DNA of 64,000 nt from Paraspadella gotoi (taxonomy: Eukaryota > Animalia > Chaetognatha), in assembly GCA_051294375.1 (NCBI GenBank), contig CM119263.1:5454823-5518822 (forward strand), read 5' to 3'. The notes beneath the pieces are model-generated. The model was not told where the DNA came from. It made no database searches and was given only the letters and a program-made list of their open reading frames with translations. The position numbers and the translations under genes are program-made. Shown one piece after another: positions 1 to 64,000 of the stretch; within the stretch, counting starts at the first letter, position 1, and the number at the start of each line of letters is the position of its first letter.

Positions 1-299
1 CTCACATCAAGGCGAGTGTCCCAATCTGGAATTCGTATGAAATGTTAAGTTTATGTGAATAGTCATTCAAGTTAAAGAGTCACATTTCGCTAATTACTTT
101 TCTTTTTAGTGAATTTCATAAAAAACGTGACTTCTGTGAAACCATCTATTCGAACTTTCACATCCTCCATCTCGTAGACTTTCCGATCGTCAGAATAAAA
201 TTCGTCCTTGTAGGTAATCCAATCAAACGTGGTTCTCTTTGCCGGAGTCGGCGAGTGTTTCATTTCTATGTTACCCATACTAGAAAAATACGAAAGCAA
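1..299 (-). CDS. Possible exon(s) of an unidentified gene running off the window start
   Basis: ORF 90-299 has protein-like composition (KRTTFDWITYKDEFYSDDRKVYEMEDVKVRIDGFTEVTFF). A GTAATT donor near 97 and a CAG acceptor near 26 would continue it as NWDTRLDV. No family recognised. Confidence 0.3.
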
Positions 300-979
300 T
301 CATTTATTTCTTACTTTATCTAAATTTCCTTTAATGATATTTCAAAAAACTAATCGAAGATTATAAGGGATCTTTAGATTTGTCGTTTTTGGACGGAATT
401 TTGTTCTTTCTCCCAGGTCATTGAAATTAGTCTGAAACTTTTATAACATCGCTTGGTAAGATATTTTTGAAAAAATTAAATTAAATTCTTTTAACGCAAC
501 ATAAGTGCGATTTTAACTATTCAATTAATATTTTCATACTTATTAGAAAAAACTACGAATAAAGCAAAATCCAAAATGTATTTGTATATTCTTAAATTCT
601 ACCGTTTTCACGCCCTCAGGAACGTAAGAATGTCAAAGAACGCTCGTTTTATTTAAAAGAAGCTCGTGTGGCAACTGATCATTGATCAAGTCACCGACGA
701 AACGAACACGCATAATCAATCTCTNNNNNNNNNNCTCTCTCTCTCTCTCCGTTTTTATATTTATTCGTACGGCCAAGTGGTTAATTATTTTGTTAATGAC
801 TGAAGACTTAGCATCCTTTGTTCCCGTTTTCTCTCTGATTTAACTCTGTTTTGTCTCCGTTTGATCGTCTCGATCGTTGCCTCACTCGTCGCATTTTCAG
901 AAAAAATCCGTCTGTCCGTCGTTTCGAAATTTAAATAAATTTAAATCATATTTATCATATCATATTAAATATATTATAT

Positions 980-1222
980 AGGAGGCCTTAAACCACCAAA
1001 GCCTGTCCAAAGTCTGTGGTAAGATAGCTTATTTATTAACATTGAAAGAATAATTTTTATATTGGTTGTACAATTTCAAAAATTCAGCTCTTTGTATTTT
1101 GATGCTCGTGCGCAGTACAATATAGTATATATATATATAATTAAGGAGTGTCTTTTTCATACAATTGAAACATTTTTAAAATATTTTGCCACTTATTGAT
1201 AGGGAAAGGCCGGAACAGGTGA
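980..1222 (+). mobile_element. Fragments of dispersed repeat family R1 (SINE/MITE-like)
   Basis: GGAGGCCTTAAACCACCAAAGCCTGTCCAAAGTC..AAGATAGCTTATTTATTAA and CATACAATTGAAACA..GCCACTT.ATTGATAGGGAA match the copies at 2354, 7297, 33760 and 43491. Confidence 0.7.
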
Positions 1223-1367
1223 AAACTAGAAGATCTCTCAAATAAATAATGGTTAAGTGACTGTTAGAGAATATGAAAATGAAAATAATTTTTAAAATTT
1301 AGCTTATGATCAAGCGCACGGAAGCATTTAAAGATTATTTTATTACTATATAAAGTTTAAAAATTTA

Positions 1368-2112
1368 AAAAACAAGTTTGAGCAAACAATGTCGGATCTG
1401 CCCACGATCATTATCGGTAATTAATTAATTAATTATTTAATTAATTAATAATTAATTCAAGTTAATTATTTAATTATTATGCAATTATGTAATTAATTTT
1501 ATCCAAAATGTTTGTTTTGATTGATTAATTAACTGAATGATTAATTATTGATTAATAATTGACTTAATTAACTAATTAATTATTTGATTAATTAATATAT
1601 CTTGCATTTACATTTAAAATAAAAAGAAAAGAAGCATAATCAATTAGTGAAACAGGTTCTTTGTTTTTCTATTTAACATCATTTTCACTCAAACGATTCC
1701 ATCGAAACTTGATTTCCGTTTAATCACACACTTTTCCACCCAAATACAAATTTCAAGTCAATCGCCCCATCACTCATGAGTAATTGGTGTTCAAATAGTG
1801 AATTATATTTTTGGTTTTTTCCATTTAAACTCATTTCCACTTGGACGATTCCATCGAAACTTCATATCCAGCTCAATCACACACTTCCCTACCCCACACA
1901 CAAAATTTATTCCAACATCCATCCAATCCAATCACGAGTAATTGCGTACGGCACGAACGGTCCACGACGGACAGACATTGTTTTTTTTTGCATAATTTAT
2001 AATAATTCGATGTTCTAACATGATATAAGTGAATGCCCGACAAGATTGAGGGGGTGGACCGACGGACCGACAAAGTGAATTATAGATGATGAAAGCAGAT
2101 CCGACTAAAAAG
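1368..2112 (+). mobile_element. Non-autonomous Helentron/DINE-1-like element (family R2), near full length
   Basis: Starts AAACAAGTTTGAGCAAACAATGTCGGATCTGC. Inverted repeat GTCGGATCTGC (1391-1401) / GCAGATCCGAC (2095-2105), internal GACG/GGAC microsatellite. A second long copy lies at 18513-19235. Confidence 0.6.
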
Positions 2113-2353
2113 TTTTTTAATTGATTCTGATAGAGCTTTAAAAGTTAGATAAAAGTTATTAATACAACTTTTTAAATTTTTTTTGTTTTATTAATAAAAA
2201 AATTAAAAAAACAAAAAATTTAGCCAATGATGACAATGATGATAATTTTTTAGGGTTTTTTTTAGTTTTAACCAATTTATTATCAAAATTTTAAAAAAAT
2301 TGCAGTACTAACTTTCATTTAACTTTTCAAGCTTTATAGGATTCCGTTCTTAA

Positions 2354-2545
2354 TAGGGAAGCCAGGTACTCTGGGAGTGAATAAACGAGATTGTGTGAGA
2401 GTCTTGATTGAAAGCTTGCAGGGACCTGAAATGTCATTATCTTGTACGAGTTATGGAGGCCTTAAACCACCAAAGCATGTCTAAAGTCAGGGGCAAGATA
2501 GCTTATTTATTAAATGAATGGATAATTTTTATCTTGGTTTTAACA
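2354..2545 (+). mobile_element. Dispersed repeat family R1 copy
   Basis: Near-identical to the corresponding part of the 33760-34002 copy (ATAGGGAAGCCAGGTACTCTGGGAGTGAATAAACGAGA...GGGGCAAGATAGCTTATTTATTAAATGAATGGATAA). Confidence 0.8.
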
Positions 2546-2782
2546 ATTTTATAGAATATTCTAATCACACAGTTTGTCTACGTTCTTTGGACCCCCTCTT
2601 GAGCGATAATTTGTATTGCCATGTGGCTTTTGTTTTGTTCCCATTTTCTCATCTCCCCGTCGCCTACAGAGCTGAAATTTTTTTGTTTCCTGCAGCGTCT
2701 TTTACTTGGGCTGCTGCCTGAGAGACGAAGTTCTCTTTGGTCTGAGAATAACCCATTACTCAGCAGCACCTCAGATCATCCA

Positions 2783-2865
2783 GCCAGGATGGCCGAGTGG
2801 TTAAGGCGTTGGACTTAAGTTCCAATGGACGGTTGTCCGCGTGGGTTCGAACCCCACTCCTGGCA
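2783..2865 (+). tRNA. tRNA-Leu (TAA)
   Basis: GCCAGGA...TCCTGGCA acceptor stem, A box TGGCCGAGTGG, anticodon arm TTGGA-CT[TAA]GT-TCCAA, long variable arm, GTTCGAACC B box, downstream T run. Confidence 0.97.
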
Positions 2866-3904
2866 CAACTTTTTCGCATTTCAGTTAAGTGCCCAGCATG
2901 GCGCTATATTTTATTCTGCGTATTTTTTTTCCCTAATAAGTCGAGCTCATCTATTAGGTTGCTGTTGTCGCTTTATTGCTAGCTCCTAGTAATATCTGAC
3001 GTATCTATTGAGCCTAGTACTATAAATGGAGGATTAATTATATTAACTAAGGTAAAACGAAATCAAATAAAACGGGAGAGGTTACAATTCGTTACCCGGC
3101 CAAACTCGAGACTGACTCTTACAAAGCGATCGAAAACCACTTCAAGTAAAGACCTAAAACCGGTCATTCTAAAAATACTGGGCCGAGAAATCTTTTGGTT
3201 GACACCGCCCTCCGAAAATAAAATTAATTTAAGGGGAGGACCGAGTAGTAAAACAAAAGCAAATGCGTTAAATAATTATGATTTAAACAAGTCGGATGAA
3301 TGCACTAAATAGTTACGAATACTAAATAAAAGGTGACGCGTCATAAAGGAATAAAAAGGAACAGATCTGTAGAAATTAAAATTAAAATACAGTAGACAAG
3401 ATAAAATTATTGAACAGTGACGATAATCAACAATCAGAGGCAAATGAAACGTTAAACCAAATCAAGTTAAAATTTGTTTACTTATTTCTCTGGCAACCTT
3501 TGCCTAACTCTGACGGGCGTATGTAACGCCATTGTGTAGCTGAAATTCTTTTAGACACAACTTGATAGCTGTCTAATAACTTTAATTTAAAAAAAGCTGT
3601 TAATATCCAAGGAGGCATCTTTTTTATAGCTTAAATTTTTATAAATCTTGTTTTATGTTCAGATTTAGTCGTAATTTTCAATATTAATTTTTTTTAACTA
3701 AAACAGATTTCCCAATGTTGCACATCAGAAAGCTTTTGTTGGAAATTTGGCTCCAAACTAGTGACACCTCTCGGCAAAAAGATAATTGGTTTGCAAACAG
3801 GCCGTTTAAATTGTGGAGCTTCAATGCAATAAACCTTTTCAGTGTTCATTTGACTTTTACCTCTTCGGGATAAATTCTCAAATTAACCTTCACCAATCAG
3901 AAGC

Positions 3905-3976
3905 GGTCCCATGGTGTAGTGGTTAGCACGTTGGACTTTGAATCCAGCAGCCCGAGTTCGAATCTCGGTGGGACCT
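3905..3976 (+). tRNA. tRNA-Gln (TTG)
   Basis: GGTCCCA...TGGGACCT, anticodon loop CT[TTG]AA, GTTCGAATC, 72 nt, followed by a T-run Pol III terminator. Confidence 0.97.
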
Positions 3977-4384
3977 CATTTTTTTAGTAAATATTTATAT
4001 CAATAAGTTTACTAACTTATTTTTAAAGAGGTATAATTCTAGTCTCGCTTGTGTCCTATTTTGATTTGTTCAAATCTTTTAAGATCGATCATTCCTCTAT
4101 GATTATATTTAGTATATGAAACTAAGTTAGTGAGCTAACTATTAGTATAGCTCAAAATGATTTAAACTCAAACGTTTTTAAAAAAAATATATAATCTCTT
4201 CAATCTTAAAGAAAGACAACAACAACGCGTCCAGCGTCAACAGTTTCTAGATAAAATTGCAACATATATATTCAATTACAAAAATTAAAATAAACTAACA
4301 AGACACCTTGTTGATTCTCAGAGGTCATTGAGCAAAAAAGTCGAATTCGAGTATTCAATCTTTTCTTTAGTTTGTATCGTCTTT

Positions 4385-7205
<2,821 letters not shown>

Positions 7206-7296
7206 CTGAATGGAAGAAAAAATGTGAAATTTATATATAATACAGTACAATATAGTACAATATAATACAATATAGTATTCCCCGATGTAATACTTA

Positions 7297-7470
7297 AGGG
7301 AGTGGTCCTTTCATACAATTGAGAAACATAATACCACTTCATTGATAGGGAAGCCAGATACCTGTTATGTCATTATCTTGTAAGAGTGATGGAGGCCTTA
7401 AACCAAAGCCTGTCCAAAGTCCGGGGCAAGATAGCATATTTATTTAATTAATGAATATTTTTCTATTGGT
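7297..7470 (+). mobile_element. Dispersed repeat family R1 copy (internally deleted)
   Basis: CATACAATTGAGAAACAT..ATTGATAGGGAAGCCAG..GTCATTATCTTGTAAGAGTGATGGAGGCCTTAAA..GGGGCAAGATAGC. Confidence 0.75.
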
Positions 7471-7595
7471 AATAAATATTTGAATAAATAAATACTTTCC
7501 CCGACTAGGATATCAATCGATCCCTTTCCTTCTTTTCTCCGATTCCCCCCAGCCCTTCCATCAACTCATCTTAGTAATCCCACTTCTCGATGTCT

Positions 7596-8313
7596 TCAGT
7601 CATCATCCATCCTTTCAACCAGCCCCAGCCTCACTCCACTCCTTCCCACCATCTCTACGCCCCCCACCCCCTCTCCCCCTCTCACCTTACTCCGCCCCAC
7701 CTCCATCATCTCCGCCCCAATTTCTCCCTCAAAATCCCAGTGAAGAAAACGTCGTAAACGAAAGAAGAGTTCGTCTCTCCGACAGACCGACCGTACAGGA
7801 CGTCCCGCCAGCGCCGCCGGCAGAAAAAACCCCACCGAGTTGCAGTACGGGGGATAAGCGGCGCCGGGGAATTCGTCCGGCGCCACGTTCCACCTGGCGT
7901 TGGCGCCCGTGGCGTTGCGCATCACGGAGACGTTGTGATTGGGGGTGCAGTAGAGTCGATGGGGGAAGGAAGGGGGACGAGGGATGTGGAGGAGGGGGTG
8001 GGAGGGGTGGCTGTCGTCGTCGTCGTCGTCGTAGACGTCGCTTCCTCTCCGTCGCAAAAACTCCTTTACGTTAAAGACGTTGACGAAAGTGTCGTCTCTG
8101 GCGACGAGAATGAATCTCGGCCTCGACTGCCTGCACCTGGTCTGCACCCACCGCAGACCGGCCAGCACCTGCAGCGTCTGGTTGCGGTGATGCTGCAGGA
8201 AGTCTCCTTGAACGAGGTCGTCGTAGCGACCGGATTCGATCTCAGCTTGAAAGGCGAAAGAGGAAGAAGGATCGACGCGGCCGACGACGAAGAGATTGAG
8301 AAAGCGGAAGTCC

Positions 8314-8350
<37 letters not shown>

Positions 8351-9039
8351 TACCAGCCACGCTCACAGACGCCCACGTCTCACGAATCGCCAGGCGCCTG
8401 TCGACATTCTCCAGGCTGCTTAGAGTGAGAACGACGAGATCTAAGTCAGGCGGACAATCAGGCGACGTCGTCTCGTTGACGAAACCGGAAACGAGACGCC
8501 TGACGAGCGGTCGGCGCCAACTGGCGGCGAATCCGGCGTCGGTAGACGTCGTCGTCGTCGTCTTCGTCGTCAAGGTGACCGCTTTTTGTAAACGGCTGCA
8601 TCTATGACAAAACATTAAAGACTGGTTAAATATTAAAAGTGATTTATGTATTGTGAAAATTTAATTAAAGGTTAGTAAGCTTCTTTAATTATATATGAAT
8701 ATTTTTATTGATTGTTAAGTAGAAATTACGTATATTTACAAAGAGTTTTGCGGCTTCCTAATTAACCATACCCGAGTTATTAGATCGGATAACAGATTAA
8801 TTAAAGATAAGTTAAAAAAACTAGGCGACCTCACCTGACGTCGCTGACGCAAGGGGGGCGTGTCCTCTCGTCCCACGAATCGAATCGATCGAGGAGATGC
8901 GACCCGGCATGCCACGCCCACTGGAATGGCGTGATGGAGGCGGGGAGTGGAGGGAGGAGGTTGGAGGGCTGGAGTGGGGGAAGGGGGAAGGCAGGTGAGG
9001 AGGAGAAGGATGAAAAAGAGATTGAGGAGAGAGAGAGAT

Positions 9040-9091
<52 letters not shown>

Positions 9092-9295
9092 GCTTGGTAT
9101 TTTAATATTGAAAGAGAAGAGAGAGAGAGGTGTTAAATATCACTGAACACTTTCAAAATCTCTACCTCCGATGGCGCTGGGATCTGCGCCAGATTCTGAC
9201 GAGAAAAAAAAGATCATCTGCACGAAGAAAAACAAGATGGCCGCCACCGCTAGTGACCTCCAGTGTCGGCCGCCGTAAACTCGAAGGCATCGCAT
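7596..9295 (-). CDS. Type II membrane GT31 beta-1,3-glycosyltransferase-like protein (exons 9166-9295, ~8836-8968, 8621-~7600), degenerate motifs and apparent frameshifts near the 3' end
   Basis: Exon 1 MRCLRVYGGRHWRSLAVAAILFFFVQMIFFFSS is a signal anchor. The large exon has SSLENVDRRLAIRETWA, LFVVGR, ESGRYDDLVQGDF, ARDDTFVNV, WNV..FPGAAYPPYC. YDVFFTGIL appears in a shifted frame at ~7760. Confidence 0.8.
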
Positions 9296-10075
9296 TCTCC
9301 GTCGATTGTCTTTTGTCTTTTACTCTTTTCTTTTATGGACTTGACGACTTGTGAAGTGACATGATCACGTGATCACATGAGACGGAGCGGACGCTGTGAA
9401 AATGTAAGAAGATTCACTCAGTTCGAAGATCAAGAATCACACTTTTTACGAATTCGAGTTGAATTTCACTTCGATGGTGAAATAGATTTTTTCCAGGCGA
9501 ACAGTGAAAGTCTAAGAGTTGAGAAGTGAAAGTTTGTGAGAAGTTTTTTTTATCTTTTATTTAATCTGGAAGCGAAAGAAATTTATCCAATTCTTTTTAA
9601 ACATTTTAAATTAATGACACTGTGGAAAACGAATTTCCTCACCTCATAATTTTTCCATCCTTCGTTGGAGAAAAAAGTTTCGTTGGAAATAAGATTTTTA
9701 AAAGTTTTTGTGAGTTTCTGGTTTTTCTTCAGTTTTCTTAAAATCTGGAAGTAAAAGAAGTATAAGAAGAAGTATTAGAAAACGTGCTAAACGTTAAATG
9801 AAACGCTTGTTATGATTTCGTTGAATTTGAGAAAAATAAAAATAAAACTCAATCGATGAAAAAAATATGAAGTGGTTTCAGGTTTTGAACGAAATTCGTT
9901 TTGTTTTTTGTTTTGTTTTTATTTGTTTACGTTCGTGTGAAAAAAAAACGGAGGAGGAGGAGGAAGATGGTTAAAGGTTGGAGGAATGGAAAAGATAGAG
10001 AGCGAGCGATGAAATGAAGATAGGAGGTTAAAAAATCTCTCTCTCTCTATCTCTCTCTCTCTCTCTCATCTCTCC

Positions 10076-10125
<50 letters not shown>

Positions 10126-10379
10126 ATCCAGTACAAACTTTGGTAGCTTCTTCCTTCTCAACTCGCGAAGTTGTTTTTTCGTGAATCAGGGAGGAGGGGA
10201 GGAGGGGAGGAGGAGGAGGAGGAGGAGGAGAGGAAGGAGGCAGGCAGGGGGAGGAAGGGAAGTGGCAGAAGAAGGAGGGAGGGGTAGATAGAGCGGAGAA
10301 AGGGGGTAAACAAAGGAAAAAACTGGAAGGAACAAAATAAAGTGATAGAGAGAGAGAGAGAGAGAAGAGAGGATGAGAG

Positions 10380-10390
10380 AAGAGAGAGAT

Positions 10391-10425
<35 letters not shown>

Positions 10426-11395
10426 CCACGACATGATTATCGGACATCGAAATGTTTTCCAAAGAAACAAAATCGTAATCATAGAAATTTTAAAAACAAA
10501 TTAATGAATGATATCACAGATTTTAAAAATAAAATAATACATATAAAGATAATGAAAAAAATTTAAACAACAATACATATATAGTATTATATATACTTAA
10601 AATTAAATAGCTAAAATCTTATAATATATTATGAAAATAAAAATAAAAATATCGAAACAAGTAACCTTTATCATAAAACCCAAAATAATGGACTAATTCC
10701 ATCGTTGATTTGTTGCAAATCGTCGCTATGAGTTATTTACATTTGACTATTGAGTATTAAGCTAATGTCTCACCATTTGATTTTTACTCTTCCCGCCATC
10801 GTCTGAACCGTGAAACGTCTTTCTCGCNNNNNNNNNNNNNNNNNNNNNNNNNTAAAGAGAGAAGAGGGAGAGAGAGATGAGAGAGAGAGGAATGTAACAG
10901 GGGCCGGGAGGAGAGAGAGAGAGAGGAGGGAGAGAGAGAGAGATAAAGAGGAGAGATGGAGAGAGAGAGAGAGAGAAAAAAAGCCACGATGGATATCGGA
11001 CATCGAATGTTTGTCCAAAGAAACAAAATCGTAATCATAGAAATTTTCAAAAACAAATTAATGTAATGATAAGAATCACAGATTTTAAAAATAAAATAAT
11101 ACATATAAAGGATAATGAAAAAAAATTTAAACAACAATACATATATATAGTATTATATATACTTAAAATATTAAATAGGTAAAATCTCTATAAATATTAT
11201 GAAAATAAAAATAAAAATATCGAAACAAGTAGATAACCTTTATCAATAAAAACCAAATAAATGGACTTTCCATCGTTGATTTGTTGCAAATCGTCGCTAT
11301 GAGTATTTACAATTGACTATTGGAGTATTAAGCTAATGTCTCACCATTGATTTTTACTCTCCCGCCATCGTCTGAACCGATGAAACGCTTTTCTC
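10380..11395. repeat. Tandem duplication (~450 bp) flanking an N gap, probable assembly artefact
   Basis: 10425-10827 is repeated at 10984-11395 with mostly indel differences, on either side of the N run 10828-10852. Confidence 0.75.
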
Positions 11396-14300
11396 GGTTT
11401 TCCGTCGTTCTTCTGAATCTTAAAACGAATTGTCTTGGCTTCGTCTCTTTTTTAGTCGTTTGATATTCATCGATGGTGGATTGGGGGGTCGATGGGAGAG
11501 GAGAGAGGAGAGAAGGGGGAGAGGGGGGAGAGGAGGAGAGGGGGAAGGTGCGGAAAGGGTATTAGAAGAAAGATGGGGAAGAGGAGGGAGAAGAGAAGAA
11601 GAGGGGAAAGGGGGAGAAGACAAATAGGAAGAAATTAGTATAAAATATTAGGTTGACGAAAAAATAGTGTAGAGAGGATAAAAAGATTTTGGAAACTTAA
11701 AAGTATAGGGGAAATTAGATAGAGAAGTAGATAATAAAAGTTAGAGAAAAATAGAGAACAAAAGAAAGAGAAGTTGAGACAAAGAGAAGTAGATTCTTTC
11801 TCTTTCGTCTTCGTTTTATGACTTTTCTTCGGTTCTAAGATTTTTTCGAGTTCGGACGGCGGCGAGATGATTTCGCCGCCGCTGCCGCTGCCTCTGCTGC
11901 CGCTGTCGCCGCTGCACTCGCCTCGATTTTACTGTTTGTTTTCGACCCATCACTCGGAGATAAAGGTTGAGGTCAAGGGCCGTGAGCATCACCGTGACGT
12001 GAGGCATCGAGACTTCACAAGCGAAACATGGACATTTGGACATTGGGCCCCATTAGCCCTGGATGCCTTCACAGAACTCTTCCATGATATCACTGTAACC
12101 GAACCTAAATTCACCAATGAAAAATCAGGTCTCCCTTCAATATTTTAAACCCACCCTCAACAAATCCTTAAAAAAATCAATAACTCTTTTGATTTAGTTT
12201 TATTATTCTTATCTTGTTTTTTTTATTAATAACAAAAACGATATTAACACAATTGTTAAATACAAAATCAGTAACGGTATCAATAACAACGTAAAAAGAC
12301 TGTTAGTGTTAGTGTTTTAAGTCATATTATCAAAGTCTGTACATATCATATCATATATTCGCTCAAATTCCCTTTAGAAAAATGTTAATTCCGATGAACC
12401 TTACAGTTTTATTTAAGATGTGAAACGCCCTTTAACCCCTGGTGAGACTCTTGCGCCGAGAGATCGTATTACTAAGTGGTGAGGGTAAAAGGAATGAGTG
12501 AATGAAAGGTGATTGAGTGAGTGAGTAAAAGAGAGTTGCGTGAAACAGATGTTAAAAAAAGAGAAAAAGAAGAAGAAAGAAAATTGGCGGAGACGACGAC
12601 GACGACGACGACGACGAAGCAAAAAAAAACAAAAAAAAAAAAAAAACGATATAAAAGTAAGAAAAGTGATTGCAGTTCTAAATTTGGTTGCTTCGCTGTT
12701 ACGATTTAAAATATACTTTAAATTATGTTTAATAAAAAAATATCGCGACAAAAAATAAATCTGTTGAAGTCGAACGAAGATTGGATTCAATTTGGGTTTT
12801 CTCCTTTGACTATGAATTCTTTTAAATGTCTGTAATATTGAAATATAATTCTTACTATTTTGTATCATAGTATTTATTTTCTACTTTTACAGTTATTTCA
12901 AAAATGTGCTTCTTCACAAAAAAAATCAAAGATGACGTTTGTAAACCTAAAATATTATTAAGCTTAAATAAAATATATAAGGAAATATCTTATTCTAAAT
13001 TTTTTAATTATTTTTTTTTATGAAAACAAGAAACATTGTGTTTCCGAATTCCGAAAATTCGCCGCTCAATGCGACCGAGTATTTCCGTCTTAATTGTATT
13101 AAGACTTTTTTGGAAATCGATTTCGGGTTTTTTCGACGGAGGGGGGGGGTCAAGATGGAGAGAGAGTGCGAAAGAATGATAGAGAGTGAGACAGAGTGGG
13201 AGAGAAACGGATAAAAGAAAAAAGGAGTTAAAAACTTTGTCTATTTATTGAAATGTAATACCATTTCAGTTAAATTAATTCGAATGTTGTATTCAAATTA
13301 TGATTAGGCGATACTTATCTCTCTCAAGTCAACAAAAAAGTTTTGTTTTCTCAGAGGGAAAAACTTTTTGTCGAAACTAAACAGCCGAGTCGTCGTCGTC
13401 GTCGTCGTCATTGTTGCTGTGATAGACGAAGCGGCATTGACTGGGAAACAATATAACAAAAACGCTATGATAGAATAATGACGGTAAAAATCACTATTTT
13501 TATTTTTTATTTTTATACTTTTATTCTCATACTTAAATCGGTTCATTTCCAATGTGATAATAAAATATGATCTCGCCGCTAATGGCTTCCCGCGAGTTGT
13601 AATGACCTAATCATGACTTGACTTGACTTTTCGGACCAAGGTATGTGATTACAGCGCTAAGTGGGCTGAAGACTACTATTCGTATCTATGTGCCCCCTCA
13701 GCAGCAATGGAACGGGTAAAAAGACTGTGGTCGGATTCCCGGCGACGCTACTCGGGTTTACGCTTAATTTAAGAGGAGTATAAACTTGAAGTCCTTCCTC
13801 CGGACCGTTGACTTTTCGAATCTGTCGCGCCCTTGCTGGATGCCAGTGGGTTATGGAGGAATTTGCGATTACAGGCAAGAAATAAAATGGAACCAAGGGC
13901 GAAAAAGGAAGAAAAGACTGAAATGAACAAAAGGAGGAGTTGAATTTACTGAAAATCTCGGATGATCCTCTTGATTCATTTTCGAAACTGTAATTTCCTT
14001 TTGGGAATCTCATTTGAAATTCTTTTTTGTATTCGAGGTTGAAAAAGAAAGAAAAAAGAAAAAGAAACCTTCTTATGACTGATAATAAAGAACGAAAACT
14101 GAAACGAATTTCCATAAAAAAAAAAAATGCAGAAACAAAAAAAAAAACAAAAAAACAAGGAGGAATAATTCCAAATTGTTGCGCCTGTTTAACCTTTTGA
14201 TTACTTTATTCATATAAGTTATTATTATATCTATTTGTATCTACTAGCAATAACTTTCTAGTTTTATGATTGTATTTCTTAGTAATCACGTGACTGGACA

Positions 14301-14761
14301 TTGGACAAGTATAAAATTTTTTTTTTATAAAATTAAAATAATTAAATATTATAAAAAAGAAAGTTCAACAGATCGACCGACTGAAAAATGACTAAGGCGA
14401 TCAGTCGCGGCAAAATTAAAAATCATCAGCGTCGAACAACAATCCAGACATTTGAAAAGATTTCTCTCTGCGGCCCTGAATATTCTTTTCAATTTCACCT
14501 GCATACGAAAATGGATTCGCTCTGTTTCATTATTCAACAATTTGTCTAACCGTGACTATCGTTTATGAATAAACGGACGGTCTCAACTACAAACCGATGC
14601 TTTAGTTTAATAAAATGAGGATTTTATAGTTTTACGAGTTCGATTCCATCTAAAATAAAATTGTCTTTTACTTTTTTTGTCTCGTCATTCTAATCCAAAC
14701 ATTTGGCATCTTTCCCTCAGTCAAGACTAAATATTGCACCGTTTACTGGACACTAACTCTC

Positions 14762-14826
<65 letters not shown>

Positions 14827-14875
14827 GACGAGAAAGAGAGAGTAAAATGGGTTCACTTCTGATTTTGTCGTTAAA

Positions 14876-17800
14876 ATGATTTTCTTCGTCGTCATCGTCG
14901 TCGTCTTCGTCTTCGTCATCGTCGTAACGCGATCGTCGGCTTTCTCCTCCAACGTCTCCTCCTCTAGTCGTTTGTTGTTGTTGTTGTCCGTCGTTGTTGT
15001 CGTCGTTGTCGTCGTATTCTTGGCCAACAAGGAGGCGTTCGGTCGCCAATCGAAAATCCTCACCGTCCTTGATTTCTCGAAGGCTTTGGACGAAGGATCG
15101 AAGTGTGCTCGGGATCTGACGGAGATACCGTTTAATGGTGTAGAGAGAGAGAGATGATGAGGAGAGAGGAAGTGAGAGAAGAGAAAGAGAGAGGAGAGAG
15201 TTTGGACGAAGGATCGAAGCTCTCGAATCTGGTACGGAAATACCGCTTCAAGGTGAAGAGAGAGGTAGAGAGGAAGAGAGGAATGGTCGGAGAGAGGAAA
15301 GATGAGAGAAAACGAGGAGAGAGTCAATAGCTCCTTTGGACGAAAGAGTGAAGTTGTGCTCGGGAATTCTGACGGTGAAAAATACCCCTTCAAGGGTGAG
15401 AGAGGAGAGAGAGAGAGAGAGAAAGAGTATGATGAGAGAGAGAGAGAGAGAGAGCTTGGACGAAGGATCGCAATGTTGTTGCTCGGATCTGGACGGAAGA
15501 AAGTAACCGCTTCAAGGCAGTGGGGGTACGATGAGAGAGAGAAAGAAGAAGAGAAAGATCGAAAATGAAAGAGAGAGAGAGAGAGAGCTGTTGGACGAAC
15601 GATCGAAGTGTGCTCGGGATCTGGACGGGCAATAGCCCGCCTTACCCAAGGTAGGTGCGAGAGGTAGGAGAGAGAGAGAGAGAATATGAAGGGAGGGAGG
15701 ATGGGAGAAGAAAGAGAGAAGAGACGAGAAAAGTTGGAGAGAGAGAGAGAGCGAGCGAGAGAGAGAGAAGACTTCGGACGAAGGATTCGAAGTGTGCTCG
15801 GATCTGACGGATACCGCTTTCAAGGCCAGTGGAAGAGAGAGAGAGAGAGGAGGACAAGAGAGAGAGAGGAAAGAGTGGAGAGAGAAAAGGGGAGGAAAGA
15901 GAAGAAGAGAGATGAGAGAGGAGCTAGCACTTGGACAAGGATCGAAGTTGTCGGAATCGGACGGAAATAACCCGCTTTTCAAGGGGTTGAGAGAGAGAGA
16001 GCGAGATGAGAGAGAAGAGAGTTTGACGGATCGAAGTGTGCTCGTGCGATCTGGACGGAATACCGCCTTCAAGCGTGATGGCAGATGAGGAGATGAAGAT
16101 CGAGAGAAGACGAGAAGAGAGAAAGAGCAGGAGACGAGACGAGAGAGAGCTTTGGACGAAGGATCGTCAGTGTGTCGTTTCGGATCTGGAAGCGACATAC
16201 CGCTTCGGGTGAACGCAGAGAGACGAGAGAGCAGAGAGCGAAAAGAGAGAGAGAGAGGAGAGAGAGAGAGACGCTGTGGAGAAAGATCGCACAGGCCTAA
16301 GTCGGATCTGACGGAAATACCGGCTTCAAGGTGTAGAGGAAGAGAGAGAGATAGAGAGGAAGAGAGAAGAAGGGAGAGAAGAGAGTAGGAGAGCTTTGGA
16401 CGAATGTGATCGAGTGTTGCTCGGATCTGGACGGAATAGCCGACTTCGAGGGTGAAGAGAGAGAGAAGAGAGAGAGAGACGAAGAGAGTGAAGAAGAGAA
16501 GCTTTGACGAAGGGATTCGAAGTAGTCCGGACTTGGACTGAATACCCTTCAAGGGTGAAGAGACAGAACGAGAGAGAGAGAGAGAGCAGCAGTAGAGAGC
16601 TTTGGACGAAGGAATCGAAAGTGCTCGGGATCTGAGCGAATACCGCTTCAAGGTGATGGAGAGAGAGAAGAGAAGAGAGAGAGGAAAATGAGAAGAGAGA
16701 GAGAGATGAGCTTTGACGAAGGAATCGAAGTTGGTGCTCGCGGATCTGGACGGAATACCCGCTTCAAGGTGTGGAAGAGAGGAGAGAGAGAGAGAGAGAG
16801 GAGAGAGAAGAGAGAGCTTGGACGAAGGACTCGAAGGTGCTCGGATCTGGACGGCAAATACCGCTTCAAGGGTGGAGAAGGGAGAGAGAGAGAGAAGAGA
16901 GAGAAGCGAAGGAAGAGGAGCTTTGGACGAAGGATCGAAGTGTGCTCGGGATATGGACGGATATACCGCTTCAAGGGGATAGAGAGAGAGGAGAGAAAGA
17001 GAGAGAGAGAAGAATTTTGGCACCGACAGGATCGAAGTGTGCTCGGGATTCTGGTAACGCGGAAGTAACCGCAAGGTGGTCAGCACAGAGGAAGAGAGAG
17101 AGGAGTAGAGGAAGAAGAGAGAAGGAGAGCAAGATAGAGCTTTGGAGAAGGATCAAGTGGTGCCTCGGGATCTGGACGAATACCGCTTTCAAGGTGAGAG
17201 AGAGTAGAGAGAGAGAAGAGAAGAGAGAGAAGAGGAAGAGAGCTTGGACGAAGGACGAAGTGTGCTCGGGATCGTTGGACGGCAATACCGGCTTCAAGGT
17301 AGACAGAGAAGAGAGAGAGATAGAGAGAGTTGAGAGAGAGAGAGAGCTTTGGACGAAGATCGAAGGTGTGCTCGGGATCGGACGGATACCGCTCAAGGTG
17401 AGAGAGGAGAGAGAGACTGAGAGAGAGAGAGAGAGCTTGACGAAGATCGAGTGGCTCGGATCTGAACGAATACCGCTTCAAGGGAAGAGAGAGAGAGAAG
17501 AGAGAAGAGAGCTTTGGACGAAGATCGAGTGTGCTCGGGAATCTGGACGATACGCTTCCAAGGTGAGGATGCAGAAGAGAGAGAGAGAGAGAGAGAGAGT
17601 TAATATAAAATTTATGAAGAGTAAGTGGTGAAGAGTTAGGCTCTTTTTCCCTTCTTCTTTTCAGTTATCAAGAATTAGTTCCACCACATCAAACTTGGTG
17701 TGGTCGATGCACCACTTGTGCTGTGGTTGTTCCTTCCGGTCATCTCATCAATTCATCCGCGGGGAAGAGAATCGATTCTCACGAGTGCGTCTTCAGACTC

Positions 17801-20513
17801 AACGGAGCGCCAGTCAAGGGATTCAGGTGATGACATTGCCAGTAAAGACATTCGGTGACTTTGATGGCATTTCCAGTAAATGGATGGCATTACCAGTCGA
17901 GGGATTTTGTTTAATCAGACGATATTGCCTGATTCATCTTCCTCTTCTCAGCCAGGATGTCGGATCGAAGACCGACTTCCAAATTCTCTCCCACTCTTCC
18001 TTTCCACTCCGCTCCCCTTCCGCCTTCGAGAGGCTCGTCCAGTCATCCCTGCCCAACTTCGTCTTCATTTGGGGCCTCAAGTTTAATCGAAGGAAAGAGA
18101 TTTTTCGGGAGACAATCAAGACTTGCGCTTTGTTCGAGACGTGAGTCTGAGCTTTGAGTGTTGGGATGTTTTTGCTTATATTATATTATATTTCATATGA
18201 TATTATATTTTTTATTATATTTGATTAATATATAAAACTGTTAAAGCTGATGAAGACTCGAAACATGTCCGTTTAATAACAATAAAATCGTTGTTGCATT
18301 CAAATTCAAACGTTTTTCTAGATTAATATATTATATTTTTAAAATTCCCTGTTTGAGCAATAAGCAAGGCAGTAAATGAAATCGAGCATAGAAAGAGTCG
18401 AAAATATATTGCTGCGTATTGTGCAGCACTGAATATAATTTCTTCAATACAGATTTAATTATTTAAATTATTTCTGTTTTTTTTCATTCTGCAAATTTGC
18501 TCTTTTCTAGTTAAACAAGTTTGAGCAAATTATCCGTAATTAATTAATTAATAATTAACTAATTCAAGTTAATTAATTAATTAATTAATTTGATCCCAAA
18601 TGTTTGTTTTTAAGTCTTTTTGTCACTAACCACGACAAAAGCAATGACGACGATGAGAATAATACTAATAATAATAGTAATTAACGATGGACTTGAATGA
18701 TTGACTGATTAATTATTGATTAATTAATTGACTAATTGATTAATTAACTGATTAATTATTTGATTAATTAATACATCTTGCATTTACATTTAATATAAAA
18801 AGAAAAAGAAGCATAATCACTTAGTAAAACAGGTTTTTTTAAACTCATTTCCACTCAAACGTTTCCATCGAAAATTTATTTCCAGCTTAATCAGACACTT
18901 TCCTACCCACATACAAAATTTAAGGTCAATCGCCCCATCCACTCATGAGCAATTGGTGTTTAAATAGTGAAATAAATATTTTTCTTTTTTCCATTTAAAC
19001 TCATTTCCACTCGGACGATTCCATCGAAACTTCATATCCAGCTCAATCACACACTTCCCTACCCACACACAAAATTTCATTTCAATCCATCCTTCCAATC
19101 ACGAGTAATTGGAGTTTTTTGCTGAGGTGGGACGGACGGACGGACAGACGGACGGACGGACATTATTTTAAGTGAGTGCCCGACAAGATTAAGGGGGCGG
19201 ACCGACAAAGTGAATTATAGAGTCGGGATCTGCTGATAAGGAGTATTTCTTTCGATGCTTATATATCTTTCTGCCGTATTATATTTTATGAACAGGACGC
19301 GATGCTTCGCGAGTGAATCCTGGTTAGAATTTCAACTTGACGATGAGTTTGAAAGAGAAACTGGACTAAATCGCGTCAAATCTGGATCTTGGCTTTCGAC
19401 CGGATGGTTCGCTCTCTCCATCACCAAGTCCCTTTGTTCCAGGTCGGTTCAACATCTTTGGCTGGGAAGTCTTCTGTCCAAGGATTGTAGGGCGTTAATG
19501 AATTAATTCGTTACATAAAAAAAATAAGTTATTTAACATTATTCTTTAAGATTGACTTTACTTGTTAGGGAATCAGCTTGAGTATATTTTTGCGAAACCC
19601 AGAAAATGTAATGAATCAATTAGAAGGATTGAAGGAGTTATGGTGGACTAAAATCCACCAACCGTTCATCAGCGGCCATTGGTGCCGGAGGCAAGTCATT
19701 CGCCTCCCAACCCAAAGGTCCGTTGTTCTAGCCTGGTGGCCGCTTAGCCGGGGGACGGGGCGCTTAACCCGCTTGTATCCCGCTTGTAACACGGTGTTAC
19801 AGCCTGATCCGAAGCTCAGGGACTGCTTATATTGAACGGTTCTGTCACTAACATATGACAATAATTACTGTCTCTTCAGAGTGTCTATTAGAGTGGAGGA
19901 CTCAAGAACAAAAAAATTATTTGATTGATCGAACAAGGATATTTAGATGTGAGAAAGTAGTACAAAAACAAGTTTGAGCAAACAATGTCGGATCTGCCCA
20001 CGATGATGGCGATGACGACAATAATGCCGATAAAGATTGACTTGATTGATTGATTAATTAATTAATTAATTAATTTTTAAATAAATTGATTGATTAAATA
20101 ATTAATTAATAGATAACTCAATAATTGATTGATTGAATAAATAATTGATTTATTATTTGACCGATTAATTAATTATTTATTAATTAATTGATTAATTGAA
20201 TAATTAACTGATTAATTATTTGATTAATTAATACATCTTGCATTTACATTTATTCTATTCCTCCCTCAGCACCTCCATCTTTGGAATGACTCCCCCAGAT
20301 CACTGCTCCACTAAAAAGGACAAGAAACAAATACCCTATCACTACTACGGCTCCATCAAAAAGGACGAATGCTCCTACTTTCTTCAACTTAAAGACGAAA
20401 AGAAAGACGCTCATCGATTTTTTCTCGAGAAGAAAACTTTTGGTCTTTGGGCCCAAAAATTTAATTTCTCCTTTTTCGCTCCATCTTGGGACGAGGAGAG
20501 AAAGATTGACTGA
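14876..20513 (+). CDS. Sialyltransferase, ST6GalNAc3/4/5/6 type (GT29); exons ~14876-15138, 17665-17826, 17952-18140, 19296-19442, 20270-20513
   Basis: Phase-consistent exons encode sialylmotif L ([44 protein letters not shown]), FIWG, FERETGLNRVKSGSWLSTGWF (motif S and the ST6GalNAc signature), PYHYY (motif III), HRFFLEK (motif VS) and a terminal APSW. Hydrophobic anchor in exon 1; start codon uncertain. Confidence 0.92.
15083..17600 (+). repeat. Tandem array of ~22 units: ~55-60 nt core GCTTTGGACGAAGGATCGAAGTGTGCTCGGGATCTGGACGGAATACCGCTTCAAGG(G)TG plus a (GA)n spacer
   Basis: The core recurs roughly every 75-180 nt. The first copy is the 3' end of sialyltransferase exon 1. Confidence 0.9.
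18238..18290 (+). ncRNA. Degenerate minimal type I hammerhead ribozyme (Penelope-like pLTR relic)
   Basis: TTAAAG-CTGATGA-AGACTC-GAAA-CAT-GTC-CGTTTAA followed by AATAAA, with palindromic stem III ACATGT. Confidence 0.55.
18513..19235 (+). mobile_element. Helentron/DINE-1-like family R2 copy in a sialyltransferase intron
   Basis: Colinear with 1368-2085 (AAACAAGTTTGAGCAAA...CATCTTGCATTTACATTTAA...GACGGACGGACAGAC...CCCGACAAGATT..GGACCGACAAAGTGAATTATAG). Confidence 0.7.
19963..20250 (+). mobile_element. 5' fragment of family R2
   Basis: AAAAACAAGTTTGAGCAAACAATGTCGGATCTGCCCACGAT is identical to 1368-1408, then a TAAT-rich tract ending CATCTTGCATTTACATTT. Confidence 0.7.
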
Positions 20514-21175
20514 TAAGTTACTCCTTTAATTCTGATTGTTTTGTTTTCCAAAAAGTGCAATGACTGGTTTGTAATTTCGATTACAATTTCTCCGTTTATA
20601 TTCCATAGTCTCAAATTCTCAGTGCAACTAATGTTTGTTTTGATCAGAGAGACATTTATCTAAAAATTTTTTTCGTTTTTTAATCTAACTAAATAATTAT
20701 AAGAAACAGATTTATTTTTGGGTTCTTATCATCTTTATTTACTCCTTTGTATTCCTAAGTTAATTTCGCTACAAATGATGATTTTCAAACAAAAACAACT
20801 GTGTCGAATCGTCGTTTACCCTTTAACTGATTTTCAAAGGACGCGTCTTTTCTATTCAAATGTTGTGTGTGACGCAAATGAAAACAAACGAAAAGAAATA
20901 TCATATAGCGTAAAATCGATTGATTCGTAGAGAGTAAACGTCGTTTCTTTGGAAATGTTTTTATTTACATATCTGCGATAGGATTCTTCGTGTCTGTCTT
21001 AGCACATGACTGTTTCTTTGAAAAGCTAACATGTAAAGCAGATCTTAATAAATGTGTCAAGTTATTATCGCTAAATTCGTAAATTGGCTGACTTCTATCA
21101 AACTTTAATTTGTCTTAAAACTTTTCAAATGTCATTTCGTCATCAATGACTTGTATCTCCTCCTCCTCCTCATCC

Positions 21176-23553
21176 TCACAATCTCATAATCTCCAACTTC
21201 TTTACAACAACGAGATCGTCTTTCTTCTTCCCAACGACGTCTTCATGAACAGAGATGCCTTCGAGAAATTCCTTCAACGTTTCCTTCAAAACATCTTGCT
21301 CCATCAAAAGCTTTTTCTTCTCCAACTCTAACCCCATCGTATCCAACTTCACCTGGGGTTGAGTGAGGAAGTATTAAGGTGAGGATATGGTAAGTGTTAA
21401 GCCGAAACGTCACCCGCTTCTCACCTTATTAAATCTCCGCCAGAATCCTTCCATGTCTCGATATTCCCTCATTTCTTTCCCCAATTCCTCGTCGAACGCC
21501 TCGGCGACTCCCTTCTCCTCTTCCTCTTCCTCCTTCCACAGCACCGACTTTCCAAACGGCGTCACTTTCTCTTCTTCCGTCTCCAACTTTCGGCAAATCT
21601 CCGCCATCTGCAACAATCCCTCCCCCCGATGCAACAATGCTTGCAGCTCGACTCCAGCATCGTGGCTCTCGACGACGAGCTTCCGCAGCGCTGCTCCGTC
21701 GCGCCGACGCCGCTCCGCCAGCTGCGCTTTCGCTCTTCGCAACAGCGACGCCGCCCGGCGTTTCTCTGCGTCGATGGTGGCGTTGGCTGCGCCGATCGTT
21801 TCGACGAAAGCGGCGCCTTCAGCCTTGACGTCCCGTTCTGCCCGCAAGAGGCGCTTGATTGTTCTTCCTCTGCGCCGAATCTCCGTTCGATCGTTTTCGT
21901 CTCGTCTCTTCATCGTCTCCACCATCGACTTCATCTCTCTCGTCGTCGACTCGTATCTCTCCGTCCGGCGCCGGAATTCGAGCCAAACGACACCGAGACG
22001 AGATTCTAGTCGGCGCCGGAGGTCACGTTTGGCGTCGATTGATTCGCCCAGTATTTCGTGACGTCGAGAATCAAATCTTTGTTCCTCTTCTTTCATTTTC
22101 TCTTCGAATTCGATCGACAACGAGAAAAGATGGTCCTTTGTTTTAAAAATTGTTTTTGAATTTGAAGTAAAAAAGCGACATCTATGAGAGATAATTAATG
22201 CTAATAGTCTTAATTAAAGGTTTCAATTCTAATTTTTCCTAATAATACTGATTTACATAAGAAAGACTGTATTAGTTTTTGGAAAACATGGGGTCATATC
22301 CAAGGAAAAAACTTATTATTTATTATTTATTTATAATGAGTAGCGACAAGGGGTCCTTATTTGAACCTCGTAAAGAACTCTCATCTTTCTATCGATAAAG
22401 TAACTGTTTAATTAATACTTTGTATAAACCGTCTGAAGAAGTACTTATGAAATGAACAAAATTAATGTTGCTATTAATGATGGTATCAGAAAAATATTTG
22501 GATTCAACGGGTGGGAAAGCATTAGAGAGTTACTGAGTTTATTTGGTTACTGTGACATTAATACCCTGTTTAACCAACGTAGAAAGAATTTTATTTCTAA
22601 GATCTACTGTTAAAAAAATTTAGTTCTCTAAAGAATAGTCGCATTCTTTAATGATTGAAATATTTTTATCAGTAACTTTGTTTTGTCTTTAGTCTTAGCT
22701 TTTTTCGATGCTCATGTATGCACTGAATCAATTCGAAATAAAACGCATAATATTTAGTATACACAAATACACCCTAGAAGAATGTCGTGAAATTTAATTA
22801 TAACATTAAACTTGATTTTGTCCTCATCTTACTTTCTCTTTCTCACCTTCCTATCTTGCTCCACTTTTTTTTTCTGATCCTCTATCCGCTCCTTCTCTTT
22901 GCTCCACTCGCTCTCCATATTCGCTACATCGTCTTCGAAATCGCTCCTTAGTCGCTCCAGTCGAGGACGTTGTGACTCAATCAAACTCTCGATCTGTGGT
23001 TAAAAATTTAAATTGTTGCTATTAGTTTTATCGTATAATACTAAAAGGCATTATTAGCAAAATTCAACAGCAAACTCTAAATTTAGCCATGACAGCCGTA
23101 GCAGCCGTGCCGGCCGTGGCAGTGGTGTCGCTCACCTTCTCCAGATGGACCCTGGCCGCCTGACGACGCTGCTCCTCCGCCTGATCCGCCTGATCATTCA
23201 AGTCTCGAATGAAAGTCGACTTCCTACGCAACGAGTCGTCGACGATAGCAGGAAGACGGCGCAGGTCAGAGGTCAAGTCTTTGGATGTCGCCTCTCTGTT
23301 TGGGGATGATTGCTTGCTTGTTGAGAGAAAGAGAGAGAGAGAGAGAGAGACGCACAGTGCTTCGCATAACAATAACAACTCGCCTCAATATCTTCGTCCA
23401 CTCTTCGTTCAATTTCGCCCGATTAATTCGGGAGTGTCGTTCTTCCTGCAGCAGCCGATGTCGCAGCCACTGCGTCGCCATGTCTCGACGCCGCCGCCGC
23501 GCGTTCTCTTCTTTCATTCGTTTGGCGATTTCGTCGGCAGATGGCACCGCCAT
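21176..23553 (-). CDS. CCDC65: Dynein regulatory complex subunit 2 / CCDC65 (exons 23384-23553, 23136-23295, 22847-22993, 21425-22135, 21176-21352; ~454 aa)
   Basis: Coiled-coil protein with INRAKLNEEWTKILRE, AEEQRRQAARVHL, LQMAEICRKLETEEEKVTPF, FWRRFNKV and LKEFLEGISV, matching the CCDC65 layout. Exon phases are consistent. Confidence 0.9.
22430..22745 (+). mobile_element. 5'-truncated LINE relic (C-terminus of ORF2 plus 3' UTR) in a CCDC65 intron
   Basis: 22452-22613 translates MNKINVAINDGIRKIFGFNGWESIRELLSLFGYCDINTLFNQRRKNF, resembling the tail of non-LTR reverse transcriptase ORFs. AATAAA near 22737. Confidence 0.55.
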
Positions 23554-24067
23554 CTTAGATAGAGGTTTAGGCGTGACTGGGAGATCCGTAAAAAAGCTCT
23601 TTAGCGTGATGATATACGCAATAAATTGTGACACTCTCTTCACAAAATGAAACGCGATCAGTTACACAGCATGAAATATTAGTACCGAATGATGAAAAGT
23701 TATTTGTTACACTAAAAGTAAATATATTTTATTTTTGTTATTGTTTTTTTTTATTTTCAAAAGATAAATGGAACAAAAATAAAAAATAATTAATAATACT
23801 CTCACTTTTAAAAATAAATACTATTATTTTAATGTCTATACTGGTAATCTTTGATAATGGAATCAAATTCGTTGTTAAGGTGACAGCGCTGATAAGAAAT
23901 AACAGAAAAGTGATATGCGTCAAGGTTGGGCTACTTCTAATCACTAATCAATTCATTCCTAGTAGAAATTGAAATTAAAAAACAAAAGAGAAAACTATTT
24001 TTAGAAAAAAAATTCAGTTTTAATAATATATTACGTTTTTTAGCGAAACAGCGAATTATAAAAAATA

Positions 24068-24165
24068 TGCTCCAGGTGAGGCTCGAACTCACAACCTCCG
24101 CATTTCTCAGCACAGCCTGTACTGCCTTATAAGTACGGCGCGCTAACCGATTGCGCCACTGGAGC
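24068..24165 (-). tRNA. tRNA-Ile (TAT) with a 24-nt intron (24104-24127)
   Basis: Minus strand GCTCCAGTGGCGCAATCGGTTAGCGCGCCGTACT[TAT]A-intron-ATGCGGAGGTTGTGAGTTCGAGCCTCACCTGGAGCA, intron at the canonical 37/38 position. Confidence 0.96.
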
Positions 24166-25679
24166 ACGTAGGGCTCATTCAGAATGAGAAATTATATATT
24201 ATTAGTAACGATCTAAATAATCGGGAAATACGTTGGTGATTCTGTAATTAGATAATTTTGATTAAAACCAGTTATGGATCAGTTCTATCGATTATTTTTT
24301 TAACTTACAAACATACATAAATTTTGTTTCAATGAGTGAATTCGACGGCCATCTGGTGAACATTAATGTAAAACTCAATAGGATTTCGCTCAAACATTTG
24401 AACAATGCTTTTATTTTGTTTTGATTTGTTGCTTTTTAATAGTTAACTAAATTCATGATATTTAAGATAATTAAATATTTCTTTAATTTCTAAAGAACTC
24501 GGATTAAAAAAATATATTTTAAATGAGTATTTAAAAGTTCCGTTTAAGCGGTATTGACTGTGATTAGCTATAAGTAATTCGTTCAATCGCGTCCGCTAGA
24601 AGACTCCGGAGAGAATAAGAGGTTTCATTGCGAGGGTTAAATATTATCTGATACAGAATTACTTAAAAACCCAGAAGTAGATGCCGAACTATCAGTACAA
24701 CAAAACGATGAGTTGCGTCGAAGGAGAATAGACAAAGAATGGTTAAATCGATCAGTCGCACTTTCGAGACAATTTGCAAACTCTACCTCGTTCCAACATT
24801 AACTTTTAATTTCTAATGGTTCGTTTAGCAAATAAAAAGGCTATTTTTTATATTCATTTCCTAACTCTCCGACAAAAAGTTAAAAAAAAATAATTCTTAA
24901 GTACGTTTAGATGATTTAATCGCTGGAAGTTCAATATTTATATTGGTAAAACTCAAGTGTAACAATTTTTTTGCCATGCATTATCTAAATAAATTATATA
25001 TTGATAGCTCTAAAACAACGAATTCAAGTTTTAAATGAATGTAAATATATGAATATATGGTTTTCAAAATTAAAAAAATATAAAATGAATATTTAACGTA
25101 GTATTCACAAATAATAAGTAATAATGCAAAAAATATTTACAAATTTTTCAATGGAAAATACGTTAAAATTGTAAGTAAATCTGGAAATCACATATTCAGA
25201 CGATAGTTTTTTTTTTTCATTTCAAAACTGTCGGGCTGCATTCAAAAATCATATGAGGTAAACGATTTAACAAAGTCGAGCGCGAAAATTCGACTCCTTG
25301 GCAATATTTGTTGTTGTTGTTGTTGTTGTGGTTTTCCGTTTTATCCGGAGTCCAAGAATTTATTGCTGACGAAAGAAAAAACACTGAGGGCGGATAAAAT
25401 CATCTCAACTCATAGGGACGAAGATTTGAACGCTAAAGTAACGGCAATGATATGATTTCTTTGTCTCAAGAATCGAAACGACGAAATAAAATAGGATGGA
25501 ATTGGATCTGAAAGCAAATCTTCTAATATGGAATCATATCTTCATCGAATCTTATCTTCCAAGAAATATTTTCATCTTCATAGAACCAAATCTTTTTCGA
25601 TAGATTTGTATCTTCATTGAACAAAATCTTCTAAGGATTTGCATCGTGAAGGAACAAAATCTTCTAGTGATTTAAATCT

Positions 25680-28600
25680 TCAAGGAACTAAATCTTCTAA
25701 GAGGCTGAAATCTGGATCGAAAAGGTCGTTGGGCGAAGTTTCGTTGAAGGGATTGTCCAAAAAGTCAAGGGAGAAGTCGTCCGCTGCCGATGACGCCGCG
25801 GCCGCCGCCGACGCAGCGCCGCCAAAGTTCGAGTTCGTTGGCCCAAAGCCGGCGCCGCCCGACGCTGCGGAGCTCGGCACAGGCTGCTGGGTCGGCGCCA
25901 ACGACTCGGCCTCGCAGGCGGGCTGCGTCGTTGCCATGGTGACTGAAGAGGAGACGTGCATCTGCAACGAGGTTTGTCCGGCCCCGAGAATAGACATCTG
26001 TTGCTGACTCGATTGCATCGTCATCTGCATTTGCTGTTGATGCTGAAGCTGTGATTGGTGCTGTTGTTGCATCATCGGCGATATGCTGGGGTTGCTGTTG
26101 CCGGGATGACTGTTTTGGGTGAAATACTGTTGCTGTTGGGGTTGTTGTTGCTGGGGTTGTGAGCCGGGTGCGGGACCCCGCATGGACACGGCCCCGTGCC
26201 CGACAGGCATCATCATGTTCGGGCCAGGAGATCCGAGGCCAACTTGACGCGATCCTTGTGGGCCGACCCCGACGTGGGGGCCATTCATGGGCTGCGGGGA
26301 ATTAAACCCTGGGACGGAACCGCCCATCATTTGAGTTTGACTCCCGGGCGGAGCTGAGTTTTGTCGCATGTACATGGCGCCGTGTGGTCCGCCGTGGGAA
26401 GCGCCATGGGGGCCGCCGTGGGGACCGCCGTGGGGAGCGGCAGGCCGGTACCAAGACTGCTGCCCGGCGGGCACACCACTTGGGGCAGCGTTGCTGGACA
26501 TGAGCATCGGCTGCGAGATGTTGAGTCCTTCTGGCCCGACATTGACGTTGGGGGGGCGTTGATTCCTCATGATGGCGCTGGTGAAGTGGGAGGGTTGGGG
26601 AGGATCAGAGTTGGAATGGGTGGTCGTGGTGGTTTGCCGATTGCTACAGGGGAAGAGGGAGAGAAAAAATAGGGTTGAGGTTTTAATTAAATTAAACACA
26701 TATTATAAAAAATTATGAATGATAAATATATATTTTGAAATTGGAAATCCATATATGTAAGTTGAAAGAAAATTGGTCTAAGCATTCAAAAGCTATAGCT
26801 CCCAAAAAATAAGTGAAAAAAAATATTCGTCATTTTAATCATTCCAAAAAACTATTATAAAAAATCTGCTAAAAACCAAAAATATATTTTAACCTTAATT
26901 TATGTTTTTTAAAACATATATAACTTAAAAAAAAATTGGTCCAGACATTTCAAAGCTTTTAGCATCTTAAATACAAAAGGTTAAAAATAATTTTTTTTTT
27001 GGCTCTAATATTCTATTTGTAATCTCGTAGTTACTTTTAAAAAATTACTGCTTCAAACGGATAGCCATATATTAACCAAATTTACACCAATAATTTTTTT
27101 TCTATAAATATTATTTATTTATAATATCTTTCATTTTAAAGGAATCTAACTTAATTTATTTTCATGTTTTTGGGTGTCCTTTTTTTTTGCACAGGACTGT
27201 ATTTTGGACTGAATTTTGCTTTAAAAATGCGGAGGCTTTTTTATATATTCTTATAGCGGCCGATGTAGAATAATGGGAATATTCCAATTCCTAAGTTTCA
27301 TGTAAATCGGATCATGAATATAGAAAATATTTAAAAAAAAACTTCAAGAAATCCACCCCTTCGATGATTGACAAAATATTATCACAGAGCCAATCTTTGT
27401 AAATATTGATCAATAAGTCAATCCCGGTGAGGAAAAAAGAGCATCGGTCAGACGCTCACCTTTGCTGCGTCTGGTTCTTTTGCTGTCGCTGCGCCGCTGC
27501 AGACCCGGATGTAGTTGACTTAGCCTGCGTCTTCATTGGTGCCGACGTCGTAAGAGGAAGGTTGCCCGATCTCGAGGAGACGGACGATTGTGTCGTCGTC
27601 GTGCAAGACGTGACGGGCGTCTTGGGGAGAGCGGCGCCCCCAGTGGCTCGCCCGCTGGGACCAGATGGTCCGGTGGGGCCGGACGGGCCACTGGACCCGG
27701 ACTGTGAAACGTCGGATTGTGTCGTCGCAGGTCCGGAGGAGGAAGAGGAGGAAGAGGAGGGAGGAGGAGGGAGACTTCCCACTTCTTGCTTGATCATTAA
27801 CGGATTCTGATTCGGTGATGGACCTCGATACATTGATTGAGGCCCCGACTGAAGACCGTGTGGCCCAGTTTGAGGCCCATGAGGCCCTGTTGGAGGCCCG
27901 TGTGGCCCGGTTTGAGGACCATGAGATCCTTGTGGACCAGTCTGTGGACCCTGCGGCCCCGATTGAAGTCCATGTGAACCGGATTGGGATACATGCGAGC
28001 CAGAGTGAGGTCCTTGAGGCCCCATTTGAGGCCCGGACTGTGGCCCGTGAGGCCCGTGTTGGGCCCCCTGAGGACCGACCATTCTTGGCCCAGGACCTGG
28101 ATTACCGAAGCCCGGCGGAGCGTGGGGGCCTCCGGGAGGAAGCTGTTGTTGCTGGGGATATCCCTGTTGACCCGCGGCCATGATGGTGAATTGATTGGGT
28201 GCGCCCTGACCCGGCTGCGGACCCATAGAATTCTGCTGCATCTGCATCTGTTGCATGTGCTGCATTTGCATTTGTCTTTGTTGCTGCATCATGACCATCT
28301 GTTGCATCTCGTGCGGCATTTGATGACTAGGATTGGTTAGACTTTGTCCCATTTGTGGAGCGCGGGTCATACTCATTGAGTTCATGGACTGCATGCTCGT
28401 CATGGACATGGAACCGGGGTAGCCACTCGATGGGCACATGGAATGGGGTCCATGGGGACCCACTTGAGTCATCATCTGCTGACTTTGTTGACTCTGCATG
28501 TGCATGTGGTGATGGGGCATCATGCCTGGCTTCATTGAGGACGGCGGACACTGGAAAGGAGCAAGGAAGAATGGGTGAGTGATAGGATTGAACTAAACTA

Positions 28601-31600
28601 AAAAAGAAATAAAGTTTGAAATGATTTAATGCATTAATTAATTTGTGAATAAGGGTATGTCCAAAAGAACAACTAAGTATTACTGGTGGAACGATTATTT
28701 AATTATGGATAAGTTGTTAATGTCTTCAGCGAAATAATAGTCAAACCTTTTAAATCATCATTCCATTCACACAGAACGCCACTCGCACAGAATAAAAAGG
28801 TTCAACTTAATATTGAGGAGGAGAATGTCTTTTCAAATCCCTGAACCAGGACCTCATTACTGACCTGATGATACTCCATGCTTTGGTGAGATGAGGCCAT
28901 CATTTGCGCGGACATTTGCGCGGACATTTGGCTCATTTGATTGTGAGGATTCATCATGTGATGCGAGTGCGAATGAGGATGTGGTGGCATCGACTGGAAG
29001 GATCCGTGAGGTCCGCCTGGGAAAGACCCGCCTGGTCCCGCCTGGTTGGAGTACATGGCCGGACGCATGCCTGTTGAGGATGAGGAGAGAGAGAAATCTT
29101 AGTTGATGTAATATTTCTTCTTTTGCACTTTTTGCGCATTTTTTTATAAGTTAAAACCTCGCGTTTAACCCTTTCAAAACGGCTAAAGTTTATTTGTTAT
29201 TTTAATTATTATTTTTATTTTTACCTGGATGCATGGCTTGATTAGGCCCGGCCATGCTTTGGGCGGGATGTCCCATGCCAGGCCCCATGCTGTAGCCCGA
29301 CCCTGGCCCGAAATTCGCGCCAGATGGGTTGTGCCGTAACTGCATCTGCTGCAGCTGCGCGAGTGAGGAAGAGGAGGGGGGCGTTCCCGAAGGTCGGGCG
29401 GCCTGACCTGAACCGAAAGGATGCCCGGGAGAGATGCCTCCAGGGTAGGCGTTCGGTCCGCAAGAGGAGCCCATCGACCCAGCGGGCACTGGGCTGCCGA
29501 TTGACCCCGGCGTGCCCGGCGAGGAAATGACCTCTTGCTTGACCGTGACGCTTGTGGCGGCGCCAGAGAAAGGCGGGGCCACGCCCACCGGCGACGAATG
29601 CGCCCCCACCGATTGATGAGGATTGGGACTCGTCATGCGCGGATTGGCACCCGGATAGGCGGGGCTCGGCGCCGCATTGGCACCGTAGAATCCCGCGTTG
29701 GAGGCGTTGGACGACGGAGTGGTATTGGCTCCGCCGGGGAAGGGTGAGGTCCGGTTAACGGGGTAAGGGCCAGAGGTGGCCCCAGATTGATTGGCCGGCG
29801 ATTGATTGGGTCCTGATTGTTGAGGATATTGACTGGGATATCGGAGATTCGACGGGGAGAAGGGAGAGAGGGGTCCGCCTGAAGGGGAAGAGAAAAGATG
29901 AGTGAAAATAACTATAAAATTATCAACGCAGAGAATGGATTATCTAGTGGCTTGTCTCTCTTGGCTTCTCCGTCTTTTCTTCTGATTGACCAATCAGAGA
30001 GGAGGCTTCCCTCAGGAAACCGACGGCAGAGAAACGAGAGAGGGAACGTGATCACTCTTCAACTTACCTTCAAGAAACAAACATCAAACTCCTTATGGAC
30101 TATTTGTTATATTGTCTATTGCCTGCCATTTCTCTGCATAATCTACATATTTTGTATGTTAATTATCATCATCCTGAAGTGTTCTTATGTCAATAAAACT
30201 CCTCCTATTTCTCCCTTAATAAACCACGCCTACTTCCTTCGTTGTTATTATAAATAAATAAATTACTTGTACTTTACTAGAATGAATTTTAAAATTAATT
30301 TAAAAAGTTTGTAATGTTGCGTAGCCAAATTGCATTTCAAATTGACACTAACTAAAAACAATTCTTTGTCCTTGTAATTCATTATTGAGAGTTCCTATGT
30401 TTTTCAATATTTCGATATCCCGATGAAAATGTAAACTTAAACTCTCTCTCTCTCACCTGGCGAACAATTCTGATATCCTTGATGCCCTTGCGGCGTCCCC
30501 GGTTGCCCTTGGGAACCGGGACCGGCCGAAGCGGGCGAGTTCCCTTGATGCTGTTGCAATTGCTCTTTCTGGCTCTTGTGTTTTTCGGCCATTTGCTTCA
30601 AAGTTGCGGCAGCTGGGGAGATGGCCGCGGCGCCGGAGCCCGACCCTGCTGCGGAGCCGGGAGAGGCTGCCGGCGCCCCTGAGGACACGTTGGCCCCGGC
30701 CGGCGTTGTCGGACCGGAATGACTCGCCGCGGCGGCGGCGGCTGCTGCTGAACCGTTTGGATGCAGCGTGACATCGACGGAGGAAGAATTTCCAACGGAC
30801 AAAGTCCCTGATGGATTTTGATAATATTCACGATTATTATGATTTTTATTATGATTGTGGCATCGTAGATTTCGCGACCAGAGAGCAGAAGTTCTTTCGA
30901 TATCTCTCTCTCTCTCTCCTCTCATCGTTTACCTAGGGTATCATCAATCAACGACCAATCACCAAGCAATCACTCACCAGATCCGGTCGCAGTGACATTT
31001 GTTGACGTCACCATCGACATTGAAGCTTGGAAAGGGGAAGAGGAGGAAGAGGAGGAGGAGCATTGGGAGTTGGTGCCACCCATGGAGTGAGAGGAGGTTG
31101 AACCTGGGCCGAGCGTCGTCCCTGGAAAATGGTAAAAATGGCATTTGAGAAAATGCTAAAAATGCCATTTGAAAAAAAAAATGGATAGCGAGACAATTGA
31201 GAAAATGGTAAAAATGGGATTTAAAGATATTATAACTAGACATTTGATGAAATGGTAAAAATAGCATTTGAAAAAAAAATGACGAGTGACGATTGTGAAA
31301 ATGGTAAAAGTGGCTTCTGAGAAAATTGCGATTAAGAAAATGGTGAAAGTGGCAAAAAGCAATCGCAGATTTCACAGTCACTCACCGTAGGGAGGTGGAG
31401 GTTTCGACTGGTTTTTAGCCTCAGGATGCGCGTTTGTATTTGTTGGGCCTTTAAATGATAAAACAGCCACATATATAAATGGAGAAAATTAACTAACAAT
31501 AAAATTATTAAAATCTACCTTTGGCGTTAAAATTGGAGTGGTTTTGTCCTGGACCCGCTTGACATCCCATCACTCCAGCACCTCCAGGTCCCGATGGAAC

Positions 31601-31930
31601 ACCTGGACCAGGATAATTGCTTTGGTGCGACGTTGGCGTTGCGTTGGTGGCGTGAAATGGCGGCACCTGGTAATAGATGGGGCGTTGTATCGTTATATTC
31701 GTTTCTCGCGGTATTACGACGATGGCCTTAGGTAAGTCATTAATGTACAGGATAGGCTAAAATACTCATAGAAAATAACTTTGGAAATACTTGATCAAAA
31801 AATAGAAAGCTTTTCACTCTTGGAAACTAAACAGTGGTCAGTGGTCAGTGGTCAGTGGTAAGTATCACGAAATGACATTCACTGCCGCCAACAATATATC
31901 TATCTTTTACTTACACACACAGAGACACAG

Positions 31931-31970
<40 letters not shown>

Positions 31971-33311
31971 TCTAGAAAATGGAGGCTCCGCTGCCGTCGA
32001 TGGAAGCGAAGAATTCCAAACAGAATCGGCGAGGTCGTTCTTGGCGTCAACATTGGCGGCGTTGACTCCATTGACGCTCTCCTCTTCCATCTGCTCTATT
32101 GCCTTCATGATGTCGTCTGGCAATTCGCCTGAAGAGTCGCTGCTTCCGTCTTGGAAGAGACGGAGGATGTCCTGGTGGAGAAGGAGGGGAACAATGAGAT
32201 TTTTGTTTGACTTTAGAATTATTAAATTCTTCGAAATCACGAGTTACAAAATATAAAGTCACTCATTTACCGAAATCGCCCCTTAAATTCTAATATCACT
32301 CCATCAACCCCAGCACCTTCATCAACCCCAGCCGCTCCACTACCTTGATGTCGTGATCATCGAGCGTGTTGGCGTCTCCGCCTCCCGCAGCGACGTCCGC
32401 CAGATTTCCGCCACCAGTCGGCGCTTTCGTCGTCGTCGGCGTCGACGAGTTTCCTGCATCCGGTTTTTCGTGTTTGATGTCGACGTTCGTCTCGACGTTT
32501 GTCGTGTTGGTTCCACCTTGGACGCCGTTGGACGAGACGGTCACCTAGCGACGGTGGAAAGAAACAAAACTTAATAAATGAATTGAAAATTGAATTGTTG
32601 ATGTTTGACGTGAAACCTTGTGTCAACGCTTTCACTATCACTACTAGACTATCATTCCCGAGCGTAACTATTCTCGCACGCCTCGAGTGACTTTTCACAT
32701 TTATTTTTACTCTTCCCCAAGTGAGACTTCACCTGTGTCGTGAATGTTCCGCCCGAATTCGATTCGCCATCGAATTTCGAAACGACTTTGACTTGAACGC
32801 TGGCGGAAGTCGCTTCGCTGGAATCTGGGAAAGAGAAAAGTTTATTTGGCTTAGAAACTAGAAATGATTTGACTAATAAGCTTTAGCTGAGAAATTATTT
32901 CATGTCATTTAATAGTAGAAGCTAAAACATCAAGATAAATAATGTCAATGAGAGACTACTAGTTTTTAAAAGAGCAAAGATTTTCTGAGGCTAAATTAAA
33001 ATTTTTACTCGTCCCTAAACCGTAAATCTAGATAAAATCCATAATCTTAAACCCAAATCTAAAATAAAAAAAAATCCCAAATCCTAAAACCCAAAATCCC
33101 AAACTAACTTTTTTGCGAGTGAGACGGGTTGGCTGAACTGGGACAGGATCTCTTTGTGCCATGGGGCGCGGATGACCCAACGCCCGTGCCGCCCGGGCCG
33201 CTGGGGTTGCCGGGGCCAGTCGGGCCGCCAGGAAGATTGTCGGCCGATGGGAAGCCGCCAAAATTGGGGACGCCATCGACCGGCGGCGCTGATCCGTCGG
33301 CGTTCTTAAAT

Positions 33312-33355
<44 letters not shown>

Positions 33356-34783
33356 CATGCCCATACCGCTGTGCTCCGCTTCCAGCTTGCGCTTTAAGTA
33401 GTTCTGCTGGAAATGAATTAATTATTAATAATTAAAGAGTAATAACTAAGTTTAAGATGTTCGATATGAATCAATACTAACGGCGATCTGCAATGCTCTA
33501 GAATCCAATTCTTTGTTCCCTTGATTGTTGCCAAAATTGTTTTGCGATCCGACGGCTCCAACGGCTCCAGCAGCTGAGAGGCTGTTGTTGCTAGAGTTTT
33601 TTGCTCCTCCGCCTTTCGGTTGTTTTTTCAACCTTTAAATGAATTTTTATTATTGTTGTTTTTAGTTTTGCTTCATAAAAAAAAAACCGATTCTACATTA
33701 TAACATCATAACATCATACCAATTTCATAATAGAGGTTCTTTTATCCAATTGACTATTACATACAATTGAAACATTCTTTGAAACATTATGCCACTTCAT
33801 TGATAGGGAAGCCAGGTACTCTGGGAGTGAATAAACGAGACTGTGAGAAAGCTTTAATTGAAAGCTTGCAGGGACCTGTTGTGTCATTATCTTGTAAGAG
33901 TGATGGAGGCCTTAAACCACCGAAGCCTGTCCAAAGTCAGGGGCAAGATAGCTTATTTATTAAATGAATGGATAATTGTTATATTGGTTGTACCAATTTC
34001 ATATAGCTATATTCCACTTCATTGTTTTTAATAGTTGATAAACTGTAGACTGCCTCTTACAGTTTGCCGGAGAGAGTTATGATTGTAAGCTATTGTAGCG
34101 GTATATTCACACCGCCTCACGTCCACCATCCTTCAGAGGGGGAACACACCATCCCAGGCGTAGTGTTCCATCTACAGTCCTAACGACTTCCCTCTGCGTT
34201 GGCAAAGCGAGACCGTCCTAGGGTAACCGCGCCAGTGACTGGATGCGTCACTGAGGGTCGGAAGCCCCCAAAGCCAACAGTGAGATGCCCCATCCCAATG
34301 GGCATCACAGGCAACCCGGCTGTTGCCATACTATTTTATTATCTTGTTACCTTGTCCAGAGCCAGGAGGCAACAAATTAGCTTACTTTTTGAATGAACGA
34401 CAACTAACAATTTCGCCGACTCTTACTCACTCTCCATTCACCCACCCGATTCTCCTTTTTCACCCACCGATCTCACCCGAAAAATAACCTCACCTTCCAT
34501 CAACGACTTTCTGATGATAAGCGACGGTATCTTGTCTCTGTTGGTCGTACATCCCCGTCGACGTCCGTTCGTATTTCGGACCAGAATTATCGTGATGTCG
34601 TTTGTAGATTTGGAGTCGCTTTCGAAGTCGATCCAGGGTCATGGTACGGTCCACGTTGTTGACGGGGGCGCCGCCGCCGACGCCGCCGACCCCGCCGACC
34701 CCGCCGACGCCACCGCCGGCGCCTGATTGGTCGCGCTGATTGCCGATACCGTTCGGTCCGGCGTTAGTGATGAAATCTCCCAT
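25680..34783 (-). CDS. mam: Mastermind-like Notch transcriptional co-activator, about 13-14 exons (internal boundaries approximate)
   Basis: N-terminal MamL-1 helix TLDRLRKRLQIYKRHHDNSGPKYE...QQRQDTVAYHQK, central SPAAATLKQMAEKH, long Q/M/G/P-rich regions and an acidic C-terminus DFSLDFLDN..DLFDPDFSLLEDL. Confidence 0.9.
26700..27201 (-). mobile_element. Possible Tc1/mariner-type MITE remnant
   Basis: Minus strand reads TA-CAGTCCTGTGCAAAAAAAAAGGACACCC at 27201-27172, resembling a Tc1 terminal repeat with a TA site. The partner end was not found. Confidence 0.35.
31125..31370. repeat. Degenerate minisatellite (AAAATGGTAAAAATGGCATTTGAG-like) in a mam intron
   Basis: Recurrent AAAATGGTAAAA/GCATTTGA motifs. 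Confidence 0.6.
33760..34002 (+). mobile_element. Dispersed repeat family R1, longest copy
   Basis: Contains all blocks seen in the copies at 980, 2354, 7297 and 43491. Confidence 0.8.
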
Positions 34784-35319
34784 CGTGAAGACGAATAAAA
34801 AAGTTTTTATCACAATCACAGAATTGAAAGGGTGAAGAAGTGTGAGAAAGAAAATTGGGGGGGGGGCGTAGAATGAACGACCGTCGAAGATTCAAGCTTT
34901 TGGTTGATTCGGTTTTTTTTTTGTTTCGTTTTTTTTGTTTATGTTTATGTTTTGTTTGAGGCCGGGGACGATACTCTACGCGGTAGGACAGTCGTGATTC
35001 GTGTAATTAGAGTGAAGCCAATCAGTGACTGAAGGCAGAAGTCTGTACGGAATCACGCTGGTTGTCATCTCGCCGGTTCTCAGTCCGGTTCGTTGTTGTT
35101 GTTGTTGTTGTAGTTGTTTTGGAAAACGAAGATTCGCGAATAAAAGTGAAGGAAGACTATTGGATGCGAATCGCGCGACGACGCGACGTCAGCGCGCGTC
35201 ACCTGGCGGGGGAAAAATAAAAAAAATAACGTTTAAAAATAAAAGGTTAATAAGTCGGAATTTACTTTCAGCGATAAGAGAATTTTCACAAAAGATGAGA
35301 AGATGGGACTGAGATTAAC

Positions 35320-35590
35320 TGTATCGAGTATTCGATCACAACGAAGATGTGAATTGATTGACAGGAGCTCTCGAGTTGATTGATCCGAGGGAAGATATAA
35401 ATTAATTGGCCAGAGCAATGGGGTTGATTGGTCAGAGGGAAGATGTGAATTAATTGGCGAGAGCATTCGAGTTGACTGGTCAGAGAAAAGATGTGAATTG
35501 ATTGTCCGAGGAATTCAGGTGGATTTGTCCGAGGGAAGATGCGAAATGATTGGCCAGAGATTTCGTGTTGATCCGTCGCAAGAATGGAGA
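35320..35590. repeat. ~48-nt tandem repeat (GAGGGAAGATGTGAATTGATTGGCC..GAGTTGATTGGTC), about 5-6 copies
   Basis: GAAGATGTGAATT variants recur near 35344, 35391, 35440, 35488 and 35536. Confidence 0.7.
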
Positions 35591-35734
35591 TGATTTGTCG
35601 ATATAATAGATTTGATTGGGTTCAACAATTAATTTGATTGGTCACGACAACGAAGTGAAGAAAAAAGAATCGATTCGTCAGTGTTGCCAAGAAATGGATT
35701 CAAGTGGTTCTAAGATGGGATCTCTTCTTCCCCC

Positions 35735-36090
35735 GAATAAGCTCTCCGATAGATGAGCTCTCTCAGGATTTGCTCTAGACCCCGAGTGAGCTCTTCCCTC
35801 CGGATGAGCTCTCCCCTTGCATGAGATCTCCCCAAGACGAGCTCTCCCTCCAGATATGCTCTCACCCACGAATTAGCTCTCACCCTGCATGAGCTCTCAA
35901 GATAAGCTCTCAAGTTAAGCTCTCTCCTTATATGCTCTACATCCCAAGTGAGCTGTTCCCCTGGATGAGCTTCACCACTGGATCAGCTTCCCCCCCCCCA
36001 ATTAAGCTCTCCCCCGAGTGAGCTCTCCCTTTCCCTTAGCTCTCCCCTATATGAGCTCTCCCCCTCAGAATGAGCTCTCCCTGGATGTTC
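35735..36090. repeat. ~20-nt minisatellite built on ATGAGCTCTCCC
   Basis: GAGCTCTC/AGCTCTC recurs about 15 or more times at short spacing. Confidence 0.75.
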
Positions 36091-36599
36091 TGCCCCTCAA
36101 TTTCTCCGTTGGGCTTCTTCGGCGAAAGTCAATTTCGGTTTCGATCGCGGAACAAAAGATTTTTCTTTTCTTCAATCCCAGTGTTTTTGGCTTCCTCGTC
36201 GTCGTCGTCGTCGTCTGCACCTTCGTCGTCTTCATCTTCGTCTTCGTTGTCGTCAGATTTTTTTCTTTTAAGTTTCGATTTCACCAAGAAAAAGATAAAC
36301 GAATTTTAGGCCAAAGTTTGAGAAAAAGCGAGATAATCTTTTTTGGCTACTTAATCATTGTAAACAAAAAAGAGATAAAAAAAAACAAAAAAACCAAACG
36401 CGAAAATCCAGTCGAGATTCGATGAATATATTCTTTGTTTGTTTGTTTTTATGAATGCATTTTTTCGTGGTTGAAGCAAAAGATATCAGCGAGTCTTGCA
36501 CAAAAATCTTCCTTCAATGAGCCTCATTGCAGCAAGAAAAAATGAACCAAAGTCGCTGGGCTTTCTTCAATAAAATTGTTTCAACAGAGTACGAGTTCG

Positions 36600-36659
36600 C
36601 GAACACTCTCTCGCTCTCAATCATTTTTGTAACGATAAAAAGCGCAAAAAAACTAAACA

Positions 36660-36738
<79 letters not shown>

Positions 36739-36944
36739 AATCCTTGTTGTCGTTGTAATTGTCTTCGTTTTCGTTTAGTTTTTGATTTATTCTTTTTTTT
36801 CGTTCGATGCAGAAGATTCTGAGTGAAAAAAAAAATTCCGAGAAAACAACAAAAAAAAAATTGAAAAAAAAAAAAAAAAGCGAAAAAGTTGAAAATTGAT
36901 AAAGAAGTCAAAATTCACCCACTGTTTTTCAGCGTTGTCGAGAG

Positions 36945-36997
<53 letters not shown>

Positions 36998-37212
36998 CTT
37001 TGCTGCCAACCGACCGACATCTGATCTCGGTTTACTTTTTGTTCAACGGTTTTGCACTTGGGCTTGTGAGCGAAAGATGGAAGGAGAGACGAGAGAAGAA
37101 AGACAGCAGCAGAGGAGGGAGGAGGAGGAAGAGGAGGAGAGGAGAAGAATTAAGAAAGAATAAGAAATCGGTTTGTCGGAGTAAAGGCGAAACCGTCTCT
37201 CTCTCTGTCTAT

Positions 37213-37251
<39 letters not shown>

Positions 37252-37782
37252 GATAAGAGATGTGAAGATATCCTCCTTATTTTCTTCTTTTTTCTTCTCT
37301 CGAGACATCGAGGGAGAGAGAGAGAGAGAGAAGGAGAGAGAGCGAGAGGCCCAAGACGCTGCCAATCACCGCATTGGTGTCCCGGTTCCCGAAATCGAGT
37401 CAAGGAAGAATCCCTTCACCGACACTTAGTCTTTTTCTTCTTAATTTTGTTTCTTATTTAGTTCGTTTTTTCTATTTTATTTTATTTTTGTTCAATAATT
37501 TGTTCGTTTTTTATATTTCCTTTTTTAAATTTTATTTTGTTATTTTTTTTATTTTATTTTACTTTATTTTTTTTATTTCCATCTTTTACTGAATATCTTT
37601 TTAAAATTTTAATAATAAGATTTATTTTATTATTTTTTCTGTATTTTTTAAAACTTTGTACGATAAAATCTTTAATTGTTAAACTACCAAAGAAGGTGTA
37701 TCTTATTTTGAAAACAAACTAGTACACAAACAAAAGGCCACGATCAATGAAATTAAAAGGAGAAATCGGTAAACACATTCCT

Positions 37783-37831
<49 letters not shown>

Positions 37832-38624
37832 TCTCTCTCTCTCTCTCTCTCCTTTTTTGTAACCAATTGAAAACAGGAGGAGGACGACGCTAAGAGGCAA
37901 CGTGCGCTGAGAGAGAGAGAGAGAGAGGAGAGAGGATGATGAGAACTGGAGGATAGACGAGAGGATGAGAGAAGAGAGACACTGAACGACGCCGAGGCGG
38001 CTGACGCGGATTTTCCGTCCAAGATTCCCGACCCTTCATCATCATCATCATCATCATCATCGTCATCATCATCATCATCATTTTCATTGGTACCTTTCAA
38101 ACATCATTGTTGATCCTTTATCCTTAGCATCATCATCATCATCCTTGTTAAGATCATAATTTTCATCTTTTTGTAGTATATAGTAATGTAGTCATAGTAA
38201 TGACTAATAAGTAATTAGTAATGAGTAATAAATATACAGCCGCGATTGACAAATTGAATTTTATTTGTTTCTGAATACTACAAAAATACAGAATTTAAAA
38301 AAAGATAAATTGCATAAAATTAAGATAATTTAAAATTAAAATTTTGATCTTAAAATATATTAAAGATGAATATAGCTTTAAATATACACTAAAAGATAAA
38401 ATGTATAAAAGTCTATTCTTAAAATAATTCAAATATATCTTTCAATTTAAAAGTTTTAGTTTATGAATAAACAGCTGTATCAATAAATGTTTTTTGATAG
38501 TACCAATTTATAAAAACCACTAAATAAATGGAAACGGTGATCGTGTGTCACCAATTCTATTATCTACTTTGCAGCGTCAAGCTGGCAAGCTAGCATCGAC
38601 GGAGAGAACGAGGGAAAAAGAGAG

Positions 38625-38675
<51 letters not shown>

Positions 38676-38716
38676 AAAGAGCAGCGGGCGAAACAGCGCA
38701 GCCTGACGCGGAGATC

Positions 38717-38760
<44 letters not shown>

Positions 38761-38842
38761 CGATAACACATTGTAATTGAACGGAATATGTTTTGTCATT
38801 TCCATGAAATTAAGCGTCGGACGTCGAAAGAAAAGGATCTAA

Positions 38843-38893
<51 letters not shown>

Positions 38894-38980
38894 AGGAGAG
38901 AGAGAGGAAAGAAAATGGGAGGGGAGGTATAGAGAGAGAGGCATGGCTGCGATTTTTGTCCGAAATCAAAATATCTGACG

Positions 38981-39020
<40 letters not shown>

Positions 39021-40217
39021 GCCGATCGTTGGAGGGGACTTTTTCCCGAAAATATATTTCGATCGTAGAGACGTCAATATTACATGCGAACACGTAACAA
39101 TGAAAAAATGAAAATTAACGAGAAAGAAATAAACTGGACCAAAAAAAGGATAAAATTATTTAATAGTTCTTTTTAAAAATTTAAGTTTGACAAAAATAAA
39201 AAAATAAGGCCCTTAACTTAAGTTTTTGGTTTTGATGATGTCAGCATTTACTTTCTTCGCCTTTGATAGAGATGATAATAAATTTACAAGGTAAAGAGGT
39301 TAATGATCACATTTCAACAATAAACATAGGATTCAAGCCATCAAGTATTGACTTCACTGTCTGAGTGAATTTTATTTATAACTTTTGTCTTTGTAAAATA
39401 GCCTTTTATATATTTACTTTAATTGATTGCATTTGCTTGCTTACTTGAAATACTTGAAATACTCGCCTCATTAATCAACAACAAGCATAAAGAATACATA
39501 GATTTTTAGTAATTTATTCTACTACATGAAAAGGGAAGATAATTGTTAATTTTATGATCTGCACTTTTGCTTTTTTTCGCTTTTGAGAGAGAGAGAGAGA
39601 GAGAGANNNNNNNNNNNNNNNNNNNNNNNNNAACACTCTCCTCGCTTCTCCAGATCTCTTTTGTAACGATAAAAAGCGCAAAAAAAAAAACTAAACAAAT
39701 TTCCTCTCTCTCTCTCTCTGTCTCTCTCTCTCTCTCTCTCTCCGTCTCTCTCTCTCTCTCTCTCTCTAATCCTTGTTGTCGTTGTAATGTGTCTTCGTTT
39801 TCGTTTAGTTGTTTGATTTATTCTTTTTTTCGTGTCGATGCAGAAGATTCTGAAGATGAAAAAAAAATATTCCCGAGAAAACAACAAAAAAAAAAATTGA
39901 AAAACAAAAAAAAAAAAGCGAAAAGTTGAAAATTGATAAAGAAGTCAAATATCACCCACTGTTTTTCAGCGTTGTCGAAGAGAGAGAGAGAGGGAGAGAG
40001 AGGAGAGAGAGAGAGCGAGGCTTTGGCTGCCAACCGACCGACATCTGATCTCGGTTTTACTTTTTGTTCAACCGTTTTGCACTTGGGCTTGTGAGCGAAA
40101 GATGGAAGGAGACGAGAGAGAAAGACCAGCAGCAGAGGAGGAGGAGGAGGAGGAGGAGGAGGAGGAGAAGAATTAAGAAAGAATAAGAAATCGGTTGTCG
40201 GGTAAACGGAAACCGTC

Positions 40218-40279
<62 letters not shown>

Positions 40280-40809
40280 ACTCTCTCTCTTCTGATAAAA
40301 TGTGTAAGATATCCTCCTCTATTTTCTTCTTTTTCTTTCTCTCGAGACATCGAGGGAGAGAGGAGAGAGAAGAGAGAGAGGGCGAGAGCCCAAGACGCTG
40401 CCAATCACCGCATGGTGTCCCGGTTCCCGAAATCGAGTCAGGAAGAATCCCTTCACCGACACTTAGTCTTTTTTCTTTAATTTGTTTCTTATTAGTTCTG
40501 TTTTTTTCTATTTTATTTTATTTGTTCAATAATTTGTTCGTTTTTTATATTTCCTTTTTTAATTTATTTTGTTATTTTTTTATTTATTTTACTTTATTTT
40601 TTTTTTTCCATCTTTACTGAATATCTTTTTAAAATTTTAATAATAAGATTTATTTTATTATTTTTTCTGTATTTTTTAAAACTTTGTCGATAAAATCTTT
40701 AATTGTTAAACTCCAAAGAAGGTGTATCTTATTTGAAAACAACTAGTACACAAAACAAAAGGCCACGATCAATGAAATTAAAAGGAAAATCGGTAAACAC
40801 ATTCCTCTC

Positions 40810-40882
<73 letters not shown>

Positions 40883-40947
40883 TTTTTGTTAACCAATTTG
40901 AAAACAGGAGGAGGACTGACGCTAAGAGCAACGTGCCTGAGAGAGAG

Positions 40948-40980
<33 letters not shown>

Positions 40981-41620
40981 CACTGACGACGCCGAGGCGG
41001 CTGACGCGGATTTTCCGTCCAAGATTCCCGACCCTTCATCATCATCATCATCATCATCATCGTCATCATCATTCAATCATTTTCATTGGTACCTTTCAAA
41101 CATCATTGGTGATCCTTTATCCTTAGCATCATCATCATCATCCTTGTTAAGATCATAATTTTCATTTTGTAGTATATAGTAATGTAGTCATAGTAATGAC
41201 TAATAAGTAATTAGTAATGAGTAATAAATACAGCCAGCGATTGACAAATTGAATTTTATTGTGTTTCTGAATACTACAAAAATACAGAATTTTAAAAAAG
41301 ATAAATTGCATTAAATTAAGATAATTTAAAATTAAAATTTTGATCTTAAATATATTAAAGATGAATATAGCTTTAAATATACACTAAAAGATAAAATGTA
41401 TAAAAGTCTATTCTTAAAATAATTCAAATATATCTTCCAATTTAAAAGTTTAGTTTATGAATAAACAGCTGTATCAATAAATGTTTTTTGATAGTACCAA
41501 TTTATAAAAAACCACTAAATAAATGGAAACGGTGATCGTGTGTCACCAATTCTATTATCTATCTTGCAGCGTCAAGCTGGCAAGCTAGCATCGACGGAGA
41601 GAACGAGGGAAAAAGAGAGA

Positions 41621-41687
<67 letters not shown>

Positions 41688-41728
41688 AAAGAGCAGCGGG
41701 CGAAACAGCGCAGCTCAGCGCGGAGATC

Positions 41729-41772
<44 letters not shown>

Positions 41773-41854
41773 CGATAACACATTGTAATTGAACGGAATA
41801 TGTTTTGTCATTTCCATGAAATTAAGCGTCGGACGTCGAAAGAAAAGGATCTAA

Positions 41855-41905
<51 letters not shown>

Positions 41906-41992
41906 AGGAGAGAGAGAGGAAAGAAAATGGAGGGAGGTATAGAGAGAGAGGCATGGCTGCGATTTTTGTCCGAAATCAAAATATCTGACGCG

Positions 41993-42052
<60 letters not shown>

Positions 42053-42633
42053 GAGAAAATGCCGATCGTTGAGGGGGACTTTTTCCCGAAAATATATTTC
42101 GATCGTAGAGACGTCAATATTACATGCGAACACGTAAAATGAAAAAATGAAAATTAACGAGAAAGAAATAAACTGGACCAAAAAAAGGATTTAAATATTA
42201 AATAGTCTTCTTTTAAAAATTTAATAGTTTGACAAAAATAAAAAAATAAGGCCTTAACTTAAGTTTTTGGTTTTGATGATGTCAGCATTTACTTTCTTCG
42301 CCTTTGATAGAGATGATAATAAATTTACAAGGTAAAGAGGGTTAATGATCACATTTCAACAATAAACATAGGATTCAAGCCATCAAGTATTGACTTCACT
42401 GTCTGAGTGAATTTTATTTATAACTTTTGTCTTTGTAAAATAGCCTTTATATTATTTACTTTAATTGATTGCATTTGCTTGCTTACTGAAATACTTGAAA
42501 TACTCGCCTCATTAATCAACAACAAGCATAAAGAATACATAGATTTTTAGTAATTTATTCTACTACATGAAAAGGGAAGATAATTGTTAATTTTATGATC
42601 TGCACTTTTGCTTTTTTTCGCTTTTAGGAGAGA

Positions 42634-42670
<37 letters not shown>
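36600..42670. repeat. ~3 kb tandem duplication (36600-39606 vs 39632-42670) around an N gap, probable assembly artefact
   Basis: Colinear copies differ mostly by small indels and microsatellite length, and the junction is the N run 39607-39631. Confidence 0.85.
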
Positions 42671-42674
<4 letters not shown>

Positions 42675-43490
42675 TAATCGAAACGAGGGATCGAATGACT
42701 ATTAAACGCTTAATAGAGCGCGAGTAGCCTGATTGAATTACTTTAAATTAACTAACGTTAGTGCAGTAATAACGACTTTATAACAAAAATCGTTGATTTC
42801 CTCGTACATTTTGAGCCGAGATTGAAGACTCGGCTCTCGCACTCGCTCCTCTCTCTCTCTCTCCTGGAGAGTCCCACCGTCTCAGCTAATCAGATTCTTT
42901 GTCCAATTCGCTCGCGGGCCGCGACTCCTTTGGACTTTTTCCTACCTCAGACCGACTGCCTCTCGGCGCACTTTCGGTTTTGAGTGTCGAATAAGTGACA
43001 TGTCGCGGAATTATTTGGAATCAATCCATTATAATTATTATATAAAATAAAAATTTTATTTTTTATTAAGTTTTATTCATTTTCAATTAAAATATAAAAA
43101 AATAATAAGATTTTAATTAATAGGTTTTAATTTATTAATTTTAAATAATCTAAACATATTAAAAAATATTAAATTTACAATATTAATCCATAAATAAAAA
43201 AATATAACATAATTAATATTTATTAAAAAAGAGTATCACAATTTTAAAATATCTTTATCATTTTATCAAACAATTTAAAAAATAAAAAAATTTCCCGGTG
43301 TTACTCGCTACGGTTTCCACTCTCAAATGTTGAGAGAGACCTGATGCGTACACAAGATGCAAGAACAGAAAAATTGGAGGTCGCGACTCGCGAAAGAGGA
43401 AGCGTAAATAATTTACTTTTCGAGTTTCTTATTCGTTGAATAAAACGATAGAGTGATATAAAGCATTGTTATAAATTCCTTAAAAATAAT

Positions 43491-43631
43491 ATGAAATTGG
43501 TACAACCAATATAAAAATTATCCATTCATTTAATAAATAAGCTATCTTGCCCCTGACTTTGGACAGACTTTGGTGGTTTAAGGCCTCCATCACTCTTACA
43601 AGATAATGACATAGCAGGTCCCTGCAAGCTT
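43491..43631 (-). mobile_element. Dispersed repeat family R1 copy, reverse orientation
   Basis: Reverse complement of the 3' part (~33865-34002) of the longest R1 copy. Confidence 0.8.
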
Positions 43632-44860
43632 TCTTAATAAAATTGGGTCGTTTTGATCACAAATGGTTTTGTGACTCAAAAGAAAAAAAAGTATTAATAT
43701 GATTATTATTTTATGATTTATATTAGATAAAAAAAAAATCAAAACACAGTAATGGTTCTGGCTTGTACATAGTTCACCCAGCTTAGGCCCCAAGTTATGG
43801 CCGGAAAGATTTTGGCTTCAGGCAAAGATGTCATCTGATCCCGGAGCTTTAAAACTGGCATCGCAGGTGTTCTGCGTTTGTTGATGGAACCAGACGCGTC
43901 TTTTTAAACTATACTTCCATAATTTTTGAAAAAGTTTCATGTTGTACACAAAAATAAACTAATTATTAATTTTACGAGGATATGAAATTGGTACAACAAA
44001 TATAAAAATTAATTTTTTAAGCCTAAAGTTTTATTATTTTTGCTTTGAAAAGCCAAAATTGATTAGAGAAAAAGATTAAATATTAAATATTACGTAAAAT
44101 TTTTCAATTCAAGGAAAACGGATTAACTTTTTAGTACATTTTATACTTTTAAAATGGGGATAGACGAAAATGAAAAAAACACTTGTCATTTGTTTAATTT
44201 TAATTGGTATAAAACCTGGACTGCTACCAACGCTCCCATACAAATAGGTTCAGTTAAAAAAAAGAACACTCTCTAAGCAATCGAAAAAAATTAGAAAGTT
44301 AAATAAATACTTAAATTTATATTAAGGTTTATTTTGTTGCTGATGTATGCTACTGTATCAATCTTAATATGTTGTTAATATCGTTTAATGAACGGAACAA
44401 CATGTGTGAAAGGAATACCTTAGCTATCGAGATTACTATCTTGCAACTCTTGTTTTGAGAACGAATGTTCGACAACGAAAAACAATTTATTCTTAAAGAT
44501 TCAGTACAAAAACAGTCGTAACAGTTTTGAGCTGGAATGATTGCACATAACAGTTGGGGAAACAAAAGGAAAAACACACTGGACGATAAAAGGAGATATG
44601 ATTCTGATTCCGTTGACAGAAATCAAGACAGCAATAATCAAATTGCTCTTACTCAATAACAAGCCTTTGATATGAAAATAAACGTCTGGAAAGACACTTT
44701 GGGAGAAAGAAGAAGAGGTTAGGCAAACTCTACCAAAGTAAGGCACTCACTTCTGGTCGCAAGAGATAAGTTACTGATTAAACGCGTTCGGGTAAGAGTT
44801 TTCACCAATGAGGTAATTGAGGTTGTAAAAAGGGTTTGAGTTGAAGATGAAAAGGAAAGG

Positions 44861-46936
44861 TCAAACACTGAGCAACTCGTAGTAAGGGGACTCCACCAAT
44901 TCGAACATCGACGTCAGCAGTCGCACGTTCCACGCCGTCTTCGCCGAACGCACCGCCGCGGCAGCAGCAGCAGCCTGTTTGAAGGTAACGATGGCGGCGG
45001 CGGCGGCGGCGGAGGTGGCGGTGGTGGTGGTCGTGCAGTCGAGAAAAGATACGCGGACGTGCAAGACGTCACCGAATTGAGAGAAGAGCGCGTCTAGATA
45101 TTGCGCCAGATTTCGCGCCTGGAATCTGGCGCCTAGGGCCACGCCCCCTACGAAGACGCGTGACGAGGAAGACAGCAAATCCGTCGCCAACGAGAGAGAA
45201 GTGTAGGAGGAGAAAGGGCTGTACGGGAAAAGGAGCGATACGTCCAACGCGTGAGAATCGAGGATGTGATTTTTGGCGCCGAAAATCGCGTGAAAGGCCG
45301 GGAGAGTGGATTGTTGTGTGTAAAGAACTTCACCAACGACTTTGAAGTCGATTGACTTTCTGGGGTCTTCGCTGTCAAAGACTTTGACGAAATCTTGCAG
45401 CATCAATCTGCAATCGTGAATGTCGCCGAACTGCAAAACGAAGTATAAAAGCTAAATAATAATAACTAAAAAAATCAAAACCAAACCCCCGCTACAAATC
45501 AAACCCAAATACCAAACAAAACCTGAGAGAAATAATCGAAAAATTGATCCAACGTAGTCAATTTGTTTATCTGAGTCACTTTGATTTTGCGAGTTGAGCT
45601 AAAGACGTGATTGGGTTCGTAGGATCCATATTTGGGGGGCGAGTCCAGCCCGGAAGGGGCGAGTCCAGCCCGGAAGGGGCACGGTTCATCCTCGAGTGGA
45701 GGGCGGGGAGTCGCTTGTTCGTATGCAAGGGGAGAACGCCTGGGCGGCGGCGGCGGAGGAGGCGGGTAAGGAAGGCCGCTGCCGTTGGCGTCCGACGAGG
45801 TGAGTGAAGACGATTGACGACTCGATGCGCAGGAATGAAGGTGAGGTTTAGGTAAGGGACGTTGGGAGCGTGGTGGAGGGATGGGATGGCGAGATTGTGG
45901 TTGATTGTGCTGAATTTGTGGTTGATTGTGGTTGGATTGTGTTTCATTGTGGTGAATTTGTGGTTGATTGTGGTGAGATTGTGTTTCATTGTGGTAAGAT
46001 TGTGTTTGATTGTGGTGAGATTGTGTTTGATTGATGTGAAAGATTGTTGTTTGATTGTGGTGAGACTGTGTTTGATTGTGGTGAGACTGTGTTTGATTGT
46101 GCTGAATTTGTGGTTGATTGTGGTTGGATCGTTTTTCAGGTGTGGTGACATTGTGTTTTCATTGTGGTGAGATTGTGTTTCATTGTGGTGAGATTGTGTT
46201 TCATTGTGGTGAGATTGTGTTTCATTGTGGTGATTGTAGAATTGTGTTTCGATTGTGGTGAATTTGTGGTTGATTGTGGTTGGATCGTGTTTCATTGTGG
46301 TGAGATTGTGTTTCATTGTGGTGAGATTGTGTTTCATTGTGGTGAGATTTTCTCTGGATTGATTGTCTATGTGGCTGATGGAAAGTAGAAAGGGTTGGCT
46401 GCGTCGGCGACCGGCTGCGTTGCAAATCCGCGCAGCAGGGATGTCGACAACCCGATGGGGACGCTTCATATCCGAGGGATACGTAGCGCGCTTCTTGGGG
46501 TGAGGTCAAGGGCATGTGCGGTCCATGTGCCTTATCAGGAGAAGTGAGGGCTAAGGGTGGTCCGCGAGCCTCACGGGGCGCGATAATGAGGTAAGGCTCA
46601 ACATCGATGCTTCGATCGGAATTGGGGGTGTCCAGACTCACCTCCATCGACGTCGACGACGGTAGACGACGCGGCGGAGTAGGTGGGTCACGCCCAACAC
46701 AGCAGCCGGACTGCGCTGCTTTGCCGGCACGAAAATGGGTGCGGCGCGACCAACTCGAGACGCCAGCGCCGCCCCCCAGTCGACCGATCGACGCCGCGGC
46801 GAAGGGACAAAGAAAAGGCCCCGAAACGCCGGAGCCACGGGCGGGCGGCGGCTGTGGAGACTGCGGAGGTTTCGATAGGTCGGTTTGCAGCAGCAGGGGT
46901 TGAAGGTAAGAGTCTGATTCATAGGCTGAATTCATA
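44861..46936 (-). CDS. Divergent two-RRM RNA-binding protein (Musashi/hnRNP A-D-like layout); exons ~46642-46936 (tentative), 45523-~45830, 44861-45430
   Basis: RKIKVTQINKLTTLDQFFDYFSQ|FGDIHDCRLM...KNHILDSHALDV (RRM1) and RVFVGGV...LFSQFGDVLHVRV...IVTF (RRM2), joined by a phase-0 GT-AG intron at 45431-45522. Confidence 0.7.
45890..46350. repeat. 21-nt minisatellite TTGTGGTGAGATTGTGTTTCA, about 21-22 copies
   Basis: Clear 21-nt periodicity that generates the spurious TTMKHNL / HHNETQS repeat ORFs. Confidence 0.9.
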
Positions 46937-47556
46937 GTTCGAGTTTTTTTTAGTAGGGGGAAAGGAAACTGTTTCGGATTTGGGATAGTTTCAGCAGAGA
47001 AACAGTTATTCACGCGACCTAGGAACGGTTTTGTTTTGGCGGAGAAACAGTAACCTTGTGCAGGAGAAACAGTTGCGTTTCAGCGAATAAACAATTGGAG
47101 AAATAGTTTTTGCTTTGGCCAAGAAACAGTTTTTGTTTTCGTTCAGTTTTGATTAGAGTTTTTTTTTTTTTTTCGATCCTATTTTGTTGCGTTTCCTTTT
47201 TTGTTGATTTAGGTTAAGAAAACAAAACAGCTAACTATGGCTGTTTTGTTGGGCTTCACTGTTTTTGGAACCACCAAAATGAAAATGGGAAGAAAAAACG
47301 ACAAAATGCGGCGAAATGCGGCGAAATGCGGCGAAATGCGAGTTCGTCGTGTTTGTTTTTGAAGCCACGAGGCTGTGATCTAGTCGAGTTTATTCTGTTC
47401 GATTTTGTTTTTTATTTTTTATTTTAACATTAATATATTTAAGCTTGCTTGTTGATTTATTTTGAAACAAAAATTATAAGATAAAGTCTTTACTTTAAGT
47501 CTCTTCGTCCTTTTTCGATTTTTTCTGTGAATGAACGAATTAAAGGAAATAAATGA

Positions 47557-47596
<40 letters not shown>

Positions 47597-47694
47597 AATC
47601 TCACTCGGGTGACAGGTCGAGTTTAAGGCCATTTTCGTTTTCGTGCGGGATACGAACGAGGTTACGTTTGGGCCTGTTCCCAGAGCTAGGGGAA

Positions 47695-47790
<96 letters not shown>

Positions 47791-49100
47791 CCTTTACGCT
47801 GTAGGGTTATTTGGTTACAACTTCCTACTCTGCGAAATGAATCATCGAAAGTCAGATGAAAGTGTAAAAGTCTTTATTAAAATATATTTTATAATATCAT
47901 ACAACGATAAAAGAATAAAATTATATAATAATACTTTATCATGATTTAAATTTTTTTAATTTATAAATTTTTTTGAAATTTTATTATAAAAAAATATTTT
48001 TATTCAATTTTTTATTAATAATTATTGATTAGTTACAAAAATTCTTTTCTTTTTTTTATAAAATATAACATATAATATATTTATATTTTTTATGATAAAC
48101 ACAAGTTATTATAATTACTAATAACTATCTTTAATATAATAATTTATTAATAAATAATTATTATGAATTAATAGCTTTCCCGCCATCGTCTGGATCCGGA
48201 TCAGTTGTCTCGATATCCACAGATGAAGCCGGCGGATCGTGAAACCCTCGAAACGAGGGGGAAGAAGAAAAGAGAAGGAGACTAAGAAGGAGAGAAAAGA
48301 AGAGAAAGAAGGAGAAAGAAAAGAAGAAATAAAGGGAAAAAGAAACAATAAGAGAAATTAAAGAGAAAGAAGGAGAGAAGAAAATTTAACAAGTGAAAGG
48401 AGAAAGGGAAGAAGAAGATGATGATAATGAGAAAAAGAGGATATAAAGAAGAAAAACTTATTTTCTGTTTCTTTTTGTAATTTTTGCAAATACGTACTGC
48501 GAAACTTTCCAAGTCCTAAATGACATTTAACAATCAATGAATTCATTCGAATAATTCATTTGGTAAACCTATTTGGATAAAATATTGCGTTCTTTATATG
48601 TTTCATCTCTCCCTACTAAATTATATAAAGGCTGTTAAACAAACTATTTACTATCTGCACTAACTTATTTTTAATCCTCATATTGAGGCGACTTACCACT
48701 TTCCACTTTCCGCCCAAATTATTTTCTTCTCAACTCATGTCCGCAGTTTGACTGACTGACTAAGAAACTCGAAGCTGATTTACGGGTCCATCTAGCTGAC
48801 CCAACTATCCGACCACCAAAATGAAAAAACCTTCCCCGTTATCAATTCTCATTTTATTTCTTGAGCGTTAGAGAGAAAGAGAGAGAGAGAGAGACCGACC
48901 CATATTTTTGATCTCATTTTGGCTCCACCAGAAAATTCGTTGTCCTGGTCGCAACTTTATCTTTGAAAGACACGAAAAATGATAAAGTATATGAGTTTTG
49001 GTCGAAGGATCTTTGACGCACGAGAGAAAAAGAGCTTCGCTTTTGACAGGATTTTATGGCTGCCGAAATCCACAAAATTAATGAAGCAACAAAGTCGGGC

Positions 49101-49147
<47 letters not shown>

Positions 49148-49749
49148 AAGTCAGTCAACACGTCGATTAATCAGTCTATCTGTCTTTCTACTAGTCTGTA
49201 AGTGTAATTCTTTCAGTTAAGGCTGTCGGCGCCTGTCTTATAGCACTCGATTCTTAGTATTCAGAGTCTTTCTGCCTGAAAGTCAACCAGTGCACTGATT
49301 ATGTCTGTGTAATGTGTTTGCATGTCAGTTTGTTCGTTTGTCTGTGCGTCTATCTTAATGTCGTTCAGCATTAAATAAAAGAGGCGTCAGAAGCCTACAA
49401 TCATGATATTTAAACTAAACCTGACTCTGACATTTCAGAATAAAAACAGTTTTTTTAATAAAAAATATCATGTATACAGCAACTATGTGTATTCTTTAAT
49501 TATAGTCCTACTAAAATCGCGTGATATTCTATGAATAACAAATTAATAAAAAAAACATACGTATGTTATGCTCGATAAACTTTTTGCCTTCGTAAATGAG
49601 CTTCACAGCGACGACAGTCTTGAGTAACTCCATACTCAATTATTACTCATTCAACTTGTCACGCATTAATCCATTAATATTTTCATTTAACTTGTCAACT
49701 ACTAATTGTTTAATCACTTATTCCATTACTTCCTTCTCGTCGGTCGATT

Positions 49750-50596
49750 CTACTTCGCAGCCCTTAAATGCCCATGATGTCTCTCATGAGCAGATAACAG
49801 GTGCCTAGCAGATTCGTTGCCTGAGAGAGAAAAAAAAAAAAATTTTAATATAATTCTTAAATAGTTCTTTCAGTAATAAAGCTACAATACGACAATGAAT
49901 ATTATTTTGAATACGAATTCCTAAATATAAAACGTTAAAAAAAAATCTAAAACCTATCAAAACTGCACCAGTATGCAAATGAAATTATTAACTTGTTGAG
50001 AAACTTAAAAAGGCTCACCTTGCAATGAAGGTGGAACGCCTGTCGTGTCAGCGATTTTTCTTATCTTTTCTTGTTCTTCTTCTTGCGCCTTTTGTTCTTC
50101 CCGACTTTGATTCTTGAGTACGAGATCAGAACGGACATCTTCGAAAATCTTGGGGGGAAAAATAAAAGACGTGAGAGAAAATCGCATTTTCTCGAAATTG
50201 AAAATATTTTTTTATCTCAAGATTTTTTTTATTGAATTAAACCCTTTAACGATATTATTTTCTTATGTATTGTGTTTCCTAAATCCATAAGTTTTTTTTT
50301 TTTAGGAAATTCCCTCAACCTTTCTCACCTCGTTTTCCATTCTCTGACGACAGAAATAAACAAATCCGATTATTCCGCACGTCATTAACAAAACGATGAC
50401 CACAACTATAACTGTAACTAATCATTTAATGTGAAAATAGTTTTAAGATTGTTTTAATCATTTAATTTATTCATTCTTTACCTACGATGAGCTCGAAAGA
50501 TAATTTCTTCGTTTCTTTTCCTTTGTCTTTGTCTTTGCTTGACTGAGCGAAAGTCGAGACAATCAGACACAAACAAATAAAAAACAAAACTTTCAT
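49750..50596 (-). CDS. Small orphan type I membrane protein, 132 aa (exons 50482-50596, 50329-50411, 50019-50148, 49750-49820)
   Basis: Four GT-AG exons in phase: signal peptide MKVLFFICLCLIVSTFA, short Lys-rich ectodomain, TM IVVIVVVIVLLMTCGIIGFVYFC, charged cytoplasmic tail. Confidence 0.7.
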
Positions 50597-52285
50597 TGTT
50601 TATTATAATTTAAAATGAAAAACATCAACGAAAGACGAACGCTTTTTGAATCGTTGTTGTTCTGGCGTCAGTTTAGAGGAATTTTCGTGGAGGAATCTTA
50701 AGCAGAAAGAGGAAAGAAAAGAAAGAAAGAAGGTAGAAAAAGGAAAGAAAGAAAGGAAAGAAAAAAGAAAGAAAGTTGTCGTGTTCGTCGTCGGGAGAAT
50801 TCGTGGGAGGAAGACAAGAGTGGGAGAAAGATGGGGAGGAAGAGAGGGAGGAAGGGAATAGGAAGAGGGGAAGGAGGAGGGAGGAAAAGAGGGAGAATGG
50901 GAGGACGGTAAGAGGAGGAAGGGGAGTAGGAGAGAAAGATATAGACTATAGAGAAAAAGGTCTGAGAAGTGGTGGCGGAATGAAAGAAAAGAAAAAAAAG
51001 GCAAAAAAAATGAAGAGGGCAACAAATTTGGGGCTGAACTTCCTTTTAAAATAATCAAAGAACAAAAATGTAACTAAAGATATGAGATCAAATTAAGCAT
51101 TGAAAGAAAAAAGAAAAACTGAAATTGAAAATTGAAAGATATTTATTTCTTTGTCATAAATTTGTACTCCTAATTTTTCTTTGTTTTGTTTCAAGAATTA
51201 GGATTTTAAGATGCGATTTTCAATTTAGCGGAACCGTGGTTGACCTCAAAAGATAATTAAAAAACTCAAGAAGAAAATTTAAAAAAATGGCAATAAAGAA
51301 AAATTTTCTTAGTAGTTGAATTTGTTCCCTCGATTCTTTTAATAAAGTTTAACTAAAAAAAAACACCTTTTCTGGTAAATATAGTATTTGCGTTGTTACC
51401 CTCATTTTCATTGTTGTAACAATCATTCAACTTTGTTTTCTTTGTTCTCACACTCGGTCGTCCTTATTATCACCGTTCTATCACTCGACCAATTTATCAT
51501 TACTCATTCTTCATTCACAAAATCTTTTAGCTCGGTTTATTAGTGACGCTGCGACCCAACCTTTCTTTCACTGCCCTACCTTTATGACAACCCCTTATTA
51601 TTTCTGTTTCACCGAAAATTTTATTCTTATTTGTCTTTAAAATTTTTCATATTTTTTAACCATTTTCTTTAACGTATTTTTCATATTTTTAATATTTTAC
51701 AGTCTACTTGAAAAACTCCAACTTATCGCGAAAGAAACCTTTTAATCGGATAAAATCTTTCGATTTATCGCGAAAGATCGAACTTCGTCATCTGCTTTAT
51801 TAGTTTGCTTTGCTTTTTTTCCCCCGTCTGCTTTATTTGCATATAATAGTTTTCCTTCCACAACTTGATAAAAGACAAAGTCTCTCTGACCCATTCTATC
51901 TCGGCTCCAAAATGAAAAAAAAGAAAGAAAAGAAATGCGGATCTTTTTTTTTAAGCTTCAGTGCGAAAAAACAAAAAATTTAAGCTTGAGTGACAACAGT
52001 ACTATTGCACTAACGAATAAATGAATCTTGTTTTAACGTCTTCCCCTTTATTTATACATAAAAATGTAAATTTCATTACATTCTACAATTTCCAATAGGT
52101 GAAAAAAAAAATCCTATGAACCAAATGGACCAACGAACATGATTGTTATTGGTTGTGCAACAAGATTTTTATTATCATTATAAGAGTAATGTTAATGATG
52201 ACACACTAAATATAATTGCTGTTAAATTTAAAGAACTCGACCTCCTTTTCTGTACCATCCGACACAAGATTCCCTGGAACTGAAA

Positions 52286-54832
52286 ATGTCGTGTCAGAAG
52301 TCAAAAACTACAACAACAACAATATCGGCAGCGATTTGTTTTCTCTTCTTTCTTCGATCATCATTTGGATCAAATTGCATCGAAAATTGCGAAAAACAAG
52401 GTAGCGTCTTTAGTAGAAAGATACAAACAAAATTGTAAAGACACTGAGTAAATGAAGTTTATACACAAACAGGGAGACAAATGAGAACAAGGATGTGCAT
52501 TGTGCGGATGCCAATTGAAAATTTTTTACGTTGGTTTTTCGTAGGAATTGTTTTTCCTATTGTCTCCGCAATCCTACAATAATCTGGAGTATTCCCAAAG
52601 GGTTCGCCACTCCATTTAAAATTTATTGTCAAAGTGGTGACAACGTAGGATTCGACCTACCACGCACCGGGTGTCGTTGGTGTAGAGAATAAAAAAAAGT
52701 ACTTGATTTTTTCACTGTAACGTAACTAAGACAACAACATTGAACATAATAGTTTAATCCAACGCTTAATATGTATTTAAAATTATAATTATATTTTAAG
52801 CGCTATATTTACATAAACCAAGTGACAATTTTTAAAAAGAGAATTATTTTATTCTCATAATTTTAATGTTTTTTTTTAAAAAAACAAACACTTCAATATG
52901 CAAATGAGACTAAAATATAAAAAAAAAATTATCATTAATACGTCCCCTCGTATTCTGCGAATGGAATGGAATTAAATGGAATCAGCCTGAGGAGATCTCA
53001 AAATTTTCTCCGGGTAAAATTGTCTCACAATTATTGGTCGAAAATCGTTATTGATCAGATATCCATTTAACTTGCGCATGAGTCAATTGTATATTTTTTA
53101 GCGTCATTTATATTTCACCGACCGAATTTTTTTTTTTAAATCAAACTTAATATTTATGTATCAATATGTAAGACTCGCTGCAGAACTCATAATCATGAAA
53201 ATTTTCTGAATACGCACCAAACAGCTTATACTAAAATTCAACGCAATGAAACAGCGCAATTTAGCAACGCATTGCAATATTGCAAAGTAATGCCGCGCAT
53301 TGCTACAATGTAATGCAATCATGCCATGCGCAATCGGTTGAATTAACATTCTTCGTTCTTTCCATCATCTATTACAGCGACCCCATCAACCTGCTGGAGC
53401 AGCAACATCGCTTGGTACTCCATCAACGCCCTATACTCATTCAACCAGAGGGTGACGGTGGCGGCGCACATCGGCGCTTGGAAGAAACAAAGGAGCAAAC
53501 CGATTTTCGATCCGACTCGAGTGGCGGCGCTGTTGAATAGGATCGCAGAATGGAACGAAGGTTGTTGGTGACCGAAGATGTTATTAGTATTAATATTTAT
53601 GTATTTATGATATTATATATTTAAATTTTGCAAATAATTTGGCATCAACGTGTTAGAAAATGTCACTATTTAATTTCAACTCAATTACATTATCATAAAT
53701 GAAAGTATTTCTTATAAAATATTGGTACAAAGTAGTACAATATTATCTTAATCTTTCCCTACTTAATCTACCCTAGGTCCGCTAAACAACGACACTGTCA
53801 AAGATTTTTTCAACTTAATTATAAACAAAACGACTGAATACGAATTTGACGCTTTGGATGATCCGCCTAAGTTCAACTGCAGTTTATATGACGAGTGTAA
53901 AAAGGGATACGAGACTGACTGCAACTCTAGCTGTTCGATTGGTGAGTCTCACAAGCGATTTAACAAATCACATTTGAACTGAAATTTATTGTAGAATCAG
54001 TCTTCATGAATATCATCATTACCGAAAAAACGAAAACAAAAATTAAGTAGTAAAATATAAAATTAAAAAGAATAGAAAAGAATATAAAAGGAAAATAGAA
54101 AAAGAATATAAAATTAAAAAGAAGAAAAAAAGAAAATCTTTTGTTTTTACATTGAATAGCAGCTCTATCTATCTTTAGAAGAGGAACTTATTTCTTAGAC
54201 AAGAGACAATGAGAATTATATTGCACCTTTAAAACTACCAAAAAAATTGAATTCATTTTCTGCCTGAATCTTTGATCTGATTACGAGCTAAATTTAACTG
54301 AAAATTTTAACTGTTAGCATTAAATAGAATCACATCCTCACCGACACTAATCCTTTCACACTACCCTCCATTTTCCACCCCCCACATTTCATACTCCCCT
54401 CCATTCTCAGATGATTCAACTCTCGACTGTTGGCGAAACAACATCAACGTCTTCACTGAATCTTTGCTTCTTTCGTCGAATCAAATTTCGATTCTGGAAT
54501 CGAGACTAAATCGATCACTGAGTCAAGAAGGCCGACAGTCGGTCAACCGAACGACGATAGATCAACGAATCGAGACGATTCTCACGGCTAATGTCGGTCT
54601 TCCTCTGCCCGACAACTCTGTCCGGCAAGTCTTTCTCAAACTCTTTGATTACACTTTGGACTTTAGCGAGACCTCGTCGTCGGAGTCTGCCCCGGAGTTT
54701 GAGTGCAAAGTCTCGCCAGAGTGCAAGTCCGCCGCCAGGGGTTTGAGACCCGAATGGTGGACGTCGGTGTTTTTGTCTTTGTTGTTGTTGTTGGCGGGAA
54801 AGTGGGAATATTTGAGTTATGTCGCGTCATGA
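52286..54832 (+). CDS. Secreted/membrane-anchored AroQ-type chorismate mutase-like protein, 294 aa (exons 52286-52400, 53378-53560, 53777-53941, 54411-54832)
   Basis: Three phase-1 GT-AG introns, 885 nt in total. Signal peptide, then FNQRVTVAAHIGAWKKQRSKPIFDPTRVAALLNRIAEWNEGPLNNDTVKDFFNLIINKTTEYE (AroQ R-x10-K-x8-D-x2-R pattern), a second degenerate repeat LDCWRNNINVFTESLL...PLPDNSVRQVF and a hydrophobic C-terminus. Confidence 0.82.
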
Positions 54833-56624
54833 ATTCCGACTTTAATTCAGAAGAAGTATTTATAATTATAATCGCTAAAATTGTAAACATTGTACCGACT
54901 ATGTATAGTTGTATACATATAGCAAAAAAGAGTTTTAATAAAAAATATGATTTTTTTAGGTGTTAAATGTTCAATTTGTTATTTGTAGATCAATAATAAA
55001 GTTATAATAAAAGCGGCGATACGACTTAATTTATTCAGATGTATACAAATAAAAGTTCAATAAGCAATAATTAAATAGATTTTTAGTTAGATAGTAGTTC
55101 AGCTGGAACAGCTTTTTTACCCTTACTTACATACATGCAACATACATTAGCATTGTAACCAAATTGTAAATTAAAACCTACTAAATCGTATTAGATCGAG
55201 CAACGCCTTCAAAAGAGGCTCAGCCTCTCTGTCTCTAAAAGGATTTTAAATCCGCTTAATCTTCTCTTTATTTGTTTTTCTCGTTGATTTGAATCCCCCT
55301 ACCTTTTCCTCGTCCTTAGTCCTTACCCTGGGCAAGTTTCTCTTTCGGGGGAAATTAAAAGGGAGGCAACCTGACTGGGGAAAAGGCAAGGGAGGCTAAA
55401 TGGGTGAGGGGTCGATTCGGGTGGGATTCGAGAGGGAAATCCTCTTTGGCCTTAATCGATCTGAGTTCAATCGACGATGGGGAATTGATTGATAAAATAG
55501 GAAATGGGAAGGGGGATTAAGTGAGCGAAATGAAGAGAGAAAGGAAGAGGGGAAAAATAAAGGAAAAAGGGAAAGATAGAAGTATGGAAAAGAAATAAAG
55601 AAAAAAGCTTGGAGAAACTGAAACAGTTGGGAAAGGGAGCAGAGGATATCTCAAACTTTATCCACACATCTTGAACTTGCTTTAACTTAAAATCTACTCA
55701 AGCTTGTTTTAAAAACCGAAAATCGCCTGTTCTGTTTATATCTGGTCTGTTCATGTAATTTTCTTGACATGTATCCATTAAGAATCCCTCCTTTTTTTCT
55801 CTCTCATTTCCGTTAAGTTTTTTTTGGACTACTTTTCCGGGGATATTGATTTTCCATATTTTCGTGTTTTAACTTTTCTCTCTTTACAGGCGAAAGAGGA
55901 GAATAATTGTAAAAAAAAAAATCTAAAAAAAAAAGAGAAAGTACATAGAAAGAAATCTAAATAACGTTTATGTTTGCTTACAACTCGCTCTAAAAAGTTT
56001 TTGGGCTACCAACCATTAATATTTTTAAAAAAGTTTGACCTTCATCTTCTCAACACATTTTTTAATATTGTCTTTTATTCCAAAAAAAATTTCAAAACGT
56101 AATCAAAGTTGAAAATTCTCGATTTAAAAAGTTCATTATTTCTTTGTCACTTCCGCCTTAAAAAGAAATGAAAATAAATGAAATTAATTTCTCGGTGTCG
56201 TTGTTCTCGTCATAGTCGTCGTTTACGTCGTCGTTGTTGTCGATTTCGTCGTCGTTGTTCTCGTCATAGTCGTCGTTTTCGTCGTCGATTTCGTCGTCGA
56301 TTTCGTCGTCGTTTTTTTTTTCAAAATTCGCTCATCACATTTAATAAAAAAAGTTAAAACTTGAAAAAGTTAAACCAATAGTATTGGCAATACTGAAACT
56401 ACGAATTTATGAAAAATAGGAATATATAAAAAAAAGAAGAAATTAATCAGATCTATTTAAGTAAATGTATAAATCGCTCGAAGCTGAGAGTCAAGCATGT
56501 TTAAGAAACAACAAAAATCCATCTTCTGCTGGGATTAGAGCTCTAGTGTCAAATCATCGCAGTTCCTCAATAAACAGGCCAACGATTCATATGGATCATT
56601 GGATTAGGCTAACTGTTTAAAAAG

Positions 56625-56800
56625 GTCATCATGGGCATCAGGCCGTCTCAGGCTTTTACAGGCGAATTCAGGCCATAAGATGTTATAACAGGGTAATACA
56701 GAACTTCACATCTCACCGCAATTCATAATTCACAAGTCATTGAAGGCCATCACAGTTCACAACAGGCCATCATAGTCCACAAGAGGCCATCACATGCCAT
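56625..56800. repeat. Degenerate ~20-nt minisatellite (AGGCCATCACAGTTCACA)
   Basis: AGGCCATCA and TTCACA motifs recur. Confidence 0.55.
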
Positions 56801-56882
56801 CCCACGTGGATTCCTTGTCTAAGTTGACCGACAAAAATCGGGAGTCAGAAATATCTTTGGAATCTGCAGACTTCTCTCTGCA

Positions 56883-56992
<110 letters not shown>

Positions 56993-58427
56993 GGTCTCGT
57001 TATTTTTCCTAGGACTTGCTTAGATTGTAAAACTAATTACTTGAGGAAACTTATATGAAACTCCTGTTTGTCTCTCTTCGCCCTAGGATCTTTCACAATC
57101 GTGATCTCTCAACAGTTTCACAAATTCACAGGTTTGGTGAATTTTTTCCCTTAGTCTTAGACGCACCTTTTGGGGCTTAGAAAAATGAAAGAAAAAAAAA
57201 ATTTCCCTTTTTTATTTCTTTCATTTGTTAAAAAATTCCTTTAAGATTATGATTTTCGTCTTTGAAACGAAGAAAAAAAAAAGAATCGAAAAACGAATCA
57301 CACCACAAATTTTAATTTCGACCCAAATTTGTTTTCGTTTTTTCGGTCACGTGACTTTGAATGCTGCACTTTTAGACTCACGCTGAAAGACTAAATGTAA
57401 ATATTGTTGTTTAATCATTATGAGAACTGTTATTTTCAATTTTTTTAAAATATGCTTTTAAAAATGAAGTACTATAATACAATTTTATGCTGATTTTATA
57501 TATGCTCTCATTCCAGCTAAAAGTTTCAGAGAAAAAAAAATTGTGAGCGGTTATATAGTTTTAAGCTTAAGCTCGAAAATAATTATGTCCAGATGGCTCC
57601 TTAAGATAAAGTTGTTTACCCTGTGTCCCTGAATGATTGTTCTTAAGTATCCGATATTTTTTTTTAAACGCCTTTTATGACAGAATGATTTACATATTTT
57701 AAAGCGATCGAGTTCTTAAATTTCAATGGGAATTTTCCTCCGCGACTCGCAAAACCTTCTGTCATAATACAATTTTACAAAATGACATAGCTGGAAACAT
57801 ATTTGACAAAGCAAGACATCATTGTGTTAAATTTTATTGATAATTTTCTTTTAATTTTAACAAACTTTATACAAGAAATTTAATTCTATTATTTATTATC
57901 CATTTTAATTGAGGAAAAAAATTATGCGGAATAGCCCATTGAAAAGGGTTCATTGACTGACGTAATGATGCAATTTTTCAGGTTTCTTTACTGCCTCCAT
58001 TTCACAAGACATAATAGGTCATGATTATCATGTCAGTATGTCTAGATTACCTGTACACCTTCTGCATTCCGAATTTTCCTTTTTTCCCTTTCAAATGTAT
58101 TAAATAAAAAAAATTATTTGTGAGAACGATCGGCGTGGAGGATGCCATTGGTAAGCCTTAGTTAATCTACTTCCCGATCAAATTATTCCAGACATATATA
58201 ACACTAACTAAAAAGTAACTATTGATACTATTATTTCTTACATGATATTTTGCGTAATCAGAGAAACGTTTAGCCTGTCAAAAAATTATGGAAAAAAAAA
58301 GAGTAAAACGTTCTGACAAATTTATAAATTTATGGAAGAATCTAAACTTTAAACGAACATCGGCATTGCGTCTCATCTCCGCCTCCTTTTCTCTCTTCAC
58401 ACTTGAACGCAACTAAACAATGAGAAC

Positions 58428-58492
<65 letters not shown>

Positions 58493-58584
58493 CTGGTCGC
58501 ATTACAGTTTGTATCCATTCAGCTCTGCGCAAAGAAGGAATAACGACTTAAAAGAACCACGATAACAAATTTGAACCCAAAAAG

Positions 58585-58618
<34 letters not shown>

Positions 58619-60353
58619 ACAAAAAAAAAAACAAAAACAAAACCCGAATCGTCTCGGTTTTAAAAAATTTATAAACTATTTTTTTACATTGAAACATTGA
58701 ATTTTTTTTTGTTTTGAATTATATTTTGACTTCGATCGACTTCGATCAGATTGTTAACAATTAGAAAGCTATAACAGATAAATATTAACCTAATAGCGAA
58801 TATTTATTACTGAATTGAAGTAAATATGATCCAACCGATTCAACCTCGGTGGTCTCTGGAATTTTTTAGTCTCCACGAAGTATGCACCAGCGGATATTTA
58901 TTATTTATTATTTATTTTTTTATTTATTAACCTCATAAAAGTCGAACCGCAACCGAAAAAAGAGCCAGATATGACCCGGTCAAACATAAAAGGCTGTTTG
59001 TGGCCTTTTGACTTTTGACTCTCAGGGGTGGGGATCTTATCTTTAAGGCTCAAGCGGAAAGGGAAAGGGGAAAGGGAATTGGGGGGGAAGCTGGAAAGGG
59101 GAAAGGGGAAAGTGGAAAGGGGAAGAGAGAAAGAGGAAAGGGCGTAGGGCGAAGGGGGAAATGGGAAAGCAAAGGGCAAGAAAAAAGAAAAAAGAAAAAA
59201 GAAAGACGATGTTTCCGAAAAAAAAGGTAAACAATGACGAAGCAAAATTCTCTATCAAATTCAGCCACTAATATTTCTCCGCGCGAAAAAAAAAAATAAA
59301 TAAATACCGAAAAAAAGACTAATTAAAAAAAGAAATAAATGAAAAAAAAAAAGAAGTTTTTTTCTTTCGACGTCATAAAGGATTAATGACAAGAATCTCT
59401 GCTCAAAAAGATTTTAAAACCGAAAGACAAATAAGGAAAAAGATTTTCCGAATCACATCAAAACCTGAAAATTAAAACAAAAGGTTAGAAAAGAATTCGT
59501 TACATAAACTCGATTCGACAGATAGAACAGCGATAGGCGAAAAATGTACAAGTTCGACCACGTTTGTTATGAAAACAATACATATTAATTATTCGAGTGA
59601 GAACAGAATAATATGTTAAAGAACAAATTGTCTTACAGGTTGTATAATGTATAATTTTTATTGGCAAAATTAATAAGAATTCACGACCGAACTTTGTTTA
59701 GCCGACGATGTATTTAGATTTTGATACTTGACTCATATTGACATTTATGACTTTTATGACATTTATGAAATATTTGGCTCTTTTTTTTAAAAATCCAAGA
59801 TTTTGAAATATTTTCATTAAAAAACTTCTCTCCGTAAAACGCAAATTTAATACCAAAAAACATCAACGATGAATTAGTTATAAAAATTATTTCCAAATAT
59901 TTCAGCTCAAAATTAATTTTGTTTTGACTCAATGACTTTTTTCCCCTCATTTTGTTCATTTGTTTTTAATTCATTTTTTTAGCCGAAGAAGAAAAATCAT
60001 AAACAAACGGATTCCGTCGCCCCCGTTTTATGTTTTACTCACCTGGTTAACCGACGAAGACGACGACGACGACGACAGTGACCGCGTGAACGACGACGAC
60101 GACGACGACGACAGCTTAAGTCTTCCCTCCAAATGAAACCGTCCTTTTTTCCAAACACGAATTCCCTTTTTTCCTTCTTTCTTCCATTTTTCCCTTTTTT
60201 TTTCTTTTCGCTCAGATAAAAAAAGGAAATGGAACCTCAACGATTTTCGCGGCGTCGAATCAATTTGACTCAGACAAAAACATCGAAGGAAAAAAACGGT
60301 CAAAATAAAAACAACAACTGAATCAATGAATTAAACATAAAAAAAAAAAAAAA

Positions 60354-60839
60354 ATGTTCAAACGTGTGCACTTTGAGCGTGCGTGCATGGAAATGCACGT
60401 TCCCATCTTGGACGGATTTAGTCTCTTCGTTGAACACGAGGGACTCAAGATTTATCGCAAGAAAGAAGACGGCGATGGGACGTGGGAATTTAAGGTTTTT
60501 ATCAACGATATTGATATTCGAATAAATAATTAAGTAATTATTGACTGATTTTTAAAGTTGTGAGGTTTTTCTTTCGCACTCACATTTATTTTCTATCTGA
60601 CTCACAACGAGAAGCAATAATTAAATTTGTACCCAAGTTAAATTATTATGCGATGGGGAAAAAAATCCGGATATTTTTTAAAGTTGTAGTTGAGTTGAAA
60701 TATAAGAATCTCTGAAACTAAGAGAGACAGAATTAACCCGAGCCCCTTGGGGGGGGGGGTGGTGAGGGGGGGGAACATCACTTGGCTCAAATTAGATTTG
60801 TGATTAAACCCGAATATCTCTCATCCTTTGGGACTAGCA

Positions 60840-60870
<31 letters not shown>

Positions 60871-61724
60871 GCTTCCTTGCTTTCTGTCTTTCCTTTCTTT
60901 CTTTCTTTCTGCCTTTCTTTCTTTCTTCTTCTTTCTTTTTTTTTCTTCTTTTCTTTCTTCTTTTCTTTCTTTCTTCTTTCTTTCTCTCTTTTCTTTTCTT
61001 TCTTTCTCTTTCTTTCTCTCTTTCACTTCTTTCTTTCTTTCCTTTCTTTCTTTCTTTTTTTCTTTCTTTCTTTCTTTCTTTTTTCTTTCCTATCTTTTTT
61101 CTCTTTTCTTTCTTTCTATCGCATCTGGATCTCACTACAGGTCCCTCCCTCTTCCTGAGAAAAAAAATTAGACTTGTTTTTCCTAAAGAAAAAGCTTTGA
61201 TCGGGATAACAGACGCTTTAAGTAAATTATACAAAAATATTTATTATATCTTACCATCTTTTAACAATATTATTTAACAAATTTGACAGCAAAACATAAT
61301 TAATAAATTATCATTTAGAGACAAGTCTGTCAAAATTATTTTTTAATCCAAATACTTAAGTTTAATATAATACTTAATACTTAATACTTGATACTTAATA
61401 CTTAACCCTAAACCAAAATATTTAATCCTAATCCTTAACCATAATCTTAATCCAAATCCTTAACCTATTCCCTAACCCTAACCTTTATACTAATCTTTTA
61501 ACCTTTCATCCAATATTTACCATTATTAATATATATAATCTAATAGAATTTAATCATATAACATATAAGCTATCTTAACTCTGACTTTGAACAATGGACA
61601 AAATAAAATGAAATGTTAACGATTAAGTGAGAGTTGATTTCACTTCCAGATTTTTGGTGAACTCAAGGGAGTAACGCCTGACGTTTGTTCCAAAGTCATA
61701 AACGACGTTAATTACAGGTGAACA

Positions 61725-61783
<59 letters not shown>

Positions 61784-64000
61784 CTAGATATTTTTTCCCC
61801 TTTTTTCGCGGGTGTCCCAGGGAGTTAACTGCACAGCCTCTCGAATCAATATCATAAAATAAAAAGCAAACCTCAGCCACCAGAAAGCAAAGAAATATAA
61901 GGCCCCACACGTGGATTTTTTAAAAAAACGCCAAAAATATAAAAGGGCAAATTTTCTTTGTATTGCATCAGCGTTGAACTTTAGATTCAAATTTATCAAA
62001 TTTTCAAGTAAAATCCTTTCTTTTTAAATTAAAAAAGGATTTTCGAAATTCCCGAACACCCCTGTTCAATGACCGGTCTTATCCGACCACCTCTTCTCCG
62101 ACCTCCCTCTGTCCGACCACCCTTTGGTCCGTAACACAGGAAACTCTGGGATCCGTACGTGAAGGATGCGTACAAAACAAGTCAGGACAAGAAAAGCGTC
62201 GTTTATTGGAACGTGAATTATCCCTTTCCGTTGTTGAACAGAGATTATGTCTACGCGACTCAAGAAAAGATCATTTGTCTTAATGGAAGACAATTTTGGG
62301 TGACTTTGGCCGAAGCTGCCGAGGTGAGCATTTCGGATTGGTGACTGTGACGGGTGATTGATTGGTGAACGATTGGAAATATCGAATGGCCCTTTTCGAT
62401 GATCGACAAAAAAAAATTAATTGAAGAAAACAGCATTTTTACTTTTTTAGTTTTCGTTGTTTGATAAATTGATATATTATTCGATTGTTTAATTGTTTAA
62501 TATTTATAATAGCGATCTACTTGTTATCACCAAAACATCTTTGCACTCCACATTCCACAATCCGCATACTGCGCAAACGAATGCTGGTTACGATTCTTTC
62601 AACATTTAATCCATTTTTTTTCTTAACCTCCTTTCTTCCCTCGCTCTTTCCTGCTTCCTCCTCTTACTGTTTCCCCCCTGCAATCCCCGTTTTCATACCC
62701 CACTGTCCTCTCCCCTGTCTCCCCCTCTTTCCCTCTTCCACTCTTCACTCTCTCCCCAAGGTTCCCGGCCTCCCGGAGATAAAAGGCACAGTTCGTGTCA
62801 CAGAATTTTACGAGAATCTCGTTTTCGCTTCTTCCCGCCAAAAATCGATCGGCGCTTCGGTCGCCGAGGCGGAGAAAAAAGAGCATCGAGAGACCGACCG
62901 ACCGACCGAGGAAGACCGACCGACCGACGACGCCCCCAGGACGGAGTTGTTCGCCCACATCAGCGACAACCCCCGGGGACAAATCCCAACGTGGATGTCG
63001 GAAAATTGGGCCAAACAAAAGTGCATCCCGGATTTCTACAGAGCGTTCATGGACGCGTGCGAGATGTACGAAGAGTATTTGGCGTTGCAGACGATGGAGG
63101 AGGAAGAGGACGAGGAGGAAGGGAAGGAGGAAGGGAGGAAGGAGGAAGAGAAAGGTGAGATAGGGTGAAGGGAAGAAATGAATGATTTAATTTGATTTGA
63201 CGTAAAAAGAATTTTGCTTTTGATAAATGATGAATTGATTATTCCCCTTTTTTCTTCTCTATTTTTTCTTTTTCTCTTCTCCACCTTCCCATCTCACCCT
63301 TCTCACTCCGCTCCTTTCTCCCCTTTCCCCTCTCTCCAACTCATCCCACTTCCTCCCTTCCACCCTCTCCATTCTCTCTACCCCCTTCCCCCGTCTTCTC
63401 CCCCCTTTCTCCCCCCATCTCAACAGATGTAGAGAAACGTCTTTCCAAATGCAAAATTTTCGTCTCTTCCAATAACAACAACAACGACAACGACAACAAC
63501 GACGCCGCCACAAAAAACAGCGCCATCGAGTGGGCGTTGGGCATATCCGGTTCGACGCCGCGAAAGACTGACGTCGGCGACGACGCCGACGCCGTCGACG
63601 ACGCCGCCCAGCGTCAAATCGGCGCCATGCTCGGATCGGCGCGCTGCCTCTTTCCTTCCTTTGGCGCCGGTTCCGCTTCGGCTTCGTCACGCCATTACGT
63701 TCGCGCGCAAATTCCCACGAGTCAACGCCTCTTGTACTCTACCCCGATGATATCGGGCGCGGCTGGCCCCCCCCTCTGCTCATCGGTCCACGAGCACGCC
63801 GCTTGTCCGCAATGCACGGGCGCCGACGTGGAAAGATCGCGCCACGCCAGCGGCGGCGGGAGTGACAACGGCGGCGGCAGCGGCAGCGGCGGTGATCTTC
63901 CGCCGCTTCCTTGGCGTCGTCCCGTGACGGCAGCGGCGTCGCCTCCTCGTTACGACGACCTCTACAAAGCGAAAAGAACAACAACAACAACAACCGATCA
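60354..64000 (+). CDS. PCTP: Phosphatidylcholine transfer protein-like START domain protein (exons 60354-60494, 61650-61717, 62140-62323, 62761-63154, 63427 to the window end; alternative unspliced stop at 63168)
   Basis: MFKRVHFERACMEM...KIYRK..WEFK|IFGELKGVTPDVCSKVINDVNYR|KLWDPYVK...VYWNVNYPFPLLNRDYVY...PEIKGTVRV...DNPRGQIPTWM..NWAK...IPDF matches the STARD2 motifs. Phases are consistent. Confidence 0.88.

Follow-up and report, generated by a model that had tools for sequence, protein, structure and literature searches.

A gene of four exons lies on the forward strand at positions 52286 to 54832 of the window, the 64-kb stretch of DNA that was analysed, and encodes a protein of 294 amino acids. 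The neighbouring genes at the locus are those of DRC2, Mastermind, a START-domain protein and an RRM protein. The features of the gene are listed below, X9 being the sequencing run that carries spliced joints.

52286..52400, + strand: coding part of exon 1, with a predicted signal peptide (amino acids 1-28) and the first CxxxC motif
52401..53377, + strand: intron 1, 977 bp, phase 1, GT-AG, skipped in an X9 contig
53378..53560, + strand: exon 2, encoding the first two helices of AroQ repeat 1, assigned from the CM_2 match and PDB alignments
53561..53776, + strand: intron 2, 216 bp, phase 1, GT-AG, within repeat 1 and without counterpart in repeat 2
53777..53941, + strand: exon 3, encoding the third helix of repeat 1, a PxFxC-x5-C motif, the linker and the second CxxxC
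53942..54410, + strand: intron 3, 469 bp, phase 1, GT-AG, skipped in X9
54411..54832, + strand: exon 4, the degenerate AroQ repeat 2 with its PxFxC-x5-C motif, followed by the anchor tail and stop codon
52370..53901, + strand: repeat 1 (amino acids 29-141), spanning introns 1 and 2, with the same-chain active-site residues
53914..54727, + strand: repeat 2 (amino acids 146-260), spanning intron 3
54434..54436, + strand: codon of R163, the Arg11-equivalent
54728..54829, + strand: C-terminal tail, GPI-signal-like by hydropathy, beyond the RNA contigs

Upstream of exon 1, in-frame stops are found at 52229 and 52223. All introns are in phase 1 with GT-AG ends. Many alternative splice combinations likewise keep the frame, so the four-exon model is not fixed by sequence alone. 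It is, however, borne out by the transcript assembly: X9 contigs omit three GT..AG-bounded stretches of exactly 977, 216 and 469 bases (one run from one study), thereby containing all three junctions of the 294-residue spliced reading frame that a sequence-only reading had proposed. The joint over the 216 bases has only 26 letters on its shorter side, and an X9 contig covers 52103-52398 and then joins exon 2. Read depth in X9 is about 105-166 on the exons versus 0-8 on the introns. No run is recorded as RNA, and X9 is taken as such because of its spliced joints; the gene is spliced, transcribed and built of four exons. The X9 pieces listed end at 54729, so the stop codon and the anchor tail are confirmed in DNA only, where contigs of X5 (54262-54966) and X8 (54407-54920) cross the 3' end with 0 differing letters. 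A joint from 51935 to 55551 in X4 and X8, which would delete the gene, was rejected as an artefact, having one side of 21 letters in purine-rich, low-complexity DNA.

Regarding the fold, exon 2 matches the Pfam CM_2 profile (PF01817) with 34.4 bits (E 2.6e-8; cut-off 27), confirming the AroQ-like core that had been suspected; the relatives described below match this profile with 46-62 bits. The residues R63, K74, P80-I-F-D83, R86 and V87 are encoded by exon 2, together with Ser46 at the Arg11 site, and the N116-K-T118 sequon, T119 and E122 by exon 3; R63/K74/D83/R86, V87, T118, E122 and R163 stand where the first reading had placed them. That reading lacked the tandem organization. The protein consists of two AroQ repeats of about 117 amino acids, with matching cysteines and a matching intron: amino acids 29-141 and 146-260 are homologous, sharing 27 of 113 residues and aligning five of five cysteines, and their alignment score was reached by none of 5000 shuffles, likewise with the cysteines masked. 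Intron 3 falls within one codon of the intron 1 position in the repeat alignment, being likely its duplicated copy. Exon 4 has weak matches to PRK12595 (E 0.0036) and CM_A (E 0.043), at profile positions 5-91; folded alone, it reached a pLDDT of 49.6 and was set aside. Within the 64-kb window, tblastn matched the internal repeat alone and no further copy.

Relatives were found in other animals. A full HMMER search gave six matches, from which P0005 and P0006, repeat-driven bacterial matches without CM_2, were dropped; a profile search gave eight, missing P0003 and P0004, which were both in its own query, so further animal members may have been overlooked. Word-index searches with exon 4 (266 candidates) and exon 2 (five candidates) yielded no relative, pattern scans with animal sequences over genome and metagenome contigs confirmed none of 41, 308 and 60 candidates, and the Atlas gave no feature match for exon 2 or P0002 and, by structure, bacterial CM_2 clusters only. 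The family comprises proteins with two repeats (this gene, P0001, its near-copy P0007, and P0008) and with one (P0002-P0004). Single-repeat members include XP_074648200.1 of Tubulanus polymorphus and XP_064644599.1 of Lineus longissimus, both annotated as "uncharacterized protein". These nemertean proteins share CxxxC, C-W-R and the sequon with the present one, are 45-46% identical to repeat 1 and join it in one clade (100/100), but they possess a single repeat, a true transmembrane helix and a cytoplasmic tail of 14-23 residues.

With residues numbered after PMC5526877, the equivalents of Arg11', Arg28, Lys39, Asp48, Arg51 and Gln/Glu88 are R163, R63, K74, D83, R86 and E122, respectively. In AroQ-alpha dimers, the Arg11-equivalent is supplied by the partner subunit (PMC5526877). 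A downstream arginine completing the site had been anticipated for this protein, and the candidate is R163, which aligns with Arg10 of the B. subtilis enzyme (5GMU) through the family profile, as well as through the repeat alignment, and corresponds to Arg11 of the second full repeat. Repeat 1 keeps the Arg28, Lys39, Asp48, Arg51, Ser84 and Gln88 equivalents and lacks Arg11 (Ser46), whereas repeat 2 keeps Arg11 and has lost the Arg28, Lys39, Asp48, Arg51 and Gln88/Glu equivalents. This complementary loss is seen in all three two-repeat proteins (this gene, P0001 and P0008, leaving P0007 out of the count), where the Arg11 site reads S/S/K in repeat 1 and R/R/R in repeat 2. Their first repeats all keep Arg28, Lys39, Asp48 and Arg51, while Arg28, Lys39 and Arg51 are lost in all three second repeats and Asp48 in two; 48 of 83 columns are invariant in repeat 1 versus 28 of 83 in repeat 2. 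Meanwhile, both arginines are kept in the three single-repeat relatives, where Arg11 lies 17 residues ahead of Arg28 on helix 1, an arrangement of which remnants are found in both repeats. One composite active site shared by the two repeats of a single-chain pseudo-dimer is therefore predicted.

The fold could instead have been repurposed as a surface scaffold, or as an adhesion or immune protein with an unrelated ligand, the pocket residues being structural. The absence of the shikimate pathway from animals (PMC4828791), the predicted heavy glycosylation, the cysteine pattern and the second repeat, a fold that outlasted its site, speak for it; however, reciprocal retention of Arg11 and of the same-chain residues in three of three lineages is expected from selection on a composite pocket, making this explanation improbable.

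The protein is likely exposed at the cell surface, GPI-anchored and disulfide-bonded. An N-terminal hydrophobic stretch is present here and in P0008, P0002 and P0003 by hydropathy only, and six sequons occur in the 294 amino acids. The tail has the small residues S-A-A, a spacer, 15 hydrophobic residues and nine more; C-x-S-[AN]-A is found here and likewise in P0001, P0007 and P0008. A GPI-like pattern is seen here and in P0008, and more weakly in P0001 and P0007, both the signal peptide and the GPI signal being judged by hydropathy alone, and a transmembrane anchor may take the place of GPI. The proposed architecture, with two repeats and a predicted composite site at the cell surface, is considered highly probable.

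What this architecture does is less certain. The P-x-x-D loop, which has been tied to autonomous activity (PMC7762937), is present in five of six active-type repeats. Meanwhile, Glu52 is absent in all six (Val in four, Ala in two; V87 here), the Glu106 site lacks a glutamate in all six (Thr in five, Ser in one; T119 here), and Gln76 of the secreted mutase is replaced by Leu90. The glutamate facing the 4-hydroxyl group is prominent in structurally characterised mutases, and a valine in its place correlates with lyase activity (PMC12329711). Glu52 is likewise missing in 17 of 86 bacterial domains and, as valine is found at this site in four PheA-type domains too, the reaction need not be abolished. 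T118 occupies the third position of a sequon that five of six active-type repeats share. It may therefore have been retained for glycosylation, and an attached glycan could hinder the active site. The best reading, at about even chances, is an ecto-chorismate mutase with a GPI anchor that would act on chorismate from microbes; the missing hydroxyl-binding glutamate leaves room for roles as a sensor or isochorismate lyase.

As a sensor or scavenger of the same architecture, the protein would bind chorismate, prephenate or a similar dicarboxylate at the surface with weak catalysis. In the pocket, the glutamate that would bind the hydroxyl is gone, but Lys39 and the arginines for the carboxylates remain, and the closest solved relatives are the regulatory domains of AroA(G), which are poor catalysts with a Km of 1514 uM and a kcat of 0.78 per s (PMC5526877). 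Moreover, the nemertean proteins carry a transmembrane helix with a cytoplasmic tail, and it has been proposed, for bacterial enzymes that are exported, that chorismate signals the lysis of bacteria (PMC10520331). However, the two nemerteans have short tails that do not resemble each other, the forms with two repeats appear to be GPI-anchored without a cytoplasmic part, and the catalytic lysine and the P-x-x-D loop are conserved. This role is rated as unlikely, albeit the most serious of the rivals.

Less probable is that the AroQ fold serves a sister substrate here, in the first place as an isochorismate pyruvate lyase producing salicylate or else as an aminodeoxychorismate mutase. It would agree with Val/Ala at the Glu52 site and no replacement glutamate, the correlation with valine being known from PchB and a side lyase activity from the secreted M. 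tuberculosis mutase (PMC12329711), and a grouping with TIGR01803-like proteins is not rejected by the AU test (p 0.194). PchB of Pseudomonas aeruginosa has the same fold and a valine at the Glu52 site (V87 here), but it is a cytoplasmic homodimer of low profile similarity, with Ala51 and Tyr87 instead of D83 and T118; an Asp48 equivalent and a small side chain in the Ser84 position are what a mutase would have. Repeat 1 scores 19 bits with 12 TIGR01803-like domains versus 49 with 62 PheA domains, a set partly chosen using the animal profile, and isochorismate would be even scarcer than chorismate outside bacteria.

The sequence similarity points to the bacterial AroQ-alpha domains of PheA and AroA(G), in agreement with the bacterial affinity first suggested. 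The best PDB sequence match is 5GMU (E 8e-12), enzymes of yeast or plants being absent from the matches up to E 10, and the six active-type animal repeats nest with five PheA domains and one AroA(G) domain (support 96/85). With the animal profiles, the six PheA/AroA(G) alpha domains listed score 38-53 bits, one gamma protein scores 7.6 bits and the other gamma protein has no score. Reciprocally, a two-sequence gamma profile gives 12 bits, compared to an average of 32 (range 18-46) when 30 PheA profiles of two sequences each are drawn at random. Exon 2 alone scores 19.1 bits with TIGR01806 (cut-off 74.15) and 22.8 with PRK09269 (cut-off 158), cut-offs that a fragment cannot reach. The best trees place the family apart from gamma, but a gamma origin is not formally rejected (p-AU 0.275 and 0.075; two gamma sequences, 83-84 columns), and the AU tests reject none of gamma, CM-like and AroA(G). 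Tree group labels were assigned from source search, ORF length and motifs, five loci labelled as E. coli-type PheA coming from the gamma search beneath its cut-off.

Membership of, or descent from, the AroQ-gamma class, as had been favoured initially, is not supported as the best reading, given the higher alpha profile scores and relatives of alpha topology, although the AU tests do not reject it. The residues regarded as gamma-like are not diagnostic: of 86 bacterial domains, 72 have Glu at the Gln88 site and 13 have Val at that of Glu52. The gamma likeness is supported for the modelled whole-chain fold of a relative: the AlphaFold2 model of P0008 (6-row alignment, pTM 0.66, mean pLDDT 68) has six core helices and superposes on single-chain AroQ-gamma enzymes over about 150 residues (Z 11.6-12.7, rmsd 3.3-3.9 A), although the aligner cautions that Z below about 13 can occur for helical bundles. 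The best 28 structural rows for this model are all chorismate-mutase-type entries; Foldseek gave no match at E <=0.001. The gamma resemblance is probably convergent, judging from that model.

The gene was likely acquired long ago from bacteria, and marks of domestication are present, namely introns, expression, host-like composition and occurrence in related animals. That it belongs to a misjoined contaminant, or was inherited vertically from early eukaryotes with loss in most animals, is very improbable. The trees contained no native eukaryotic, nematode or insect mutases, which gives vertical descent its opening, but the closest known sequences are bacterial. Against contamination stand the spliceosomal introns (GC 0.24-0.32 versus 0.33 in the flanks), a GC3 of 0.55 compared to 0.55-0.70 in the neighbours, an even X4 depth of 175-228 over the gene and its flanks, exon-intron contigs also from a second study, and relatives on contigs of 27 and 29 Mb in two nemerteans.

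Compared with known systems, the AroQ-alpha enzymes (PheA with its N-x-G-P type; AroA(G) of Bacillus, Geobacillus and Listeria, structures 5GMU, 5J6F and 3NVT; Thermus 2D8D) share the three-helix protomer, Arg11 and Arg28 on one long helix and the D-P-x-R and N-x-G-P motifs, with up to 34-38% identity and an rmsd of 1.1-1.6 A over about 65 residues. However, they are homodimers of the cytoplasm with two sites, joined to other enzymes, whereas the present protein is predicted to be secreted, Cys-rich, glycosylation-ready, anchored and doubled, with one intact site and without Glu52. The AroQ-gamma enzymes (*MtCM of M. tuberculosis, 2FP2/2F6L; Burkholderia, 6CNZ/5TS9), the best whole-chain structural match of the P0008 model, are exported, with six helices per chain and one site completed by an arginine of helix 4, as is predicted here, and *MtCM shares the Val in the Glu52 position as well as the Thr/Glu of helix 3. 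Besides these similarities, the present protein differs by two full-length recognisable repeats with matching cysteines and intron, a membrane anchor, a Glu-to-Arg spacing of 41 residues compared to 25, the lack of Glu106 and Gln76, an identity of 16-21% and relatives of alpha topology.

Transferred chorismate mutases are already known in nematodes and whiteflies. Those of the plant-parasitic Hoplolaimina are also animal genes of bacterial origin with a signal peptide; they cluster with enzymes of Burkholderia and mostly act as effectors on plants, and the form of Nacobbus carries transmembrane regions (PMC4828791). Set apart by descriptions and not by sequences, the present gene differs in its DRC2 and Mastermind neighbours, a donor class that looks different and a predicted anchor at the C-terminus. 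The whitefly and psyllid genes, likewise bacterial in origin, are tied to phenylalanine supply together with bacteria (PMC4607527); the whitefly gene, compared by description only, is assigned to Enterobacteriales and to bacteriocyte metabolism, and it is not known to carry a surface anchor or tandem repeat. The known animal mutases concern plant parasitism or the intracellular symbiosis of sap-feeding insects. The present family seems to have been acquired independently of these, from another bacterial subclass, and kept in two distant nemertean groups; together with the predicted surface anchoring, this implies a use for chorismate-like molecules at the animal-microbe interface, of which no description was found. 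No paper on the family was found by searches including nemertean, lophotrochozoan and marine-worm gene-transfer topics, whose scope excluded subscription papers and bioRxiv supplements.

A possible history starts with a cytoplasmic bacterial AroQ-alpha domain of PheA/AroA(G) type entering a marine-worm ancestor. Introns, cysteines and a sequon would then have been added, along with a signal peptide and a transmembrane anchor, giving the state of the two nemerteans, whose single repeat would require a homodimer. An intragenic duplication in the present lineage, with a segment including intron 1, may have been followed by a division of work, repeat 1 contributing the same-chain residues and repeat 2 Arg11, while the second site decayed. 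The use of the protein is the least certain part: bacteria lysing in the gut or on the skin would release chorismate, which would be removed or converted to prephenate. The two named nemertean relatives are predatory worms, which counts against this use. Prephenate can decay in acid to phenylpyruvate. From this product, phenylalanine could be formed by host transaminases, host transamination having been reported for insects (PMC4607527). It is tentatively suggested, as an idea more doubtful than supported, that a bacteria-derived surface family of marine worms detects or consumes chorismate, a short-lived metabolite, as a mark of lysed bacteria, one lineage having independently re-invented by duplication the single-chain, one-site architecture of the secreted bacterial mutases.

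If true, animals would be able to sense or process an intermediate of the shikimate pathway through a receptor or ecto-enzyme of their own, and the states before (single repeat) and after (double repeat) the duplication would both be extant. The family would form a natural series for how two-site dimers become one-site single chains, make it possible to test directly if the glutamate for the 4-hydroxyl is dispensable, and touch the question of why chorismate mutases are exported to sites without obvious substrate (PMC10520331).

The mutase-like gene is a real gene, having four coding exons that give a spliced product of 294 amino acids and three GT-AG introns, all in phase 1:

52286-52400, forward strand, coding exon 1
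53378-53560, forward strand, coding exon 2
53777-53941, forward strand, coding exon 3
54411-54832, forward strand, coding exon 4
Between them, forward strand, introns 1-3 of 977, 216 and 469 bp

Frame-keeping splice alternatives are numerous at this locus from sequence alone, but the contigs of sequencing run X9 omit exactly all three introns, confirming the four-exon model of the sequence-only reading. Depth in these contigs is about 105-166 over the exons and 0-8 over the introns, in a single run of a single study that is taken as RNA on the tool's guess and whose listed pieces stop at 54729. The anchor tail and stop codon, 3' of that limit, are present in DNA contigs of a second study with zero differences. 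The expected Pfam family was also recovered, with exon 2 scoring 34.4 bits for CM_2 against a cut-off of 27. In the X9 leader (52103-52285) there are six upstream ATGs, none of which reaches the main frame uninterrupted, possibly reflecting translational control or an unspliced leader. A low-depth X9 contig keeps intron 2, with a 14-base deletion and two substitutions there (53757 and 53680-53692), and represents either pre-mRNA or another allele.

The surroundings contain the following features:

2783-2866, tRNA-Leu(TAA)
3905-3977, tRNA-Gln(TTG)
7596-8660, reverse strand, galactosyltransferase ORF (Pfam E 2e-13)
21410-23661, reverse strand, DRC2/CCDC65 gene with an NYD-SP28 domain
24067-24166, reverse strand, intron-containing tRNA, unnamed by ARAGORN and by eye tRNA-Ile(TAT)
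25680-34891, reverse strand, Mastermind-like gene (MamL-1, E 1e-13)
44861-45451, reverse strand, RRM-containing ORF (an RRM fragment)
62135-63168, forward strand, START-domain gene of the phosphatidylcholine-transfer type (PDB 1LN1, E 4e-15)

Since the galactosyltransferase, DRC2, Mastermind, RRM and START genes are neighbours, the window is of animal origin. The introns of the mutase-like gene have a GC of 0.24-0.32, similar to the flanks (0.33), and its GC3 is 0.55, compared to 0.55-0.70 in the neighbours. Contig depth in run X4, which may be the assembly source, is uniform across gene and flanks (175-228). An artefact or vertical descent, taken jointly, is considered very improbable.

Regarding the neighbours themselves, the best PDB matches of the DRC2/CCDC65 gene have E 7e-29 and 2e-27, followed by two more (5e-13, 3e-4), and this gene shows that the host has motile cilia or flagella. 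It speaks against a nematode, as nematodes are not known to have motile cilia. The long exons of the Mastermind-like gene are Gln/Pro/Gly-rich, and a GP(Q/H)-rich repeat lies near 27500-28600. By eye, fragments at 6141-6377 and 4764-5569 (reverse strand) resemble a second, spliced galactosyltransferase gene. Near-identical ORF text occurs at about 36500-38850 and 39550-41850 (e.g., 38677-38838 and 41689-41850; 36787-37149 and 39818-40318), with an N gap at 39607-39631 standing between the copies, which reflect either duplication in tandem or a haplotype left uncollapsed. Long degenerate tandem arrays at 14700-17700 and 45500-46500 are a source of spurious long ORFs.

The AroQ-like core described earlier was borne out, but its tandem architecture had been overlooked. 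Residues 29-141 and 146-260 are identical at 27 of 113 positions, with all five cysteines in register and the motifs CxxxC, C-W and PxFxC-x5-C common to both, and none of 5000 shuffles reached their alignment score, whether cysteines were included or masked. Exon 4 alone matches the first 90 positions of two chorismate-mutase profiles (E 0.0036 and 0.043). Introns 1 and 3 share their phase and lie at most one codon apart in the repeat alignment; the duplication would have arisen within an animal gene already bearing introns.

Exon 2, used as the query of a full HMMER search, matched six sequences, of which four are CM_2 proteins. Among the relatives, P0001 is a two-repeat protein and P0007 its near-copy. 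P0002 from Tubulanus polymorphus and P0003 from Lineus longissimus bear the annotation 'uncharacterized' and are located on contigs of 27 and 29 Mb. A profile search gained P0008 (two repeats, signal, tail) and five bacterial proteins; as it missed two sequences of its own query, the relatives found are a lower bound on the taxonomic range. By hydropathy, the nemertean proteins, with a single repeat and both arginines, have a hydrophobic stretch of 24-31 residues and a basic cytoplasmic tail, and the two-repeat forms end in a GPI-signal-like stretch of 12-19 residues at the extreme C-terminus. P0004 looks like one exon from which the gene caller ran into the flanking introns; its ends and the V/S/N at its last three site positions are unreliable, because similarity stops at the helix 3 Val codon.

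Active-site residues were mapped by alignment to B. subtilis 5GMU and by the residue equivalences in PMC5526877. Repeat 1 carries Arg28 (R63), Lys39 (K74), Asp48 (D83), Arg51 (R86), Ser84 (as T118) and Gln88 (as E122), with Ser46 occupying the Arg11 site. Meanwhile, repeat 2 has I180, L191, N200 and T203 at the Arg28, Lys39, Asp48 and Arg51 sites, and R163 as the Arg11 equivalent. In AroQ-alpha dimers Arg11 is donated by the partner subunit, according to PMC5526877; thus, repeat 2 keeps the residue that the repeat 1 site needs externally. The pattern recurs in all three independent two-repeat proteins, where the Arg11 site reads S/S/K across the first repeats but R/R/R across the second, and the second repeats lack Arg28, Lys39 and Arg51 in 3/3 and Asp48 in 2/3. 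Invariant columns number 48/83 in repeat 1 vs 28/83 in repeat 2.

The fold was read from an AlphaFold2 model of the relative P0008 (6-row alignment, pLDDT 68, pTM 0.66), with helices at 34-67, 75-88, 95-114, 153-186, 194-207 and 215-238. Foldseek ranked secreted gamma enzymes at the top, although none of its matches reached an E-value of 0.001. With a second aligner, Z was 11.6-12.7 across some 150 residues for gamma enzymes, 8.7-9.1 for the beta enzymes of fungi and plants, 7.6-8.1 for whole alpha protomers and 5.8 for the first unrelated row. The two repeats are predicted to pack into a single-chain pseudo-dimer, as the P0008 model resembles six-helix gamma chains by Z.

The gamma class proposed by the sequence-only reading fits this predicted whole-chain likeness; as a line of descent it is disfavored by sequence similarity. 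Against the PDB, the family profile is led by 5GMU (E 8e-12), 2D8D, 5J6F and 3NVT, with the gamma enzyme 6CNZ at E 0.09-0.37; up to E 10 the matches include no enzyme from yeast or plants. Of 301 genomes in the phylum of genome G001, 66 contain a match, and nearly all of these lie in frames of PheA length. In the bacterial comparison set (92 domain matches, 86 after removing duplicates), 72/86 carry Glu at the Gln88 site, while Val occupies the Glu52 site in 13/86, four PheA-type domains included; the residues taken as gamma markers in the sequence-only reading are therefore not diagnostic. Reciprocal profiles score PheA/AroA(G) above gamma, also at equal profile size, the PheA set being partly picked by the animal profile. 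The nine animal-type domains all fall in a single clade (100/100), and a mixture-model tree of 54 rows, from which second repeats and near-copies were removed along with two long branches, places the six active-type repeats (repeat 1 or single-repeat) with five PheA and one AroA(G) domain in a 96/85 set; apart from the animal family, the trees consisted of bacterial domains. AU tests rejected no donor (gamma 0.275 and 0.075, TIGR01803-like 0.194, AroA(G) 0.428). An alpha origin is favored mainly by sequence similarity and by the single-repeat forms having alpha topology, and the gamma likeness of the two-repeat fold would then be convergent.

As described in PMC4828791, nematode mutases derive from Burkholderia-related bacteria and include one form with TM regions, which is a precedent for a membrane-bound mutase in an animal; the anchor of the window gene is a predicted one, at the cell surface. 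The whitefly mutase is assigned to Enterobacteriales (PMC4607527), and chorismate mutase is listed among novel arthropod genes (PMC4943190). In mainly open-access literature, without bioRxiv supplements, no paper was found that connects the enzyme to nemerteans, lophotrochozoans, marine worms or GPI. Transferred animal mutases being already known, the addition is the anchored, duplicated, site-split form: judged by sequence, the present gene is distinguished by a putative surface anchor, a clean intragenic duplication and reciprocal active-site loss, and probably reflects a separate bacterial transfer into marine worms.

By spacing, eight of the ten site residues of *MtCM, the secreted gamma enzyme of M. 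tuberculosis, listed in PMC10520331 are matched, and five of the six active-type repeats have the P-x-x-D loop, linked with autonomous activity in PMC7762937. Against this, the glutamate contacting the 4-hydroxyl, critical for efficient mutase activity according to PMC12329711, is missing at both known positions in 6/6, and T118 also closes a sequon, retained in 5/6. The weighting of function is therefore mixed. An ecto-mutase acting on microbial chorismate stands at about an even chance; its prephenate could then lead on to phenylalanine. A binding or sensing role is unlikely, though to be taken seriously. A sister reaction (isochorismate lyase, for example) is rather improbable, even as Val at the glutamate position is linked to lyase activity in PMC12329711, and an unrelated role is quite improbable. 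Val at the Glu52 site without Glu at the Glu106 site is found, as in the animal family, in four bacterial PheA-type domains (L086, L087, L088 and L093), which are natural controls on the need for the 4-hydroxyl glutamate.
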